The position numbers and the translations under genes were made by a program. A DNA stretch of 64,000 bases from Macrostomum lignano. Taxonomy: Eukaryota. How positions within the stretch are numbered: position 1 is the first letter of the stretch; each line of letters begins with the position of its first letter. This document shows, one piece after another, positions 1-64,000 of the stretch. The DNA lies in the NCBI GenBank assembly GCA_002269645.1, contig NIVC01002472.1, positions 107,259-171,258 of the forward strand. Reading direction: 5' to 3'. The notes under the pieces were generated by a model. That model searched no databases. It saw only the letters and a list, made by a program, of their open reading frames with translations, and was not told the DNA's origin.

Positions 1-825
1 AAAGGTCTTCCATCAATAATACTAACGAAAAAGCACGAACCTACAGTTAAATTATGACCCTTTCTATTCAACTTAAGCAAACTATTGAAAAACAAAAAGC
101 ACGTATCAATAAAAAGTATCCGAATTTTCATTAGTAGCATTTTGACGCTTACAAGGAGGACAAGCGATATTTCTTACAAAGAACCCAGTTTTCTTTAATA
201 AAATCAATTATAAATTCAAGTAATACTTACTTCCCAGGACATAATGATCAAGGATCTGCTCATAAGTTAAATTCTACTCTAAATAAGGTTTTAAAGATGC
301 TAGTCTCGGCAGAAATACACTCTTTTCGAAGAATAGATAATATAAAGAATGAAAAAAATAGTCACAAACAGAGAAAGAAAACAGAACAAGAAAATTAGCA
401 AGAAGCTTTGATCAATGCAGCCTCCTTATTTGAAAATTAAGGTGCAATTTTTATCTGAAGCTCCAGTCTGGGAGCTGAACACACTGTGTGAGCGTGTGTA
501 TGGTTGTGTGCCTGCGCGCCTGCGGAATAGGCAGAATAGCCTCAGCTCTGGTTGTAGTCGCTCGTAAAACGATATATTTTAATTAACGTAGTTTACAAAC
601 ACTTGAACTAGACACAGATATGGCATTTACTGTATTCAAGAAAGTTAATTATCATATCCGTAGTCTGGTGATAAATGTTTAACTTTTATTTTGAACATTG
701 ACTTGCGCAGGTGCTCAGCGTGCTCAAAATTAAAATGAGTACTTAAATCGTGGCTTATTAGAGAATATTTAACGGACAGAAAAACAGCATGGTAAATCAA
801 ATTTGTCAAGCAGCAGAGGGAGCAG

Positions 826-1608
826 TTACGACTTCACAACCGTGCGAAGATTTCCGCTATTGTCTTTGCTGCTTCTATCGACCTCTGAAGACGCTCCAGA
901 AGACGAACAACTCGAACAGCTGCTCGAGCCAGAAGAGGAAGAAGTCTCAGTTGAAGCTGACGACGAATAAGGAGACGAAGAAGTGCAGGAATAAGACTTC
1001 GATGAGCTCGAGAGCGAGCCTGATGATTCCGATGCAGAGCCGGGCTCTGCAGAGAAGGGTTTAACAGCAACAACAGCGCCGTTATTAACAGTCTCTTGCT
1101 GATGCTGGTACACTGGTTCAAGACGAGGCGGTTGAAATCTGCAATTCGGCCGCTTATGCTGTTGCTGAAGCCCGGGTGCACAGTCGGACAACTGCGGCTC
1201 GCCAGCTTCGTCAGTGAGGATGGCATCTCGATCATTCTGACGGACACTTCCGCAGCTGCCAGCCGTGCTAGCGCCGATTAATGAACGCCTTCGACAGGTG
1301 CACCGGCAGCGGCAGAGCAGGCTTAGCCAGAGACAGACAGCTAGACAAGCAACTAAAGCGCCAGTTGCCATGGTTACTAAGCCAGCAATAGAACTAGCCG
1401 ACAGCGAGAACCTGCCGCCAACAATTAGAAGAATGGCGGCAATTAGAGCTAAGGAGACGGCTATGCCAGTCAGGCTCAGAAACAGCCGAGCCGGAGTGGA
1501 GCAGAAGGAGGGGCAGCGGCAGCAGCGCGGCTGCCGGCCAAGCCAGCTGGAGAGCGGGTCAGCGTTGCTCGCAACTGTTGGATGTTGAGTAAGTGCAGTT
1601 GAAAGCAA
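826..1608 (-). CDS. Terminal exon of an uncharacterised small membrane protein (two hydrophobic helices, Cys/Arg juxtamembrane cluster, Ser-rich tail); 5' exon not located
   Basis: 260-codon open frame with no ATG upstream of the hydrophobic segments (track start is TTG). Two hydrophobic segments (LFLSLTGIAVSLALIAAILLIVGG; IAGLVTMATGALVACLAVCLWLSLLC) are followed by CRCRCTCRRR and a poly-Ser C-terminus. Candidate acceptor ccaacag|TTGCG near 1575. Confidence 0.55.
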   Translation of the reverse strand: MLSTALTQHPTVASNADPLSSWLGRQPRCCRCPSFCSTPARLFLSLTGIAVSLALIAAILLIVGGRFSLSASSIAGLVTMATGALVACLAVCLWLSLLCRCRCTCRRRSLIGASTAGSCGSVRQNDRDAILTDEAGEPQLSDCAPGLQQQHKRPNCRFQPPRLEPVYQHQQETVNNGAVVAVKPFSAEPGSASESSGSLSSSSKSYSCTSSSPYSSSASTETSSSSGSSSCSSCSSSGASSEVDRSSKDNSGNLRTVVKS

Positions 1609-2939
1609 TACTACCGAAGTCTATTAAGCAAATATCACAATAAAAACGAGGCTACTATGATAAAGAGCTTGCATTTCAAAGTCGTTTTTTGTGGGAGGCT
1701 TCATAAGAAATTTTACAACGCTACTACTGCATGGTCTTCTCGTTATATTAAGTAGTCTAGGATGTGAAAGGCGTGTCAACTAAAGCTCATAAGGTGGAGT
1801 CCCTAATTATCCCTTGGCTTGTTCTCCCCGTTCTCAAGTCCAATTTTAGTCGCTTTTTTGCCAAACCCAGCTTCCTGGTGTCACTATGAGCAGAATGGCG
1901 TATCTTTTGTGTACATAGGTTTCTCGGGCTCCATTTTATGAGCATAAAGTTCATCTAGCTTGTTAGAAAGACTGTATAAATTCATCTGGTAGGTAAACGT
2001 TTTGACTCAATGGGGTTGTAGATCTTAATCTTTACTAAGATGCTTTTAGCAGAAACCTAACTAGACCAGGCAACTCACCCTCTCTGCAGTCAGGCACTTC
2101 GTGATAAATGCGCGGGCCAAAGTATTGAGGCGGCTTTGGCTTCTCAGTTGTTGATGAAGGCTTAGTCTGAGCCATTTTGTTTAACAATTTGGCAATCCTG
2201 TCAACTAAAATCTGAGTTTTGCCGAATTTTCTCTGCCTGCTCTGATCAAAGGTGGCTCAGAGGTCAGGATGCTACTAAGAATGCTCGCTCAAAAATATAG
2301 TGTCCGGTGGAAGAGATAGAGACCAACCAGACACTAATAAAATACTAGAGTAGGTATGAGGATTAGGAATGAATTTTTAATGACATGTTTCCATGACATC
2401 AAAGACCTAACTGAACAAGAACAACATTAATTATTCAGCAACTGACAACAGGGTTGGCAATCACTGCCAAGGAATAATTAGCATCAAGCAGAAGGAACAG
2501 ACGTGGAGAATTTTTTATGGAATAGAATAATGCTATAAAACATTACCTAAGCGAGTGCCATACAATTTTTTGCATCAGCTTCTACTGCTATAAGTAGCAA
2601 TATCAGCCAGTGAACTAATAAAAACTGGTGAAAAACCAAAAGAATAACACCAGATGTAAGAAAAACTGCAAGATGTCAATATTAATTGACTAGGGATTTC
2701 AATGCCAGATTCCAAGATTTATTGGGATTCAAAATTCTGGGATAACAAGCTTTTGGGATCTGGAATCCAAGGATTATGCTTCTCTAGAGTTGCTCTACAA
2801 CCAAAATTTTCCTATATCCATCTGTACTCAAATTTAAATTTTCCCATAACTTTTAATGGTGTTAAATCCAGTGGCAATAGTTCTTCCAGCATTTAACATA
2901 ATACAGTTAGGAAATAAAGAATGACATCTAACTCATAAC

Positions 2940-3180
2940 TTAAAGGTTGGGGTTTCAATTCCCAAGCCCACTGCAATAATTTGTGTCTTTGAGCAAGACA
3001 CTCAACTCTGCATTGCTTCAGTTCACACAGCTGTAAAATGGGTGCTAGTAAAATGGGTGCTAGTAAAATGGGTGCTAGTAAAATGGGTGCTAGTATCTAG
3101 TCCTTGGACTGAACAGTATTACGCAGCCTTCAGATGCATTGTGAAATAGCTGTAGCTGAGCTGCCAGTTAATAATAATTA
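2940..3180 (+). mobile_element. tRNA-derived CORE-SINE copy, degraded, with an internal 15-bp x4 tandem expansion
   Basis: Shares gtgtc(c/t)ttgagcaagacact...ctgtaaaatgggt and the 3' ccttggactgaacag...gcagccttcagatgc with copies at 13975, 17826 and 26120. GTAAAATGGGTGCTA occurs four times at 3033-3092. Confidence 0.8.
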
Positions 3181-3385
3181 TTTTTATTATAAAATTATAA
3201 CAACAGTTTAACCTGACTCATTAACAATATCTTTGCATTTGTAGTGACTGGCTGCTAGGCTAGCTGGTTATTCAGCAGCATTCACTAGCTTTCCCTAAGA
3301 GTGCTGTGATCCGCTGCATAGTAGCTCAGTCCACCTGATCTAGTGAGAGAGATACCCTGTGCTGGGCCTAAGTGTTTACTGCCTG

Positions 3386-3770
3386 ATGACTCATCGCCAG
3401 AGCAGGCGCGGGCAGCCACACTTAATGTCTTCCCACTCGCGCTGAGGAGGCGTAGCAGAATGACTCATCACCTGCGCGGAGTGTAATGGCTGCCTAGAGG
3501 GAGTAAACAAGATGACTCATCTGCCCATGTTCTATTTTTAGCATAGAAAAGCACGTGACTGTGCACGCACACTGTGCGTGGCCACTGACCTTGAGTCACG
3601 CCACTGCTGCGTGACAGGGTTGCCTTATTTGGATGTTGGCCTTGAATCACGCGTCGCTTGCATGATTTTTGTGACCAAATAAGGAAGTTTCACGCGCTCA
3701 CCGTATGAAACTCACGTGACTTTTGGGGGTCCACTCGGCTATAAATACGAAGCATCTGGGAGCCATTTTT
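3386..3770 (+). promoter_or_regulatory. Pol II promoter-like module: AP-1 x4, E-box x2, CArG x2, ETS core, TATA, Inr/YY1-like
   Basis: ATGACTCAT at 3386, 3460 and 3512; TGAGTCA at 3592; CACGTG at 3552 and 3713; CCTTATTTGG at 3623-3632; CCAAATAAGG at 3675-3684 overlapping GGAAGT; TATAAATA at 3740-3747; GCCATTTT at 3762-3769. Confidence 0.6.
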
Positions 3771-4653
3771 CTCCAGACTGCGTTGTCTCGCGGAGCATTG
3801 TGGCTGACTTGTGAAGCCTTCTCCGAGCTCTCCTCTCTCACTTCAGGTTTTTCAGGTTTTCAGGTTCGAGCAGCATTCTACTAAGACGATCAACTGTTGA
3901 GACATTTTTTCAGATTTGCCTTTGCTCCGAGCGACTTCATTATTTTTTTTCAGGTGACGGATAGACAACTCTGCCAATGCATCGAGTCCGCACACCAAGG
4001 TGGCAGCAACCCTACCAAGTCAAGGCTAACATTTTAGGTTTATTTTCAGGCAAATTGATAGGTAGTACAATGGTACTATCTAGCTACTTCAGGAGCAATG
4101 GGTTCTATTTCTAGGAACATCTTCAAGAACCCAAGAAAAAGTAAAACACATTTATTGCATAAAAATGGCTATAACTACATTTATCTTTACTTTAGCCCCT
4201 ACTATCCAATCAAACAATGTATATGTGGTAGCTATCAAAATCTCTATTGATTAAGTCCTTGTTGCCAGCCTAGGGACTTGAAAGTTCCTCTTATAAAAGC
4301 TTTAAAAACTAGCAAAATTCATTAATTTCTAAGTTGCTCTAACCCATGAAATCAAGGGCTCCAAAAGTCTTTTTAAAATATTAAAAATATTAAATATTAA
4401 ATAATAATTATTTAATAATAAATAATAATATTATAATATTATAATAATATTATAATAATAAACATGTTCACATAATCATATCTATATTGGTATGTTTGAT
4501 ATAAAACATTTGTATCTATAACCTTCAATAATTAAATTACCATATATATAGCCATGGCAAGCCACTATGCTTTTTTTAGATTAAATAGTTAGAGAAATAA
4601 CCAATAAACAATCTTTAACCTTATAGTTTTTAAAGAATCAGGGACATTCGAGT

Positions 4654-4879
4654 GCAATTCATGGCTGGTTGGCCAACCTGCTGCCCCAACAACAATCCTG
4701 CCTGTTACCAAGCTACATCTATACTAACACCATCATAGGCTCACGTGAAGGCCAAATTTTGCTAGATGCATGGTACATCCGATAGACTATTTGAGTCATA
4801 CCTACAAGAGTACCTCTGGCAGCACCTCTTCCCGAACAAGACTTTTGGGAACTTCCTCTACTGGGTATCACATTATTAA
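4654..4879 (+). pseudogene. Merlin/IS1595-like (ISXO2) DDE transposase C-terminal relic
   Basis: Reads IYTNTIIGS / (frameshift) AHVKAKFC*MHGTSDRLFESYLQEYLWQHLFPNKTFGNFLYWVSHY*. This matches the recalled family pattern HTNTIEG.W...K......HG.S...L..YL.E..WR. Contains a stop and a frameshift. Confidence 0.7.
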
Positions 4880-5084
4880 TATTATCCATTATAATCCATT
4901 TCAATTGCAGACTAACAAAATTAGGCCTAGACAGTTGCTTCTATGTTTATCTTACTCCGTGTTATCCCTTATTATCTATTCTGTCCCTTACTAAGCTTAA
5001 AGTTACTTAAAAGATATTATTTTAAAAAAAAAATAATTTAACATGCAAAACTACAAGATAGCCAGCAAATCAATATTATAGGCC

Positions 5085-5539
5085 TATAGGTGTAGGAATG
5101 AGGGGACAGTGGGGCTATGCCCCCCTCTTTACTTTTTAAAGTGGGGGCCCATAATGGTATTTGGCCATTCCACATTTTAAATGTAGAATGTAGACTTTTT
5201 GCTGATCTTTTCTTTTACTATTTTGCTGCTTTGCATGAATGTATTTTGCTACATAGCAACAAAACATAGCATCTGTGGTGCTAAAATGAATGCCTGTGGC
5301 ACTAAAATGAGTGCCTGCAGTGCTAAAATGAGTGCCTGTGGCTGTAGTGCTAAAATGAGTGCTGACAATACCAATTCTAAAAATAATTGGCACATGATAA
5401 TTTGCTTTTTCCATATAAAAATAGAAAAATCTAAATCTAACTAAATCTAGCACCGTGTGCGCCCCCCCTCAAATCCGCCACTGAACCTGGGTTAGGGCCT
5501 ATCTGGCCCCCCACTTTTTGAAATGTTTCTAGGCCTATG
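5085..5539. mobile_element. Degenerate MITE-like element with imperfect TIRs and an internal ~21-bp tandem repeat
   Basis: Left tataggtgtaggaat versus reverse complement of right end cataggcctagaaac. GC-rich subterminal GGGG/CCCC blocks. gctaaaatgagtgc repeats at 5279-5365. No clean TSD. Confidence 0.4.
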
Positions 5540-6777
5540 CCTATGAACCAATATGAAAATCAGGCTAACAATATGGATGGTCAATAAAAATACAATACAA
5601 ATCCCATTGTATAATACTCGTACAGCCTATAGGTCCAGGTTTACACGCCTAAGTGATTCAACAAGAAAAAGTACCATGGCATGGTATTAGTAAAATAAAC
5701 ATTTAGTCGATTAGAAAAGTTTATGGTGAGCACAACAACAAAAAATAATTCATCTAAAAAAGATTATTAAAGTTGTAAACCGTGTTTTTTGCATTTGCGA
5801 TGTGTTAAAATATCTTGATTATTGACAGTTGGTATCATTTGTGTCAGCCTCGAGTGTCGAGTCAAATGCTCACGGCCTCACGTCAGAGTTCATCGTAAAG
5901 TGTTTCTTACAAATTACATATTTTAAAATTGTCAGTTAAAACAATATTTAAATGCCGGTAAGTTTTGCTACGAAATCTTACAAAATCTACTTGGCTGATT
6001 ACGTTCAGTTATGAGTGCATTTGTCAGTTGAACAATTTTTTTACAGAGGGTTTGTGGCGGTTAGGATAATAACTTTATTCCTAAAAACATTATTGGTTTG
6101 TACTAATAATTCCATAGTAAATTTAGTCATACAAAATATTTGATACTGTACCAAAATGCAAGGGCCGCAGTATATAACTGTTATATACAGCAGTGGTCCT
6201 TGCCAAATTAAAAAGACCACGTACATGTACATGTACATGTATGTACATTGAAGTATACATGTCCTTGCATGTAGTGTTGCATTGTTACTAATTGGTAACG
6301 GTACGTGTACTTTTTGTATGCAAAGCTGCTAGTTCGTGGTAGTTACAGCATGTAATTCATATAAAGGTAACTCTAGCTCTTTGTCATGATATCTAGAATG
6401 ATGAAGAAAACGAAATTTATGGGATAAAAGTTTAAGGATAAACGTAATGGAGGCTATACAGTACATGTAGTTCTCAAGACTGAACAGCGCGCTTTACATT
6501 AGAGTACATAAGCATGCAAGTATAGTTACCACACATCAATTAAGCGAAAAACCATGCAAGAGCTTGTGACTTCACTATTAAGAAAATTTTGTCATTTTTT
6601 GCCACATGTTATTTCTACACAAGTCATAAAGTAAATAAATTTTATTGATTTTATATAATTAAATTTTTCCTTTCAACCCTTGGTGGAGTACGTGCAGCGC
6701 AGTGAAAAAATGAAGACCTTAAGCTGGCCCAATTTATCCAGCTGTATATACTAAATTCAAATGTTGCAAATATCATT

Positions 6778-7390
6778 TTAGCAGAAGTTTCTGAAATAAC
6801 CAATTTTCCTGTCGAACTTCCATTTGCAGCGTCTGAAATTGCGATATACATGTACATGTAGTAGGTGTTAGTTCTGTCACTTCTCAATAACTCATATTAA
6901 ACTGCAGTTTATCAGTGCTTTGAACTTACTCTTCAACATCGCCGCTTTCGTCATCTGCAGAAGTCTCAGACTCGTCGACTGTCGCGGGCTCTTCTAAAGC
7001 ACCTGGAAAGTAATATGCATGAGGCAAAGTGCATGTATACAGAGGTACATAAATATATTGAAGCATCTTTTGAATTTTGCTATTGACTTTGACACCTGTG
7101 CACGGCCCCAATATTTGTCACTTTGTCTTCGTTCTTTCGGTGAGTTCTTAAATTCTGAACAACACCGTCACAAAAGCATGGATGCATTAATTAATACAGT
7201 ACGTAGCAGTACCCTCGGTTGTTTCATCTGAATGCATAATACATGCATATCACAAGAAAAAAGCTGCTTTAAAGCAAAAGAACTTGCCATAATTTCCGTA
7301 GTTAGAATCGCCGTTGAATTCCGCAAGACTTGTGCGAGCTAGCATGACCACCAGAGACACGAATAGAAGGGTCACAGTGAAGCGGGTCAT
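6778..7390 (-). CDS. Secreted peptide precursor A (76 aa): signal peptide + acidic propiece + cationic Cys-x14-Cys peptide
   Basis: Exons 7390-7288, 7002-6930 and 6832-6778 (231 nt). GCCACCATG start; GC-AG intron 1 (G|gcaagt...tttccag); GT-AG intron 2. Protein: MTRFTVTLLFVSLVVMLARTSLA-EFNGDSNYGNYGALEEPATVDESETSADDESGDVEER-CKWKFDRKIGYFRNFC*. AATAAA at 6646-6641. Confidence 0.8.
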
Positions 7391-8074
7391 GGTGGCAGCG
7401 CAGTGGTTTCAGATGATTTAGCCAAAACTGTTGTAGCACTGGAAGCGCGTGACTCATCGGCAAAAATATTGCTAAACCTTCCACCCAAATACGCAGACTG
7501 ACTTAAAAGGCCAGCCTTTTATTGTTGGTAATGCAGTAATTGTGTTAAAGAATTTTCAGCTCGAAACTAGCTCACGTGTCTTGGACTAACAACCGATGCT
7601 CACGTGTGCAGTACTGCTCATCAGACTCATATTCATAAAATAGAAACCTTTGATTGCCCTGGCTACTATGCAGTCATTATGTGCGGCCAAAACCAGAAAA
7701 CGCAATACGCTAACCACTTCTCTAACCATTGCAATAGCTACTGATTGCTTTTGCAATTGCAGTTAACTTCAGTGCTCCAGCTCAATTAATGCAGAGTTCT
7801 CTGGTAGCCAAGGGGTATTAAAGAAAGAGCAATTCGTGAGGAAACTCAAGCACAGAGCTATACATTCTCATTCAGTGATTTCTACCACCTCTAATCCTCT
7901 GTTTTTAACTCAGTGTTCTAACAGTTTTGTGAGTGACTTTCGCAAAAAGTCTAAAGTCTATAAGACTTTTTCAAGTACATCATTTTGTATTTTCTTGGTT
8001 ACTTAATAAATTTAAAGTTCGTCTTTAATCATATGCTGTAATCAGATTTATATGAATTTTGGTCCATCGCATGT

Positions 8075-8480
8075 GGCCCCAAACTCGAGTATCAGTGACT
8101 CAAAACACGTACGAGCGTACGAGTCTCAGTTGCTTAAAACTCGAGTCTTCAGTGACTCAAATCACGTAGGAGTCCTCTCTCAGTTGCCCCAAAAATCGAG
8201 TCTTCAGTGACTCAACACACGTAGGAGTCTCAGTTGCCCCAAAACTCGAGTCTCAGTGACTCAACACACGTAGGAGTCTCAGTTGCGCCAAAACTCGAGT
8301 CTTCAGTGACTCAACACACGTAGGAGTCTCAGTTGCGCCAAAACTCGAGTCTCAGTGACTCAAAACACGTAGGAGTCTCAGTTGCCCCAAAACTCGAGTC
8401 TCTCAGTGACTCAAACACGCGGTACGAGTCTCAGTGCCCCAAAGCTCGAGTATCAGTGGCCCAAAACGAGTCTCATAAAG
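8075..8480. repeat. Minisatellite, ~48-50-bp unit, ~8 copies, each carrying TGACTCA
   Basis: Unit ccccaaaactcgagtct(t)cagtgactcaacacacgtaggagtctcagttg. Seven perfect TGACTCA sites between 8096 and 8413. Confidence 0.95.
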
Positions 8481-8635
8481 TTCGAATAACAGCATTCTGT
8501 AAGTCGTTCGCTTGTCTTATTTCAGCCGAAACTAATTGTGCAAACTCTCTGTGAAGCTTTAAGCAACTTAATTCGTCTCTTACCTGCATACGATGCTCTG
8601 CATTATAATCCGTCTGAAATAATGAACGCACCTTA

Positions 8636-11338
8636 CCCGGGTAGCATTTTGACGTCAATTTGCGGTTGCGTTGACGTCGCAAAAATTACCATCGCAAATC
8701 TATTCACCCCAGCCCGTCTTCTTTGATATTTTAGTTTATTTTTGCATAATTAGATGCCAGAGTCAATATGCATTTATAGTCATCATTTTGCTAGCTCAAT
8801 TATACCTGTAAAATAGCAAAGAAGTAACGTAAAATATTCGTTGAAAGTAGGTTGAAAAATCAACGTAAAAACTTTAGTCATTATGGAACCCAAAATTTGA
8901 CGTTTATATACTGCAGTACTATATAATTACGTAGATTGAATGATTTTTATAACACTGAGAAAAGTAAGGGAAAAAGTAAGGCTCGTTTTTTTACAGTTTT
9001 ATTTTGTTAATACGTGTTATTAAAATCGTATATTTGAATATTTTGCTGCATGATAAATCGCTTTATATCATAAGTGGCGTTGCGTTTTTATTTAGTTAGT
9101 GTTACCAGCTATATGAAACTTCACCTTCACAATGATATCAACGTCATCTTTCTCCTGGTTGAATATTATTCGAAATATTTTCAGCTGCCATAAAACATAC
9201 CAATAGATGTTTTTGGTATAGAATGACTTAAAGCAATACCAAATCATGGCTGATTTAGCTACTACAAACTTTGCTAAATTGGCTGGCTAATAAAATAGTT
9301 GCTCCTTTTAATTCTACTACTTTCTCTCTCCCCATTTTCCTATCAGTACTGCTGTTTGTATTGGAAATATACAATAATAATAGCCTGGCCTACCACAAGT
9401 ATTGCATTGGTTACAACTATTAGAGTTAAACATAATTCCTATCAAAATAATAATTGTCTGGAAATCAAATTCCTACATACATACAGTTTGCAAAGAACTG
9501 CTTGATTTTCAAATCAGTCTTACTCTCAGCCTAATCATATATAATCATTGGACCTTAGATATCATATCCAAGATCCAATTTCAAATTTTTATTTGGAAGG
9601 TGCAGTTGTTCTAGCATTTCTATCATATAAAAAGCTTGGCATACTTGATTTGAAATTAATATTTTTTGTTTCTTAGTTTTACTAATCAGCCATTTAATTA
9701 CATCATATCTATTATACATGCTAAGTTCATGTTAGCATTTAAAATATACTTTAGTTTCCTAGTTATCTCATTAAAATCTTTAGTAGGCCCTAATTTCTCA
9801 TTTTAGCACTCTTAGAGCTACAATTTCCTTAACAAACTTATGCTTAGCTATATTCTATAGTAAAACATACATTTATTAATGTTTTGCCTCATCAAGTAGC
9901 CTATAGCTTGTTAATCATATTTAAACATATTTTAGACATTATTGTAGCATTGCTGGGCACTATTGTTTAATTTGTGGTTGAGCAGATTTTTTAGCTGAAT
10001 AGAAAGTCTGAAAAAAGTAAAAATATTTATAAGATTATGTATAGAAATCCTAAGACTAAGAGTAAGGCTAAAGACTTCTGTATAATATAGTTTTGTATAT
10101 TGTAATTTATGGATATATAAAATATAACTGTACAAATGCATAAGTCAAAATCTTTTTATAACCAAATATACTTTTTTCTGCCTATTTCAGATGGCCACCT
10201 AGGTGAAGAGGACAGGAGAGATTGCTACTATATGCCATCAATGATACTAATTCCAACTCCTAGATGAGGAGGAGAAAATTCATTCCTATGATGACATCAT
10301 CCCTGCTTATTGGAACAGGTTGTCATGAAGGGATGTCAGCTAGTCAATTTGAGGAAGGAGTTGTGGAAGAGGATAACAATTCACCATTTGATTCAGTCTC
10401 CTCCAATTCAGAGACTGGGGACTATCAAGAATTTGATGTAGATCTTCTGAGTGAAAGACTAGGCAAAATGCAGCAATATGCAACTATACTCTCTATTTAT
10501 TTATTCTACAGTTCTGTTGCTTGCTGCTTTCATCCTTATATTTGTTGATCAATGACACTGTTTTCAACATTCTATTTTGTTTTGTCAGTACTGTCGTTTT
10601 TGGCGCTATTGTAAATTTTTCAACTTTTAAAATTTAATTTATTACCATCCTTTTCATAAATTTTCATTTGCAAGCATCAACTTAATTTGTGTTAAAATAA
10701 CAATTTATGAAAAAAAGTAACAACTTCTGAATCCAATGTCTACAATATGTATGTATACAAGAGAAGATGAATATAAGGCTTTGTCCGCATGTATTCTTGT
10801 TTAATATTTTCTGGTAAAAATGTAACTATTAGCCAGGGGCGTAGCCAAGGGGGGTCATTGGGGTCATGAACCCCCCCCCCCAGCTGTCTGATCCAGGCCA
10901 AATACAGGCAGCAGCCCCCCTCCCCTGTCGCAGAGGCCTAGCACCCCGCCCCCGGTTGCCGTGTGACTGTGACCCCCGGAAGGAAATTCCTAGCTACGCC
11001 ACTGCTATTAGCTTCTAGAAATAAGATGGATACATGTACTGCCTACACACATTTAAAGAAAGTTGACTTCAGAATGCAAAGATAACCATCAATTATAAAG
11101 CCAGTAACATTTGTTTTCTTAAAAGACATTATACCAGTCATTTCGTGCATTTAAAAGCCATTAAATCTATTAAATAAAGACGGTAAAATTTCGGTACATT
11201 TTGACGTCAAAACAACGTCATAGATCTAGGTCAAAATTACGTAAAAAACATCGACAGAATTGACGTCCTTTCGACGTTACACTTTGACCTATTTTCAACG
11301 TCATTTTGACGTCGCGCAACGTCACTTTGCTACCCGGG
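8636..11338. mobile_element. 2.7-kb non-autonomous DNA transposon with TIRs and TTA target-site duplication (superfamily uncertain)
   Basis: tta|CCCGGGTAGCATTTTGACGT ... ACGTCACTTTGCTACCCGGG|tta. ACGT-rich subterminal repeats at both ends. AT-rich interior with no transposase ORF. Confidence 0.8.
10834..11004. mobile_element. 171-bp hAT-type MITE nested in the 2.7-kb element
   Basis: TIR CAGGGGCGTAGC / GCTACGCCACTG (11/12 match). Perfect 8-bp TSD CTATTAGC at 10826-10833 and 11005-11012. Confidence 0.9.
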
Positions 11339-11638
11339 TTAGCTGCCCCGGGTTGGACAACAGTGCCAACCCAAAGCACAAAAGTGAGACTGCAGCAGTA
11401 ATTTAGACTGGATGATAAAATGAAAGAAGCTTTCAACAATAGACAGAAAGTAAACCCAATTCCAGGCATAAACAAACGCTGCGGCTTCGATTCTCTGCCG
11501 CAAATTTAAAGCAAAATAAAAAGGGACGCACCACAGTGGCTTGCTACGCTACGATAAGAGCTTTCAATGCTCATAAGCACGCGCTCAAACCTGCAGTAGC
11601 ATCAGGCGGGCAAAAGCTTTTTAAGTATTATCTACGAC

Positions 11639-11687
<49 letters not shown>
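11639..11687. repeat. (GATA)n microsatellite
   Basis: About 12 perfect GATA units. Confidence 0.98.
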
Positions 11688-12027
11688 TGATAACAAACAA
11701 AAGCCTGACACTCCATTTGTATGGAAAGAAATATAAGCTGTGATAGGTAACTTGAAGTAGCTACTTGTATATTTAGATTGTTTCGCGGTAACTTTTTGCC
11801 AAAAAACAAGAGAAGTTATACAGGTATTGTTTTTATTTTGTGGATATACAAGCTATCTGTGTAATGGAAAATTTAGCATCCGATCTTCGGGGGGAAAGAA
11901 CTCTGTTAGAGAGACTTAACAAGATTTTTAAAGACGTTACTGCTTCTGGCTAACACTGAAGAAACTATTTGTTGTTAAACTAAATTTCGAAGTATTTGTC
12001 GCCTCCGTGAGAAGTGGCTTGAGCAGC

Positions 12028-12465
12028 TCAAGGACACGCCAGGGTGTGCCGCTTGTGCTTCCTTCGGTACACCCACCTGCATCGCCTGAAATTATAAGGG
12101 GGGATTTCAGTTGGTGCCAAATTAATTTCTACGTAGTTTTTCTGCGCAGAGTTAAGAGTTGGGTTAACTTGGGGAATATTTGAGATAGAAGACAGTGAAG
12201 CAGCTAGCTAAAAGCCACACTGGACTCACTTCTGAAGGTCCTCATCGTCATCGGCCTCATCAGATTCCAGAGCCGGTTCCTCGGCTGAAATGTTGTACGA
12301 AAAAATGTTGGCTATGCCGATAGCTAAAAACCTAATTTAAAAAACTCGATCTCCACTTATGCGGGTCTCACCGTAGTCATCGGCATAATCGGAATCTTCA
12401 TAGGCCGAGCAGACAAACACAGCAGTCAGAGACAGAAGCAGCAGAGCCGCAGTCAGGCGGTGCAT
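12028..12465 (-). CDS. Secreted peptide precursor B (68 aa): signal peptide + acidic propiece + KR + cationic Cys-x14-Cys peptide
   Basis: Exons 12465-12372, 12284-12230 and 12085-12028 (207 nt). Canonical gtgag donors and tttcag acceptors. Protein: MHRLTAALLLLSLTAVFVCSA-YEDSDYADDYAEEPALESDEADDDEDLQKR-CRWVYRRKHKRHTLACP*. AATAAA at 11837-11832. Confidence 0.88.
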
Positions 12466-12506
12466 GTTGTTGCTTTGGCGTTGTTGGTGACTTGCAAGAT
12501 TCTCAA

Positions 12507-12569
12507 TGACTCAGGTGCGGTTCGGGCTTGACAAGAAAAGAAAGGTCTTTGAAATTCGTTGCTTTTATA
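12507..12569 (-). promoter_or_regulatory. Putative promoter of precursor B: TATA box and AP-1 site
   Basis: TATAAAA (minus) at 12569-12563, ~100 nt upstream of the ATG. TGACTCA at 12507-12513. Confidence 0.55.
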
Positions 12570-13104
12570 GACACACCCTATCACCTGAGAATGCGTGCGT
12601 TTGCGGTGTGGGTTCTGAGCACGTTTTCCAGAGCTCAGCTCGGGGCCAACGAAATTTATTGGACAGTTTCGTAGCACGTGAGGTTTTTGCCAAAACGTGC
12701 CCTACGGCCCTACCGCTAAGTGCTGCCATAAATTCTGTGCTTGAATGCAAAGTTTTGTTGAAGAAGCAAATGCGCAAATGCAGTAGTGCCTGAGATAGAT
12801 GGAATACAAGCTTATCGTGTGTCAGAAAAAAACGTAATGCAAAAAACATAGAGACACACTTTATAGTGAATTTGAGATTTGCATCTGTTTGTCTGCCTGA
12901 ACCCAACAGAGCCAAGTTTGCTGCAGAATCAAAGAGTTGCCGTAGAGCCAATGCGTGGACAATCATAAGGACGCTACACTTACAGATTTTACTGAAGCGA
13001 GATGGAAAGTTGTCAGTTTTTATCACTGACTAATCACTGAAAATGAACGCGCATCTGACCGTCTGAGTTTCCGAATCGAGAACATACCCTGAGTATACGA
13101 ACAA

Positions 13105-13470
13105 CGTACAACAACAACAAAGTACTTCACCTGCCAGCCACGCAGTGGCCAGAAAAGGGGAAGAAATCAGAGATCAGAAATCAGTCACACCCCTAGCTTG
13201 GTCCGGGGTGCCAGCATCGGTCAAAAGCCTGTCAGGATATCTGGCCGTTCGCCCTTGGCCTCGCCTGCGCGGTCCCTGCAGCTTGAGCAGCAGCACCTCA
13301 TGCAGCGGCTCAGGGCAGCGAGCCTCCGACCGGATGACGTGGCCAACCAGTCGAAGTCGCCGCCCGCGCAGCTGGTCAGAAGGCTGCATCAGGCGTGCCC
13401 TCGTGTAGATATACGACCAAGGACTGCTAGACTAGAACTATAACATTCCAGTTGCCCTTGGGCGAGCATT
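13105..13470 (-). mobile_element. 5'-truncated RTE/L2-like non-LTR retrotransposon 3' fragment
   Basis: QLRGRRLRLVGHVIRSEARCPEPLHEVLLLKLQGPRRRGQGR matches the RRLR..GHV.R....P...L....G.R.RG C-terminal motif of these RTs. (TTG)n tail at ~13108-13120. Confidence 0.7.
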
Positions 13471-13974
13471 GCCATGACGCAACGTCCTTCAAAAAATACT
13501 CGAAAAGCTTACTAACCACCGCTATAAACCTGATTAAACATTCAAGGCTGGGTGCAATTAGCTGTAAAAGTCGTGCCGCAAGATCAGTTTTGCTCTGAGC
13601 AAACTAAAAACCAATTTGAAGTTTTTTCTGGCTTCTTCAGGCCATATCACTGAGAAAATGAAATTTAATACTCTTAAGCAAAGCCAAGCTAACCTTGCAC
13701 TAATTTCATTTTGGCTTGTCAAATTTTCAGTTTTGCCGTTTGTTAGAGGCAAATTCTTAGTTCTCAGATTACCTGTGCAAAGTTTAAAAAATTGACTGAC
13801 TGGGCAATGCAAACACGGCTAATTAGTCACTCCCCCTCACCCAGCATGACAAGCGTTAAAATCATGAAAACCAAAGCATGCAATAATATTGTGTGACTGA
13901 AGCATCATTTTTTCCTAGACTATATTTATATTTTATTGTGTAGCTCTAACTAGAATTTGTGTATTGCAATAATA

Positions 13975-14270
13975 CGCGTAATAATAATAACTGATTAAAA
14001 CTGCCCCGATTGGGCCAGATGTGCTACCGACAGCTCAGCCGCCGCTATTGCGCGGCGCATCTGAAGGTTGCGTACGGCTGTTCAGTTCAAGGACTGGGGA
14101 GTCACCACACCCACCCTCAATTACCCCGCTGGGTGAACGAAGCAATGCAGGGTTAAGTGTCTTGCTCAAGGATGGATACAAATTGTTCCAGCCGAATCGG
14201 AACTCGAACCCCCGACCTTCAAGTGGGGAGTCAGACGCTCAAACCACAAGGCTACCACTAGCCATCTATT
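13975..14270 (-). mobile_element. Near full-length tRNA-derived CORE-SINE
   Basis: A/B-box-like head (tagccttgtgg; gttcgagttcc), the shared core and a (TTA)n tail. Same family as 26120-26430. Confidence 0.85.
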
Positions 14271-15469
14271 GCAATAGATCCGCTTAGAATTTGTTCGGAG
14301 GTTTGTTCTGGGTATCAGGCGTGTTTACGGCATGTTGTTATTGCACATTTAACTATAAACAATATATTTGCGAGCCACATGCAACAGCATTAGAGAAGCT
14401 TTAGCCAGGGCGATGCCAGCGTACATTTAGTTGGTAGTGCTGTAATTAAAAAGCATAACAGCCAACCAAAATCTTCTTGAAAGAACGACTATGACACGTG
14501 GGAAAATCAGGAAAATTTTCATTATTTACGAGCATGCATAATGAAATAGAATTTAAAGACTGCCTATCAAGTAAGGTTACCCGTAAGTTTCCCGCTGTGA
14601 GACCAGTTGCTACCTGCTTAGAATTACTTCTCTCCTGTCTCCAGCTCTTACTCGCAGTATTCTGCGAAAAGCAGTGGGCAGCTTGAGACAGCTTTGAGCT
14701 TTGAACTCGAGAGAGAGCATGCTTGGACAGTTTTCTTATTCGCTTTTGCTCCTTTCTATTCGCTTTGCTTCCTACTTAAAATGACCGAATTCGAGCCTCT
14801 TTTTCGAGCCGCCTACCTCGAGAAGTCATTACGAATCATTGCGAATATCTTGAGAATTACGAGCATTAAGACAGCCTCACTAAGAGTCTTATTGAAGTGC
14901 ATCTGAGCTGTGCCCTTGGGCTAAGAAGCGTCTCTGTCTGCACCCCCTCACCCTAAACTGTTGGACTATGTCCATTTTGTATTCACGAATGTCAGTGAGA
15001 CACTGAGCCAGACAGTTTAATTGCAATACAGCAGTTTTTGGTGCCCAGGGCATTTTCAGCATAAACTGCCTATTGTTATACTTTAACCGACTTAGCTGAG
15101 TGCTTATAGAGCTCCGAAATCATTTATGTAGCAGATTACGCTGCGCTGATATCTAATTGGTCTTAGGATAGCGAGTAACGACCAGCTTCATTCGCACTGT
15201 TTCGCAGTGCTGAATTTCAAAATCGTCGAAAATTGCTCCAGCTCTCAATTGATGCGAAGTTCTCTGTCAAGGGTATGGGATAGGACCATATAGGGAGAGG
15301 GGCCGGGGAAGCCCCCACGAAAACCCCACGAAAATCGTGCATCTCCAAAAATTGACAAAAAGAGGCAACCAAGCTGGACAAATGACGTTTTCGAATGGCG
15401 AATCAATTTTTGACCGCGGTATCCAAAGAGCATAAAAAGCAGGGGTAGGAGCACCCTCCTTGGAAATAA

Positions 15470-15995
15470 GGGTGCCTATCAGAAGACAGAGGCGCCCACC
15501 AAGAGACAAAGAGACAGGGGCGCCCACCAAGAGACAAAGAGACAGGGGCGCCCACCAAGAGACAAAGAGACAGGGGCACCCACCAAGAGACAAGTGTGCC
15601 CACCAAGAGACAAGTGTGCCCACCAAGAGACAAGTGTGCCCACCGAGAGACAAGTGTGCCCACCAAGAGACAGGGTCGCTCACCAAGAGACAGGGTCGCT
15701 CACCAAGAGACAGGGGCAACCACCAAAAGAGACAGGGTCGCTCACCAAGAGACAGGGTCGCTCACCAAGAGACAGGGGCAACCACCAAAAGAGACAGGGT
15801 CGCTCACCAAGAGACAGGGGCAACCACCAAAAGAGACAGGGTCGCTCACCAAGAGACAGGGGCAACCACCAAAAGAGACAGGGTCGCTCACCAAGAGACA
15901 GGGGCGCCCACCAAAAGAGACAGGGTCGCTCACCAAGAGACAGGGGCGCCCACCAAAAGAGACAGGGTCGCTCACCAAGAGACAGGTTCGTCCAC
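15470..15995. repeat. Minisatellite of 17-22-bp units built on caccaagagaca
   Basis: Alternating caccaagagacaggggcgcc, caccaagagacaagtgtgcc and caccaaaagagacagggtcgct units. Explains the repetitive ORFs in the track. Confidence 0.95.
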
Positions 15996-17109
15996 CAAGG
16001 CACCAAACCTTGGCGTCCGGTTGCGGCCTCCAATAAAAGTTCTTGCCGCTCCTGCAGTTCAAGTTATAAGCAAACACACGGACTAGGCGGTGTCCGAAAG
16101 AATTATGTGTTTCAACAGGTCGGTACACGTACATGTACCAGGCTTCGATTTGAAAATATCAAATATTTTAAGAGCAAAAATTTTTCGTTCGCAAAATTCG
16201 AACCTATACCTTCAGATAGAGTTAAATTAATTCGTTTTTTTCTGTTAAATAGGCTGATATTTTTTTCTGGGTTCCAATGTTTTTTCGAGCGCAGTGCAAC
16301 AAAAGTTTTTTTTGCTACTCCAAGTAGCACAACAAACTGGTTGAATTTTATTTCGCATTAAACCGAACATTAACCCTGGCTTTATTACGAGCTATCTTTC
16401 GTAATTTTTTTTGTTTTGCTGGGATCTAATAATTTGGGAAATTTTTTAATACAGAATACAGACTTCATCTCTTAAGCTGCTTCTGGATATCGCCAATAAT
16501 CTTTTCTGCAATTAAAGAGTCGTAAAACCAGCAGAATTACAACTCTGTTTAAAACTGACTGCATTGGTTATCTTGTAGCCGTACTTGCAGACACTGTCTA
16601 GTCTTTTCCTATCATTCAGATATCCCCAAACAGCAGGTTTGCAATGAAATTTTTCTCGGCAGTGTAAATATTTGCGCATTGGGATATTTTACGAGCCGAG
16701 CAAAATCAAATGTTTCTATAGCTAACCCAGCTCAGGCTGATCTGATGGTGTTTAAACTAATCACGTTAATGCGCAGACGCTGATCCTGAAGCTGGTGCGC
16801 AGAAAATAATGATAAAAGTGCGTTAAACCGAAGAATACTGAAATGCGTAAAGTTATTTTAACCTTGGCCTTCTAATCTCTGAATCTCGTCAATCCCCTGA
16901 GGAGATTTCACGACTTCAATCGGCATGACGAGTCGAAAATGGAACCGGAAGAGCTTCAAATTGGCGGTGAGTTGCCGCAATCTGGTTGACGGCAGTCAAA
17001 ATGATTAAAAAATGACTTTCCACCTGGAAACGAACCGCTAATAATTAGACTCTCCCTCCAGCCTCTAACCAGGAGCTTCCTCTCCTCTCGCCTCTCTCGC
17101 TCTTTCTTC

Positions 17110-17165
17110 CATTGGCTGTGATGCGGAGCGGGGGCTGGGATCTGGGGGCCGGGCAGCTTATAAAC
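17110..17165 (+). promoter_or_regulatory. Putative GPCR core promoter (reverse CCAAT + TATA)
   Basis: ATTGG at 17111-17115; TTATAAA at 17158-17164, ~90 nt upstream of the ATG at 17253. Confidence 0.45.
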
Positions 17166-17252
17166 TGGGGTGCCAGCTTCTCCAACTGACTCATCTAAAA
17201 TTTCTTAAACAGTGCGGCTGTCACACAACTCAGTAGTTGGCTCAGTTGCACG

Positions 17253-19427
17253 ATGTCATCTTCTGCTGTCACCTGCCACGAGGTGAACTCCACCGAGTAT
17301 TGGGACCTCCTGCAGCTGCCCGCTGTCCGCGCCGGGCTCGCAGCTGTCTGGATCAGCGTCGGGCTGCTGATGTTCTTCGGCAACTTGCTGGTTGTCTGCA
17401 CCATCTGTCTGCACAGAGCAATGCGAACCGTCACCAACTGCTACGTGTTGAACCTGGCAGCGGCTGACCTCATGGCCGCCGCCTTGGTGGTGCCGCTGAA
17501 GGGCCTTCAGCTACTGGGACCCTGTTGGCTTGCGGCCAAGCTTTTCAATCGGCTGGGCTGCGCGTTCGTCACCTTCTGCATGATGGTGCTGGTTTTTGCC
17601 AGCCTGTTCACGCTGGTTGTCATCTGCATTGAGAGGTGAGTTGTTAGACAACTGAGAGCGGGTTCTATACTGATTGCATTGCCTACTATCTTGGACTTGC
17701 TTCCTTAGCTTAGAATGCTGGTTAACTGAAGGGGGCTTGGGGGCATGCATATCCGACTCTTGGACGATTTGACCTACATGTACTAGCTAGATGCAAAAAT
17801 TAAGACAAATGTTAGAGCGTACGCATTGAAGGCTGCGTACGGCTGTTCAGTCCAAGGCTGGGGGTCGCCACACACACCAGCAATTACCCCAGCTAATGCT
17901 GGCACCCATTTTACAGCTGGTGAACTGAAGCAATGCAGAGTTAAGTGTCTTGCTCAAGGACACAATTTATTCCGAATGGGTCGAGAAAATTGTTCCGACG
18001 CTCTAACCAGTGGCTACAACACCGTGAGAGCATTTGGCGAAAGGCATATTAACCCGAAATCTGTTTTGCTAACTTGAAGTTTTGTCGTCAGACCGTTAAG
18101 ATTCGTTTAATGGTTTGGAGCTCATTTGCTCAAAAGCAACTCTCTTACTCCTAAACCAGGTTCCTAGCCATCGTGCACCCGCTGCGCAGTCTGCTATTCC
18201 AATCAAGCCGTCGCACCTGCCTATTCATTCTGCTCACCTGGTGCGTCCCAGCCGCCTTCTGCCTGGTGCAGGCGATGCACCCGGCCGCCCAGGCCTTCCA
18301 CAGCGTTAGCGGCTACGGCGACATGCGCAGCCAGCACTGCATGGACAGCTTCAGCCGAGCGGCCGGTACGCTTACGTCATGTCCGCCTTCTGCCTGCTGT
18401 TCCTGCTGCCACTCTGCGTGGTGGTGTTCACCTCGGCCTCCATTGTGCGGGTTTTGCAGCGGCCGGTGCCGGGGCAGAATGAGAGCAGCGTGCGGGCTGT
18501 CAGCTCCAGGAGGCATGGCCGCGGCAGGGGCAGCTCGGTCAGGGAGAAGACCTCCAGGGAGGAGAGCAAGAGGAAGGTGAATGAAAAGGGAGGTCCTGAT
18601 CCCTTGGCCAAAAAAGTTGGGGTTCACTGTAACAAGAAATTCTTGTGGTTTTCATAAAGTTTAAATTTTGTTCGCCTGGATACTCGTACATACCAGCAGG
18701 TGAGTATTTTCGTTCTCAGGGATCGGAGGAACCAACCAGTCTTCTACAAACTAAGCCACATAATGTCATGTTAGTTAGCTGGCAAAAGGCATAAGCATAC
18801 AAAAAGAATTTTGACTGAGACCGATCAAGCCAATGATTATTCTCACCCAATCAGGTCGCCAAAATGATGATCGTGGTCGCGGCTCTGTTCCTCGTTTCGT
18901 GGACGCCATGGTTTGCCGTGAACGTTGCCGGACTATTTTACAGAGACATCTACGCCAAAAACTACGGGTTCACCATGGTGATGCTGCACTTGGTTGGCTT
19001 TGCCAACTCCACAGCCAACCCGGTGGTTTACTACTTCATGTCGCAGCGCTTCCGTCTCGGCTACCGTCGCGTTCTCGCTAAAATATTCTGCTGCTTCGAC
19101 TGGCACGTTGGGGCCGATAGCTTCGACTCGCGACGCCAGAGCAGCGCCAATCTGCACCGACGCCAGGGAGGCACCGAGATTCGGCGCGCGGACAGCTCCG
19201 GAGGAGCCGGTCGCCTGAATGCTGCCGCCAGAGATCGAGCGTTTGGCTGCAACAGCAGCATCGTTGACGCGGACTGCCTAACACACTGCGAGAGCGCCCT
19301 GCCGCCCCCGCGGCTGTCCAGCAACTCGGACCAGGAAGACAATCAGGACGGCGGCTTGCAGCAGCTGGTGGAGCTGCAAGAATTCGGCCTCCGCGGCAGG
19401 TCAGGCGAAAGCTGCCGAAACTACTAA
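17253..19427 (+). CDS. Rhodopsin-class (class A) neuropeptide GPCR, orexin/allatotropin/QRFP-like neighbourhood; one frameshift in exon 2
   Basis: Exons 17253-17635, 18160-18576 and 18855-19427. Motifs: GNLLV (TM1), MRTVTNCYVLNLAAADL (TM2), IER|FLAIVHPL (DRY region), ECL2 Cys, KRK|VAKMMIVVAALFLVSWTPW (TM6), ANSTANPVVYYFMSQRFR (TM7). Frame changes near 18355. Confidence 0.88.
17826..18040 (-). mobile_element. CORE-SINE copy in GPCR intron 1
   Basis: gaaggctgcgtacggctgttcagtccaagg...cacccattttacagctgg...ttaagtgtcttgctcaaggacacaa is the reverse complement of the family core. Confidence 0.85.
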
Positions 19428-21399
19428 ACCGGCTGACGCTGCGTAGATTGGCGTTTCTCTTTTTCAGAATTGTGTTTTGAAGCGGCTGAGCTTTGATATG
19501 GACTAAGGAAAATATTTCATATAGCAGTTATTATGCAACGTCTAGGATGCTGGATATTTTGGTACACTAAAGTAAGACTCGGAACTACGTACTTCGAAGT
19601 ACCAGTATCTTGTTTTGCAGAGCGGTTCGAAAAAGCAAAGTCGAAGAAACGATAGGAATTGTTGTTGTGCGTGTTTTGCTTTAGATGTATAGTTTTTTAG
19701 CAGAAAAGTTTTTTTTAGGCGTATCCAGTTCTCGCTCTGATGATAAAAATGCGTGTTTGTACCGATATTGTTAACAGAGCACGTCGAGTTTCATAATTCG
19801 GTTTGTTCAGTACGGAATTTTTTAATTTCTTTCTTAAAATTTATTTTCAAATAGACCTGCGCTGGTAGTTTCACGTCAAAAGACACTTTAATTTGAAACG
19901 AAAACGCTGCACTTTGCAGGAAATTTTCGTTTACAAATTTGTTTTCTTTAAAGTACACTTGTGTTAGTGCATTCTCGTGCATGCAGACGTATTTTAATGT
20001 GAATAAAACTACGTAATTTTGCATTGCTTTGCCACTAATAGTCGCCACCACCGCCTGCATCTGGTGTGACTTTCGTGTAAAATGGAAGCCTGTTTTTGCC
20101 TGTTTCTCGTGCACCAATGATCTGCGCTGTGTCATCCGTGAGTGATATTACTAAATGTTTAACGATGGTTTAGCTGCGCTGATACTTGTAAACTTTGTGA
20201 GCAGGATAAAAGTTTTATCTTGACGAAATTCAAAGTTATTCAAATGTTACCTGCTAGAGGCAACCGCTGCCAGCATGCCACCCAAATATATAAAATTAAG
20301 CCAGTGAATAACCTTCCTGGAAAGATCCCGATTGATGATTATCGATAAATAATCATAGTTCGTGAATACTCTAAAGAAGACATTGGTTGCAGATAACCAG
20401 TCAAAACTTGTTCTGTTCCAGCAAAAGCAATATGTTCAATTTCACACTCTTAAAAGACATGCAATCTTCCCCATTGGCATTTGTGTTCACTGGTTAAACT
20501 TGACAACGAGCTTTTATAATCACTATCTGAATAGGCTTACATTATCACATCTGCCCCGTCACTTCAAAATACAACTGGCTGCACAGAAGTCCAATATGCT
20601 TTCAGCAACCAGCGGCATCGGCATTCCATAGACGAATTTTCTAGTGGAGGTTCGGGTGGGGGCTGAAAAAAATGCGATTTGCGTTGTTCAGTGGCCTGGC
20701 ATGCAGGGCCGATTCCCTGTCAAGTTCGGCTCACACGGTGCAAATCTCAACAGTGTAAAAGTTCATCATGCGACTAACGCGAAATAAATTTTCCGGATTG
20801 CTAATAGCACACTAGTAGCTCCTCTCGCTTTTTTTCTTCAGGAATGCAGAAAAAGCAGATGAGGAAAATCCAGAGGAAGAATCTTCGGCAATCCGGGGCA
20901 GCACGCGAGCGATCAAGATGAAAAATGCATAACTTCGGTGAGAAAGTATTAAAAAATTTCAACCTAACGAGGATGCAGTTACCTGTGTGCACTGAACGGT
21001 TCGAAAATACGTGCGCATCTGACTATACCATCATGTAATAAAGGGATATTTTCTGTCAAAGGCAGTCTCCGATGCGTTCAAACTTACTTGGCGTCTGTGA
21101 CTAACTACGAGCTAATCCCGAAAGAAATAGTTTGGAAAAATATGCCTTTTTGCAATCAATTTCGTCGTTTTTGCGTTCAATTACGGCGCGAGCGATAGTG
21201 TGCAGTCCAAACAACTGAGCCTAGACACTGGGCAACTGGGCAAAAGTTTGAAAGACAACAGCTTGCTTAAATATGACTCAAAGAAGATAGGAATCACAGA
21301 TTATAACCTGCCACTTTCTAGGAAGGCAAAGTCTGGAATAGCAAGAGGCTGTAGGCCTTTCATTTATCTTTAAGTCATCGTCACACCCGGGAAAATTAG

Positions 21400-23050
21400 C
21401 TGTTGCAACTTGACAGAAAACACATCCCATCTAGTCTTCCTCTAGCAATTGAGAACAGGTGCTCGGCTGCTCAGAGCAGCTTCTACAAAGCTTATCTTTT
21501 TTCTCATCAATCGAAAGGCACTTGGAACCTGTAGTTAAGGCGCGAGAACAGCTAAGAAGACTCTCCTGTGTACGCCAGGCTGACAGGACATCAATCAGGC
21601 AAGCTTTAGCCAGCAGAGACTGTACACCTACCACGCTAGTGCAAGCTATTTCCTCTTTTTTAACGTCCTGAAGCCATTGTTTTCTAAAGCTTGGCTTTGT
21701 ACGGCCAACCTCAACAGCCTCAGCGTTTCTCACAGGATTGCCCAGGCAGCAACAAGTTGTTGTCAGGCTTCCACAAAAGAACTTTTTTCTTGTAGGAATC
21801 TTTAGAGTCTGGGCATTTTTACTTAGGTGGGTGGGTGGGCGGCACCTGACACAACCAATTTCCGATGGGGCTTTCCAAGGAAAAAAACTGCACCTTGTCA
21901 AGATGTCACTCCTGATGGGGAGTTGCTGGGGTGGCAGCCATGCAGTCTCCACTGGTAGCTAGGTAGCTAAGAGGTTCAGTCTTTATTTTAACACAGGAAA
22001 CGCCAAGCCTTTTTTTCTCTTTGGGGCCGCAAAGCAATCAAGTCACCCAGAGTGCATACATTTCAGCAAGCTTATTTTCAAGGTACACTATGATTTAACT
22101 TTATTCAAAAGATTTCAATAAATTGTTTCTTTGTGGTCCCCGCATCAATGAAGAGATTTGCGGCAACCGGGTGTTCTTGCCATAGACAGTTTATCCGGAA
22201 TTCCCTGCTCAGGCGTTTATGCGTTTCCGCATGCAGAAGGTAACGTTGCCGCACGTTTCTATGGTAAAAATCATTCATTCCTGCGAAATAGTTAGTCAAT
22301 GATGTCGACGCACGGCTGGGGGTGCAGCAACGACCATAGACACTCTTTTCGACTAGTGGGCCAATATCTGTGCCGTCGGCCCGTAGCTGACACATGTACA
22401 AAAACTGTCTATGTCAAAATCAGATCTCATCAGTTTAGTTTTAAATATGACATGATTTGCATGAATGGCAAATGTCAAAACCCTTTTATCTGCATGACGC
22501 TATAGCCAGCCACTTGTCCCAATATGTGCATGTAGCAGAAAATATTACTGGTTGGAAGCATTCGTTGGCTTCTAGCAAGGAAGTAATTAACAATTTAGTC
22601 TCTTCAGTTCATAACTGTTTGCTTATTGCCCAAACCTACAGTGTAACCACAGCTTCATTTATCCTATCGTTACCGGTAGATCGATCAGATAGAGATTCGA
22701 TTGAATGCATCCAGCTTCTGCAAACTCCGAAGTGGCCCCGAATCATGCACTCTTCTGTCTCGCCATGCTCCCATAAGTATTTTTCCATTTCTGGTTTTGT
22801 CTCCCCTAATATCCTTACGTCGTTCGATCCATCCGCTCACTAAGTCTGATGATTATTCTCAGCAATTATCGGATTATCCAGTCGGATGAAGCTGGAGCAG
22901 TTAATGCAATAAATTTCGTGTGCAATGAGCTTGAATTCTATATGACATGGCTGAGATCTTCTGAGATGATCTCATCTCGTCCCAGCGCATGCCGCCGTCC
23001 TTGAACAGCTGGAAAGCACTTGATGCCGCAATGGCTGGGATGCAGAGATG
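21400..23050 (-). pseudogene. Highly decayed non-LTR retrotransposon (R2/NeSL-like RT and C-terminal Zn-knuckle)
   Basis: Interrupted frames give RISI*SIYR (cf. RPISI.S..YR), WLAIASCR*KGFDICH (cf. LAIA.LD..KAFDSV.H) and DKLCRSCSEQPSTCSQL (cf. CR.C....ET..H). Many stops. Motif matches are from recall only. Confidence 0.5.
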
Positions 23051-24337
23051 ACTCGCATGGCTTGATTTAATTTGCTTTATTTACATTGGAACAATAAGTA
23101 AACTAATTAGCTAATGGTGTTTAACTCTGCTTCAAAATGTGTAGATACTTCTACTGTACACTACTGAGAGTAGTGCGATTGTAATTCAAGCTCACTCGAA
23201 TAAATTAAATGATTTCCCGATTTCACGTCTTCGAGCTCGCAAATACGCTGCATTGTTGCACTATTCAGTCAGAAGAACCTATGCGAAAGACTATTAATCT
23301 ACGTACTTAAACAAATGTGTTCAAACACAATTTTAACAAAAAAATACGTTTGGCAAAAACTTGCTAAAAACCGAATTGATCTCGATCGATTTCAAGCTGG
23401 GTCAACCCTTTTTGTTATAACTATCCTGTACACATTGTGCTGGAGCTCTTTAGACTCTTCAATAATGTGAAATATTTTTGGTGGTGGCTGATGGCACAGT
23501 TATCAGATGATTATGACGCTCCCCCCTGTATTTTATTCAATGTGTTTTCTTTTATTGTATTGTTTAGAAAATTAATAATTTGAAAATCAAATTATTCCAG
23601 CAATGCCGGGAAGCCTAACATATGTCGATAGTTCCGAATTGATGTTTATTTATGTCACAAAACCAGTTTGCCTTGACCTGACTTCACCGCATCGCATTTT
23701 AAGCACAGTTAAATTTGTGAAGGAATCAGGCTTTAGAGTAAAACTTTACTAACAAGTGATGGATTAATATTGCGAATAGCTCAGCACAGGCAGTGGAGCC
23801 TTGTATGCAGCAGCAGAAAATTTCGATAAATTATGACACGAAAGAGACAAAAAAGTGAAAATAAAAGATGTAAGCACAATGTAAGGCATCATTGAACTAT
23901 GTACAATTGGTTTCAAACTCGCAAGTTATTTCAAAGCTTAGAATACAGATTCAAAATTAACAAAAGTAATGAATGAAATTTTAGTCTACGTTTAGTTCAA
24001 CCTTAAGAAGAGACAATAAATATAATAATCGTTCAAAACTGCCATCTACGAGTAACCAAGGCAAAACATGTGTGTAGCTTTGTACATCAACTCTGCCATT
24101 TAATTGGCCGTATGATGACATTCAGAGCGAGCCTATAGTTTGAAACGCAAACTATTAATTTAAAGTAGTCAAATAAGAATATTTGGGACAAATTTGATAA
24201 TTTCGAAAACATGCGAGTTTAGCCATGGCCCAAGAGTATTTGGTATAGCGTTAGTGGATTGTATACTCAACAGTAATAAAGTTTCATTTAGCTGTCCAGG
24301 AACTCAGCAGATTAGGCAAGCATAAAGCAAGAAGAAA

Positions 24338-26936
24338 TCAATCCAGCAGTTCGTCATTGAGCTGATCAACGAGCTCCGCGGGAGACGAATCGATAGGCAG
24401 GTTGCAAAAGCTCTCGACCAAGGAGGTTGGGATGCCCATCACTTGGAGAAAATGCTGCACGAACTCGATTCCGGCCTGCTTCACGTACGCCTCATCAGTG
24501 CCCTGCAGTTTTTGGTGTTGTGGCAAATTGTTGCTTTTCAGGAGACTTTGTCTCATAAAAACTACTGAAAACTTGTGAAAGGAATATTATTGCGGGAGTA
24601 TTATTGCAATTGTTTGACAAAGATTTAGAAGTGCAGTGGCTGATTAAAATTGGCTGAATTAGGGTCAATATTTGAAGCTAGTATTCGAAAATGTGAAACG
24701 TTATTCATTACTCTCATATCATAGAAAATTTTCAAGTTGCAGAACTCACCCACGGCTGAAGCATGCGAACAAAAATTTCCGGAATCTGCGCGAATGCCTT
24801 CAGCAGGTTCGTCAGGTTCGGCCGATCTGTGTGCGGCCTCAGCAGGAGAATCAGTCCGGAGAGTGAGTCTTCCAGTGAGCAACTGACAATGAAATCGTTA
24901 GCCAGAGTCAGCTGAGTGAAATCCGCATCCTGAAATAGCTTCCAAGCCAGAGCTCTGGCTTCCCCCAGGGAGATAGTCTGGCTGCCTTCTGCCGGGCAGG
25001 CGATTCCGCGGCTAATGGAGTACTGCAGCTGCTCGGGAATGTCGTCGAGCGGCACCCCAGCCTGTAGGTAGGCCATGACCTTGAGGCACTCCCTGCTGAC
25101 TCTGGCACAGTCGGGCACTTTACTAATCAGATCAAGAAAAATGTCCAACTCGCCTCCGAGAGCTACGTGAACGTGCGCATCACAAAAAGCGTTGTAGGCT
25201 CCCATCTGCTGCTCCTTTGCCCCGGCCGCTTTAGTGACCACCTCCGCGGCGAACATGACTGGAAGCAGTGGGTAGATGAGCACTGCCGTCACCTTCGACT
25301 TTGGCAGAGATCGCTTGAATGCCTTCAGTTCGTTCTCTAATCTACTCGCTACGGTGAGAACTGAATTGACAATCACTGACTTCGAATTGTGATCCTTCTT
25401 AAAGTACACGTTGGCATCGCGCAGGAAGAAGTGCTTCATGCACACGTACTCGGAGTCTGAGCTGAGCATCATCTCAACCAGCAGCTGTAGCGAGTGTCGC
25501 ACGAGTTCCAGCAAGTTCTTCGGCTCCCAGTCCGCCGCTGGTGTCTCGTCAAGCATATAGAACAGCAGGTTCTTGGCCATGTACGTCTTCAGACCGCTCA
25601 CCTTCATCTCGATGCTGATCACCTTTTTGATGAGAAACTTGATAAGGATAAAGAACTGTCCTTGCTCTGTCGTGAGGCTCTGCATGACGGCTCTCTCCAG
25701 CAGGGTTGTGCTCACCCGCATGCAGCTTCCCGGCTTTTGACCAGGAGGTGATGCGGCGACGGCGTGGCATCTTGGTGAATCGCCCAGAACCTCCTCTGCG
25801 AGCTGCTGCATGATGTATGGTGGCATTTGGGATGGCTGACCTCTTCTGCTTCTGTAGCCGCGCTGCAGCAGATCGATGCGAGGGTAGCTGCAGCAGGGCA
25901 GCGCTACGATGATGTCGTAGTCTGGCAGCATTTTCGAATTTTTATTGCTGTAGTTCGGCGCATTGACTGAAATAGGAAATGCAATTCGTGAGACACTGTT
26001 ACATTAGAAGAAGTATTGCTAGAGTAGAGTTTCAAGAATTCTCCATTCAACTGCTGAGTCTACTGGATAAACTTTTCCATGACTGCATCTTCTACAATCT
26101 AGAAAAACGTTACTATGAAGCGGGATGGTAGCCTAGTGGTTAGAGCGTCGGACTCACGACTGAAAGGTCGGGGATTCGATTCCCGATTCCACTGGAACAA
26201 TTTGTGTCCTTGAGCAAGACACTTAACTCTGCATTGCTCCAGTTCACCCAGCTGTAAAATGGGTGCCAGCATTAGCTGGGGTAATTGAGGGTGTGTGACG
26301 ACCCCACAGCCCTTGGACTGAACAGCCGTACGCAGCCTTCAAATGCGCCGCGCAATAGCTGCGGCTGAGCTGTCGGTTGCACATCTGCCCATTGAGGCTG
26401 GTGTAATCAACTATTAATATTATTATTATTTGATGAAGCAAAAAGCAAACACAACTTCAACTTCGAATGCTTTCACTGTATGAAAACTTTCCTCAAAATT
26501 TAGAGCACGCAGGCGGATCTTAATATCGAAAGAAATCAGTTCAGTCAGCCGATCACTCACCGCCGCTGGAAAATTGGACGTGACCGTCATCGTAAAGCGC
26601 TCGTCTCTCCTGATTGAACCGGCAGTCGGCTCTCCCGCACAGGTGGAGCGCGTTCCGCTTGGAAATCAGAGTCAGGTCCACGTCGCTCTCAACGTCAACC
26701 CGGCCATCCAATTTTTTTAAACTGCTCCCCCAGCCGTCGGAGAAGCTGCCGAACACGTACACGCTGAAAGATTCTCTGAGTAGGAAGGTTCCCAGTTCTT
26801 GGAACACGGTGGCAAATGCTGACTGAATGTGAGCATTGTAGGACTTGAATCCTGCGAGCTCCATTCTCCGAGAGAGTTTCAGGCTTTCATTGCTGTATTC
26901 TGCTGATGAACGTTCTGTGTTTGGTTGTTGGGCCAT
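24338..26936 (-). CDS. Mab-21/cGAS-like receptor (cGLR) nucleotidyltransferase, ~608 aa in a 3-exon model
   Basis: Exons 26936-26561, 25966-24750 and (less certain) 24571-24338. NTase motif VFGSFSDGW...DVESDVDLTL, third acidic residue in YDIIVALPC, and Mab-21 C-lobe MRVSTTLLERAVM...LIKFLIKK...LKTYMAKNLLFYMLDETPAADW...MKHFFLRDANVY. Confidence 0.85.
26120..26430 (+). mobile_element. Full-length tRNA-derived CORE-SINE in cGLR intron 1
   Basis: A box TAGCCTAGTGG; B box GATTCGATTCC; core GTGTCCTTGAGCAAGACACTTAACTC...CAGCTGTAAAATGGG resembling the MIR CORE as recalled; (TTA)n tail. Confidence 0.9.
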
Positions 26937-29624
26937 TTATGCAGGTCAATTCGGATCAGTTGGCACAAGTGGTCAAGGTGTTTCTGAACCGTTCCTGTTC
27001 TAGTGGCTAACTTGTTTACTCAAGTTTAATATCTCGTTTTAACATCAGTGTTTGAACTCGCGGGGAACTAACCGCCTGCACAATGCTTACATAATATGCC
27101 ACTCCATTGCACGTTGCAGTAATTGTGATAAAAATCGTACCCACGGTTCACTTTGCAGGGGCATGAAAAGCTAAGACTATTATTTTTGGCCAAACACGCG
27201 ATAAGAGGTGGGTGGAGCTATATTTATCTTTCTCGTACATTAAAGATAAAGAATGCACACCGGTATAATGAAAACATTCCTAAGAAACACTTGAGAAATA
27301 TCAGTTTTTCCGGTCAACTGACGTGCAAATACCTCAGTTCATATACGACGCATAATACGATGTATTGACCCAAAGTGCGGCATAAGGGAACTGTAGGGCT
27401 CCCAGGGAACTGTGTTGCGCAACCGAATTCGCACATTGAAACAGGCCGTCAAAGTCTCTCCAGACACGAACCCCATGCCTGGGATTTCATAAGTGAAGAG
27501 TTCAGCAGGGTGCCACTCAGAATATGCTAGGCGGTTCTGAAATGCCTGTGGCAGGAGCACCCCAAGAGTTTATCAACCGGATGGTGATCAGGATGCTATG
27601 ATGAGCAATTCATGCTCGTGGTTCTTGCAAGCAATGCTTGAAAAAGCATTTCTTAACTTTTGTGCTGCGTGACAGCGTGAGCTGGGGGGGGGGTGTTATA
27701 CTCAGCAACAGTCAAAAGTTCCACCCTCTAAGCGAGATGAATTTTTGTCACTTTGCGAGTGACGCAACTTACGGCACGCGCGAAGCTTATTACCACTTGG
27801 GGTTGTCCAGGATGACTTAACAGCCAGCCCAGGATGGCTTCCACTGTTTACTTTTCAATGTTGCAGAGTCCTCGCAGACAAGCAATAGCTTTATTTAGTA
27901 TGGCTGCCATAATTTCAGACTGTGTGTATGTCACAATCATTTGACCAAAGGCGAACCAGAAATAAACAAGCAATATGACCAAAACTCCAATTAATCAGAT
28001 ATTCACTTTCGCAATGACTAAAGAAGAGCATACATAAATTTATGTGCATCAGCCTTGGTACAGTTTATTAATGTATTTGATTTAACACTCCTCGTCATTC
28101 CTCAGTACAGGTGGCAATGAAGTGCCAGGGTTTCTACAATGACACACAATGGGATAAAATGTGTGAACAGTGATGCAGAAGTTGCAGGCAGGGTGCGCAA
28201 TCGAAACTGGCTCAAGGTGAGTTCGCGCAATTTCTTCGAAACTTGGAGACTGCTGGGCAGTGAAGGTTTTCAATGCTGGCTCAAAGAGCAAATGGTTATT
28301 TAATTGACCGATAAGTGCTTTAATAGTTCAAGATAGTATTAATGAAACTATATGCACCGCCACAATCTCCAAGGCGATTCTCTAGCCAAGCTAGTAGCCG
28401 TCAATCAATTGAGCAAGAGCCAGAGCAATGACAGTTTATTAGCGAAAGGTGTTGGCAGGTCTGCCGCGGGCTCAGGTGCACCAGGTATCGGCTTGCTTGG
28501 CTGTGTGCGAAAGATGCGCGCCATCGAATAGAGAAAGAAATAAAAATATAGAGAAAATGTAATTGGGTCAAATTTGCTTTTGAGGGTCACAGATACAGAA
28601 AGAGAAGGGAGAAGTTCCAGTTAAACCACAGCCACTTCAGATGCGTAAGGCAAAACAAAAAAAATCATTTACGAAAAACGCCAGACACTACTAGCAAGGA
28701 ATATCAAGTAAGTAGTATATAGGGATTTGGATAAGTATTAAAACTATATGCAAGACACTGTCGGTGCGGTGGTAAATTAGGGAATGATGGAGCCTTTGCC
28801 TGAACAGACCAGCGGTTCACGGATCAGGCTATGGCACTGCTATGTCGCAGCGCAGGCACAGGAGCCTTTATAACTGTCTGTGTGCTCAATTTACATCAAA
28901 TTTCTATAAACAAATCATAAATATCCATAGCATTTGGCAGGCTTTTACACGTGAAAGTGCGCATGAGGAATGTTTACTAAAGTTTGAGTTCAGACGAGAG
29001 CTATTTATAGGCAATTAATAGCTTACTAGGCAATGCTACTTCAGTACTGCAAAGCAAACTGGGTGCCGCAAAGTAAAAATAATAAATTTCCAAACAGGAG
29101 CGCAATTAAAAATTTCTTAGAATGAAATGCTACAGCGACATGACCAATTTAAAAAAAACTTTTCAGCGTTTGATTTTGATAACAAAACCGTCTCCGGGAT
29201 GAGAGATTTTTCTAGCGTAATTAACTAATCAGTAATTTTCCGGCTACAAACAAAAATGACTCCAAGGAAACGCAGGCAAACAAAGAAATTCCGTTCTGCT
29301 CAAAAGTCGAAAACGCCCTCAAAAATATCTGTCCCAAATTGGAAGAAAGTTATGGTCAGAAATAGCGCTAAAAAGTGCTGCATGGCTCTGGGAATGGTTG
29401 GTTCGGCAGACATCGAGATGAACCAGTCGCCCAATGAATGTCACTAATTATCTAACAGACTTCGGTCCGTGGTATAGCAGTTGTAAAAACCCTATCCTGG
29501 ATAAAGCAATGCTTTTGAATTTTTTAACCCATTGGGCGACCAATCCAGTCAAATTTTCTAAAGTCTAATTATTAGATAACGCTCTTAAGTGCTCACTATT
29601 GTGAGGTCTGGTGTCAGGCTGTCC

Positions 29625-30016
29625 TCAATGCCAGCCAGGCTGCTGAGACCGCTGCGACCGGCTCCCAGAAGAGCTGTGCCGTGACCTCGACGCGTACTCC
29701 GACGTCGGCACCTCCAGGTGGCCTCCGCTGGCGTCCGAGGTGCCGGCCTCGGAGTCCGCGCGGCTCGGTGGGCGGTTGCCTCCGCCGTGGGCGCCTCTGG
29801 TGCTTCGTCGAGTTCCCTGCTGACGCCACGGTCGTTCGTTCACGGACTTCTCGCGAATTTTTGTCACCGGCCCGGAGCTGTGAGATGTCGGCGACGGCGA
29901 GGTTGCTGATGTCGGCGTCTGCGGCGGCGGCCGGCTGGAGAAGGCCTGCACTGCCTGGGCTACGCCGTCCGCCAAGATGAACTTCTCGCGCAGCTCGAGG
30001 TTCGTGCGACCTTTGG
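29625..30016 (-). CDS. macf1: Spectraplakin C-terminal exon (post-GAS2, Gly/Ser/Arg-rich tail)
   Basis: DPCR|[18 protein letters not shown] matches the conserved MACF1/Shot junction. Also GPVTKIREK and RPPSRADSE. Confidence 0.85.
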
Positions 30017-33000
30017 CTGAAGGAGCGAGTTTTCGAATTCGTTTCTTGCTGAGAATACTTTGTCACGTGCTTCAGGCGTGGTCTTGGATACAAATCAACA
30101 GAACTCAATAGCGATTGCGTGGTAGGTGAAATTGTGCACATGCAAAATAAAGCTGGTTCAGATGGTGTACAGAAGGAAAGATTCATTGGCTGCAATGGTG
30201 GGAGACACCGAGCTTCTATTCGAGATACGCATGTGCCCTGCTTCTTTCTTTTTCATATTTATCGTCTTGAGTGCATTTCTTGATAGCTAAATTTACAACT
30301 TTTGATTTTCTATTTGTGTTTTCTATTGTGAAATAGTTCTATTTTCTATTTCTACTCGTTTAAAAAGCAACACGACATCCATCTCTCCAGGTAAAAATAG
30401 GCTTATCAGACAAAAAATAGAAAATTATATACGTATAGCTGAAGTATCGAAAATAAACAGATTAGGGAATGTCGCAGAAAAATAACACAGAGTAAATTTG
30501 CGATAAACAGGACGACATCGAGGTGTAAACGTGGGATAATAGTATGGGGTGGACAAAGACTCACAAAGAGGATAATAGTATGGGGTGGACAAAGACTCAC
30601 ACAAAGAGGATAATTAGTACGGGGTGGACAAAGACTCACACAAAGAGGATAATTAGTACGGGGTGGACAAAGACTCACACAAAGAGGATAATTAGTACGG
30701 GGTGGACAAAGACTCACACAAAGAGGATAATAGTATGGGGTGGACAAAGACTCACAAGGAGGATAATAGTATGGGGTGGACAAAGACTCACAAAGAGGAT
30801 AATTAGTACGGGGTGGACAAAGACTCACAAAGAAGATAATTAGTATGGGGTGGACAAAGACTCACAAAGAGGATAGTTAGTATGGGGTGGACAAAGACTC
30901 ACAAAGAGGATAATAGTATGGGGTGGACAAAGACTCACACAAAGAGGATAATTAGTACGGGGTGGACAAAGACTCACACAAAGAGGATAATTAGTACGGG
31001 GTGGACAAAGACTCACACAAAGAGGATAATAGTATGGTGTGGACAAAGACTCACAAGGAGGATAATAGTATGGGGTGGACAAAGACTCACAAAGAGGATA
31101 ATTAGTACGGGGTGGACAAAGACTCACAAAGAAGATAATTAGTATGGGGTGGACAAAGACTCACAAAGAGGATAGTTAGTATGGGGTGGACAAAGACTCA
31201 CAAGGAGGATAATAGTATGGGGTGGACAAAGACTCACACAAAGAGGAAAGTGAATAAAAGGTGCTGCTGCACAGCCCTCACCATCGCAGTCATCCATAAC
31301 CACGAAGACGAATTCAAAATCTGAATTTGCGCAGCAATGTTTTCATTATTGGTGGTGCATAATTTTTTATTGTGTTGCTTACATCTTTGAAAGAAATTTG
31401 TGCTGCAAGCTTTACACTTTTTGCTTGCAGTTTTGTGCATTAATTTAGAATTTATTCATAAAGCCAAGTCCCTGCCTGCCTGCAGATCTGTAAAGATAGA
31501 ATTTGTCTTTAAATATCGATACCCCTACGAGTTTTCATTATTCAAAAGTTTAGTAAATTTGCAACTTAAGCTCAGCTTAAAATGTTGATGAGTTACTTAA
31601 AGCAAGCTCAAAAGCTTTCGGAGAGGCATATGCTGCAGTGAATGCTTAGTCTTGCATGCCGGTTGATGATAATATCTAACCTGCCATTCTCCATGCTCCT
31701 GACACACCCCTGACAACTGAAATGAAGCAGTTTACTGGCAGCTTTCACCATCAAATACAAATCTGACACCAATATACAAATGCAATTATGAGAGACCACC
31801 AGTTGATGAAGATTATGCGATTCAGCTGCCACCGAAAAAGCCATGACAAGAGGAAAGCGCCGCGCCATCAACATTTCAACCTATTCAACTTACGGTCTTC
31901 ATCCAGCAGAGAGCTAAATGACGATTCAAGACTCTCTGGTGGCAGAATTCCCTGCTGCTTGCAGTACAACTCTACCTCGTAAATATTTTCTGTCGCAAAG
32001 TCTCCTTGGAAAATGTTAGTGCAGTTTTTCGGAATTGAAAATTTCAGTTTTTGTTGCCTAAACTACATGTGGATGTACAGTACATCCGAAATATGCTCCG
32101 TATTTAGCTATTCAGAGGCTGAAAAGTGTTTACCAATTTCTGGAATACTTTCTGAGCATGCTTAGGACATGACGGAATGCGGCTTGATGGACTAAATATG
32201 TTGATTTATTCAATACCAAGCGGTACATATTGACCATATCAATAATCTCCACGATCCACACACTGCCAAAAGTAGAACACAGCAGCGACTCACCTCTGCA
32301 CGGGTCGTTCTTCACCAGGAACTCGTCGAGTGCCTGCCAGCCGCCGCCAACCCGAACCATAACGGTGCTGCGCAGGATTCGGACTAGTCTCAGCTTCTGG
32401 TTCTCGCCGAACACGTACTTGCCCTCGCCGACCTTCTTGATCTGGAATGGCCGGCAGCAGGTGCAGTTGCCAGCCAGCTTGCGCACCTGCTCGTGGATTC
32501 GCTCGCTGTCCGTAGCCGGCTGCCGCTGCCGCCAGTCGGGGCGCAGCGCGGACTCGAACTCTTTGTAGTCGATGAAGCCGTCACCGTTCAGATCGAACTG
32601 ATCGGCGACTTTCTCCATCTCCAGGCGGGACGTTGGAAAGTCTGCGAATAAAAATGTTTTTTTCGTACGGTCACTTTTCGAACTCTAATTATAGCATGAC
32701 AATGAAACTAGAGGTGCAGCGGTGAGAATTCTTGTTTCGCTATCTTTCTAGACATACATGACGGCAGATTCATGCAATAAAAATTCTATGAGTAGTAATG
32801 AACTACTAGAAGGATAATGCAAGAATGGAAGGAAATGCCCAGTAAGGAAACAGAATAAATATTTATTCGTACTCGTAGAATACTGAGTTGAGCACCAACA
32901 TTCTGATCAACTACCATGCATCAAAAGCGTGTATTGGTGGTGCGAGAGCGGGGGGAGGCTGGGATTCGGCTAGCAAACACCAGTGTAAAAAAGGTTAATA

Positions 33001-36000
33001 CGAGCGTAGGTCAAACATTTTCCTTTTAAATGCATATTACGTATTATGCAACCGAGTACAATTTTTTTATTAGAGGCAGGGGGTTGTGTGCACCCAGGCG
33101 CACTTTAATTAATATAGGCACACAACCGGCGAGAGGCATTACTGCCCATTCCGCCGACTCCCCTGAGCAGGCATACAAGCGCGCGGATACGTACGCAGGC
33201 ACACACTCACACAGGAGTGTACAGCGGCCCTAACTTTATATTATCGTTAGGCATGTACACTTCACTGCGCCATGGGGGATTGGCTCTCAAGGCCGTTAAT
33301 TGCACGAGCAGAGCCAAGCCGAGATTCCAATTCAGCCCCAAATTAATGTGACTGCACTTGGAATCGAGCCTGGGTCGCTGGCACACCAGAGCCTGCGCTA
33401 CCGCTGGGCTACGGCCCCTCAACCGAGTACATAGTTATGCTTTATGGTAATAACTTGACGCGTTCCAGAGCTTAGTAGGGAGACAAGTGATGACCTTCAA
33501 AACTCTAAAAAATCTAACCATGCATCCCACTTCCCTGTTTCTGCTTAGTGCCAAAGCTATCGTGCAAGCTATCAATAGGTAAGGACAAACACGTAGGAAG
33601 GTAGGCAAAAGGCAAACCAAGGTTGAGACAACAGAAAGAAAGGAAATTATCCAAACTGCATGAAGCAGGCGCTCACAGTATCTCGGCGGGTATCTAGAAA
33701 TCGGAGCTGTAAAAAAAGTAAAATGAAATCGAATGCAACTGACTGAACTGCGAGTACTAGTAAATAAGTGGCACTTGATTGTGTTATAAAACAAAAATTG
33801 AGTCTTTTTTAAAACCAGCCAGTGGAAGAAGACTTGACTTACTCGACTCGAGCACTCCATCGATAAACTCCTGCCGACTGACTTTGCCGTCGTGGTCGGT
33901 GTCCTTCTTTTTGAAGAAGTCCATGACTCGGAACTTGTTGACGTCCATCCACTCTTTGTAGCGCTGGCGCCACTCATCAAAGTCGAACGCTTCCAGGCGC
34001 TTCATCTGCGAAATGATATCAGGAAGGCGGGGCTTTGATGTCTTAAGCACAGAAGTTCAATTGGAAAAATCGACGATGTTTAAAAATTCATGACTTATGA
34101 ATGCGCCAGGAGTAATAATCAGAAATGTCTCTACGTGTACTTTAAATTATTAACAAAGGCTACGAAATGCAGCTGCAAAGCTTGCTAGAAAAGAAGCATT
34201 TCAGCAAATCAGTGTACAAAGTTCCCAAATTGAGCAACGCTAATCTGCAGCTACAAAATTTGAATCAGCAGCACAATCGAAAGGGGTACTCGTATCGCAT
34301 GATTTTGTAGATGAACTTGTTCAGCTCAAAGTTTGAACTCCAGCGCGACTAGAAAATACAAACAAATCCTTTTATAGAGAAACAACTCGAGCAGTTTACG
34401 AACTTGAGCTTCTCGAGCTCGTCGCTCCGCATCCTGAGCAGCTATCTGGGATAGATGAAGTGCCATTTTGTCTAGTGAGTCCAAGTGCTTGCACCTATTG
34501 CTTTTGAGACTCCAAACATAACTGGATGCTTCAAAACAGCAATTGAACTCAGAAATTACCTCTCTGGCCTGCAACAATGCGGCTTCCAGTCTCTGGCGTC
34601 GTTGAATGACATCCAACCAGAGCTGCTTCCAGCCGGCCTGCAGCTTATTCACTGCCGGATCTTTGAAGCCTGGAGAGGCCGGCTGCTGCTGCTGTTTCTG
34701 CTGCTCCTGCAGCTGGTGATGCAGGTTGTGGTGGTGGTGATAGTCGCTGCTGCTGCTGCCGCCGGAGCGCCGCGGCCGCTTGGAGGCCGGTGCGGACTCT
34801 GGCGCCGCTCGCTTTGCATGCGCGGTGACGCTGTCCAAGTCCGGCTGCCGAGCCTCGATCTCGGACTCAAATACCCTCTGCTGATCAAGCAGGAGCTCCA
34901 CCTCCTGTATGTTGTCGGGCATCGGCTTTGCTTCATTGGCTCGCAACGAGGCGTCTGCGCCAGCTAGCCAGTCCAGGAGCTCGCGAAGGAGATGCCGTCT
35001 GTGTTGTGGATACAAAGTGCCGCGTTAGGAAATTTTATGAAACTATATAAAAAGCAGAGAAAGCGTCATTTGAAAATCATATAAATGTTTTTACCTGTTC
35101 GCTGCCGCCTGCTTTGCCTCTTGCAATTTCTCTCCTCGCTGAATTGACCACTCGAACACCTGGTCCCAGCGACTCTGCAACACCAGAAGCCATTGGCGAA
35201 CTCTCGGCCGTCCGTCTGGATGCGACGAGTCGTGAATGGCTGATCCAAGAGCCAGTGCCTCATCCAGCTGGGGTCGTTTACCGCTGAAGCCTTCGTGGAA
35301 CTTAGCGTGCTCATTGATGCGCTCTTGATAGGCAGCTTCCGTCTCGGGATCTGGTGGCGTTCCCAACGCCTCGATTCGCTGCTCCGCCTGGGTGAACAGA
35401 GCCAGCAAGCCTCGAGCCTTTGACGCGAAAGCCTCTGCGTTGGCTGCCGCTTCATCAAGCTGCTGGCGCCTGCCAGCGGAAAGTCGGGTGACGCGGTCCC
35501 ACTGCGTCTCGAGGTCAACCAGCTGCTCCTGCACTCGACTAGCGTTGGCATCTGCGACACTGTTGCTTAGCAACTGAGCTGCTGACCGCTGGATCAGATC
35601 GAGGGTGTCACGCTTACGATCGAGCTCCTGCTCAAATTGCCTGTGCGACTCTGATAGGACCAGCACAGTTTCCTGGTCGCCGCCAACCAAAACTTCAGGA
35701 GAGAGGGCCGGTTCAGCCCGATTCAGCCAATCAATCAGCGTCTGCATCGCCTCCAGGTACCGACCTGGATAGTTTTTTGTAAATTCATTTAAAGTTTATA
35801 ACTTGAACTATCACAAATATATATCTTCATCACTTTCACAGAAATATGAAAACAAATTGACTTACCAGAGCAAGTAAGTGCGTCGCTTAGTTTACGTTCT
35901 CGTTTCAGAGCCCTCTCGCAGAGTTCCTTCCACTGCTGCTTGAGATCGTTGATCATGGTAGTGAGCTCTGCCTGATCAAAGTCTGGCGCCCGGTTCTTCA

Positions 36001-39000
36001 GCTGCTCACCGTAGCGTCTGGCCGAGTCCAGCTGCGGATTCTTGGCTGCCACAGCCGCTTGGAATTCGGCGTGACGCACCAGCTGTTCGTTGAGCGCCTG
36101 CGGCTCGCTGGATACGGCCTGATCGGCGTCCAGCGCTGCTGACTGGGTGCGAATCCATGCGGTGAGGTCGCGCCACATTGTTAAGAACTTGCTGGCCTCG
36201 CGGTGGCCAATGTCTAACTGGCGCGTGCGCTCTGCGGCGCGCGATACCAGCCGATCCCAGCGATGCTGAACGCTCGACAGCAAGTTTTTGATCAGGACAA
36301 CGTCTTGTTTTCGACTGAAATACTTCAGATGAGTTCCAGCACTCTCTAGTCGGTTGTGCGGTTCTCGCTGTCGTTTCAGGGCCGCCTTCAGCCGAGAATG
36401 AGCATCGATTTGAGCTTCCACAGTTTTTACAACGCGCGAAACTGGCTGCAAACCAGCCAGCTCGCGCTCCATTCCGGTAAGCCAGTTGATCATGCGAGTC
36501 AGATCGCCATGGAAATTCGTCACGGTGTTGGTGGCCTCCTCCAGCTGCTTGCGTCGCTCATCAGCGCGACGTTCTATCGCCGCCCAGCGCTTGTCCAACG
36601 CTGACAGGTCGCTTTGAAGTCGCAGACCTCCGGGACCGTCGGCCTGCGCTGCCAGCGCATCGCCGGCCTCGTGGGCGTCAGCTATGCGCCGGCGAAGCGC
36701 GGGAAATCCGGCAGTCAGCTCCTCGAACTTGGCCAGCTGCTGTTTGGCCGAGTCGGGCAGTCCGCCGATTGGCTCGGACGTTGCGAGCTGAGCGTCCAGG
36801 TTAGCAAGGTCCTGGGCCAGCTCCTGCACGTCCGCGTGGTAAGCTCGCGATTCTCGAAGCGCCTTCTCCAGACTGAGCTGCTTGTCGCGCGCTGCCGATA
36901 GCAGCTTGTCCCAGCGGTCCTTGAGGTCGTGCAGCTTTTCTCGCGTCTCACCAGCCGAAGCGTTGGCGTCCTTCGAGCGCAACAGCTGCTGGCCGCTTTC
37001 TTCGACTCTAGCCACTGAGTCGCCGTGCGAAGCCATGTCCAGATTAACAGTCTGGTGTTGCAAAAAAAGCGTTTTTGCTTTATTAAGAGTGTCACAACTT
37101 CATTTATAACCGTTAAGGTACAAAAAGGTAACAAAAAAACTCCTTGACAAAAAGGTATCCAACTCACCAAAGAATAAGTAGGAATACACGGGATCGCTTA
37201 ATAATTATTAGCGAGAAATTGATTTTGGACAGTAGAGTAAGTCCCTACTCGCAATTGTGTGAGATACAATGTTGGGCACTGATAATTGAATAGAACTTTA
37301 AACGATTTTGTCTGTTGGTGGGATGGTACCTCAGTGAGTAATACCCGGTGGTTAAATCCCACATTTACTGAAGTACACAAACATTTATAAGCTCTAAAAC
37401 ACCCGCAAAGCTCCTTGCACCAAATGGAAAGTAAAATTTTTTCTACTCAGAATTTTTTATACCTGAGCCAAAATGGTCTCCTTCATTGGATCGTATCTAG
37501 CAACATCCTTGATGACCAACTGATTAGTCAAATTAGGAAAAAGCAGGTAGCACGTACTGAAGGTGTGTTATTTCTTTTGATCCTATAAATAAATGACAGT
37601 AAAAATCATTCTGCAGTAAATGATTACCTTGTGCTTAGCCAGTTCCAGTTCAATCAGCCTAGGCTCTCCAATTGGCACCCGAATGGCATCCAGCGTGTTG
37701 TGCGTCTTGGCAATCCAGTTCAACAGGTGGTCGAGCGCGTGCTGGAACTCGCCGAGATTCAGCAGGCAGCTGGCCAGTCTGTGCTCCGAGTCGTTCAGGC
37801 CGTCCATGAATGCGTCCCAACGAGAGTTGGCCGCGTCCAGTGTCGCTTCAACGGTTTTTCGATCGTCTGGAGAAGCTTTCTGAGCGACGTCCAGTCCCAG
37901 TTGGTTGGCCCGCTCGATGGCTTCGCGCAGAGGACCAAGGCTTTCGCGGAACTCTGCAAGCTTCTGAGCTTGGTCTTTTACGCCGGTAGCGGACTCTGGC
38001 ACGGTGGCCAAATCTGATAGCTCAGCCTCTCGCTGCTCCATCAAGTCTAGGCAGGACTGCAACGCGTCCTGGAACTCGCAGGCTGCCGCGTATTGACTAT
38101 CCAACTCGCGTTGACGGTCCTGAAGGTCTTTAGCTAGACCGTCTGAGGTCTTCTTCAGATCTTCAACAGCGTTGCGCACGTCGGGCACCTCAGAGGAGCC
38201 GACACGCGATTCCAGCTTGTCACCCGTTTCCTTGACACCAACCAGTTCGCCCATAGCCTCGTTCAGGCCCTGTTGCAGTTCGGCGTTAGTAGCTTTCTGA
38301 TCGCGCAGGCAGTCGGGGCTGGCGGCGAGGTCCTGATTGGCTCGCAGCACAGAGCCGATGTTGTCCAGCTGCTCGGACAGCCTGGCTGTCTCCTCCCAGA
38401 AGGCCTCGGACACGGGCAGAGTGTCGCCGAGCCACTGTCCGCGCTGGTCAACGGAGTCCTTCAGGTCTTGCCACTCTTTCAACAGCTGGTCGACGCGATC
38501 GCGAACTGTGAATGTTTTGTTACAGTGTTTAGTTAGTGACAAGTTTTAAAAGGCTTAGATCCTTGATTGAGGATAAGGTCAGCAAAAATTTGGCAAGACG
38601 TCAAAACAGTTTGAATTGTCCGCGATTTTTATTAATCAATCACCATGGGTTTCAATTTGATTTCTAGTACTACATCCGTTTGTTTTCTGAGGGTTTGTTT
38701 TAAGAGCGATTGTTACCAAATGGCTATTATCGAATATTCTAATCGCGATGCAGAAGCACAATTAAGTGAGATAGAAGTTTAATAAATGAGGGTGGCACAA
38801 CAGATCGTGCATTTAATAAATATTTCTAGCTGTAAACAGACGACAAAATAAAACTGATGAATGACACTATTGAGTACACACGTTTGAATATTTTTGCTTT
38901 ACTTTTTATGTTTGACATTGTTTGCACTGTATTCAAACCTTATTTTCTAAACTTCAAATCCATATTCTTCAACATTTTTCACTTTAGAAAAAGACCCTAC

Positions 39001-42000
39001 AAGGGTTCACTTCACCAACAGTATAAATTGAAGGAAAAAGGAAAAGTAAAGCGGGTTTCCTACTTGAAATCGCGAATTTGCAGAATATTTGGATAATTAA
39101 GCGATGTCTCTCAAGATCAATAGATACGGATCTAAGTAGTATTTTCGCTATTAATCAAAAGATACGAGGAATTTTTGGCACAGTTTCGAAAAGAAACAAC
39201 ATCCAGTAACACCAGTACGACATTGAGGAGGAAGTCAGGTGCGCTGCCACCAATACAGCGCGGACGCAGATAAGGTGCTTCCGCAAATCACTTACTGTCG
39301 GTTACAGCTCTGTTGCGCTTCTCCTGCACGGCTGCTAAAAGCAAAGTTAGAAAATTGAGTATGACGGGTTGCCGTTTTTGAAAAGCTTTTTCGTGTCTGT
39401 TTTACGGCGTCAGAGACACAGGTATTCTGTATTTTTAAGGCTGTTGACAAGATTGTTTTGTAAACAGTAGAAAACACAGTTTACTCTCAGCAACAGTCAA
39501 CAGATTTCGAGCCTAACTCTCGTGTTTAAACCTGGGCAGAGTGTCGCAACTGATGCCACAGCCCCGCAGAGCGGTACAAGAACAGGGGACAAAGGTGAAT
39601 TACTCAGTGAGAAATTTACTCATAATAGTCGCCACAAGGTTGAGTAAATAGTTTCCCTAAACGTTAAAAAATACAATAAATATACAGACGCTAAAGACTT
39701 TTTCACAGTGAGATTCGTTGCAGAATTTAGGTCACAGTATTGATAAACATTCTTTTAGAAAACGTTAGATCCCGCATTCTGCGTCAGAGGAAGTCTCAGA
39801 CATGCATGGTTCATGTCTGAGAACCTATAGGCATTCCATTTCCTGCAGTTGTACCTACAAGTCTTATTCTGGTTTGAGTATGTCGGCAGTCTGCGCCAGC
39901 AGCTTGCGTTGACCTCCAGCTCGGCCAGCAGCTCGGTCCCGCACGGCGGTCAGAAGCGGCGAAGCTCTTGTCGCAAAGCTGTTCGCGCAGCTACACGTAG
40001 CGGCTATCGAGGTCGCGAGCTCGAGCCTGCGTAGTTGCAGCCTCGCCGGAGGACAGGAGGGCGCACAGAGCAGGAGAAGTTTTCTTAACTCGATCGACCA
40101 GGGCTTTCTTGTCGTCGACTTCTTCTTGAAGACGCTGTGTTTGGTAAAGCAAGGCGGTAGCTTTTTTAAGAGATGAGTTTATTTTTCAAGCGCTAAGTAT
40201 GGACAGGGTTAGTTAATAGGTTCGAATCAAAGTACACTATAGAGTTAAGACCCAATTCAGTTCATAAAGATAGCAGGTAAGCAGAATGAGCTGCGGAGAA
40301 TGTATAGTCATATTTTGTTGTGAAACAAAGGTCGAAAAAATCGATTGATTCGAAATGAAGTTACGTCAAATTTTATGAGGTGTTCTGATAATTGCCTAAC
40401 CTGTTGTGTGGAAAGTTGGTAAGAACAGAACAAACAAACAGACACAAATTTATGATAAATCAAAATTGTGCAGTTGGATTATTGATTCGTACCCCATGGG
40501 GTGTGCAGACATGCCATTGGATTCATGATTCGTGCTTGGTAAATTTTTTTTCTCATTTTTGTGTGAGAACTGATAAATTGAAAAAGCAATTATATTAACA
40601 GGCTAAAATGTTAATAACTTGATTGACCAACGAGTAAGCATCTTAATTGAGGTGATACCTTTCAATAATAAATAAGCTGTTTGCAAAGCATTAGAGTTGA
40701 CAGCTAATAAAAAGCTGATCAAAATTCTAAAATTCAAAAACTAATTTAAGAAGTAGTTACACCGGCAATAAAAAGCTGGAATAAGTTTGACTCAAAGATC
40801 TCAGACCATCGCCATAGAGAGATAGAGACAAAAAACATTACAAGTAATCGTCAACCAGCGATTTAGATGCAAAGCTAGAAAAGCTCTAGGGACAAATTTG
40901 CCCAGTGCAGCAATGCAGACTAAGAAGTACAGGCAGTTTTTCAGGAAATCCAGCACCTTGACTGCAGCAGTCCTTACCAAAATGTTGTCAGTCCACAGCT
41001 AAGTGAATTGAAGTGTAGCAAATTAAGGAGTCCAGTTATTCATTTGTTTTATATGAACTTCTTAAAGTCCAATTTATCATCGAAAAGTTAATTAAATTTA
41101 CTTTTAAGGCCGAATCTAAAGAAAATGACTTCTAGTGATCATTAGATACATCCTCTAACAGTCCTTGAAGTGTAATGCAAAGCAACGATGGAGGCTAAGA
41201 ACCAAGCCTTCTCATGAAGCTAGGTGTGAGTAATAATAAATAATTCTGTTTAACTGTGCTCCAATTTGCGCGTGATCTTGCAGGAGACAGGATCGAACTT
41301 ACGACCTGCGGCTAATTTGTTTCATACGTACATAGATCACATATTTGTTTCATACGTATGGTCACAAGCCCCTACAACAGTCCCAAAGATCATATGATAT
41401 TTGATCTATCTCAACCTTTAAAGGTTTGAAGTTCAAGCTTAACTAGCGTCAATAAAATATAAACAATAAACAACAATAAAAAAGTTATGATTCGGCCTCA
41501 ACTCTGATCGCACCTTGATACTTCAAAGAGTCAAGTCTTGGGACAAGTTCATAAAACACCCCCACTGCCCCCATCAGTGAGAATGCCACAGGCCTACCTT
41601 CGCGTCGCCTTGCAGACTGCGCAGCTGATCGGCATTCAGTCGACCGGCCGCAAATCTGCGAACCTCGCTTTCCTTTGCATCGAGCCAGGCCTCCAGCTGC
41701 TCAGCGGCATCCCGCAGCTCCTCGCCCAGCGGCCCGACCTCTTCCAGTTTTCGGCGCCGGTCTCCAGTCAGCCGCGTCAAATCAGCGTCCGCTTTTCGCG
41801 CCGCCTCCATCGCGTCGGCGAGCCGGTTTGCGCCGCCCGGCTGCGGCGGCCGCGCCAGCAGCAGCTCGCGTCCGGTCTGAAGCGCCGGCGTCAGCTCATC
41901 AGCCGTGGCCCGACGGTGGTCGGCCTCCAACGCGGCCAGGGCGGCTTCCTGACGGCGCAGACCGGCAGGATCAGCAGTGGGCGGTGCCTCCCCGGCCAGG

Positions 42001-45000
42001 GCGCGCTCTCGGGAGCGCATCCAGTCCTCGAGTCGTTCCAGTCGGTTGGCTGTCGCCGCCTCGCCTTTAGAATCGCCGTCGCCGACGCCATCACCGAGTG
42101 TCGAAGTCGGCGCCACCAGCCCGGCGCCCTGCATTGCGTGCTGAACTCGAGTCATGTCGCGCTCTACCAGCCGCTCAACCAGCTCGGCCTGCCGGCTGGC
42201 TCCGTCACCTTCGTCTTCGATTTCGGCGACTCCGCCGACTCCGCCAAGGATAGCGGCGAGTTCATCGCCCTGCTGCTGAACGGCCTCAGCTAGCGGGCCG
42301 AGACGGTCCACCCGATTGGAGGCTGGGGCTCGGCGAGCACGAAGATCGGCCTCTAGCGGGGTCAATGCCGAGTCAAGCTGGGAGTGCGCCGCAGTGAGGC
42401 GCTCGGCTGGGTCCAGAGCCGCCTCGAGTAGGTCCAGTTTGGCGTCTGCTTTCTGCTTGAGCTGCTGGTAGTACTCAGACACGGCCGCTACTCTCTGTTG
42501 CAAAGCCAGCGACTCCTCTGGCCCGCTGCCGGTGGACTGGGCGAGAGCATCGGCATCCTTCAGCAGCTGGTCCATGTCCTGCTGCCGCTGGGCCAGCTCC
42601 GCTGCCAGTTGCTGAGGGGATTTAGAAAATTCGAGGTGGTGGCTTATGTCAGGTTCCGCTTGAATCTGACTTTGAAAGATCTAGAATTTCAATTAAATTT
42701 CGCAGCCGATATTGTTGGCTTAATAATGGCTTAAAAATATGACGCTGATTACGTGTTGAGTTGTTAATTGGCAATAAATGCTGCACTCAATAGAATCAAC
42801 CAGTTAAAAAAAACAGAACGTAAGACGCCGGAAGGGCCAGTTGCTATCTGCACGAATTCAATGTCGAATTTTGCGATGACACGTAGGTCGTAAGGCCCAT
42901 CCAGCGCTTAACTATCTGTGTCGGAAACAATCGAACAATCAAAGTTAGGCAATAAAACAAAAGCATTTGAATTTTGGTTTGTTAAGATTAAGCGGCAAGT
43001 TAAAAAATTAAATGATGCAACGCCAACACAAGTTAACGGCGAATTGCTAGAAATTAGCTCATTAGCGCGAACTGTTGCTGCTACTGCTGCTGGCTTTACC
43101 CTCAGACTGGCCACTGTGGCTCGGTCCTCTGGAACTGACTGCATCTGCAGGTAGGCCGACTCCAGCTGGCTGTCAGCCAAGCACAGCCACTCCGACAAGC
43201 TGTTGCCCAGCTCTATGAAGTTCCTCAAGTCGTCGGCCGCTTGGAATAGCGACTCCATTTTTTCTTGCACCGCTGCTCGAAGTCCGTTGAGCTGCTGTTC
43301 AGCGTCCGACAGCTCCTGCATCACTGCTCGACTATCGTGTTTGCCAACTAAGTCGGCGAGCTGCCGGCCAGACAGTTCGGCTTTGCGCAGCTGAGGCTGC
43401 AACTCGGCGAGGCTGCCAACTATGGCCTGGGGTTGGCGGCGCATCGTGCAAGCGATTGGTTGGGTTCGGCTACTGACATGCAGACCAGTGAGAGTATATA
43501 AAAGGCCCCGGCACCAGGAACAAATTGAAGACTTCATCTATACCGTACCGGTATTCTAACAAACGTATTGCAAACAACACCAAAAGCGAAATGGTGAATT
43601 TTAACTGTATAATACCAGATTACTTGCACTGGGATATAGTTGAAATTTCCATGGGAGGATGCTGTGCAATGAACATAATCAGCTCCGAGTAATCATTACT
43701 TTACTCACGGCAAAGGTTGCAGTAAATCCAGATAAAGAACCTCACGACTTACCTTGTGCTCCTCAATCTGTCTGCTGGTGTCGTCCGGGTCCGTGGAGCC
43801 TCCGCCTAGGCCGGCCACCCGCTTCTTGCAGGCGTCCATGGCGGCCAACAGCGGGTCGAGACGCGCTCGGAAATCTGCCGCCGCCTCCTGCGCACGCCGC
43901 AGCTTCTCTCGCCGGTCCAGTGCAGCCGCCTTTACCGCGTCGAAGCGTTTCTTGAGACTGGCCGCTTCAGCAGCAGAGCTCGGGTCTGATGCCGCAGAGC
44001 GAGCAAGCTCGGACAGAAGAGGCTCCCTTTCGGCCAGGCTCGCCAGGAAAGATGCCTGATTCTCCAGCTGCTGGGCCGCTCGGTCCGCATCGCATGACGG
44101 CTCCTCGGCCGCTCGCTGCGCCGCTTCCGTTTCGTCAAGCCACTCTCGCCAGGCGCCGAGCGCGTCGTCGACTCTTCCGGAGCCGGCCGCCGTAGCGTCC
44201 GCTTCGCGCGATCGCTTCTCCAACTCAGCCTGCAGCTGGCGAGCGGCGGCCTGGACTGCGTCGAGTTCACCGTTCAGCCGGGCTGCCGGTAGTGACGGCG
44301 GCGCCGAGCGAAGCAGCGCGCGGCCCTCTGCTGTGGCAGCGTCGGCCTCGCGTTCCAGGCCGGCCATCCGACCTCGACGGAACTCAGCTAGCTGGGCGTC
44401 TGGCGTGGCCGCTAGCTCAGATTGGGCAGCAACGACACCAGACGTCACTTCGGCCAGCCGCGTGGCCAGAGCGTCCAAATCATCCAGGCGCTGCTGCAGC
44501 TCCTGCTGTCGGTCGCCAGCTCGCCGGCCGGCGCGTCTCGCCCGCTCGGCCATTCGCTGCAGTCGCTGGGCGATCTTGTCGCCGGCTGGTCCACCGGCAG
44601 CTGCGGCGGCGTCGGATAGAGCTTCCAACTCCGAGGCCAAGCCGGACAGCCGATTTCCAGCTGACTTGGCATCATCCAGCTGATCGCGGACGGTGTCTGG
44701 GTCTAGCGAGGCGGCTGGCATGCCGTCGAGTCGAGCTTCAGCAGATTCAAGCTCGGCGGTGAGCTGACTGGCTCGGGCGCGGAGTTCTTCAGGAACTGCT
44801 GGGGCGGAGGCGTCTTCCACAGCGCCACTGGTTGCTGATCCGGTTGGAACAGAAGAAGGGGCAACTGCTGCGGCTCCACCAGGCTGCTTCTGTTGTGGCC
44901 TCAAGCGACCGGCCAGGGATTCAAGTTTTTCCGCCAGCTCCGTCGCCCGGATTCTGTCATCCGCCACTCGGCCAGCCAAATCTGCTGCCGCAGCGCGCTG

Positions 45001-48000
45001 GGCGGCCGGCTCCGAGGTGGAGGCGGCTTCAGCGGCTGACGTCAGGTCGGCGACCAATCCAACGAGCTCGTCGATGTCCAACTGCTTTCGGTCCAGTTCC
45101 GCCAGCAGCTGGCGGGTTTCCATGGCGTGGCGGCCTGCCGTCTGTAATATTGCAGAAATATTTTTTCAATGCAAATGGTCTTTTTCAATGTCTTGGAAAC
45201 GCGAAAGTAGCTGCTAATTCTCACCTGTTCATCAGCAATGCTACTCAAATCGATGGCTTCCTTAGCGCCAAGCTTCATCTCCTCTAGCTGTAGCCAGGCT
45301 CCGAGTCGTTTGGACCTATCAGCGCATTTTGACACCAGATCGCCTAGGCGAGACAGCTGGCCTTGTCTGGCGTCGAGGGCTGTCTCTAGTGCTGCCAGAC
45401 TCTCTTGGGCCGCCTCTACCGACTGTTTTATCGGCGAATCCTTAGCCTCAGACAGGTGGGGGTCAATCAGGTCTCGCAGTTCGGCTCCGTGCCAGTGCAG
45501 CTCGCCTGCCAGCTTTGCCGCTGCTTTCAGTTGAGCAGAAATCTGTGAAATTATTTTTTAATTGATGCAGAAATTACTGTCAAATGTGAAACTTTTGCAA
45601 ATATGTGATTCCCTTAATAAGATTAACATAAACAGAATACTAGTAATCTGTTAAATAACATTCATACCTTTTCTTCATCTGGTTCCGGTAGTTTTTCGTT
45701 ATCCAGCTTTTTATGCGCCTCGTCGGCCCATTGTTTGACGCGGGCAGCCCGCTGGGACGCCAAGGCCTCGCTCTGACCGGCTTGCAGCCGACGCTGCTCC
45801 GCATCGTCCAGCTTGGCCCGCAGGTCGCGGAGCCGGCGCTCCAGGCTGGCCACTTTGTTTTTGAGGTCGAACTGAACCGACGGATCGCCGGCAGCGTCGC
45901 ACAGAAGTTTGCACAGCTCGCCAGCTCGGTCCAGATCGGTTCGAACTCCCGGTATCAGGGCCGCGATTACTGCGTTAGTCTTATCCTGGCTGCCGGCATC
46001 TCCGGGAGATTCCAGCTGCGCTAGTCGATCGCTCAGGTCGTTGACAAGAGCGTAGAATTCGGCTGTCGGGCCGCTCAGCTGGTTCAGAGCCGATTCGCGC
46101 TCGTCGAGACGCCGACGGAGGTCGTCAACACCGGCCTCGGCGGCCTCCATGGCTGTTCGGACGTCGCTGGCGGATGCGCTGTGCTCCGGCAGGCGTTGCA
46201 GCAGCGAGTCGCAGACGGCGCGCAGCTGCTCAACAGCCGGGATCTTGGACTCGAGCTCCTCTTGCAGCACGCTGACCTGCTGCAGCTGGGCGGCTGCGAG
46301 TCCCGGCGTGGTGACCAACGGACCGAGCACGCTGACCATCTTGGCCTTCTGGCCCAGCCACTTCGCCAAGGCGCGCTCGTCGCGTGCGAACGCTTCCAGC
46401 TGCTGACCCAGCGTGCGCAGACTGGCCTGCCGGCTGAGTGACAGCTCCTGACAATTGAATACAGCGTGGGAAACAATACTTTTTAATGAATACTAGAGGC
46501 ATCAGGTTTGAAAATGAAATCGGTGTGTCATAGTGTCTTTTTATTGTATAGCATCTTGTTTTTTAACCCTCGCTCACAACACTTTTCAAAAAGCAATCAA
46601 AATGTGTTTCATTATTGGTCAGCTTGATATATCTTCAGTGACTGTCTTAGTAGCTACCCTAAATCCGTTTTATTCTCTATTTTTATATTCGAAAATAAAT
46701 CATTTTGCGCTTTTATAGCAATAGCTCGTAAAACACTGATAATTCTTCTTAGAGCTAGCTTAGAGGCTTAACCGCTTTGACTCCGCACCTTCAGATCCGA
46801 GAGTCGTCTCTCCAGCTGCTTGACCGAGTCGCGCAGTTCAGCGGCACCGGTGGCCAGATCGCGACCTTTGAGCAGCGCCTCGGCCTGACCGCGGATGGCG
46901 TCGAGTCGCGGCTCGAGTCCCTCCAGCGACCGGTGAAACTCGGCCACGGCGCGCAGCTGCTCTGAAGCATCGGCTTCGCTGCCCGGCGAGGCCTTCAGCA
47001 GGTCGGCGGAATCCGCGGACAGGTCGTCAAGTCGACGCGAGGCTTCACTGTGGGCGGCTCGGTAGCGGCCCAGCCGGTCGCGGGTGTCCTCGATGCTGGA
47101 CAGTCGGTCGGCAAGTTTCTCGCCGAGGACAGCGAATCGAGTCTGGAAGTCCTCCAATTCCTGGGCGATGTCGGAGAGCTCTGCGGGAACAACGTTTATA
47201 AATATTTAAATAAAGTCGTCGAAGAACGAAATCAACTTGATTAAAAATACCGACAACAGAAGAATACATAACGCGGTTAATACTAATAAAAAGTATAAGG
47301 AAAAATATGTTTCTCAAAGGAAAAATGTTTACGAAAACTAATACCAAATCGCCACACAGTCAAGGCTGTAGGCATACGCTCTTAGTATGACACGACGACA
47401 CCAAGATAAAGAAAGAAACTGTATGCATTGTGCTTAAAAGACAAAGCGATATCGGGTGCTTGAAATGAAAGGCCGTCTAGAAGGGTTTACCTTGCAGATA
47501 GGCAGTGTGGTCTACGCTGCAGACACCGCTCGATTCAGAGCTCGAGAGTGGGCTGAGCGGAGACCGCAGCTGGGGTGGTCTAAGTGCGCCTGGAAAAATC
47601 ATTTATTCAGCAAACTCCAGTCACTAATAGATCAGTTTGTAAAGTGAATGAAATTTAACGAATGAGCTACAAAGTCACGAGGTCTTTGTAACAAATTCAA
47701 AAAATATTTTGTTATGATCTGCAGCATTTTAAATACAGTGGTGGTTATTAAGCCTATGGTAAAGCGTAAAAATTCATAAATATTGCTAACAAACATCGCT
47801 CAGAAATTTTGGATTGCTCTGAAATTTAACTGTTTCATTCCTGACGACGGAAAGTTCACAGCAACCAAAACACTCACGGGCTCGCCTCGGACTGCCCCTG
47901 GCCAGATCGGGCGTCGAGGCCGCTGATGTTCCCTGAACCAGTGCATCGTACGCGTGGCCCAGATCGATGAACCGCTCTGCAGCGGATTGGAAGTCCTCCC

Positions 48001-51000
48001 GTTCTTTGGCGAGCTCTCGAGTCTCGGCTTCCTGCTTGGAAAGGCTGGCCTCCTCAAGGCAAACTGAATCCATCAGGCGGAGTCGACCTTCTGCCCTGAC
48101 CAACCAGTCGTGGGCTTCCTTCTTCACTTTGTTGTAGTCGTGGGCGTGAGCTTGGCGGGACAGCAGATCCTTGCCTCGCGCTTCTAAGGCGGCGTTTAGC
48201 TCCTGCCAGAGACGCTCCAGCTCCTGCCAGGTCTCGGCTGGGTAATTCTAGAGTTATTTAAGTTGAATAAAACTAATGAAAAAATGCTTCTTGAAGAAAG
48301 TATATAATTAAAAAAATGAACGAAACTCCGCGTTATACCTGATCAGCGCACTGCTGCAGCAGCTGGAGACTAGACCTCAGAGACTTGATTTCGGCCATTT
48401 GACTTGCTTCGAATTCGTCTCGCGACTGATCCATCTCCTTCAGACGTTCTTCCAGTCGTTCGTCATCGAGTTTAGCAAAAGCTCGAGACGCCAGACTACT
48501 AAGCTGATCGCCAAGCCACAAGTTGGCGGCGTTGGCAGCGGTTTGAAAGGCTGTCACCTTGGTGCGAACCTCTTCGATTTCGGCTCTTCTGGCGTCGATT
48601 TGACTGCTGACGCTCTCAAACAGCTCGGCGCAGGATTGCAGCTTTGCGTCTACCTGCCTGTGAGTGGGGTCCGATTCGGACATGGCGGCAAGGCTCTCGC
48701 TGGCTTGCTCGAGCGAAGTACGCCGGCACTGCAGGTCAGCGTCAAGCACCTTAATCTGACGGCTCTGCTCCTCAAGTAGCTCTGGGCGCAGGCTAACAGA
48801 CCGCATGGCCAAAAGTTTCCTATTGGTACCGTCTAGCCACTGTCTTAAACCATTTAGAGTGTCCAGAAGGCTTCCAGCTGCCAGCGCCTGCTGCTGCAGT
48901 CGGCCACTAAGATCTGCGCAGCGGCTTTTCAGTTCCTCATGACGAGCGGCAGCCGCTTCGGCCTGCCGCTGCTGCTCAGTCTTAGCCTCCGGTGACGCGG
49001 CATTCTCAAGAGCTGATGCTGCGAGTGCCGCGGAAGCGGCTCGCAATTTTTCGATGCTTCCATCGAGTGAGAACAGATCTGCACTGAGGCCCTGGGCCTT
49101 GTCAGCTAACGCGTTGAGCTGAATGTCGCTTGTCGGTTGCTGTCCCTCGAGCTTCGCCAGCTGCGATTCAGTCGCGCACAACTGCGAATCGGTTTGGCGC
49201 AACAGTTCAGCGAACTCGCGTCTCTGATTGGCCGCTGCGTTGAGCCGCTGCATCAGGTCGCGGCAGCGGACAGCCAGCGACTCCTGACGATCGGAAGCCG
49301 CACCGGCAGCCTTTCGAATGTCGGTCTCACAGGAACCGGAGGCGCCCGTGAATTCGCGATGCCGTGCAGAAGCGAACGCCTCCTGTGTCTGGTCGGTGGC
49401 GCGCAGGCAGTGTATGAGCTTGTGGCCAGCGGACGAGAGCGCCTTCAGGTCGCCTTGGTGGGCGCTCAGCTCGCCTTCGAAGGCCCTCAGCTCGTTTATT
49501 AAACTCTGCAGTTCGGCTGGGTCAGTCAGTGCAGCTGCGACTGTTGCCGCCTGTTCTGATGACTGAGACGCGCTTTCAATTTCCGACAAGCGCCTGTCAA
49601 TGCGATCTTGCCAAGTCTGTAAGAAACGAAAGCAAAGTTGATATTAGTTGTGTAATATTTTTTTAAATACTGACGTATTGACGTATTTATTGTTAAGGCC
49701 GCTGACCTGCGCAGTTTGCAATCGATCATTGAAGTGCTCGAGCGCATCTTGCACCGACGTCAGCTGTCGGATGCGCGCGTCCGCTTCGCGTCTCAACTGT
49801 TCAAGTTTGCTGCGCGAGGCCGCCGTCTTTGTTGAAAGCGTTTCCTTCTGCTCGGACGCGAGACTGTCTGGACATTTCTGCACTAGGTTCTCCGTCTGGT
49901 AGTACAGAGTGAGCAGCGGCGACTGCCGTGCCAGCAGCTCGTTGTTGATATCCTGAAATTTGGACGAATTGAGAAGACTGGTCAGACCATTGTTAGGAGG
50001 ACAGTTTCAAGAAAAAACTTAAAAATCAAACTAATATACCTGATGCCCTTCGAGCAGCTTCGTGTCGTTCTGCTCGTCCAGATTAGCCGGGCCCTGGGCC
50101 AGCAGCCAGTCCTCGATTCCATCCAACGAATGAAGCTCCTTTTCGAGATCTTTCAGCAGATCTTCGGCCATCTTCTTGGCGTCAATCTAAGGATTGAAGA
50201 TGAGCGGAGCGATCGGTCAGTGAGGTGCCAGTCGCCCCCTGTGGGGAGAAAACTTCAGCCAACACCGATCAGCGAAGGGTTTGAACTGATAGGAACGTTT
50301 AAACAGCAAAAATTCCAAGGTCTAAAGCTAAGAAGCAAATAGTAAGGAATTAATAGGCAAAAACGAGAGAAGCGTAGAAATTTGCATGGCCAAAATAAAA
50401 TCGAGTCGTCGGAAGCAAAATACCAATACCAATAGAATTACAGATATCAATTAATTTTCGCGCGTCGAAATATCCCGTCGTAGCAGTTCGACTTTCCAGT
50501 TTGATTCGGTCGCGTCTCGAACAGGCACCACACATAAATTAGCAAGGAACACCTCAACCAGTCCTAAATCATTAATCGAATTCATCAAGCATTTCTTTCA
50601 GACCATTCACCAAACAGGATTTTAGAACTTTTCAAATCACGTACTTCGTTCAAATGATCCACGCGCCAGATGATCACCGACTATGGCGAGAAAGCAGAGA
50701 GAAATTTGACACTTTTTACTGCATCATTTTAATTGAAACTACGGGAATAAAATCAATAAAGCATTTTTATATTTCTTCATCTAATGAAAGACATACTGCC
50801 AAATCTATGTCCCTTCATAAAATCATTTTAAGATCCTGATCTACCCTAAGGGCATCTCTGGGCTCTATAGCTCAGGTGTGGCAACTTCAAAATAGCAAGA
50901 AGCAGTTTTGCTGCTCCTTAAATCACCTAATCAAAGGAAACCGTAACCGATTAAAAAGCAAAATTGAAAGTAGAGAAATTTGCGCAGAGCACTATGCAAG

Positions 51001-54000
51001 AATGCGGCTAAAAACGGAACGTTGAAACTCTAGAGAGGCATCAGACAACAATCAAAGCGAATCGGATAAATGATTTTTCTCAAGCAAGAGAGCGGCACAA
51101 AGCTACGAGTACACAACAGCAATCACTCTTCTCCGACTACAAATGCATACCACTGCGTCTTCTGACTCCAAGTCTCTTGCGTCGTTGTCGCTGTGAACAA
51201 AGCCGCAGCCTTCGCTGCTGGCAACAGCGGGCGGCGGCGGGTTGCGGTCGCCGCCGTCATCGGGGATCGAGGGACTGGGCGGGATTTGGGAGGGTCTCTG
51301 CTGCTAACTCGCTCGGTCAAGCTCGGCATAAGCGAATCGGCGCCCATGCACTGATTTGAGCATTCGACATCAATGCTGAGAGGTTCATCAACGGCGACTG
51401 AAGTTCTGGCTGACGAAGGTTCATCCAACGGTAGCGCCGGTTGCTGCTCTTTGCTGTCGTTTTTGTCTAGCGAGCCTCGTGTGCCGATCAGATAGGCAGG
51501 ATCGATGCCGTGAAGAAAGCCGAGCTGCGCGGCCATGGAGAGCGGATAGGCGGGCCCGTGTGGTACGTGGAGCACTCCAGTGTTTGGATCCACTAGCTGA
51601 TCGTCAATAGCTTCTTGAAGTGTAATTCGCCGGCCTATTGGCGACTCCAGCGACAGAGTCACACCATTTGGATCAATAGCTCCCGTCTCGATTGCTTCCT
51701 TGAATGTCAGCGGCTTGCCGCCCACAACAACATGCGTGTCTTCACGGCACGGACTGGCAAGGCTGCTGTCGTCGTAGGAGATTCGATCATCTAGCAACGG
51801 TGACTTGCATGTTCGGGACTCAAGCGCTGGCTCTGGATAATCCGATGTGTACACTATGTCCATGGACATTGATCCTAGAGACATCAGCGAAGTGTCGTCG
51901 AGCGTTGGAGACGCTTCAGCTTGCTCAGCGTTCGATCGTCTTTGCTGAGGCAGATTCGCAGACTTCTTCGGCAGTGGAAACGACATCGATAGATCTTCGC
52001 TGCGCGGCGTGAAATTGCCAATAGAGTCGTCTTCTGTCTCCTCTTCGACCATTTCGATGGTTTCACTGTCGCTTGGAATGTTAATATTGTCGACAGAAGC
52101 TTCGTATTTTCGTCCGGTTGAACAAGCATATCCATGCTGAGGAGATTGCAACGCTGATTCTGGTTGGCCAGTGGTATGGAACTCCTGTTCAGGCGTTATT
52201 CGCATCGGCTCGGCCGCCTTGATTTCGATTTCTGTCACAGCCATGGGATGCTGAGTTGGCATAGACTGTTTTGTTGTTGCAAACTCCATCTGTTCTACTT
52301 GTTCTTCGTTTAGTTCAGCAACTTCCGGTTTAGGTGCAAATCCAGCTGTCTTTATGTCACTCTCGCATCTGAGGTGAACTGCGAGCACCAGTGTTTCTGA
52401 GTTTATCACCCTGATAGCATCCTTTGCTGCACGCCTAACTTCGCACACGAAATCAGTCCTCTTTAAATTTAAATCGCGTTCGTCCACTGTTTTTTCATCG
52501 CTCCCTAATTTATCTTTTGAATGAAAATCGGATGAAATCGGTTGATTTGCATCGTTTTCAGTTGAAGCCTCAGCTTGGCTATCGATGTGCAGAGACTGCT
52601 CAAACTCAACACTTGCACCATCAAGTTCAGTTTCCACTGGCGATTCAAAGCTTCTCTCCAGCTCGATTGCGGATTCAAGTCCGGATTCAGAGGGTTCTCA
52701 TTCAAACCTGTGCCCTTGGAGTCTGGAACCGAGCAAACTGAATCTCGGGAGTCCTTTCCAGAACTTCTCAGTTTAACTTCCAACACAGCTGTCTCTCGTT
52801 CAACCACATGAGGCGTTACGACGTCATGCCTATACCCGGAAGTGGCATCTCGATGGGAAAGGTTAGATCCTCTGCGACCAATGGACTCATTATCTTCCTC
52901 GAAAAGTACTTCGAAGTCACTTTCCGACTGGTTGAATGAAGGCTCGCGACTGTTCTGATGAGGCTGCAGTTGATTTTGCGAATCCGTACTTTTTCCTGAA
53001 TCATCAAAACTTTCATGCTTAATATTGATAGGCTGCGTAACTGACGTGACGGACGCATCGCCTGCTGTTGGATCTACCGACATCAAGTCTTTATCACTAG
53101 CTGAACTATCTGCATCTGGGTTTGTGTCATCATCAAGGTGCATTGAAATCTCCAGACTGGTTGTCTTTTCCGTTGCTTCTTCGCCGAGGCCTTCTGGTGT
53201 CGGTAGGTTGTCACTACGCTGTCTAACGTTTTCGGCATCAGCTGACTGATCAGGTATTTGCAGCGACACAGCAAGCACCACTGTCTCAGTATCCAGCGTA
53301 AAAGTACGATTTGCAAGCCCAGAAGTTTCAAGAACTGGTCTTCGGAACTCCTCAATCAAGCCTGCTTCGCCGGTTTCTTCCTCTTCAAATGGTGGCTCTA
53401 AGGAAATGCTGAGGGATTCGATGTCACTGTACCTGCTATCGGGCTTTTTCAAGGACTCAAAATCTTCATCAGATGGCACAGTTGCAGTGTCGAGAGATTG
53501 TGAATCTTCCCGCTGTTCATTCGAATCGAAATCTATTTCTTTTTCAAATTCACCTAAATGCACTTCAGCTTCGGGCTTAACACTTGTCAGATCGTCAGCA
53601 GCGATTTCACAAGAGCTTAATTCGTCAGACTGACCTTCGACTACTTTGCTGGAGCTTTCGGGGCATTTTGCAAACGCGTTTTCCTCATCGTCTGTCTTAT
53701 CATCGCGAAGCGTGACAGCCAGCCCATGATGTTCGATGTCCATTTTCATATGGACTCGCTGGACATCGGGACTTTCCTCGGAAATTTCCCTTGTCTCTTC
53801 CAGTGTCCCAAACGAGTTAAGTCGTTTTCTTTTCTGCAGACTATCGGATGTCAACGATCTACCGATTCTGTAGTCTTGGAATTCTTCAGGTTCATCCAGC
53901 TCCATCGAGATTGATATAATTTCGCTCTCTGTCACCTTAGACTCAACCTCAGCACCTCCAGCATTACTCAGCGAACTTTCGTGACGTAATCGTTGGTTGT

Positions 54001-57000
54001 CATTCTGGGGCTCATCGAGCTCGAGCGAAATCGAAATCGTTTCAAATTCTTTTTCCACTGCAGGGAACTCCTGATTATCAGCTGTCGGTTCCTCTCTGCT
54101 TGCAAGCTTGACTCCGCTTTCTGGCTGCTCGCTGCGGCTTGATGAGGGATGCAGATTCTTCAACGAATCAACTTGTCGTAAATTCTCGTTACTTGTGCCT
54201 AAAATAGGGACCTCAGAATCTTCTTGTTGCACGACTGCCATGTCATTCGAGTGAATGTCTTTTCCATTAGACACAACTTCATTAGGCCGGAGGTCTGGGT
54301 AGAACTCGGAATCCGCAGGACTGAAACCTCGACACGCAGGTTGGTCAAGGTCAGCTCGAGCTGTCAACTGTTGATTTTCTAGCCTTGATTTTTTGCTGAG
54401 AGATTCGCTGTTGGAATCAAGCTTATGGTCACCAGCAGACTCACTATGGTCCGGTTTTGAACAGTTAAACTCTTCCTGGCTTGGTTCAGACCCAAAGCTG
54501 TTGTCTTTTGAATCGGTCAGTTTATACACCTTGTCAGGTGCCTGTTGGCTTGATTTGAGAATGACTGTAGCATCGCTAGGACTTGACCCGGAGTCTGAGT
54601 CGTAGTCATCATCGTCAGCTTCCTGACGTAGCTGAGCTGCAAGCACGTGACTCGAGTCAAAACTGCTTTGTACAAGTGGCTCACACTCAGGCTCATTTGC
54701 TTCTATATCTTCAGTGTCAAACTGACTTTCCTCTGTTGTTTGAGAAACAGTATTTACGTCTTTTAGTCCTGCTGTGACGTCAGAATGCTTGCTCATTTTC
54801 TCCACAGCAGTTTCCGGGAAGTGTTTGGAGCCTGGCATCTGCTGACGTGAGGGACTGTGTTTCTTGAGACATTCTTCGCTAAGCAGATCAGTCGGCTCAC
54901 ATGATTTCGAAAGATGTTTTGAAGACGGTCTTTCCGCTTCTGTAGTACTTTCGAAACTTTTCGCAATCCCGATGGTTGGAAAACCAGATGGAGAGTCGCC
55001 TCTCTTGGAATCCTCGGTACTGTTGCCAGCTGATTCTCCTTCATTTGCACCGCTCTGCTTTGGAATCGGCTCAAAATGATTTGACGAAAGATCATTGCGC
55101 CGAAGGGACTCTGGAACTGGCACAGTTTCATTTGGCTCGGTAGAAGCCTGGTCAGGAAAGCCAGACAGAAGATTTTCATCATTCCTGCACAGTCGCACAG
55201 CTAGGACATAGGTTTCCGTCTCCGCAACACGCTGAAGAGGCGCTCTGTCTTCTGCTTTGCTTCTAATTTCCTTATCATCCGGGAAAGTAGCATAAAACTG
55301 TGAGGCCGTTGTTCGCATTTCGATTGGCTGATGCTCGTGATTATCTAGCGTTGATTTATGCACGTCTTGCTGGGTGTCTGAAACACTGGTGATATGAGGC
55401 GGGCCAATTAGTGATGAATCTTTAGATGAACTGTGAATAGATGAGCCGTCGTCCATCGCACTCTCAGCAGCTCGCTCACTTTCCTGTACTTTTCCAGATT
55501 CCTGGAATGGTTGACGGTTTTGATCAAGTTCCTCTTCCTGTTCAGCGTCACCGCCCAGCTTCTCTGCAGCGTCTGCGATTTCCGACTCTTCATCCTGGTG
55601 TCGATTAGACTGTAAAATTTGGTCAGTCTTTCCACTGAACTTTTGTGAGTCCGGCTCAACATCTTTGACGTCGGCTGACTGAGTGACACCAGAATCTGCA
55701 GCAAAACCAGTCGGCTCATTGATGTCACTCTCCAAGGCATTCTCTGTAGTTTCTTTGCGCTTATCGACATCCTCATTCCGGTTTCTAATTGGTTCAGAGT
55801 CTTCCTGCTCACTGAGCTGGCGAATACAATCAGAGTGAGAAGATTGCTCTGCCCCTGAACAAAGAACGTCATCGGCTGTGGTCTGTGCCTCCCAAGCCAT
55901 GCGCTTGAAGTGTTCGGCTGGATTTTTAATTACCACTGAAATGAACTCTTCGACTTCTTCAGAATCAGAAACTGACATTTGCTCGTCGTCATATTCGCGC
56001 ATTGGTTCACCAGCCTGCAGCTGTACTGCAAGAACGGCCGTCTCCGTATCAACAACAGTCTGAAAATTTTCAGGCAGATCATTCCTAAATGATTTCGCGC
56101 CTCGATCAGTTTCTGCAGCATCTGAAGGTGTGCGGTATTCCTTTGAATCCTTGCCAAATTGGTTACTTTCATCTGTGTCCTGAGAATTAAGCTTTGAAGG
56201 AAACTCCTGCAATCCAGCCGGTGATGATGCCTGAACGTTCACCCTCTCGGCCTTGCCCTCGTCACCCCAAAAGTCGAGGGTCTTTCCACCGTCACCTGAT
56301 TTTAGCTCATCGTCCAATTTGTCCTTGCGCTGTTCAAATGCGTCTCTCTCAGATTTGGCACCAATTGACGATTCGGATGCAGATTCATCATCATCAGCGA
56401 TTGGAGTTTCGCTCACCTCTCTAATCTCTTTCTTGTTGTCCATTCTGACTTTTTGCTGGATTTCTTCGAGAAAAGATACCAGCTCTTCTTCGCTGGCTGA
56501 TGGGCGGGGCGCATTATCTAATAAATTTTCTGAGTCGGCTGTTTGGGCATTCTCGCCATCATTGGCCGCAAAATTCGGCCTGTCAGGCTTATTCTTCATC
56601 AAATCATCTCTGTCTGCGGATTCGTGAGGCTTTGTGGAGTCCGGGTGTAGAGAAGGCTCGACATCGAGATACTTCTCGGCGGGTTCAGCTTGGTTATGAA
56701 GGATTTCTTCCGAAGCGTTGGAACTGACCGATTGGTCTTCATAGCGCTCTAGCTTGCCGGTCCTGGTGGTGGGCACCAAGTTGTCATCAGATTCATAAGG
56801 CTGATCTTTCAGGCTTGCAGACTCCGTACGAAGCTGCACAGCGAGAACTTGAAACTCGGAGTGTACAATTTTCTCGACACCTTTAACAGCTTTTATGGTA
56901 GGTTTCTCAGTGTCATTCGAGCTTTGGGATTTGGTTATTCTGCTTGGCTGTGTTTCCGTGGTGCTCTCGTTCTCATCTTTCAATGCGCTCACAAGCTTAA

Positions 57001-60000
57001 TTGAGTCTTTATTTTCACTCAAACTCTCAGCAGCTGGAATCGACTTTCGAGTTTGCTGCTCTTGTTTAAGAACAGATTCGCGCCTCTCCGTGTTGGCTAA
57101 CATCTCTGTTTCGGAAAAAGGTCGTTTCAAACGATACTCCGTGTCGCTAACGCCTTTATCAGGCTCGAACTCCAGACTGTCAGGCAGCTTGCGTTTACCA
57201 ACCGGCAGTGAGCTGACAGCTTCGGAGGGAAGGAACAGAGACTCTCCAGGCAGAATGCTGCCCATTTCTTGATCCGTTAGTTGATCCAGCGAGTCGCTTG
57301 TATCGCAAGGCTGCTCTTTTATCGTAGTCGTAGATGGCGACACTTCATGTTCAGCAGTTTTTGAGTTCAGAATAAATTTCGAGCTATCGATGTCTGCTGA
57401 CTCCGGACGGCTTGATCTGTCTCCAAGCTCGGCATTAGTCACACCAGCGCCCTCAAGAACAACATGGTCTGAAATCTTTGCTTTAGACAGCACAGGATAG
57501 CTGACAGCCGCTGCCAGCTGCACTGGCACCTCCTGAACCACGTGTCTGTTCGCCTGCACTGGCTCAGCATACGACGCACCAGAGGTGCAAGCCTCAACCA
57601 CTTCATCTTCTAACTCTACCAGCATGGAAACGTCTAGCTCAATCTGCTGACCGTGAATGACGTCCTCAAAGCAGACGCTCGAAGCGTCTGAACTTACTGA
57701 GATGTCCACGATTTCGTGGTCATCAGCTTCGGACTGCTGAGAATTGAAATCTGGGTCGTCGTCATGTTTCTTGGGCAGACTGCGCTCGATAGAGACGCGT
57801 TCACGACCTGACTGAATGGCATCAAAAGCCTTATCCACAGCTTCTTCTAAGCCTTGCTGCTTCTCAAAATCCACGTCCGCGCTCGACAGGCCTGATGGAG
57901 AAGCCGACTGACCGAGCGAGTTAGGCTTAGTCTGCAAGCCAGAGACTAAATGACTACCAGCATTCTGGGGCTGAGCATGTTGGTTAGAGCTTTGGTTAGG
58001 GGTTTGGAAGCTCGAGGTCTGCATGGGTGGCCGAACAAAAAAGGAAAAGTGTTAGATTTGTTATGTTTGAGAAAGCAACAAAACAAAAATAGTTGCGCAA
58101 GTAATATTGCAAGGTAAAACTGTAAAAGAAGCATTAGAAAATACTGATCAGCAGCTGCAATGCAATCCCTAAGACGTATTTTCGCTATGGCCAGAAATTT
58201 AGCGTATGTTCGCGCATTGGTTTTAGAAAAAAAATGACAAAAATAATTTGCTGGCCAAGCGTTCTTTAGCTACAGCGATCAAAGCTTCGTTATTATTCAC
58301 ACTCCGTGCGGTCCACTCGATAATCGGATGTGTGACTGAGGTGATCACGAGATCTGGTAGCTGATTTATAGTAAAAATCGCAATCAAAAACTTTAATCAA
58401 TCAAGTGGCTGTTAAATTTCAAATATTAGGTCCAATTTTGTTTCCTAAGTTATGTCCACTACGTAAGCCAAGCGAAAATCAGCGACACTCTTGCGCAACT
58501 TTTTTTTCAAAAAAGACTATTTTACCAACCTGATTTGGACTGCTCACTTGCAGCGCGTCTTTGACGGCGAGTTCAGACTGACCCGCGGCACCCAGAGACA
58601 GCTCTGGGATGCTTCCCGCCGCTGGTTTACCACTGGATACCCCCTCAGCCAAGTCCGGGACATTCAGTTCTGCAACAGTCTGTTCTGTTGAATCTGCTGC
58701 TTGACCCGATGTGTCCTGATCGGATGAAAAATCGTTGGCATGCTTTAAGAAGGCTCACCAGCACTATCTGCAGGTTTCTCTTTATCGATACCGCTAAAGC
58801 ATGGGATTGCTTGTTCCTCGACCAGCTGATGAGATTCCACAGATCGCGTAGGGAAGGCAGGTTGTTCCACCGGATCGTGTACGGCTGTCGATGAAAGCTT
58901 TGGATCCGCGACGCTTTGATCGTTTCTCTGTTGAACATCCGAATCACCGCTCAATATTGCTGGCTCAGCTCCAACTGAATGCACTGATGGCTGCAGCTCC
59001 AAATCAGACGGCTGCAATTCCGATTGGCCAGACCAGTTTGTGGAGATGATCAGAACCTAGATGACGGTTGGTTCTTCATGCTTTGATTTAGAAAGACTTG
59101 GCTGCTGTACTGATCCAGAAGGATCTACAGTTGACATCGATGCTGATCCAGGAAGGCCTATTAAAGGTTGGTGCTGCTGTTCTGATCCAGCAAGGCCTGT
59201 AGTTGGTTGTCGTTCTGATGCAGCAAGGCCTGTAGTTGGCTGCTGTTCTGATCCAGCGAGCTGGTAGTAGCTGCTGCCGTTGCTCAGATCCAGCAAGGCT
59301 GTTGAAGGCAGTGCTGTTCTGATCCAGCGACGCCTGTATGCTGCTGTTCCTCTGATCCAGCGACGCCTGTTAGTGGCTGTGTTCTGATCCAGCAAGGCCT
59401 GTAGTTGCTGCTGCTGTGTTCTGATCCAGCAAGGCCTGTAGTTGGCTGCTGTTCTGATCCAGCAAGGCCTGTAGTTTGCTGTTGTTCTGATCCAGCAAGG
59501 CCTGTAGTTGGCTGCTGCTTGTTCTGATCCAGCAAGGCCTGTAGTTGGCTGCTGCTGCTGTTCTGATCCAGCAAGGCCTGTAGTTGGCTGCTGTTTGATC
59601 TGATCCAGCGAGGCCTGAAGTTGGCTGCTGTTCTGATCCAGCAAGGCCTGTAGTTGGCTGCTGTTCTGATTTAGCGACGCCTGTAGCTGGCTGTTCCTCT
59701 GATCCTGCGAGGCGTAGGACTGTAGTTGGCTGCTGTTCTGATCCAGCGAAGCCTGTAGTTGGTTGTCGTTCTGATGCAGCAAGGCCTGTAGTTGGCTGTT
59801 GTTCTGATCCAGCGAGGACTGTAGTTGGCTGCTGTTCTGATCCAGCGAAGCCTGTAGTTGGCTGCTGTTCTGATCCAGCGGGCCTGTGGTTGCCTGCTGC
59901 TGTTGTTCTGATCCAGCAAGGCCTGTAGTTGGCTGCTGCCGTCTCAGATCCAGCGAGGCCTGTTGAAGGCTGTCGTTCTGATCTAGCGAGGCCTGTAGTT

Positions 60001-63000
60001 GGCTGCTGCTGTTGTTCTGATCCAGCAAGCCTATAGTTGGCTGCTGTCGTTGATCTAATTCAGCGAGGCCTGCTGAAGGCTGCTGTGTTCTGATCCAGCG
60101 ACGCCTGTAGTTGGCTGCTGTTCTGATCCAGCAGGGCCTGTAGTTGGCTGCTGCCGTTGCTCAGATCCAGCGAGGAATGTAGATGGCTGTTCCTCTAGTT
60201 CAGCGAGGCCTGTAGATGCCTGCTGCTGTTGTTCTGATCCAGCGAGCCTGTAGTTGGCTGCTGTTCTGTTGTGATCCAGCGAGGCCTGTAGTTTGCTGCT
60301 GCTGCTGTTCTGATCCAGCAAGACCTGTAGTTGGCTGCTGTTCTGATCCAGCAAGGCCTGTAGTTGGCTGCTGTTCTGATCCAGCGAGGACTGTAGTTGG
60401 CTGCTGTTCTGATCCAGCAAGGCCTGTAGTTGGCTGTTGTTCTGATCCAGCAAGGCCTGTAGTTGGCTGCTGTTCTGATCCAGCGAAGGCCTGTAGTTGG
60501 CTGCTGATCTGATCCAGCGACGCCTGTAGCTGGCTGTTCCTCTGATCCAGCGAGGCCTGTAGATGGCTGTTCCTCTAATTCAGCGAGGCCTGTAGATGAC
60601 TGCTGCTGTTTTTCTGATCCAGCGAAGCCTGTAGTTGGCTGCTGCTGTTGTTGTGATCCAGCGAGGCCTGTAGTTGGCTGCTGTTCTGATCCAGCAAGGC
60701 CTGTAGTTGGCTGCTGTTCTGATCCAGCGACGCCTGTAGTTGGCTGCTGTTCTAATCCAGAAAGGCCTGTAGTTGGCTGCTGCTGTTGTTCTGATCCAGC
60801 GAGGACTGTAGTTGGCTGTTGTTCTGATCCAGCAAGCCTGTAGTTGGCTGCTGTTCTGATCCAGCAAGCCTGTAGTTACTGCTGTCTGATCCAGCGAAGC
60901 CTGTAGCTGGCTGTTCCTCTGATCCAGCGAGGCCTGTAGATGGCTGTCGTTCTGATCCAGCAAGACCTGTAGTTGGCTGCTGTTCTGATCCAGCGACGCC
61001 TGTAGTTGGCTGCTGCTGTTCTGATCCAGCAAGGCCTGTAGTTGGCTGCTGCTGCTGTTCTGATCCAAAAAGGCCTGTAGTTAGCTGCTGATCTGATCCA
61101 GCGACGCCTGTAGCTGGCTGTTGTCTGATCCAGCTAGGCCTGTAGTTGGCTGTTGTTCTGATTCAGCGAGACCTGTAGTTGGCTGCTGCTGTTGTTCTGA
61201 TCCAGCGACGCCTGTAGTTGGCTGCTGCTGTTCTGATCCAGCAAGACCTGTAGTTGGCTGCTGTTCTGATCCAGCAAGGCCTGTAGTTGGCTGCTGCTGT
61301 TCTGATCCAGCGACGCTGTAGTTGGCTGCTGTTCTAATCCAGAAAAGCCTGTAGTTGGCTGTTGTTCTGATCCAGCGAGGCCTGTAGTTGGCTGCTGCTG
61401 TTGTTCTGATCCAGCAGGCCTGTAGTTGGCTGCTGCTGTTGTTTGATCCAGCGAGGCCTGTAGTTGCTGCTGTTCTGATCCAGCAAGGCCTGTAGATGGC
61501 TGCTGTTCTGATCCAGCAAGGCCTGTAGTTGGCTGCTGCTGCTGTTCTGATCCAGCAAGACCTGTAGTTGGCTGCTGTTCTGATCCAGCAAGGCCTGTAG
61601 TTGGCTGCTGTTCTGATCCAGCGACGCCTGTAGTTGGCTGCCGTTCTAATCCAGAAAGGCCTGTAGTTGGCTGCTGTTGTGTTCTGATCCAGCGAGGACT
61701 GTAGTTGGCTGTTGTTCTGATCCAGCAACGCTTGTAGTTGGCTGCTGTACTGATCCAGCAAGGTCTGTAGTTAGCTGCTGTTCTGATCCAGCGACGCCTG
61801 TAGTTGGCTGCTGTTCTGATCCAGAAAGGCCTGTAGTTGGCTGCTGCTGTTGTTCTGATCCAGCGAGGACTGTAGTTGGCTGTTGTTCTGATCCAGCAAC
61901 GCCTGTAGTTGGCTGCTGTACTGATCCAGCAAGGTCTGTAGTTAGCTGCTGATCTGATCCAGCGAGCCTGTAGCTGGCTGTTCCTCTGATCCAGCGGCCT
62001 GTAGATGGCTGTTGTTCTGATCCAGCAAGGCCTGTACTTGGCTGCTGCTGTTGTTCTGATCCAGCAAGACCTGTAGTTGGCTGCTGTTCTGATCCAGCGA
62101 CGCCTGTAGTTGGCTGCTGCTGTTCTGATCCAGCAAGGCCTGTAGTTGGCTGCTGCTGCTGTTCTGATCAGAAAGGCCTGTAGTTAGCTGCTGTTCTGAT
62201 CCAGCGAAGCCTGTAGTTGGCTGCTGTTTCTAATCCAGAAAAGCCTGTAGTTGGCTGTTGTTCTGATCCAGCGACGCCTGTAGTTGGCTGCTGCTGTTCT
62301 GATCCAGCAAGGCCTGTAGTTGGCTGCTGCTGCTGTTCTGATCCAGAAAGGCCTGTAGTTGGCTGCTGTTCTAATCCAGAAAAGCCTGTAGATGGCTGTT
62401 GTTGTGATCCAGCGAGGCCTGTAGTTCGCTGCTGTTCTGATCCAGCAAGGCCTGTAGATGGCTGCTGTTCTGATCCAGCAAGGGCCTGTAATTGGCTGCT
62501 GCTGTTGTTCTGATCCAACGAGGCCTGTAGTTGGCTGGCTGTTGTTCTGATCCAGCAAGGCCTGTAGTTGGCTGCTCTGCTGTTCTGATCCAGCAAGACC
62601 TGTAGTTGGCTGCTGTTCTGATCCAGCAAGGCCTGTAGTTGGCTGCTGTTCTGATCCAGCGACGCCTGTAGTTGGCTGCTTTTCTGATCCAGAAAGGCCT
62701 GTAGTTTGGCTGCTGCTGTTGTTCTGATCCAGCGAGGACTGTAGTTGGCTGTTGTTTTGATCCAGCAAGACCTGTAGTTGGCTGCTGTTCTGATCCAGCA
62801 AGGCCTGTAGTTGGCTGCTGTTCTGATCCAGCGACGCCTGTAGTTGGCTGCTTTTCTGATCCAGCAAGGCCTGTAGTTGGCTGCTGTTCTGATCCAGCGA
62901 CGCCTGTAGTTGGCTGCTTTTCTGATCCAGCAAGGCCTGTAGTTGGCTGCTGCTGTTGTTCTGATCCAGCAAGGCCTGTGGTTTGCTGCTTGCTGTTTTT

Positions 63001-64000
63001 CTGATCCAGCTAGGCCTGTAGTTGGCTGCTGCTGTTGTTGTGATCCAGCGAGGCCTGTATTGGCTGCTGTTCTGATCCAGCAAGGCCTGTACTTGGCTGC
63101 TGTTCTGATCCAGCAAGGCCTGTAATTGGCTGCCTGCTGTTGTTCTGATCCAACGAGGCCTGTAGTTGGCTGCTGCTGTTGTTCTGATCCAGCAAGGCCT
63201 GTAGTTTGCTGCTGCTGCTGTTTCTGATCCAGCAAGACCTGTAATTGGCTGCTGTTCTGATCCAGCAAGGCCTGTAGTTGGCTGCCTGTTCTGATTCCAG
63301 CGACGCCTGTAGTTGGCTGTTGCTGTTTCTGATCCAGCGAGGACTGTAGTTGCTGCTTTTGATCCAGCGACGCCCTGTAGTTGGCTGTTGCTGTTTTTCT
63401 GATCCAGCAAGACCTGTAATTGGCTGTGTTCTAATCCAGCAAGGCCTGTAGTTGGCTGCTGCTGTTTCCTCTGATCCAGCGAGGCCTGTAGATGGCTGTG
63501 TTGTTCTGATCCAGCAAGACCTGTAGTGGCTGCTGTTCTGATCCAGCGACGCCTGTAGCTGGCTGTTCCTCTGATCCAGCTAGGCCTGTAGATGGCTGTT
63601 GTTCTGAGCCAGCAAGGCCTGTAGTTTGCTGTTGTCTGATTCAGCGAGACCTGTAGTTGGCTGCTGCCTGTTGTTCTGATCCAGCGAGGCTTGTAGTTGG
63701 CTGCTGCTGTTGTTTCTGATCCAGCAAGGCCTGTAGTTTGCTGCTCTGCTGTTCTGACCAGTAAGACTGTAATTGGCTGCTGTTCTGATCCAGCCAAGGC
63801 TGTAGTTGGCTGTTTTTTCAGCGACAACTGGTCTTTAGTTGGCTTTTGCTCTGATCCAGCAAGCCTGTTAGTTTGCTGCTTCTGCTGTTTCTGATCCAGC
63901 AAGACCTGTAATTGGCTGCTTTTTCTAATCCAGCACGCCTGTAGCTGGCTGTTCTCTGATCTGCGAGGCCTGTAGATGGCTGTTCCTCTGATTCAGCAAG
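29625..64000 (-). CDS. macf1: Spectraplakin (MACF1/dystonin/short stop family), 5' incomplete; actin-binding and plakin domains would lie beyond 64000
   Basis: Hand-spliced exons: ...-58548, 58018-51151, 50186-50040, 49952-49707, 49616-48339, 48247-47878, 47589-47491, 47180-46789, 46447-45668, 45542-45225, 45141-43753, 43426-43100, 42611-41598, 40134-~39857 (disrupted), 38505-37628, 37051-35866, 35764-35095, 34998-34560, 34005-33843, 32641-32294, 30016-29625. Spectrin repeats, two EF-hands and GAS2 occur in the canonical order. The junction from 51151 to 50186 is not resolved. Confidence 0.93.
30528..31245. repeat. Intronic minisatellite, ~32-35-bp unit
   Basis: ggataat(t)agta(t/c)ggggtggacaaagactcac(ac)aaaga, ~21 copies. 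Confidence 0.97.
32294..34005 (-). CDS. macf1: Spectraplakin EF-hand and GAS2/GAR exons
   Basis: [14 protein letters not shown]...[13 protein letters not shown]; [14 protein letters not shown]; [20 protein letters not shown]...[33 protein letters not shown]. Confidence 0.97.
33062..33420 (-). mobile_element. Second tRNA-derived SINE-like family, in a spectraplakin intron
   Basis: Minus-strand head gaggggccgTAGCCCAGCGGtagcgc...GCTCGATTCC (A/B-box-like) and an A-rich 3' end near 33062-33070. No CORE sequence. Single copy in this window. Confidence 0.45.
51151..58018 (-). CDS. macf1: Spectraplakin giant exon (~6.9 kb, ~2290 aa; acidic and disordered; plectin-repeat remnant near its 3' end)
   Basis: ORFs 52505-58024 and 51123-52637 join across one frameshift near 52695. 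Acceptor atgcag|ACC at 58018; donor TG|gtatgc at 51151. [16 protein letters not shown]...[17 protein letters not shown] is plectin-repeat-like. Confidence 0.75.
59130..64000 (-). repeat. >4.9-kb minisatellite, 33-39-bp unit, probably coding ([11 protein letters not shown])n within a spectraplakin exon
   Basis: Unit GGATCAGAACAGCAGCCAACTACAGGCCTTGCT, varying mainly by CAG codons. Runs without a splice site into unique coding-like sequence that ends at donor CAA|gtgagc (58548). Confidence 0.9.

Follow-up and report, generated by a model that had tools for sequence, protein, structure and literature searches.

Two neighbouring minus-strand genes in Macrostomum lignano encode small precursors of a common design, in which an N-terminal signal and a markedly acidic spacer (net -12 / -13) are followed by a C-terminal cationic peptide with a Cys-x14-Cys loop. 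Each gene is divided into three coding exons, and the two are old tandem paralogues forming an orphan family. Both lie in the window, the whole stretch of 64,000 nucleotides of contig NIVC01002472.1 analysed here. One of them, gene 2, is already deposited as Mlig016089 and is very probably a real secreted-prepropeptide gene; for the other, gene 1, the chances of its being functional are evenly balanced.

Gene models and annotation

Beginning from its ATG, exon 1 of gene 2 (12372..12465, minus strand, as are all gene features below) encodes a 21-aa signal peptide (…VCSA/YE) and the first part of the acidic propiece, and ends in phase 1 at the intron 1 donor ACG/GTGAGA. Exon 2 (12230..12284) continues the propiece as (A)EEPALESDEADDDEDLQ(K) and ends in phase 2 at the donor GAA/GTGAGT; exon 3 (12028..12085) completes the Lys, adds an Arg to make a KR site, and encodes the C-terminal 17-aa peptide CRWVYRRKHKRHTLACP (12081-12031), with its two cysteines spaced Cys-x14-Cys, ahead of a TGA stop (12030-12028). 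Spliced in frame, the three exons give the 68-aa product MHRLTAALLLLSLTAVFVCSAYEDSDYADDYAEEPALESDEADDDEDLQKRCRWVYRRKHKRHTLACP, in which the residues preceding the peptide, QKR/C, form a canonical dibasic K-R site. A TATA box (TATAAAAG, 12562..12569) is located 97-104 nt 5' of the ATG, and a poly(A) signal AATAAA (11832..11837) 191 nt 3' of the stop codon. The encoded protein exactly matches GenBank PAA57557.1 and PAA59732.1 and UniProt A0A267E9J9, entries labelled 'hypothetical protein BOX15_Mlig016089', and the annotated Mlig016089 span of 438 nt runs from the gene 2 ATG to its stop. The Mlig_3_7 GenBank annotation was made from RNA-seq using StringTie/TACO/TBONE and TransDecoder (PMC5730564), so the identical CDS makes the splicing of gene 2 transcript-supported. 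Judged by this transcriptome-derived CDS, gene 2 is a bona fide expressed protein-coding gene.

Gene 1 has a similar layout with several departures. Exon 1 (7288..7390) opens with GCCACC-ATG in an optimal Kozak context (GCCACCATG) and encodes a 23-aa signal peptide (…TSLA/EF) and the propiece start; exon 2 (6930..7002) encodes the acidic propiece (G)ALEEPATVDESETSADDESGDVE(E) and ends in phase 2 at the donor AGA/GTAAGT; exon 3 (6778..6832) completes the Glu, adds an Arg, and encodes the C-terminal 16-aa peptide CKWKFDRKIGYFRNFC (6828-6781), again Cys-x14-Cys, up to a TAA stop (6780-6778). The spliced product is MTRFTVTLLFVSLVVMLARTSLAEFNGDSNYGNYGALEEPATVDESETSADDESGDVEERCKWKFDRKIGYFRNFC, 76 aa. 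A TATA-like box (AATAAAAG, 7516..7523) occurs 126-133 nt 5' of the ATG and a poly(A) signal AATAAA (6641..6646) 132 nt 3' of the stop codon. The acceptors are good, and intron 1 is of the GC-AG type (phase 1), its donor ATG/GCAAGT a textbook-like example of the GC-donor consensus G/GCAAGT; if the closest GT (CAA/GTTCTT) were used instead, the reading frame would change and run into a stop after a further 12 codons. The site before the peptide, D-V-E-E-R/C, has EER and not KR, and is no canonical convertase site. No gene is called at the position of gene 1 in either the window contig or the duplicate contig. The original prediction had both genes splicing cleanly, both with a basic site before the peptide, and both liable to be missed by annotation. 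The first two points hold for gene 2 (GenBank CDS, KR), and the third is wrong for it, since PAA57557.1 was annotated from transcripts; gene 1 is unannotated and is the weaker case, with GC-AG in place of GT-AG and 'ER' in place of a dibasic site.

Relationship between the two genes

Intron phases 1 and 2 fall at equivalent positions in both genes, as predicted, and intron 2 finishes in each with the 8 nt aatttcag. Asp and Glu make up 13 of 37 propiece residues in gene 1 and 15 of 30 in gene 2, the peptides carry net charges of +4 and +6 respectively, and the motifs D-S-x-Y, EEPA, C-[KR]-W-x-[FY]-x-R-K and Cys-x14-Cys are common to both products. These counts, charges and motifs all agree with the proposed succession of signal peptide, anionic propiece and cationic disulfide-loop peptide.

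The two proteins are ~40% identical, sharing 7 of 16 loop positions. Alignment of the whole proteins gives z = 6.4, a score reached by none of 5000 within-segment shuffles; for single segments (signal, propiece, peptide) the observed score is reached by 0.6-1.1% of composition-preserving shuffles. At the DNA level the genes can be aligned in exons 1 and 3 only and not in flanks, introns or promoters, their upstream regions being ~41% identical, which is the random level. Both ATGs have a TGAGTCA heptamer 42-66 nt upstream, which we treat as chance because its distance to the TATA box differs between the genes. Sequence, matched phases and shuffle test together bear out the prediction of two paralogous 3-exon genes at these positions.

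The exons are short (55-103 nt), and BLAST between the genes is individually non-significant (E ~0.5-2 per exon), as might be expected if neither locus were a gene and the frames and splice sites had arisen by chance. We consider this extremely improbable, given that the gene 2 model is identical to an independent transcript-based GenBank CDS, that the shuffle test and matched intron phases link the two genes, and that gene 2 is kept in both of its copies. For gene 2, chance is already effectively refuted.

Locus and homeologous copies

The duplicate contig (L002) contains second copies of both genes. Gene 2 is intact in both, with three CDS differences, of which two are synonymous (one of these within the peptide) and the third is the conservative signal-peptide change A6V. 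Its copies show no exonic indels, and indels are present in the flanking non-coding DNA. The gene 1 copy in the duplicate contig is shifted out of frame by a 2-nt insertion in exon 1, so that codon 18 becomes a stop; its intron 1 donor is destroyed by an insertion of 5 nt, and exon 2 has lost 3 nt in frame; exon 3 is identical to that of the window copy. Between the genes, the window contains a transposon-like AT-rich insertion of ~2.7 kb (8628..11346, no strand assigned) with 28-nt terminal inverted repeats. The duplicate contig lacks it and has the two genes ~2.7 kb closer together; the insertion lies outside both genes and is part of neither. No further family members were detected by tBLASTn and six-frame regular expressions in the window and the duplicate contig, and the shared motif has no other occurrence in the six frames of the window.

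A peptide-type rhodopsin GPCR (17253-19427, plus strand) is encoded 5 kb upstream of gene 2, where the GenBank annotation calls no gene. Compared with its relatives in PDB, it shows roughly the same degree of similarity to the beta2-adrenergic, CCK, TRH, QRFP, somatostatin and galanin receptors, and because the similarity is spread so evenly no ligand class can be inferred for it. Its position is only a curiosity and no evidence of ligand-receptor pairing; that the gene 2 peptide is the ligand of this orphan receptor is very improbable at best.

The activity of gene 1 is uncertain because of its GC donor, its EER in place of KR, and a duplicate copy that is frameshifted and donor-less; it may be weakly expressed, differently processed, or becoming a pseudogene. 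We assign slightly less than even probability to gene 1 alone being a non-functional or decaying paralogue, that is, a young pseudogene or untranscribed relic whose frame is open by chance, in which case the 'family' would be a single working gene in two homeologous copies. Besides the donor, the EER site and the three indels of the duplicate copy, this is favoured by the occurrence of AATAAAAG where gene 2 has TATAAAAG and by the lack of annotation at protein and locus level on both contigs. The latter is weak evidence, because annotation is sparse and the neighbouring GPCR is likewise uncalled. The window copy moreover retains a 76-codon frame, Kozak context, donor consensus, acceptors, Cys spacing and predicted hairpin, and intact features at ~60% divergence from gene 2 imply long-term constraint. 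Decay of the duplicate copy is also compatible with the loss of one homeolog that is expected in a neopolyploid (PMC10733133).

Homology searches

In a word-indexed search of 5.8 billion proteins, the gene 1 precursor had no match, with no annotated protein sharing even its exon 1, and the gene 2 precursor matched solely its own homeolog. In an exhaustive HMMER search, a profile built from the alignment of the two precursors had P0002 as its sole match in 1.84 billion representative proteins; there were thus no homologues outside M. lignano in this set, other flatworm proteomes included. Scans of Pfam and PDB at E <= 10 returned only noise (PBP1_TM, VPDSG-CTERM, mannitol repressor, a designed knot protein). 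With no relatives in proteins, Pfam or PDB, the pair constitutes an orphan family, and, as the original prediction of an undescribed family supposed, no described family matches it in these searches. As far as can be searched, the pair appears restricted to the M. lignano lineage; missing homologues of a 68-aa low-complexity precursor are weak evidence of true absence. The searchable literature contained no mention of Mlig016089 or of the peptide strings and no report of antimicrobial peptides (AMPs) in Macrostomum, and Mlig016089 is not in those supplementary lists of M. lignano expression studies that we examined, some of which may be incomplete. As things stand, the pair belongs with the many small secreted orphan proteins that are still uncharacterised.

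Peptide structure

In AF2 models of both precursors, computed from a shallow input alignment (3 sequences), a helix at the signal is followed by a disordered acidic stretch and then by a C-terminal hairpin in which the two Cys are paired. The hairpin strands span residues 53-57 and 62-66 in gene 2 (pLDDT ~83) and 62-66 and 71-75 in gene 1 (pLDDT ~72). Both peptides are thus predicted to be Cys-closed two-stranded beta-hairpins, in keeping with the likeness originally proposed, and in prediction from that shallow alignment both have the structure that marks hairpin AMPs, a cationic two-stranded hairpin closed by a disulfide.

Their loops, KWKFDRKIGYFRNF and RWVYRRKHKRHTLA, have a high content of Arg, Lys and Trp, and neither peptide ends in Gly, hence there is no amidation signal. 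Charge per residue is 0.25 for the gene 1 peptide and 0.35 for the gene 2 peptide, as against 0.29-0.35 in reference beta-hairpin AMPs and -0.09 to 0.14 in cyclic neuropeptides, a heuristic comparison. The gene 2 peptide is very hydrophilic (GRAVY -1.3, Boman index 3.95) and only weakly amphipathic, which would fit binding better than membrane lysis.

Comparison with known peptide precursors

Precursors of the amphibian preprodermaseptin/brevinin/ranalexin type have a ~22-aa signal, an acidic, Asp/Glu-rich propiece with Lys-Arg at its end, and one C-terminal cationic peptide, and their 'Rana-box' peptides contain one C-terminal, 7-residue disulfide loop. The Macrostomum pair has a similar layout without sequence similarity and does not carry the conserved signal/propiece signature of the amphibian group; it also differs in having three coding exons and a disulfide that spans the whole peptide (C-x14-C). 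AMPs and hormone-like peptides both come from the amphibian skin-peptide superfamily, and such a layout therefore does not fix function.

Arenicin, thanatin, tachyplesin, protegrin and the lactoferricin loop are, as here, Arg/aromatic-rich hairpins of 16-25 residues and +4 to +8, closed by one or two disulfides and with similar charge density; the hairpin here is predicted and there is no sequence homology. In composition, CRWVYRRK of gene 2 is reminiscent of lactoferricin B with its Arg/Trp-rich stretch CRRWQWRMKK. The rings of arenicin (C-x16-C) and thanatin (C-x6-C) are of other sizes, and the gene 2 peptide is more hydrophilic and less amphipathic than the hairpin AMPs. The BRICHOS domain of arenicin/alvinellacin-type precursors was not found in either precursor (Pfam, E <= 10), and could not fit because these are 68-76 aa long. 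Arminin of Hydra is likewise a taxonomically restricted orphan, in which a signal peptide and an anionic N-terminal part precede a cleaved, highly cationic antibacterial C-terminal peptide. Its active peptide is linear and without cysteines, however, and comes from a different phylum with no sequence similarity to the Macrostomum pair.

Somatostatin, allatostatin-C, urotensin II and MCH are non-amidated, disulfide-cyclised peptides at the precursor C-terminus after a dibasic site, as in gene 2. This site is present in gene 2 and absent from gene 1; being also a feature of AMP precursors, it does not tell the two classes apart. The core motifs of the cyclic neuropeptides (FWKT, FWKY, CYFNPISC, RVYRPC) are absent or loosely echoed in the Macrostomum peptides, whose charge is much higher. 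Two motif echoes were rejected because each occurs in one peptide only and the ring sizes do not fit: RWVYR of gene 2 (MCH) and FDRKIG of gene 1 (natriuretic peptide, with a ring of 17 residues, CFGxxxDRIxxxSGLGC, versus 16 here, and no Pfam ANP match).

Possible functions

In the processing that we propose for gene 2, signal peptidase would cut the precursor after Ala21 and the acidic propiece would mask the +6 peptide in transport. A furin/PC-type convertase would then cut after Lys50-Arg51 and free CRWVYRRKHKRHTLACP, which should need no further trimming. Cys52-Cys67 would close a two-stranded beta-hairpin whose turn starts at the conserved Arg-Lys.

The most likely role for such a product is that of a cationic host-defence effector, an antimicrobial or anionic-surface-binding peptide, to which we give appreciable but less than even probability. 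An antimicrobial function is plausible from charge layout and composition. Charge density like that of hairpin AMPs, the Arg/Lys/Trp loops and the lack of an amidation Gly favour host defence, and rapid paralogue divergence with no outside homologues is a pattern that immune or effector peptides typically show. Against it are the hydrophilicity of the gene 2 peptide, the hormone-like layout, and the defects of gene 1. The anionic propiece and cationic peptide, originally taken as the sign of an AMP precursor, are indeed present, but do not discriminate, because a signal, acidic spacer, KR site and C-terminal cyclic peptide are equally typical of peptide hormones.

That shared layout, down to the single non-amidated Cys-Cys peptide, speaks for cyclic peptides with a signalling role, as neuropeptide, hormone or pheromone, cut at KR by a prohormone convertase in a precursor that follows the regulated secretory pathway, as for somatostatin, urotensin II, MCH and allatostatin-C, and acting on a receptor. 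The adjacency of the GPCR could be added, for what a curiosity is worth. We nevertheless regard a signalling role as unlikely: the ring has 14 internal residues compared with 6-10 in those four peptides, the core motifs are missing, Pfam gave no match to Somatostatin, Urotensin_II, Pro-MCH or ANP at E <= 10, and charge density is far higher than in known cyclic neuropeptides. The same convertases could also attack the internal RRK and KR sites, and neuropeptides are usually conserved, whereas these paralogues share just 7 of 16 loop positions and the profile search found no orthologues in other flatworm proteomes. Other fast-evolving secreted effectors, such as peptides of the seminal fluid or prostate, toxins for predation or defence, or gland secretions, would account for a small, secreted, lineage-restricted and rapidly diverging family, and would suit the many orphan secreted reproductive proteins of M. 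lignano (PMC5977470, PMC7336406). In a variant, the functional product would be the highly anionic 28-aa propiece; the adhesive release factor is postulated to be a 'small negatively charged molecule' (PMC6410801). Releasing-gland vesicles are reported to be protein-poor and PAS-positive, which counts against a peptide release factor; Mlig016089 does not appear in the supplementary lists examined from a seminal-fluid screen and a reproduction-gene study; and no sequence feature is specific to reproductive, toxin or gland roles. We judge this group of explanations distinctly unlikely.

Returning to host defence, a more specific proposal is that Mlig016089, possibly with gene 1, represents a flatworm-specific family of gene-encoded, single-disulfide beta-hairpin host-defence peptides, whose minimal precursor of signal, anionic propiece and KR site would contain neither BRICHOS nor any other carrier domain. 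This is doubtful as it stands. To our knowledge, such a family would be the first AMP family described from free-living Platyhelminthes.

Whatever its function, the locus offers a clean orphan tandem pair in a neopolyploid genome, with one paralogue intact in both homeologous copies and the other being lost from one copy. If the peptides are antimicrobial, they would provide the first defined innate-immunity effector for a flatworm that is genetically tractable (transgenesis, RNAi), and the AMP repertoire would gain a hairpin scaffold that is very small and easy to synthesise; should they prove to be signalling peptides, the family would be one of unusual, highly basic cyclic ligands.

Gene models and predicted products

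Inspection of both strands over 6500-12700, with the proposed exons joined by script, exactly reproduced the two neighbouring minus-strand gene models of the original prediction. Gene 1 has coding exons at 7390-7288, 7002-6930 and 6832-6778, separated by introns of 285 and 97 nt, and encodes a 76 aa product (p1) with a 23 aa signal sequence, a propiece of net charge -12 and a C-terminal peptide, CKWKFDRKIGYFRNFC, of charge +4; gene 2 (12465-12372, 12284-12230 and 12085-12028; introns of 87 and 144 nt) encodes a 68 aa product (p2) with a 21 aa signal sequence, a propiece of net charge -13 and the C-terminal peptide CRWVYRRKHKRHTLACP, of charge +6. Both are secretory-type precursors with oppositely charged halves. 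Each signal n-region has one Arg followed by an unbroken hydrophobic core, with small residues at -3/-1 (S-L-A/E in p1, C-S-A/Y in p2). The Cys-x14-Cys spacing and the equal intron phases claimed for the pair hold: in both genes intron 1 is in phase 1, immediately 3' of a Tyr codon, and intron 2 in phase 2, within the codon preceding Arg-Cys.

A TATA-type box lies ~100-130 nt 5' of both ATGs, and AATAAA occurs 132 nt (gene 1) and 191 nt (gene 2) past the stop. The start context of gene 1 in the window copy, GCCACCATG, is optimal; its intron 1 donor is GC (ATG/GCAAGT, as is usual for GC-AG introns), and splicing at the nearest GT instead would change the reading frame. The basic cleavage site posited for both precursors stands for gene 2 only, which has K-R before its peptide, whereas the corresponding residues of gene 1, D-V-E-E-R/C, are non-canonical as a convertase site. 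The minus-strand heptamer TGAGTCA (AP-1/TRE consensus) lies downstream of the TATA-like box and upstream of the ATG in gene 1 (7450-7456, -66 to -60) and in gene 2 (12507-12513, -48 to -42); because its distance to the TATA box is unconserved, this occurrence is probably due to chance.

Annotation and transcript support

The p2 sequence exactly matches PAA57557.1 (A0A267E9J9, 'hypothetical protein BOX15_Mlig016089g2', Macrostomum lignano), annotated over precisely the predicted ATG to stop; a second copy, PAA59732.1 (g1), has an A6V difference. The window contig, NIVC01002472.1, belongs to assembly Mlig_3_7 (window 22465-2028 and L001 agree at 100% identity). That assembly was built from PacBio reads with Canu and polished with Pilon, and its GenBank annotation is based on an RNA-seq transcriptome assembled under genome guidance (StringTie/TACO/TBONE, ORFs by TransDecoder) (PMC5730564). 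Owing to this origin, splicing of the gene 2 mRNA is independently supported by transcripts, and the annotation shows gene 2 to be expressed; the expectation that automated annotation could miss both genes was thus mistaken for gene 2. By comparison, p1 is missing from a 15-billion-protein collection, no protein was found with as much as exon 1 in common, and neither contig has a gene call at this locus. The annotation is sparse and a neighbouring GPCR gene is uncalled too, so this absence is weak evidence against expression. The gene pair is confirmed as real, the activity of gene 1 being doubtful.

The duplicate locus

M. lignano DV1 is a neopolyploid in which much sequence is duplicated (PMC5730564, PMC10733133), and the entire region recurs on contig NIVC01002236.1 (L002) at 95-99% identity. 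Gene 2 is intact there and conserved between homeologs, its coding sequence showing three differences (A6V plus synonymous changes at D47 and T64, of which T64 lies within the mature peptide) and 0 exonic indels, against 19 substitutions and 2 indels in surrounding non-coding DNA; these differences are consistent with purifying selection, in counts too few for a test. The counterpart of gene 1 (window 7390-6778) lies at ~9830-10450 in L002. Its signal-peptide exon carries a 2-nt insertion that leads to MSRFTVTLLFVSLWWSC and termination at codon 18, the GC donor is lost to an insertion of 5 nt, exon 2 has an in-frame 3-nt deletion, and exon 3 is identical to that of the window. As they are not homopolymer-length differences, these lesions are probably genuine and not artefacts of assembly, and the frameshift and donor destruction indicate ongoing loss of gene 1 from one homeolog, with the window copy still intact. 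A disrupted gene 1 adjoining an intact gene 2 is differential paralogue decay after genome duplication. That gene 1 alone is a decaying relic is a serious possibility, only a little short of probable.

Paralogy, relatives and predicted structure

Plain BLAST between gene 1 and gene 2 gave weak matches (E ~0.5-2 per exon). When residues were permuted only inside the signal, propiece and peptide segments, preserving composition and layout, the real alignment had z = 6.4 and its score was reached by 0 of 5000 shuffles; scores of the single segments were attained by 0.6-1.1% of shuffles. From this test, the matching intron phases, the common orientation and adjacency, and the identical last 8 nt of intron 2, we conclude that these are true tandem duplicates, upholding the claimed paralogy. 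The duplication is old, since protein identity is ~40% and nothing is alignable in introns, UTRs or promoters. No additional copy was found in the 64-kb window or the duplicate contig.

Neither precursor had a Pfam match at E <= 10 (no BRICHOS, somatostatin, urotensin, pro-MCH or ANP domain, nor any antimicrobial family), PDB sequence searches returned noise only, and an exhaustive search of 1.84 billion representative proteins with a profile HMM of both paralogues returned only the query's own cluster. These searches, in line with the prediction that no described family would match, indicate an orphan family within collections that cover Macrostomum only through its annotated genome; cross-species detection is difficult for short precursors of biased composition. 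No function has been described for the family, but GenBank already held one member as a hypothetical protein. No searchable paper mentions the gene ID or the peptide strings, and a literature search found no report of antimicrobial peptides from Macrostomum.

AlphaFold2, with an input of three sequences only, predicted the same arrangement for p1 and p2: a helical signal sequence, a disordered acidic segment (pLDDT < 50-55) and, at the C-terminus, a hairpin of two strands joined by a four-residue turn (strands 62-66 and 71-75 in p1, pLDDT ~72; 53-57 and 62-66 in p2, pLDDT ~83). The two Cys oppose each other where the hairpin opens, and the turn begins with the invariant Arg-Lys, which supports predicted disulfide-closed beta-hairpins.

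Genomic neighbourhood

Between the peptide genes lies a ~2.7 kb AT-rich insertion (8628-11346) with 28-nt inverted repeats (GCACCTTACCCGGGTAGCATTTTGACGT / ACGTCACTTTGCTACCCGGGTTAGCTGC) and subterminal repeats rich in TGACGTCA; being absent from L002, it is probably a DNA transposon. Directly downstream is a 49-nt tandem array (8116-8467, ~7 copies, 88% matches) of unequal length in the two contigs. A (TAGA)13 microsatellite (11639-11692) occupies the gene 2 3' flank, and a GC-rich 20/42-nt tandem repeat (15484-15999, ~22 copies) produces long spurious ORFs on both strands.

The unannotated three-exon rhodopsin-type GPCR (7tm_1) at 17253-19427 (plus strand) is not aminergic, given ERF in place of DRY and Met at 3.32; its similarity to beta2-adrenergic, CCK, TRH, QRFP and somatostatin receptors is about even. 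Its C-run at 18355-18356 is 1 nt shorter in the window than in L002, shifting the frame between TM4 and TM5, a change due either to misassembly or to pseudogenisation of this homeolog. On the minus strand, a gene at 24732-26936 may encode a cGAS/Mab21-like (cGLR-type) protein: it has a Mab-21 C-terminal domain (PF20266, E = 2.6e-6), and an exon upstream bears a nucleotidyltransferase-like GS…D-x-D motif. A large multi-exon spectraplakin-type gene (MACF1/dystonin/Shot-like; ~32100-50000, minus strand) has many spectrin repeats, with EF-hand and GAS2 domains at its 3' end. Very long minus-strand frames at 51123-58024 (504 and 1839 aa; acidic, Ser/Glu/Asp-rich) may be its 5' part or a separate orphan gene; the Pfam scan, covering the 504-aa ORF, gave no match. 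Finally, 59057-63902 (minus strand) holds ~5 kb of degenerate repeats with Gln/Ser/Leu-rich ORFs and strong AT skew (-0.35).

Proposed mechanism and function

Signal peptidase would remove the signal sequence, the acidic propiece would mask the peptide's charge, and a convertase would cut the gene 2 precursor at K50-R51; with Cys52-Cys67 oxidised, the +6 hairpin would be freed, C-terminal trimming being unneeded and an amidation signal absent. The locus resembles known systems in architecture only. Amphibian skin-peptide precursors are closest in layout (signal, acidic propiece, KR, C-terminal cationic peptide), single-disulfide hairpin AMPs in product, and Hydra arminin offers an invertebrate orphan-gene parallel, but every sequence-based membership test was negative, indicating no relationship; the arenicin group is defined by a BRICHOS carrier, which p1 and p2 lack.

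We tentatively favour a host-defence-type cationic effector, on the basis of charge density, Arg/Lys/Trp-rich loops, quick paralogue divergence and taxonomic restriction, and the AMP interpretation originally proposed is a reasonable leading hypothesis. In a heuristic comparison with reference sequences, the C-terminal peptides (0.25-0.35 charge per residue) match arenicin, thanatin, tachyplesin, protegrin and lactoferricin (0.29-0.35) and lie well over somatostatin, urotensin II, MCH, CNP, allatostatin-C, vasopressin and CCAP (-0.09 to 0.14). Peptide 2 is strongly hydrophilic and weakly amphipathic, which counts against host defence. A cyclic signalling peptide would share the precursor layout, but ring size, motifs, charge and conservation do not agree, making it rather unlikely. 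Some other fast-evolving secreted effector, a reproductive, toxin or gland product, is improbable; within that reading it is a long shot that the anionic propiece is itself the functional product. A small negatively charged release factor has been postulated in adhesion, but the releasing vesicles are reported to be protein-poor (PMC6410801).

Because animal genomes commonly carry orphan small secreted cationic peptides, the interest of this gene pair is moderate; it would grow if antimicrobial activity were shown.
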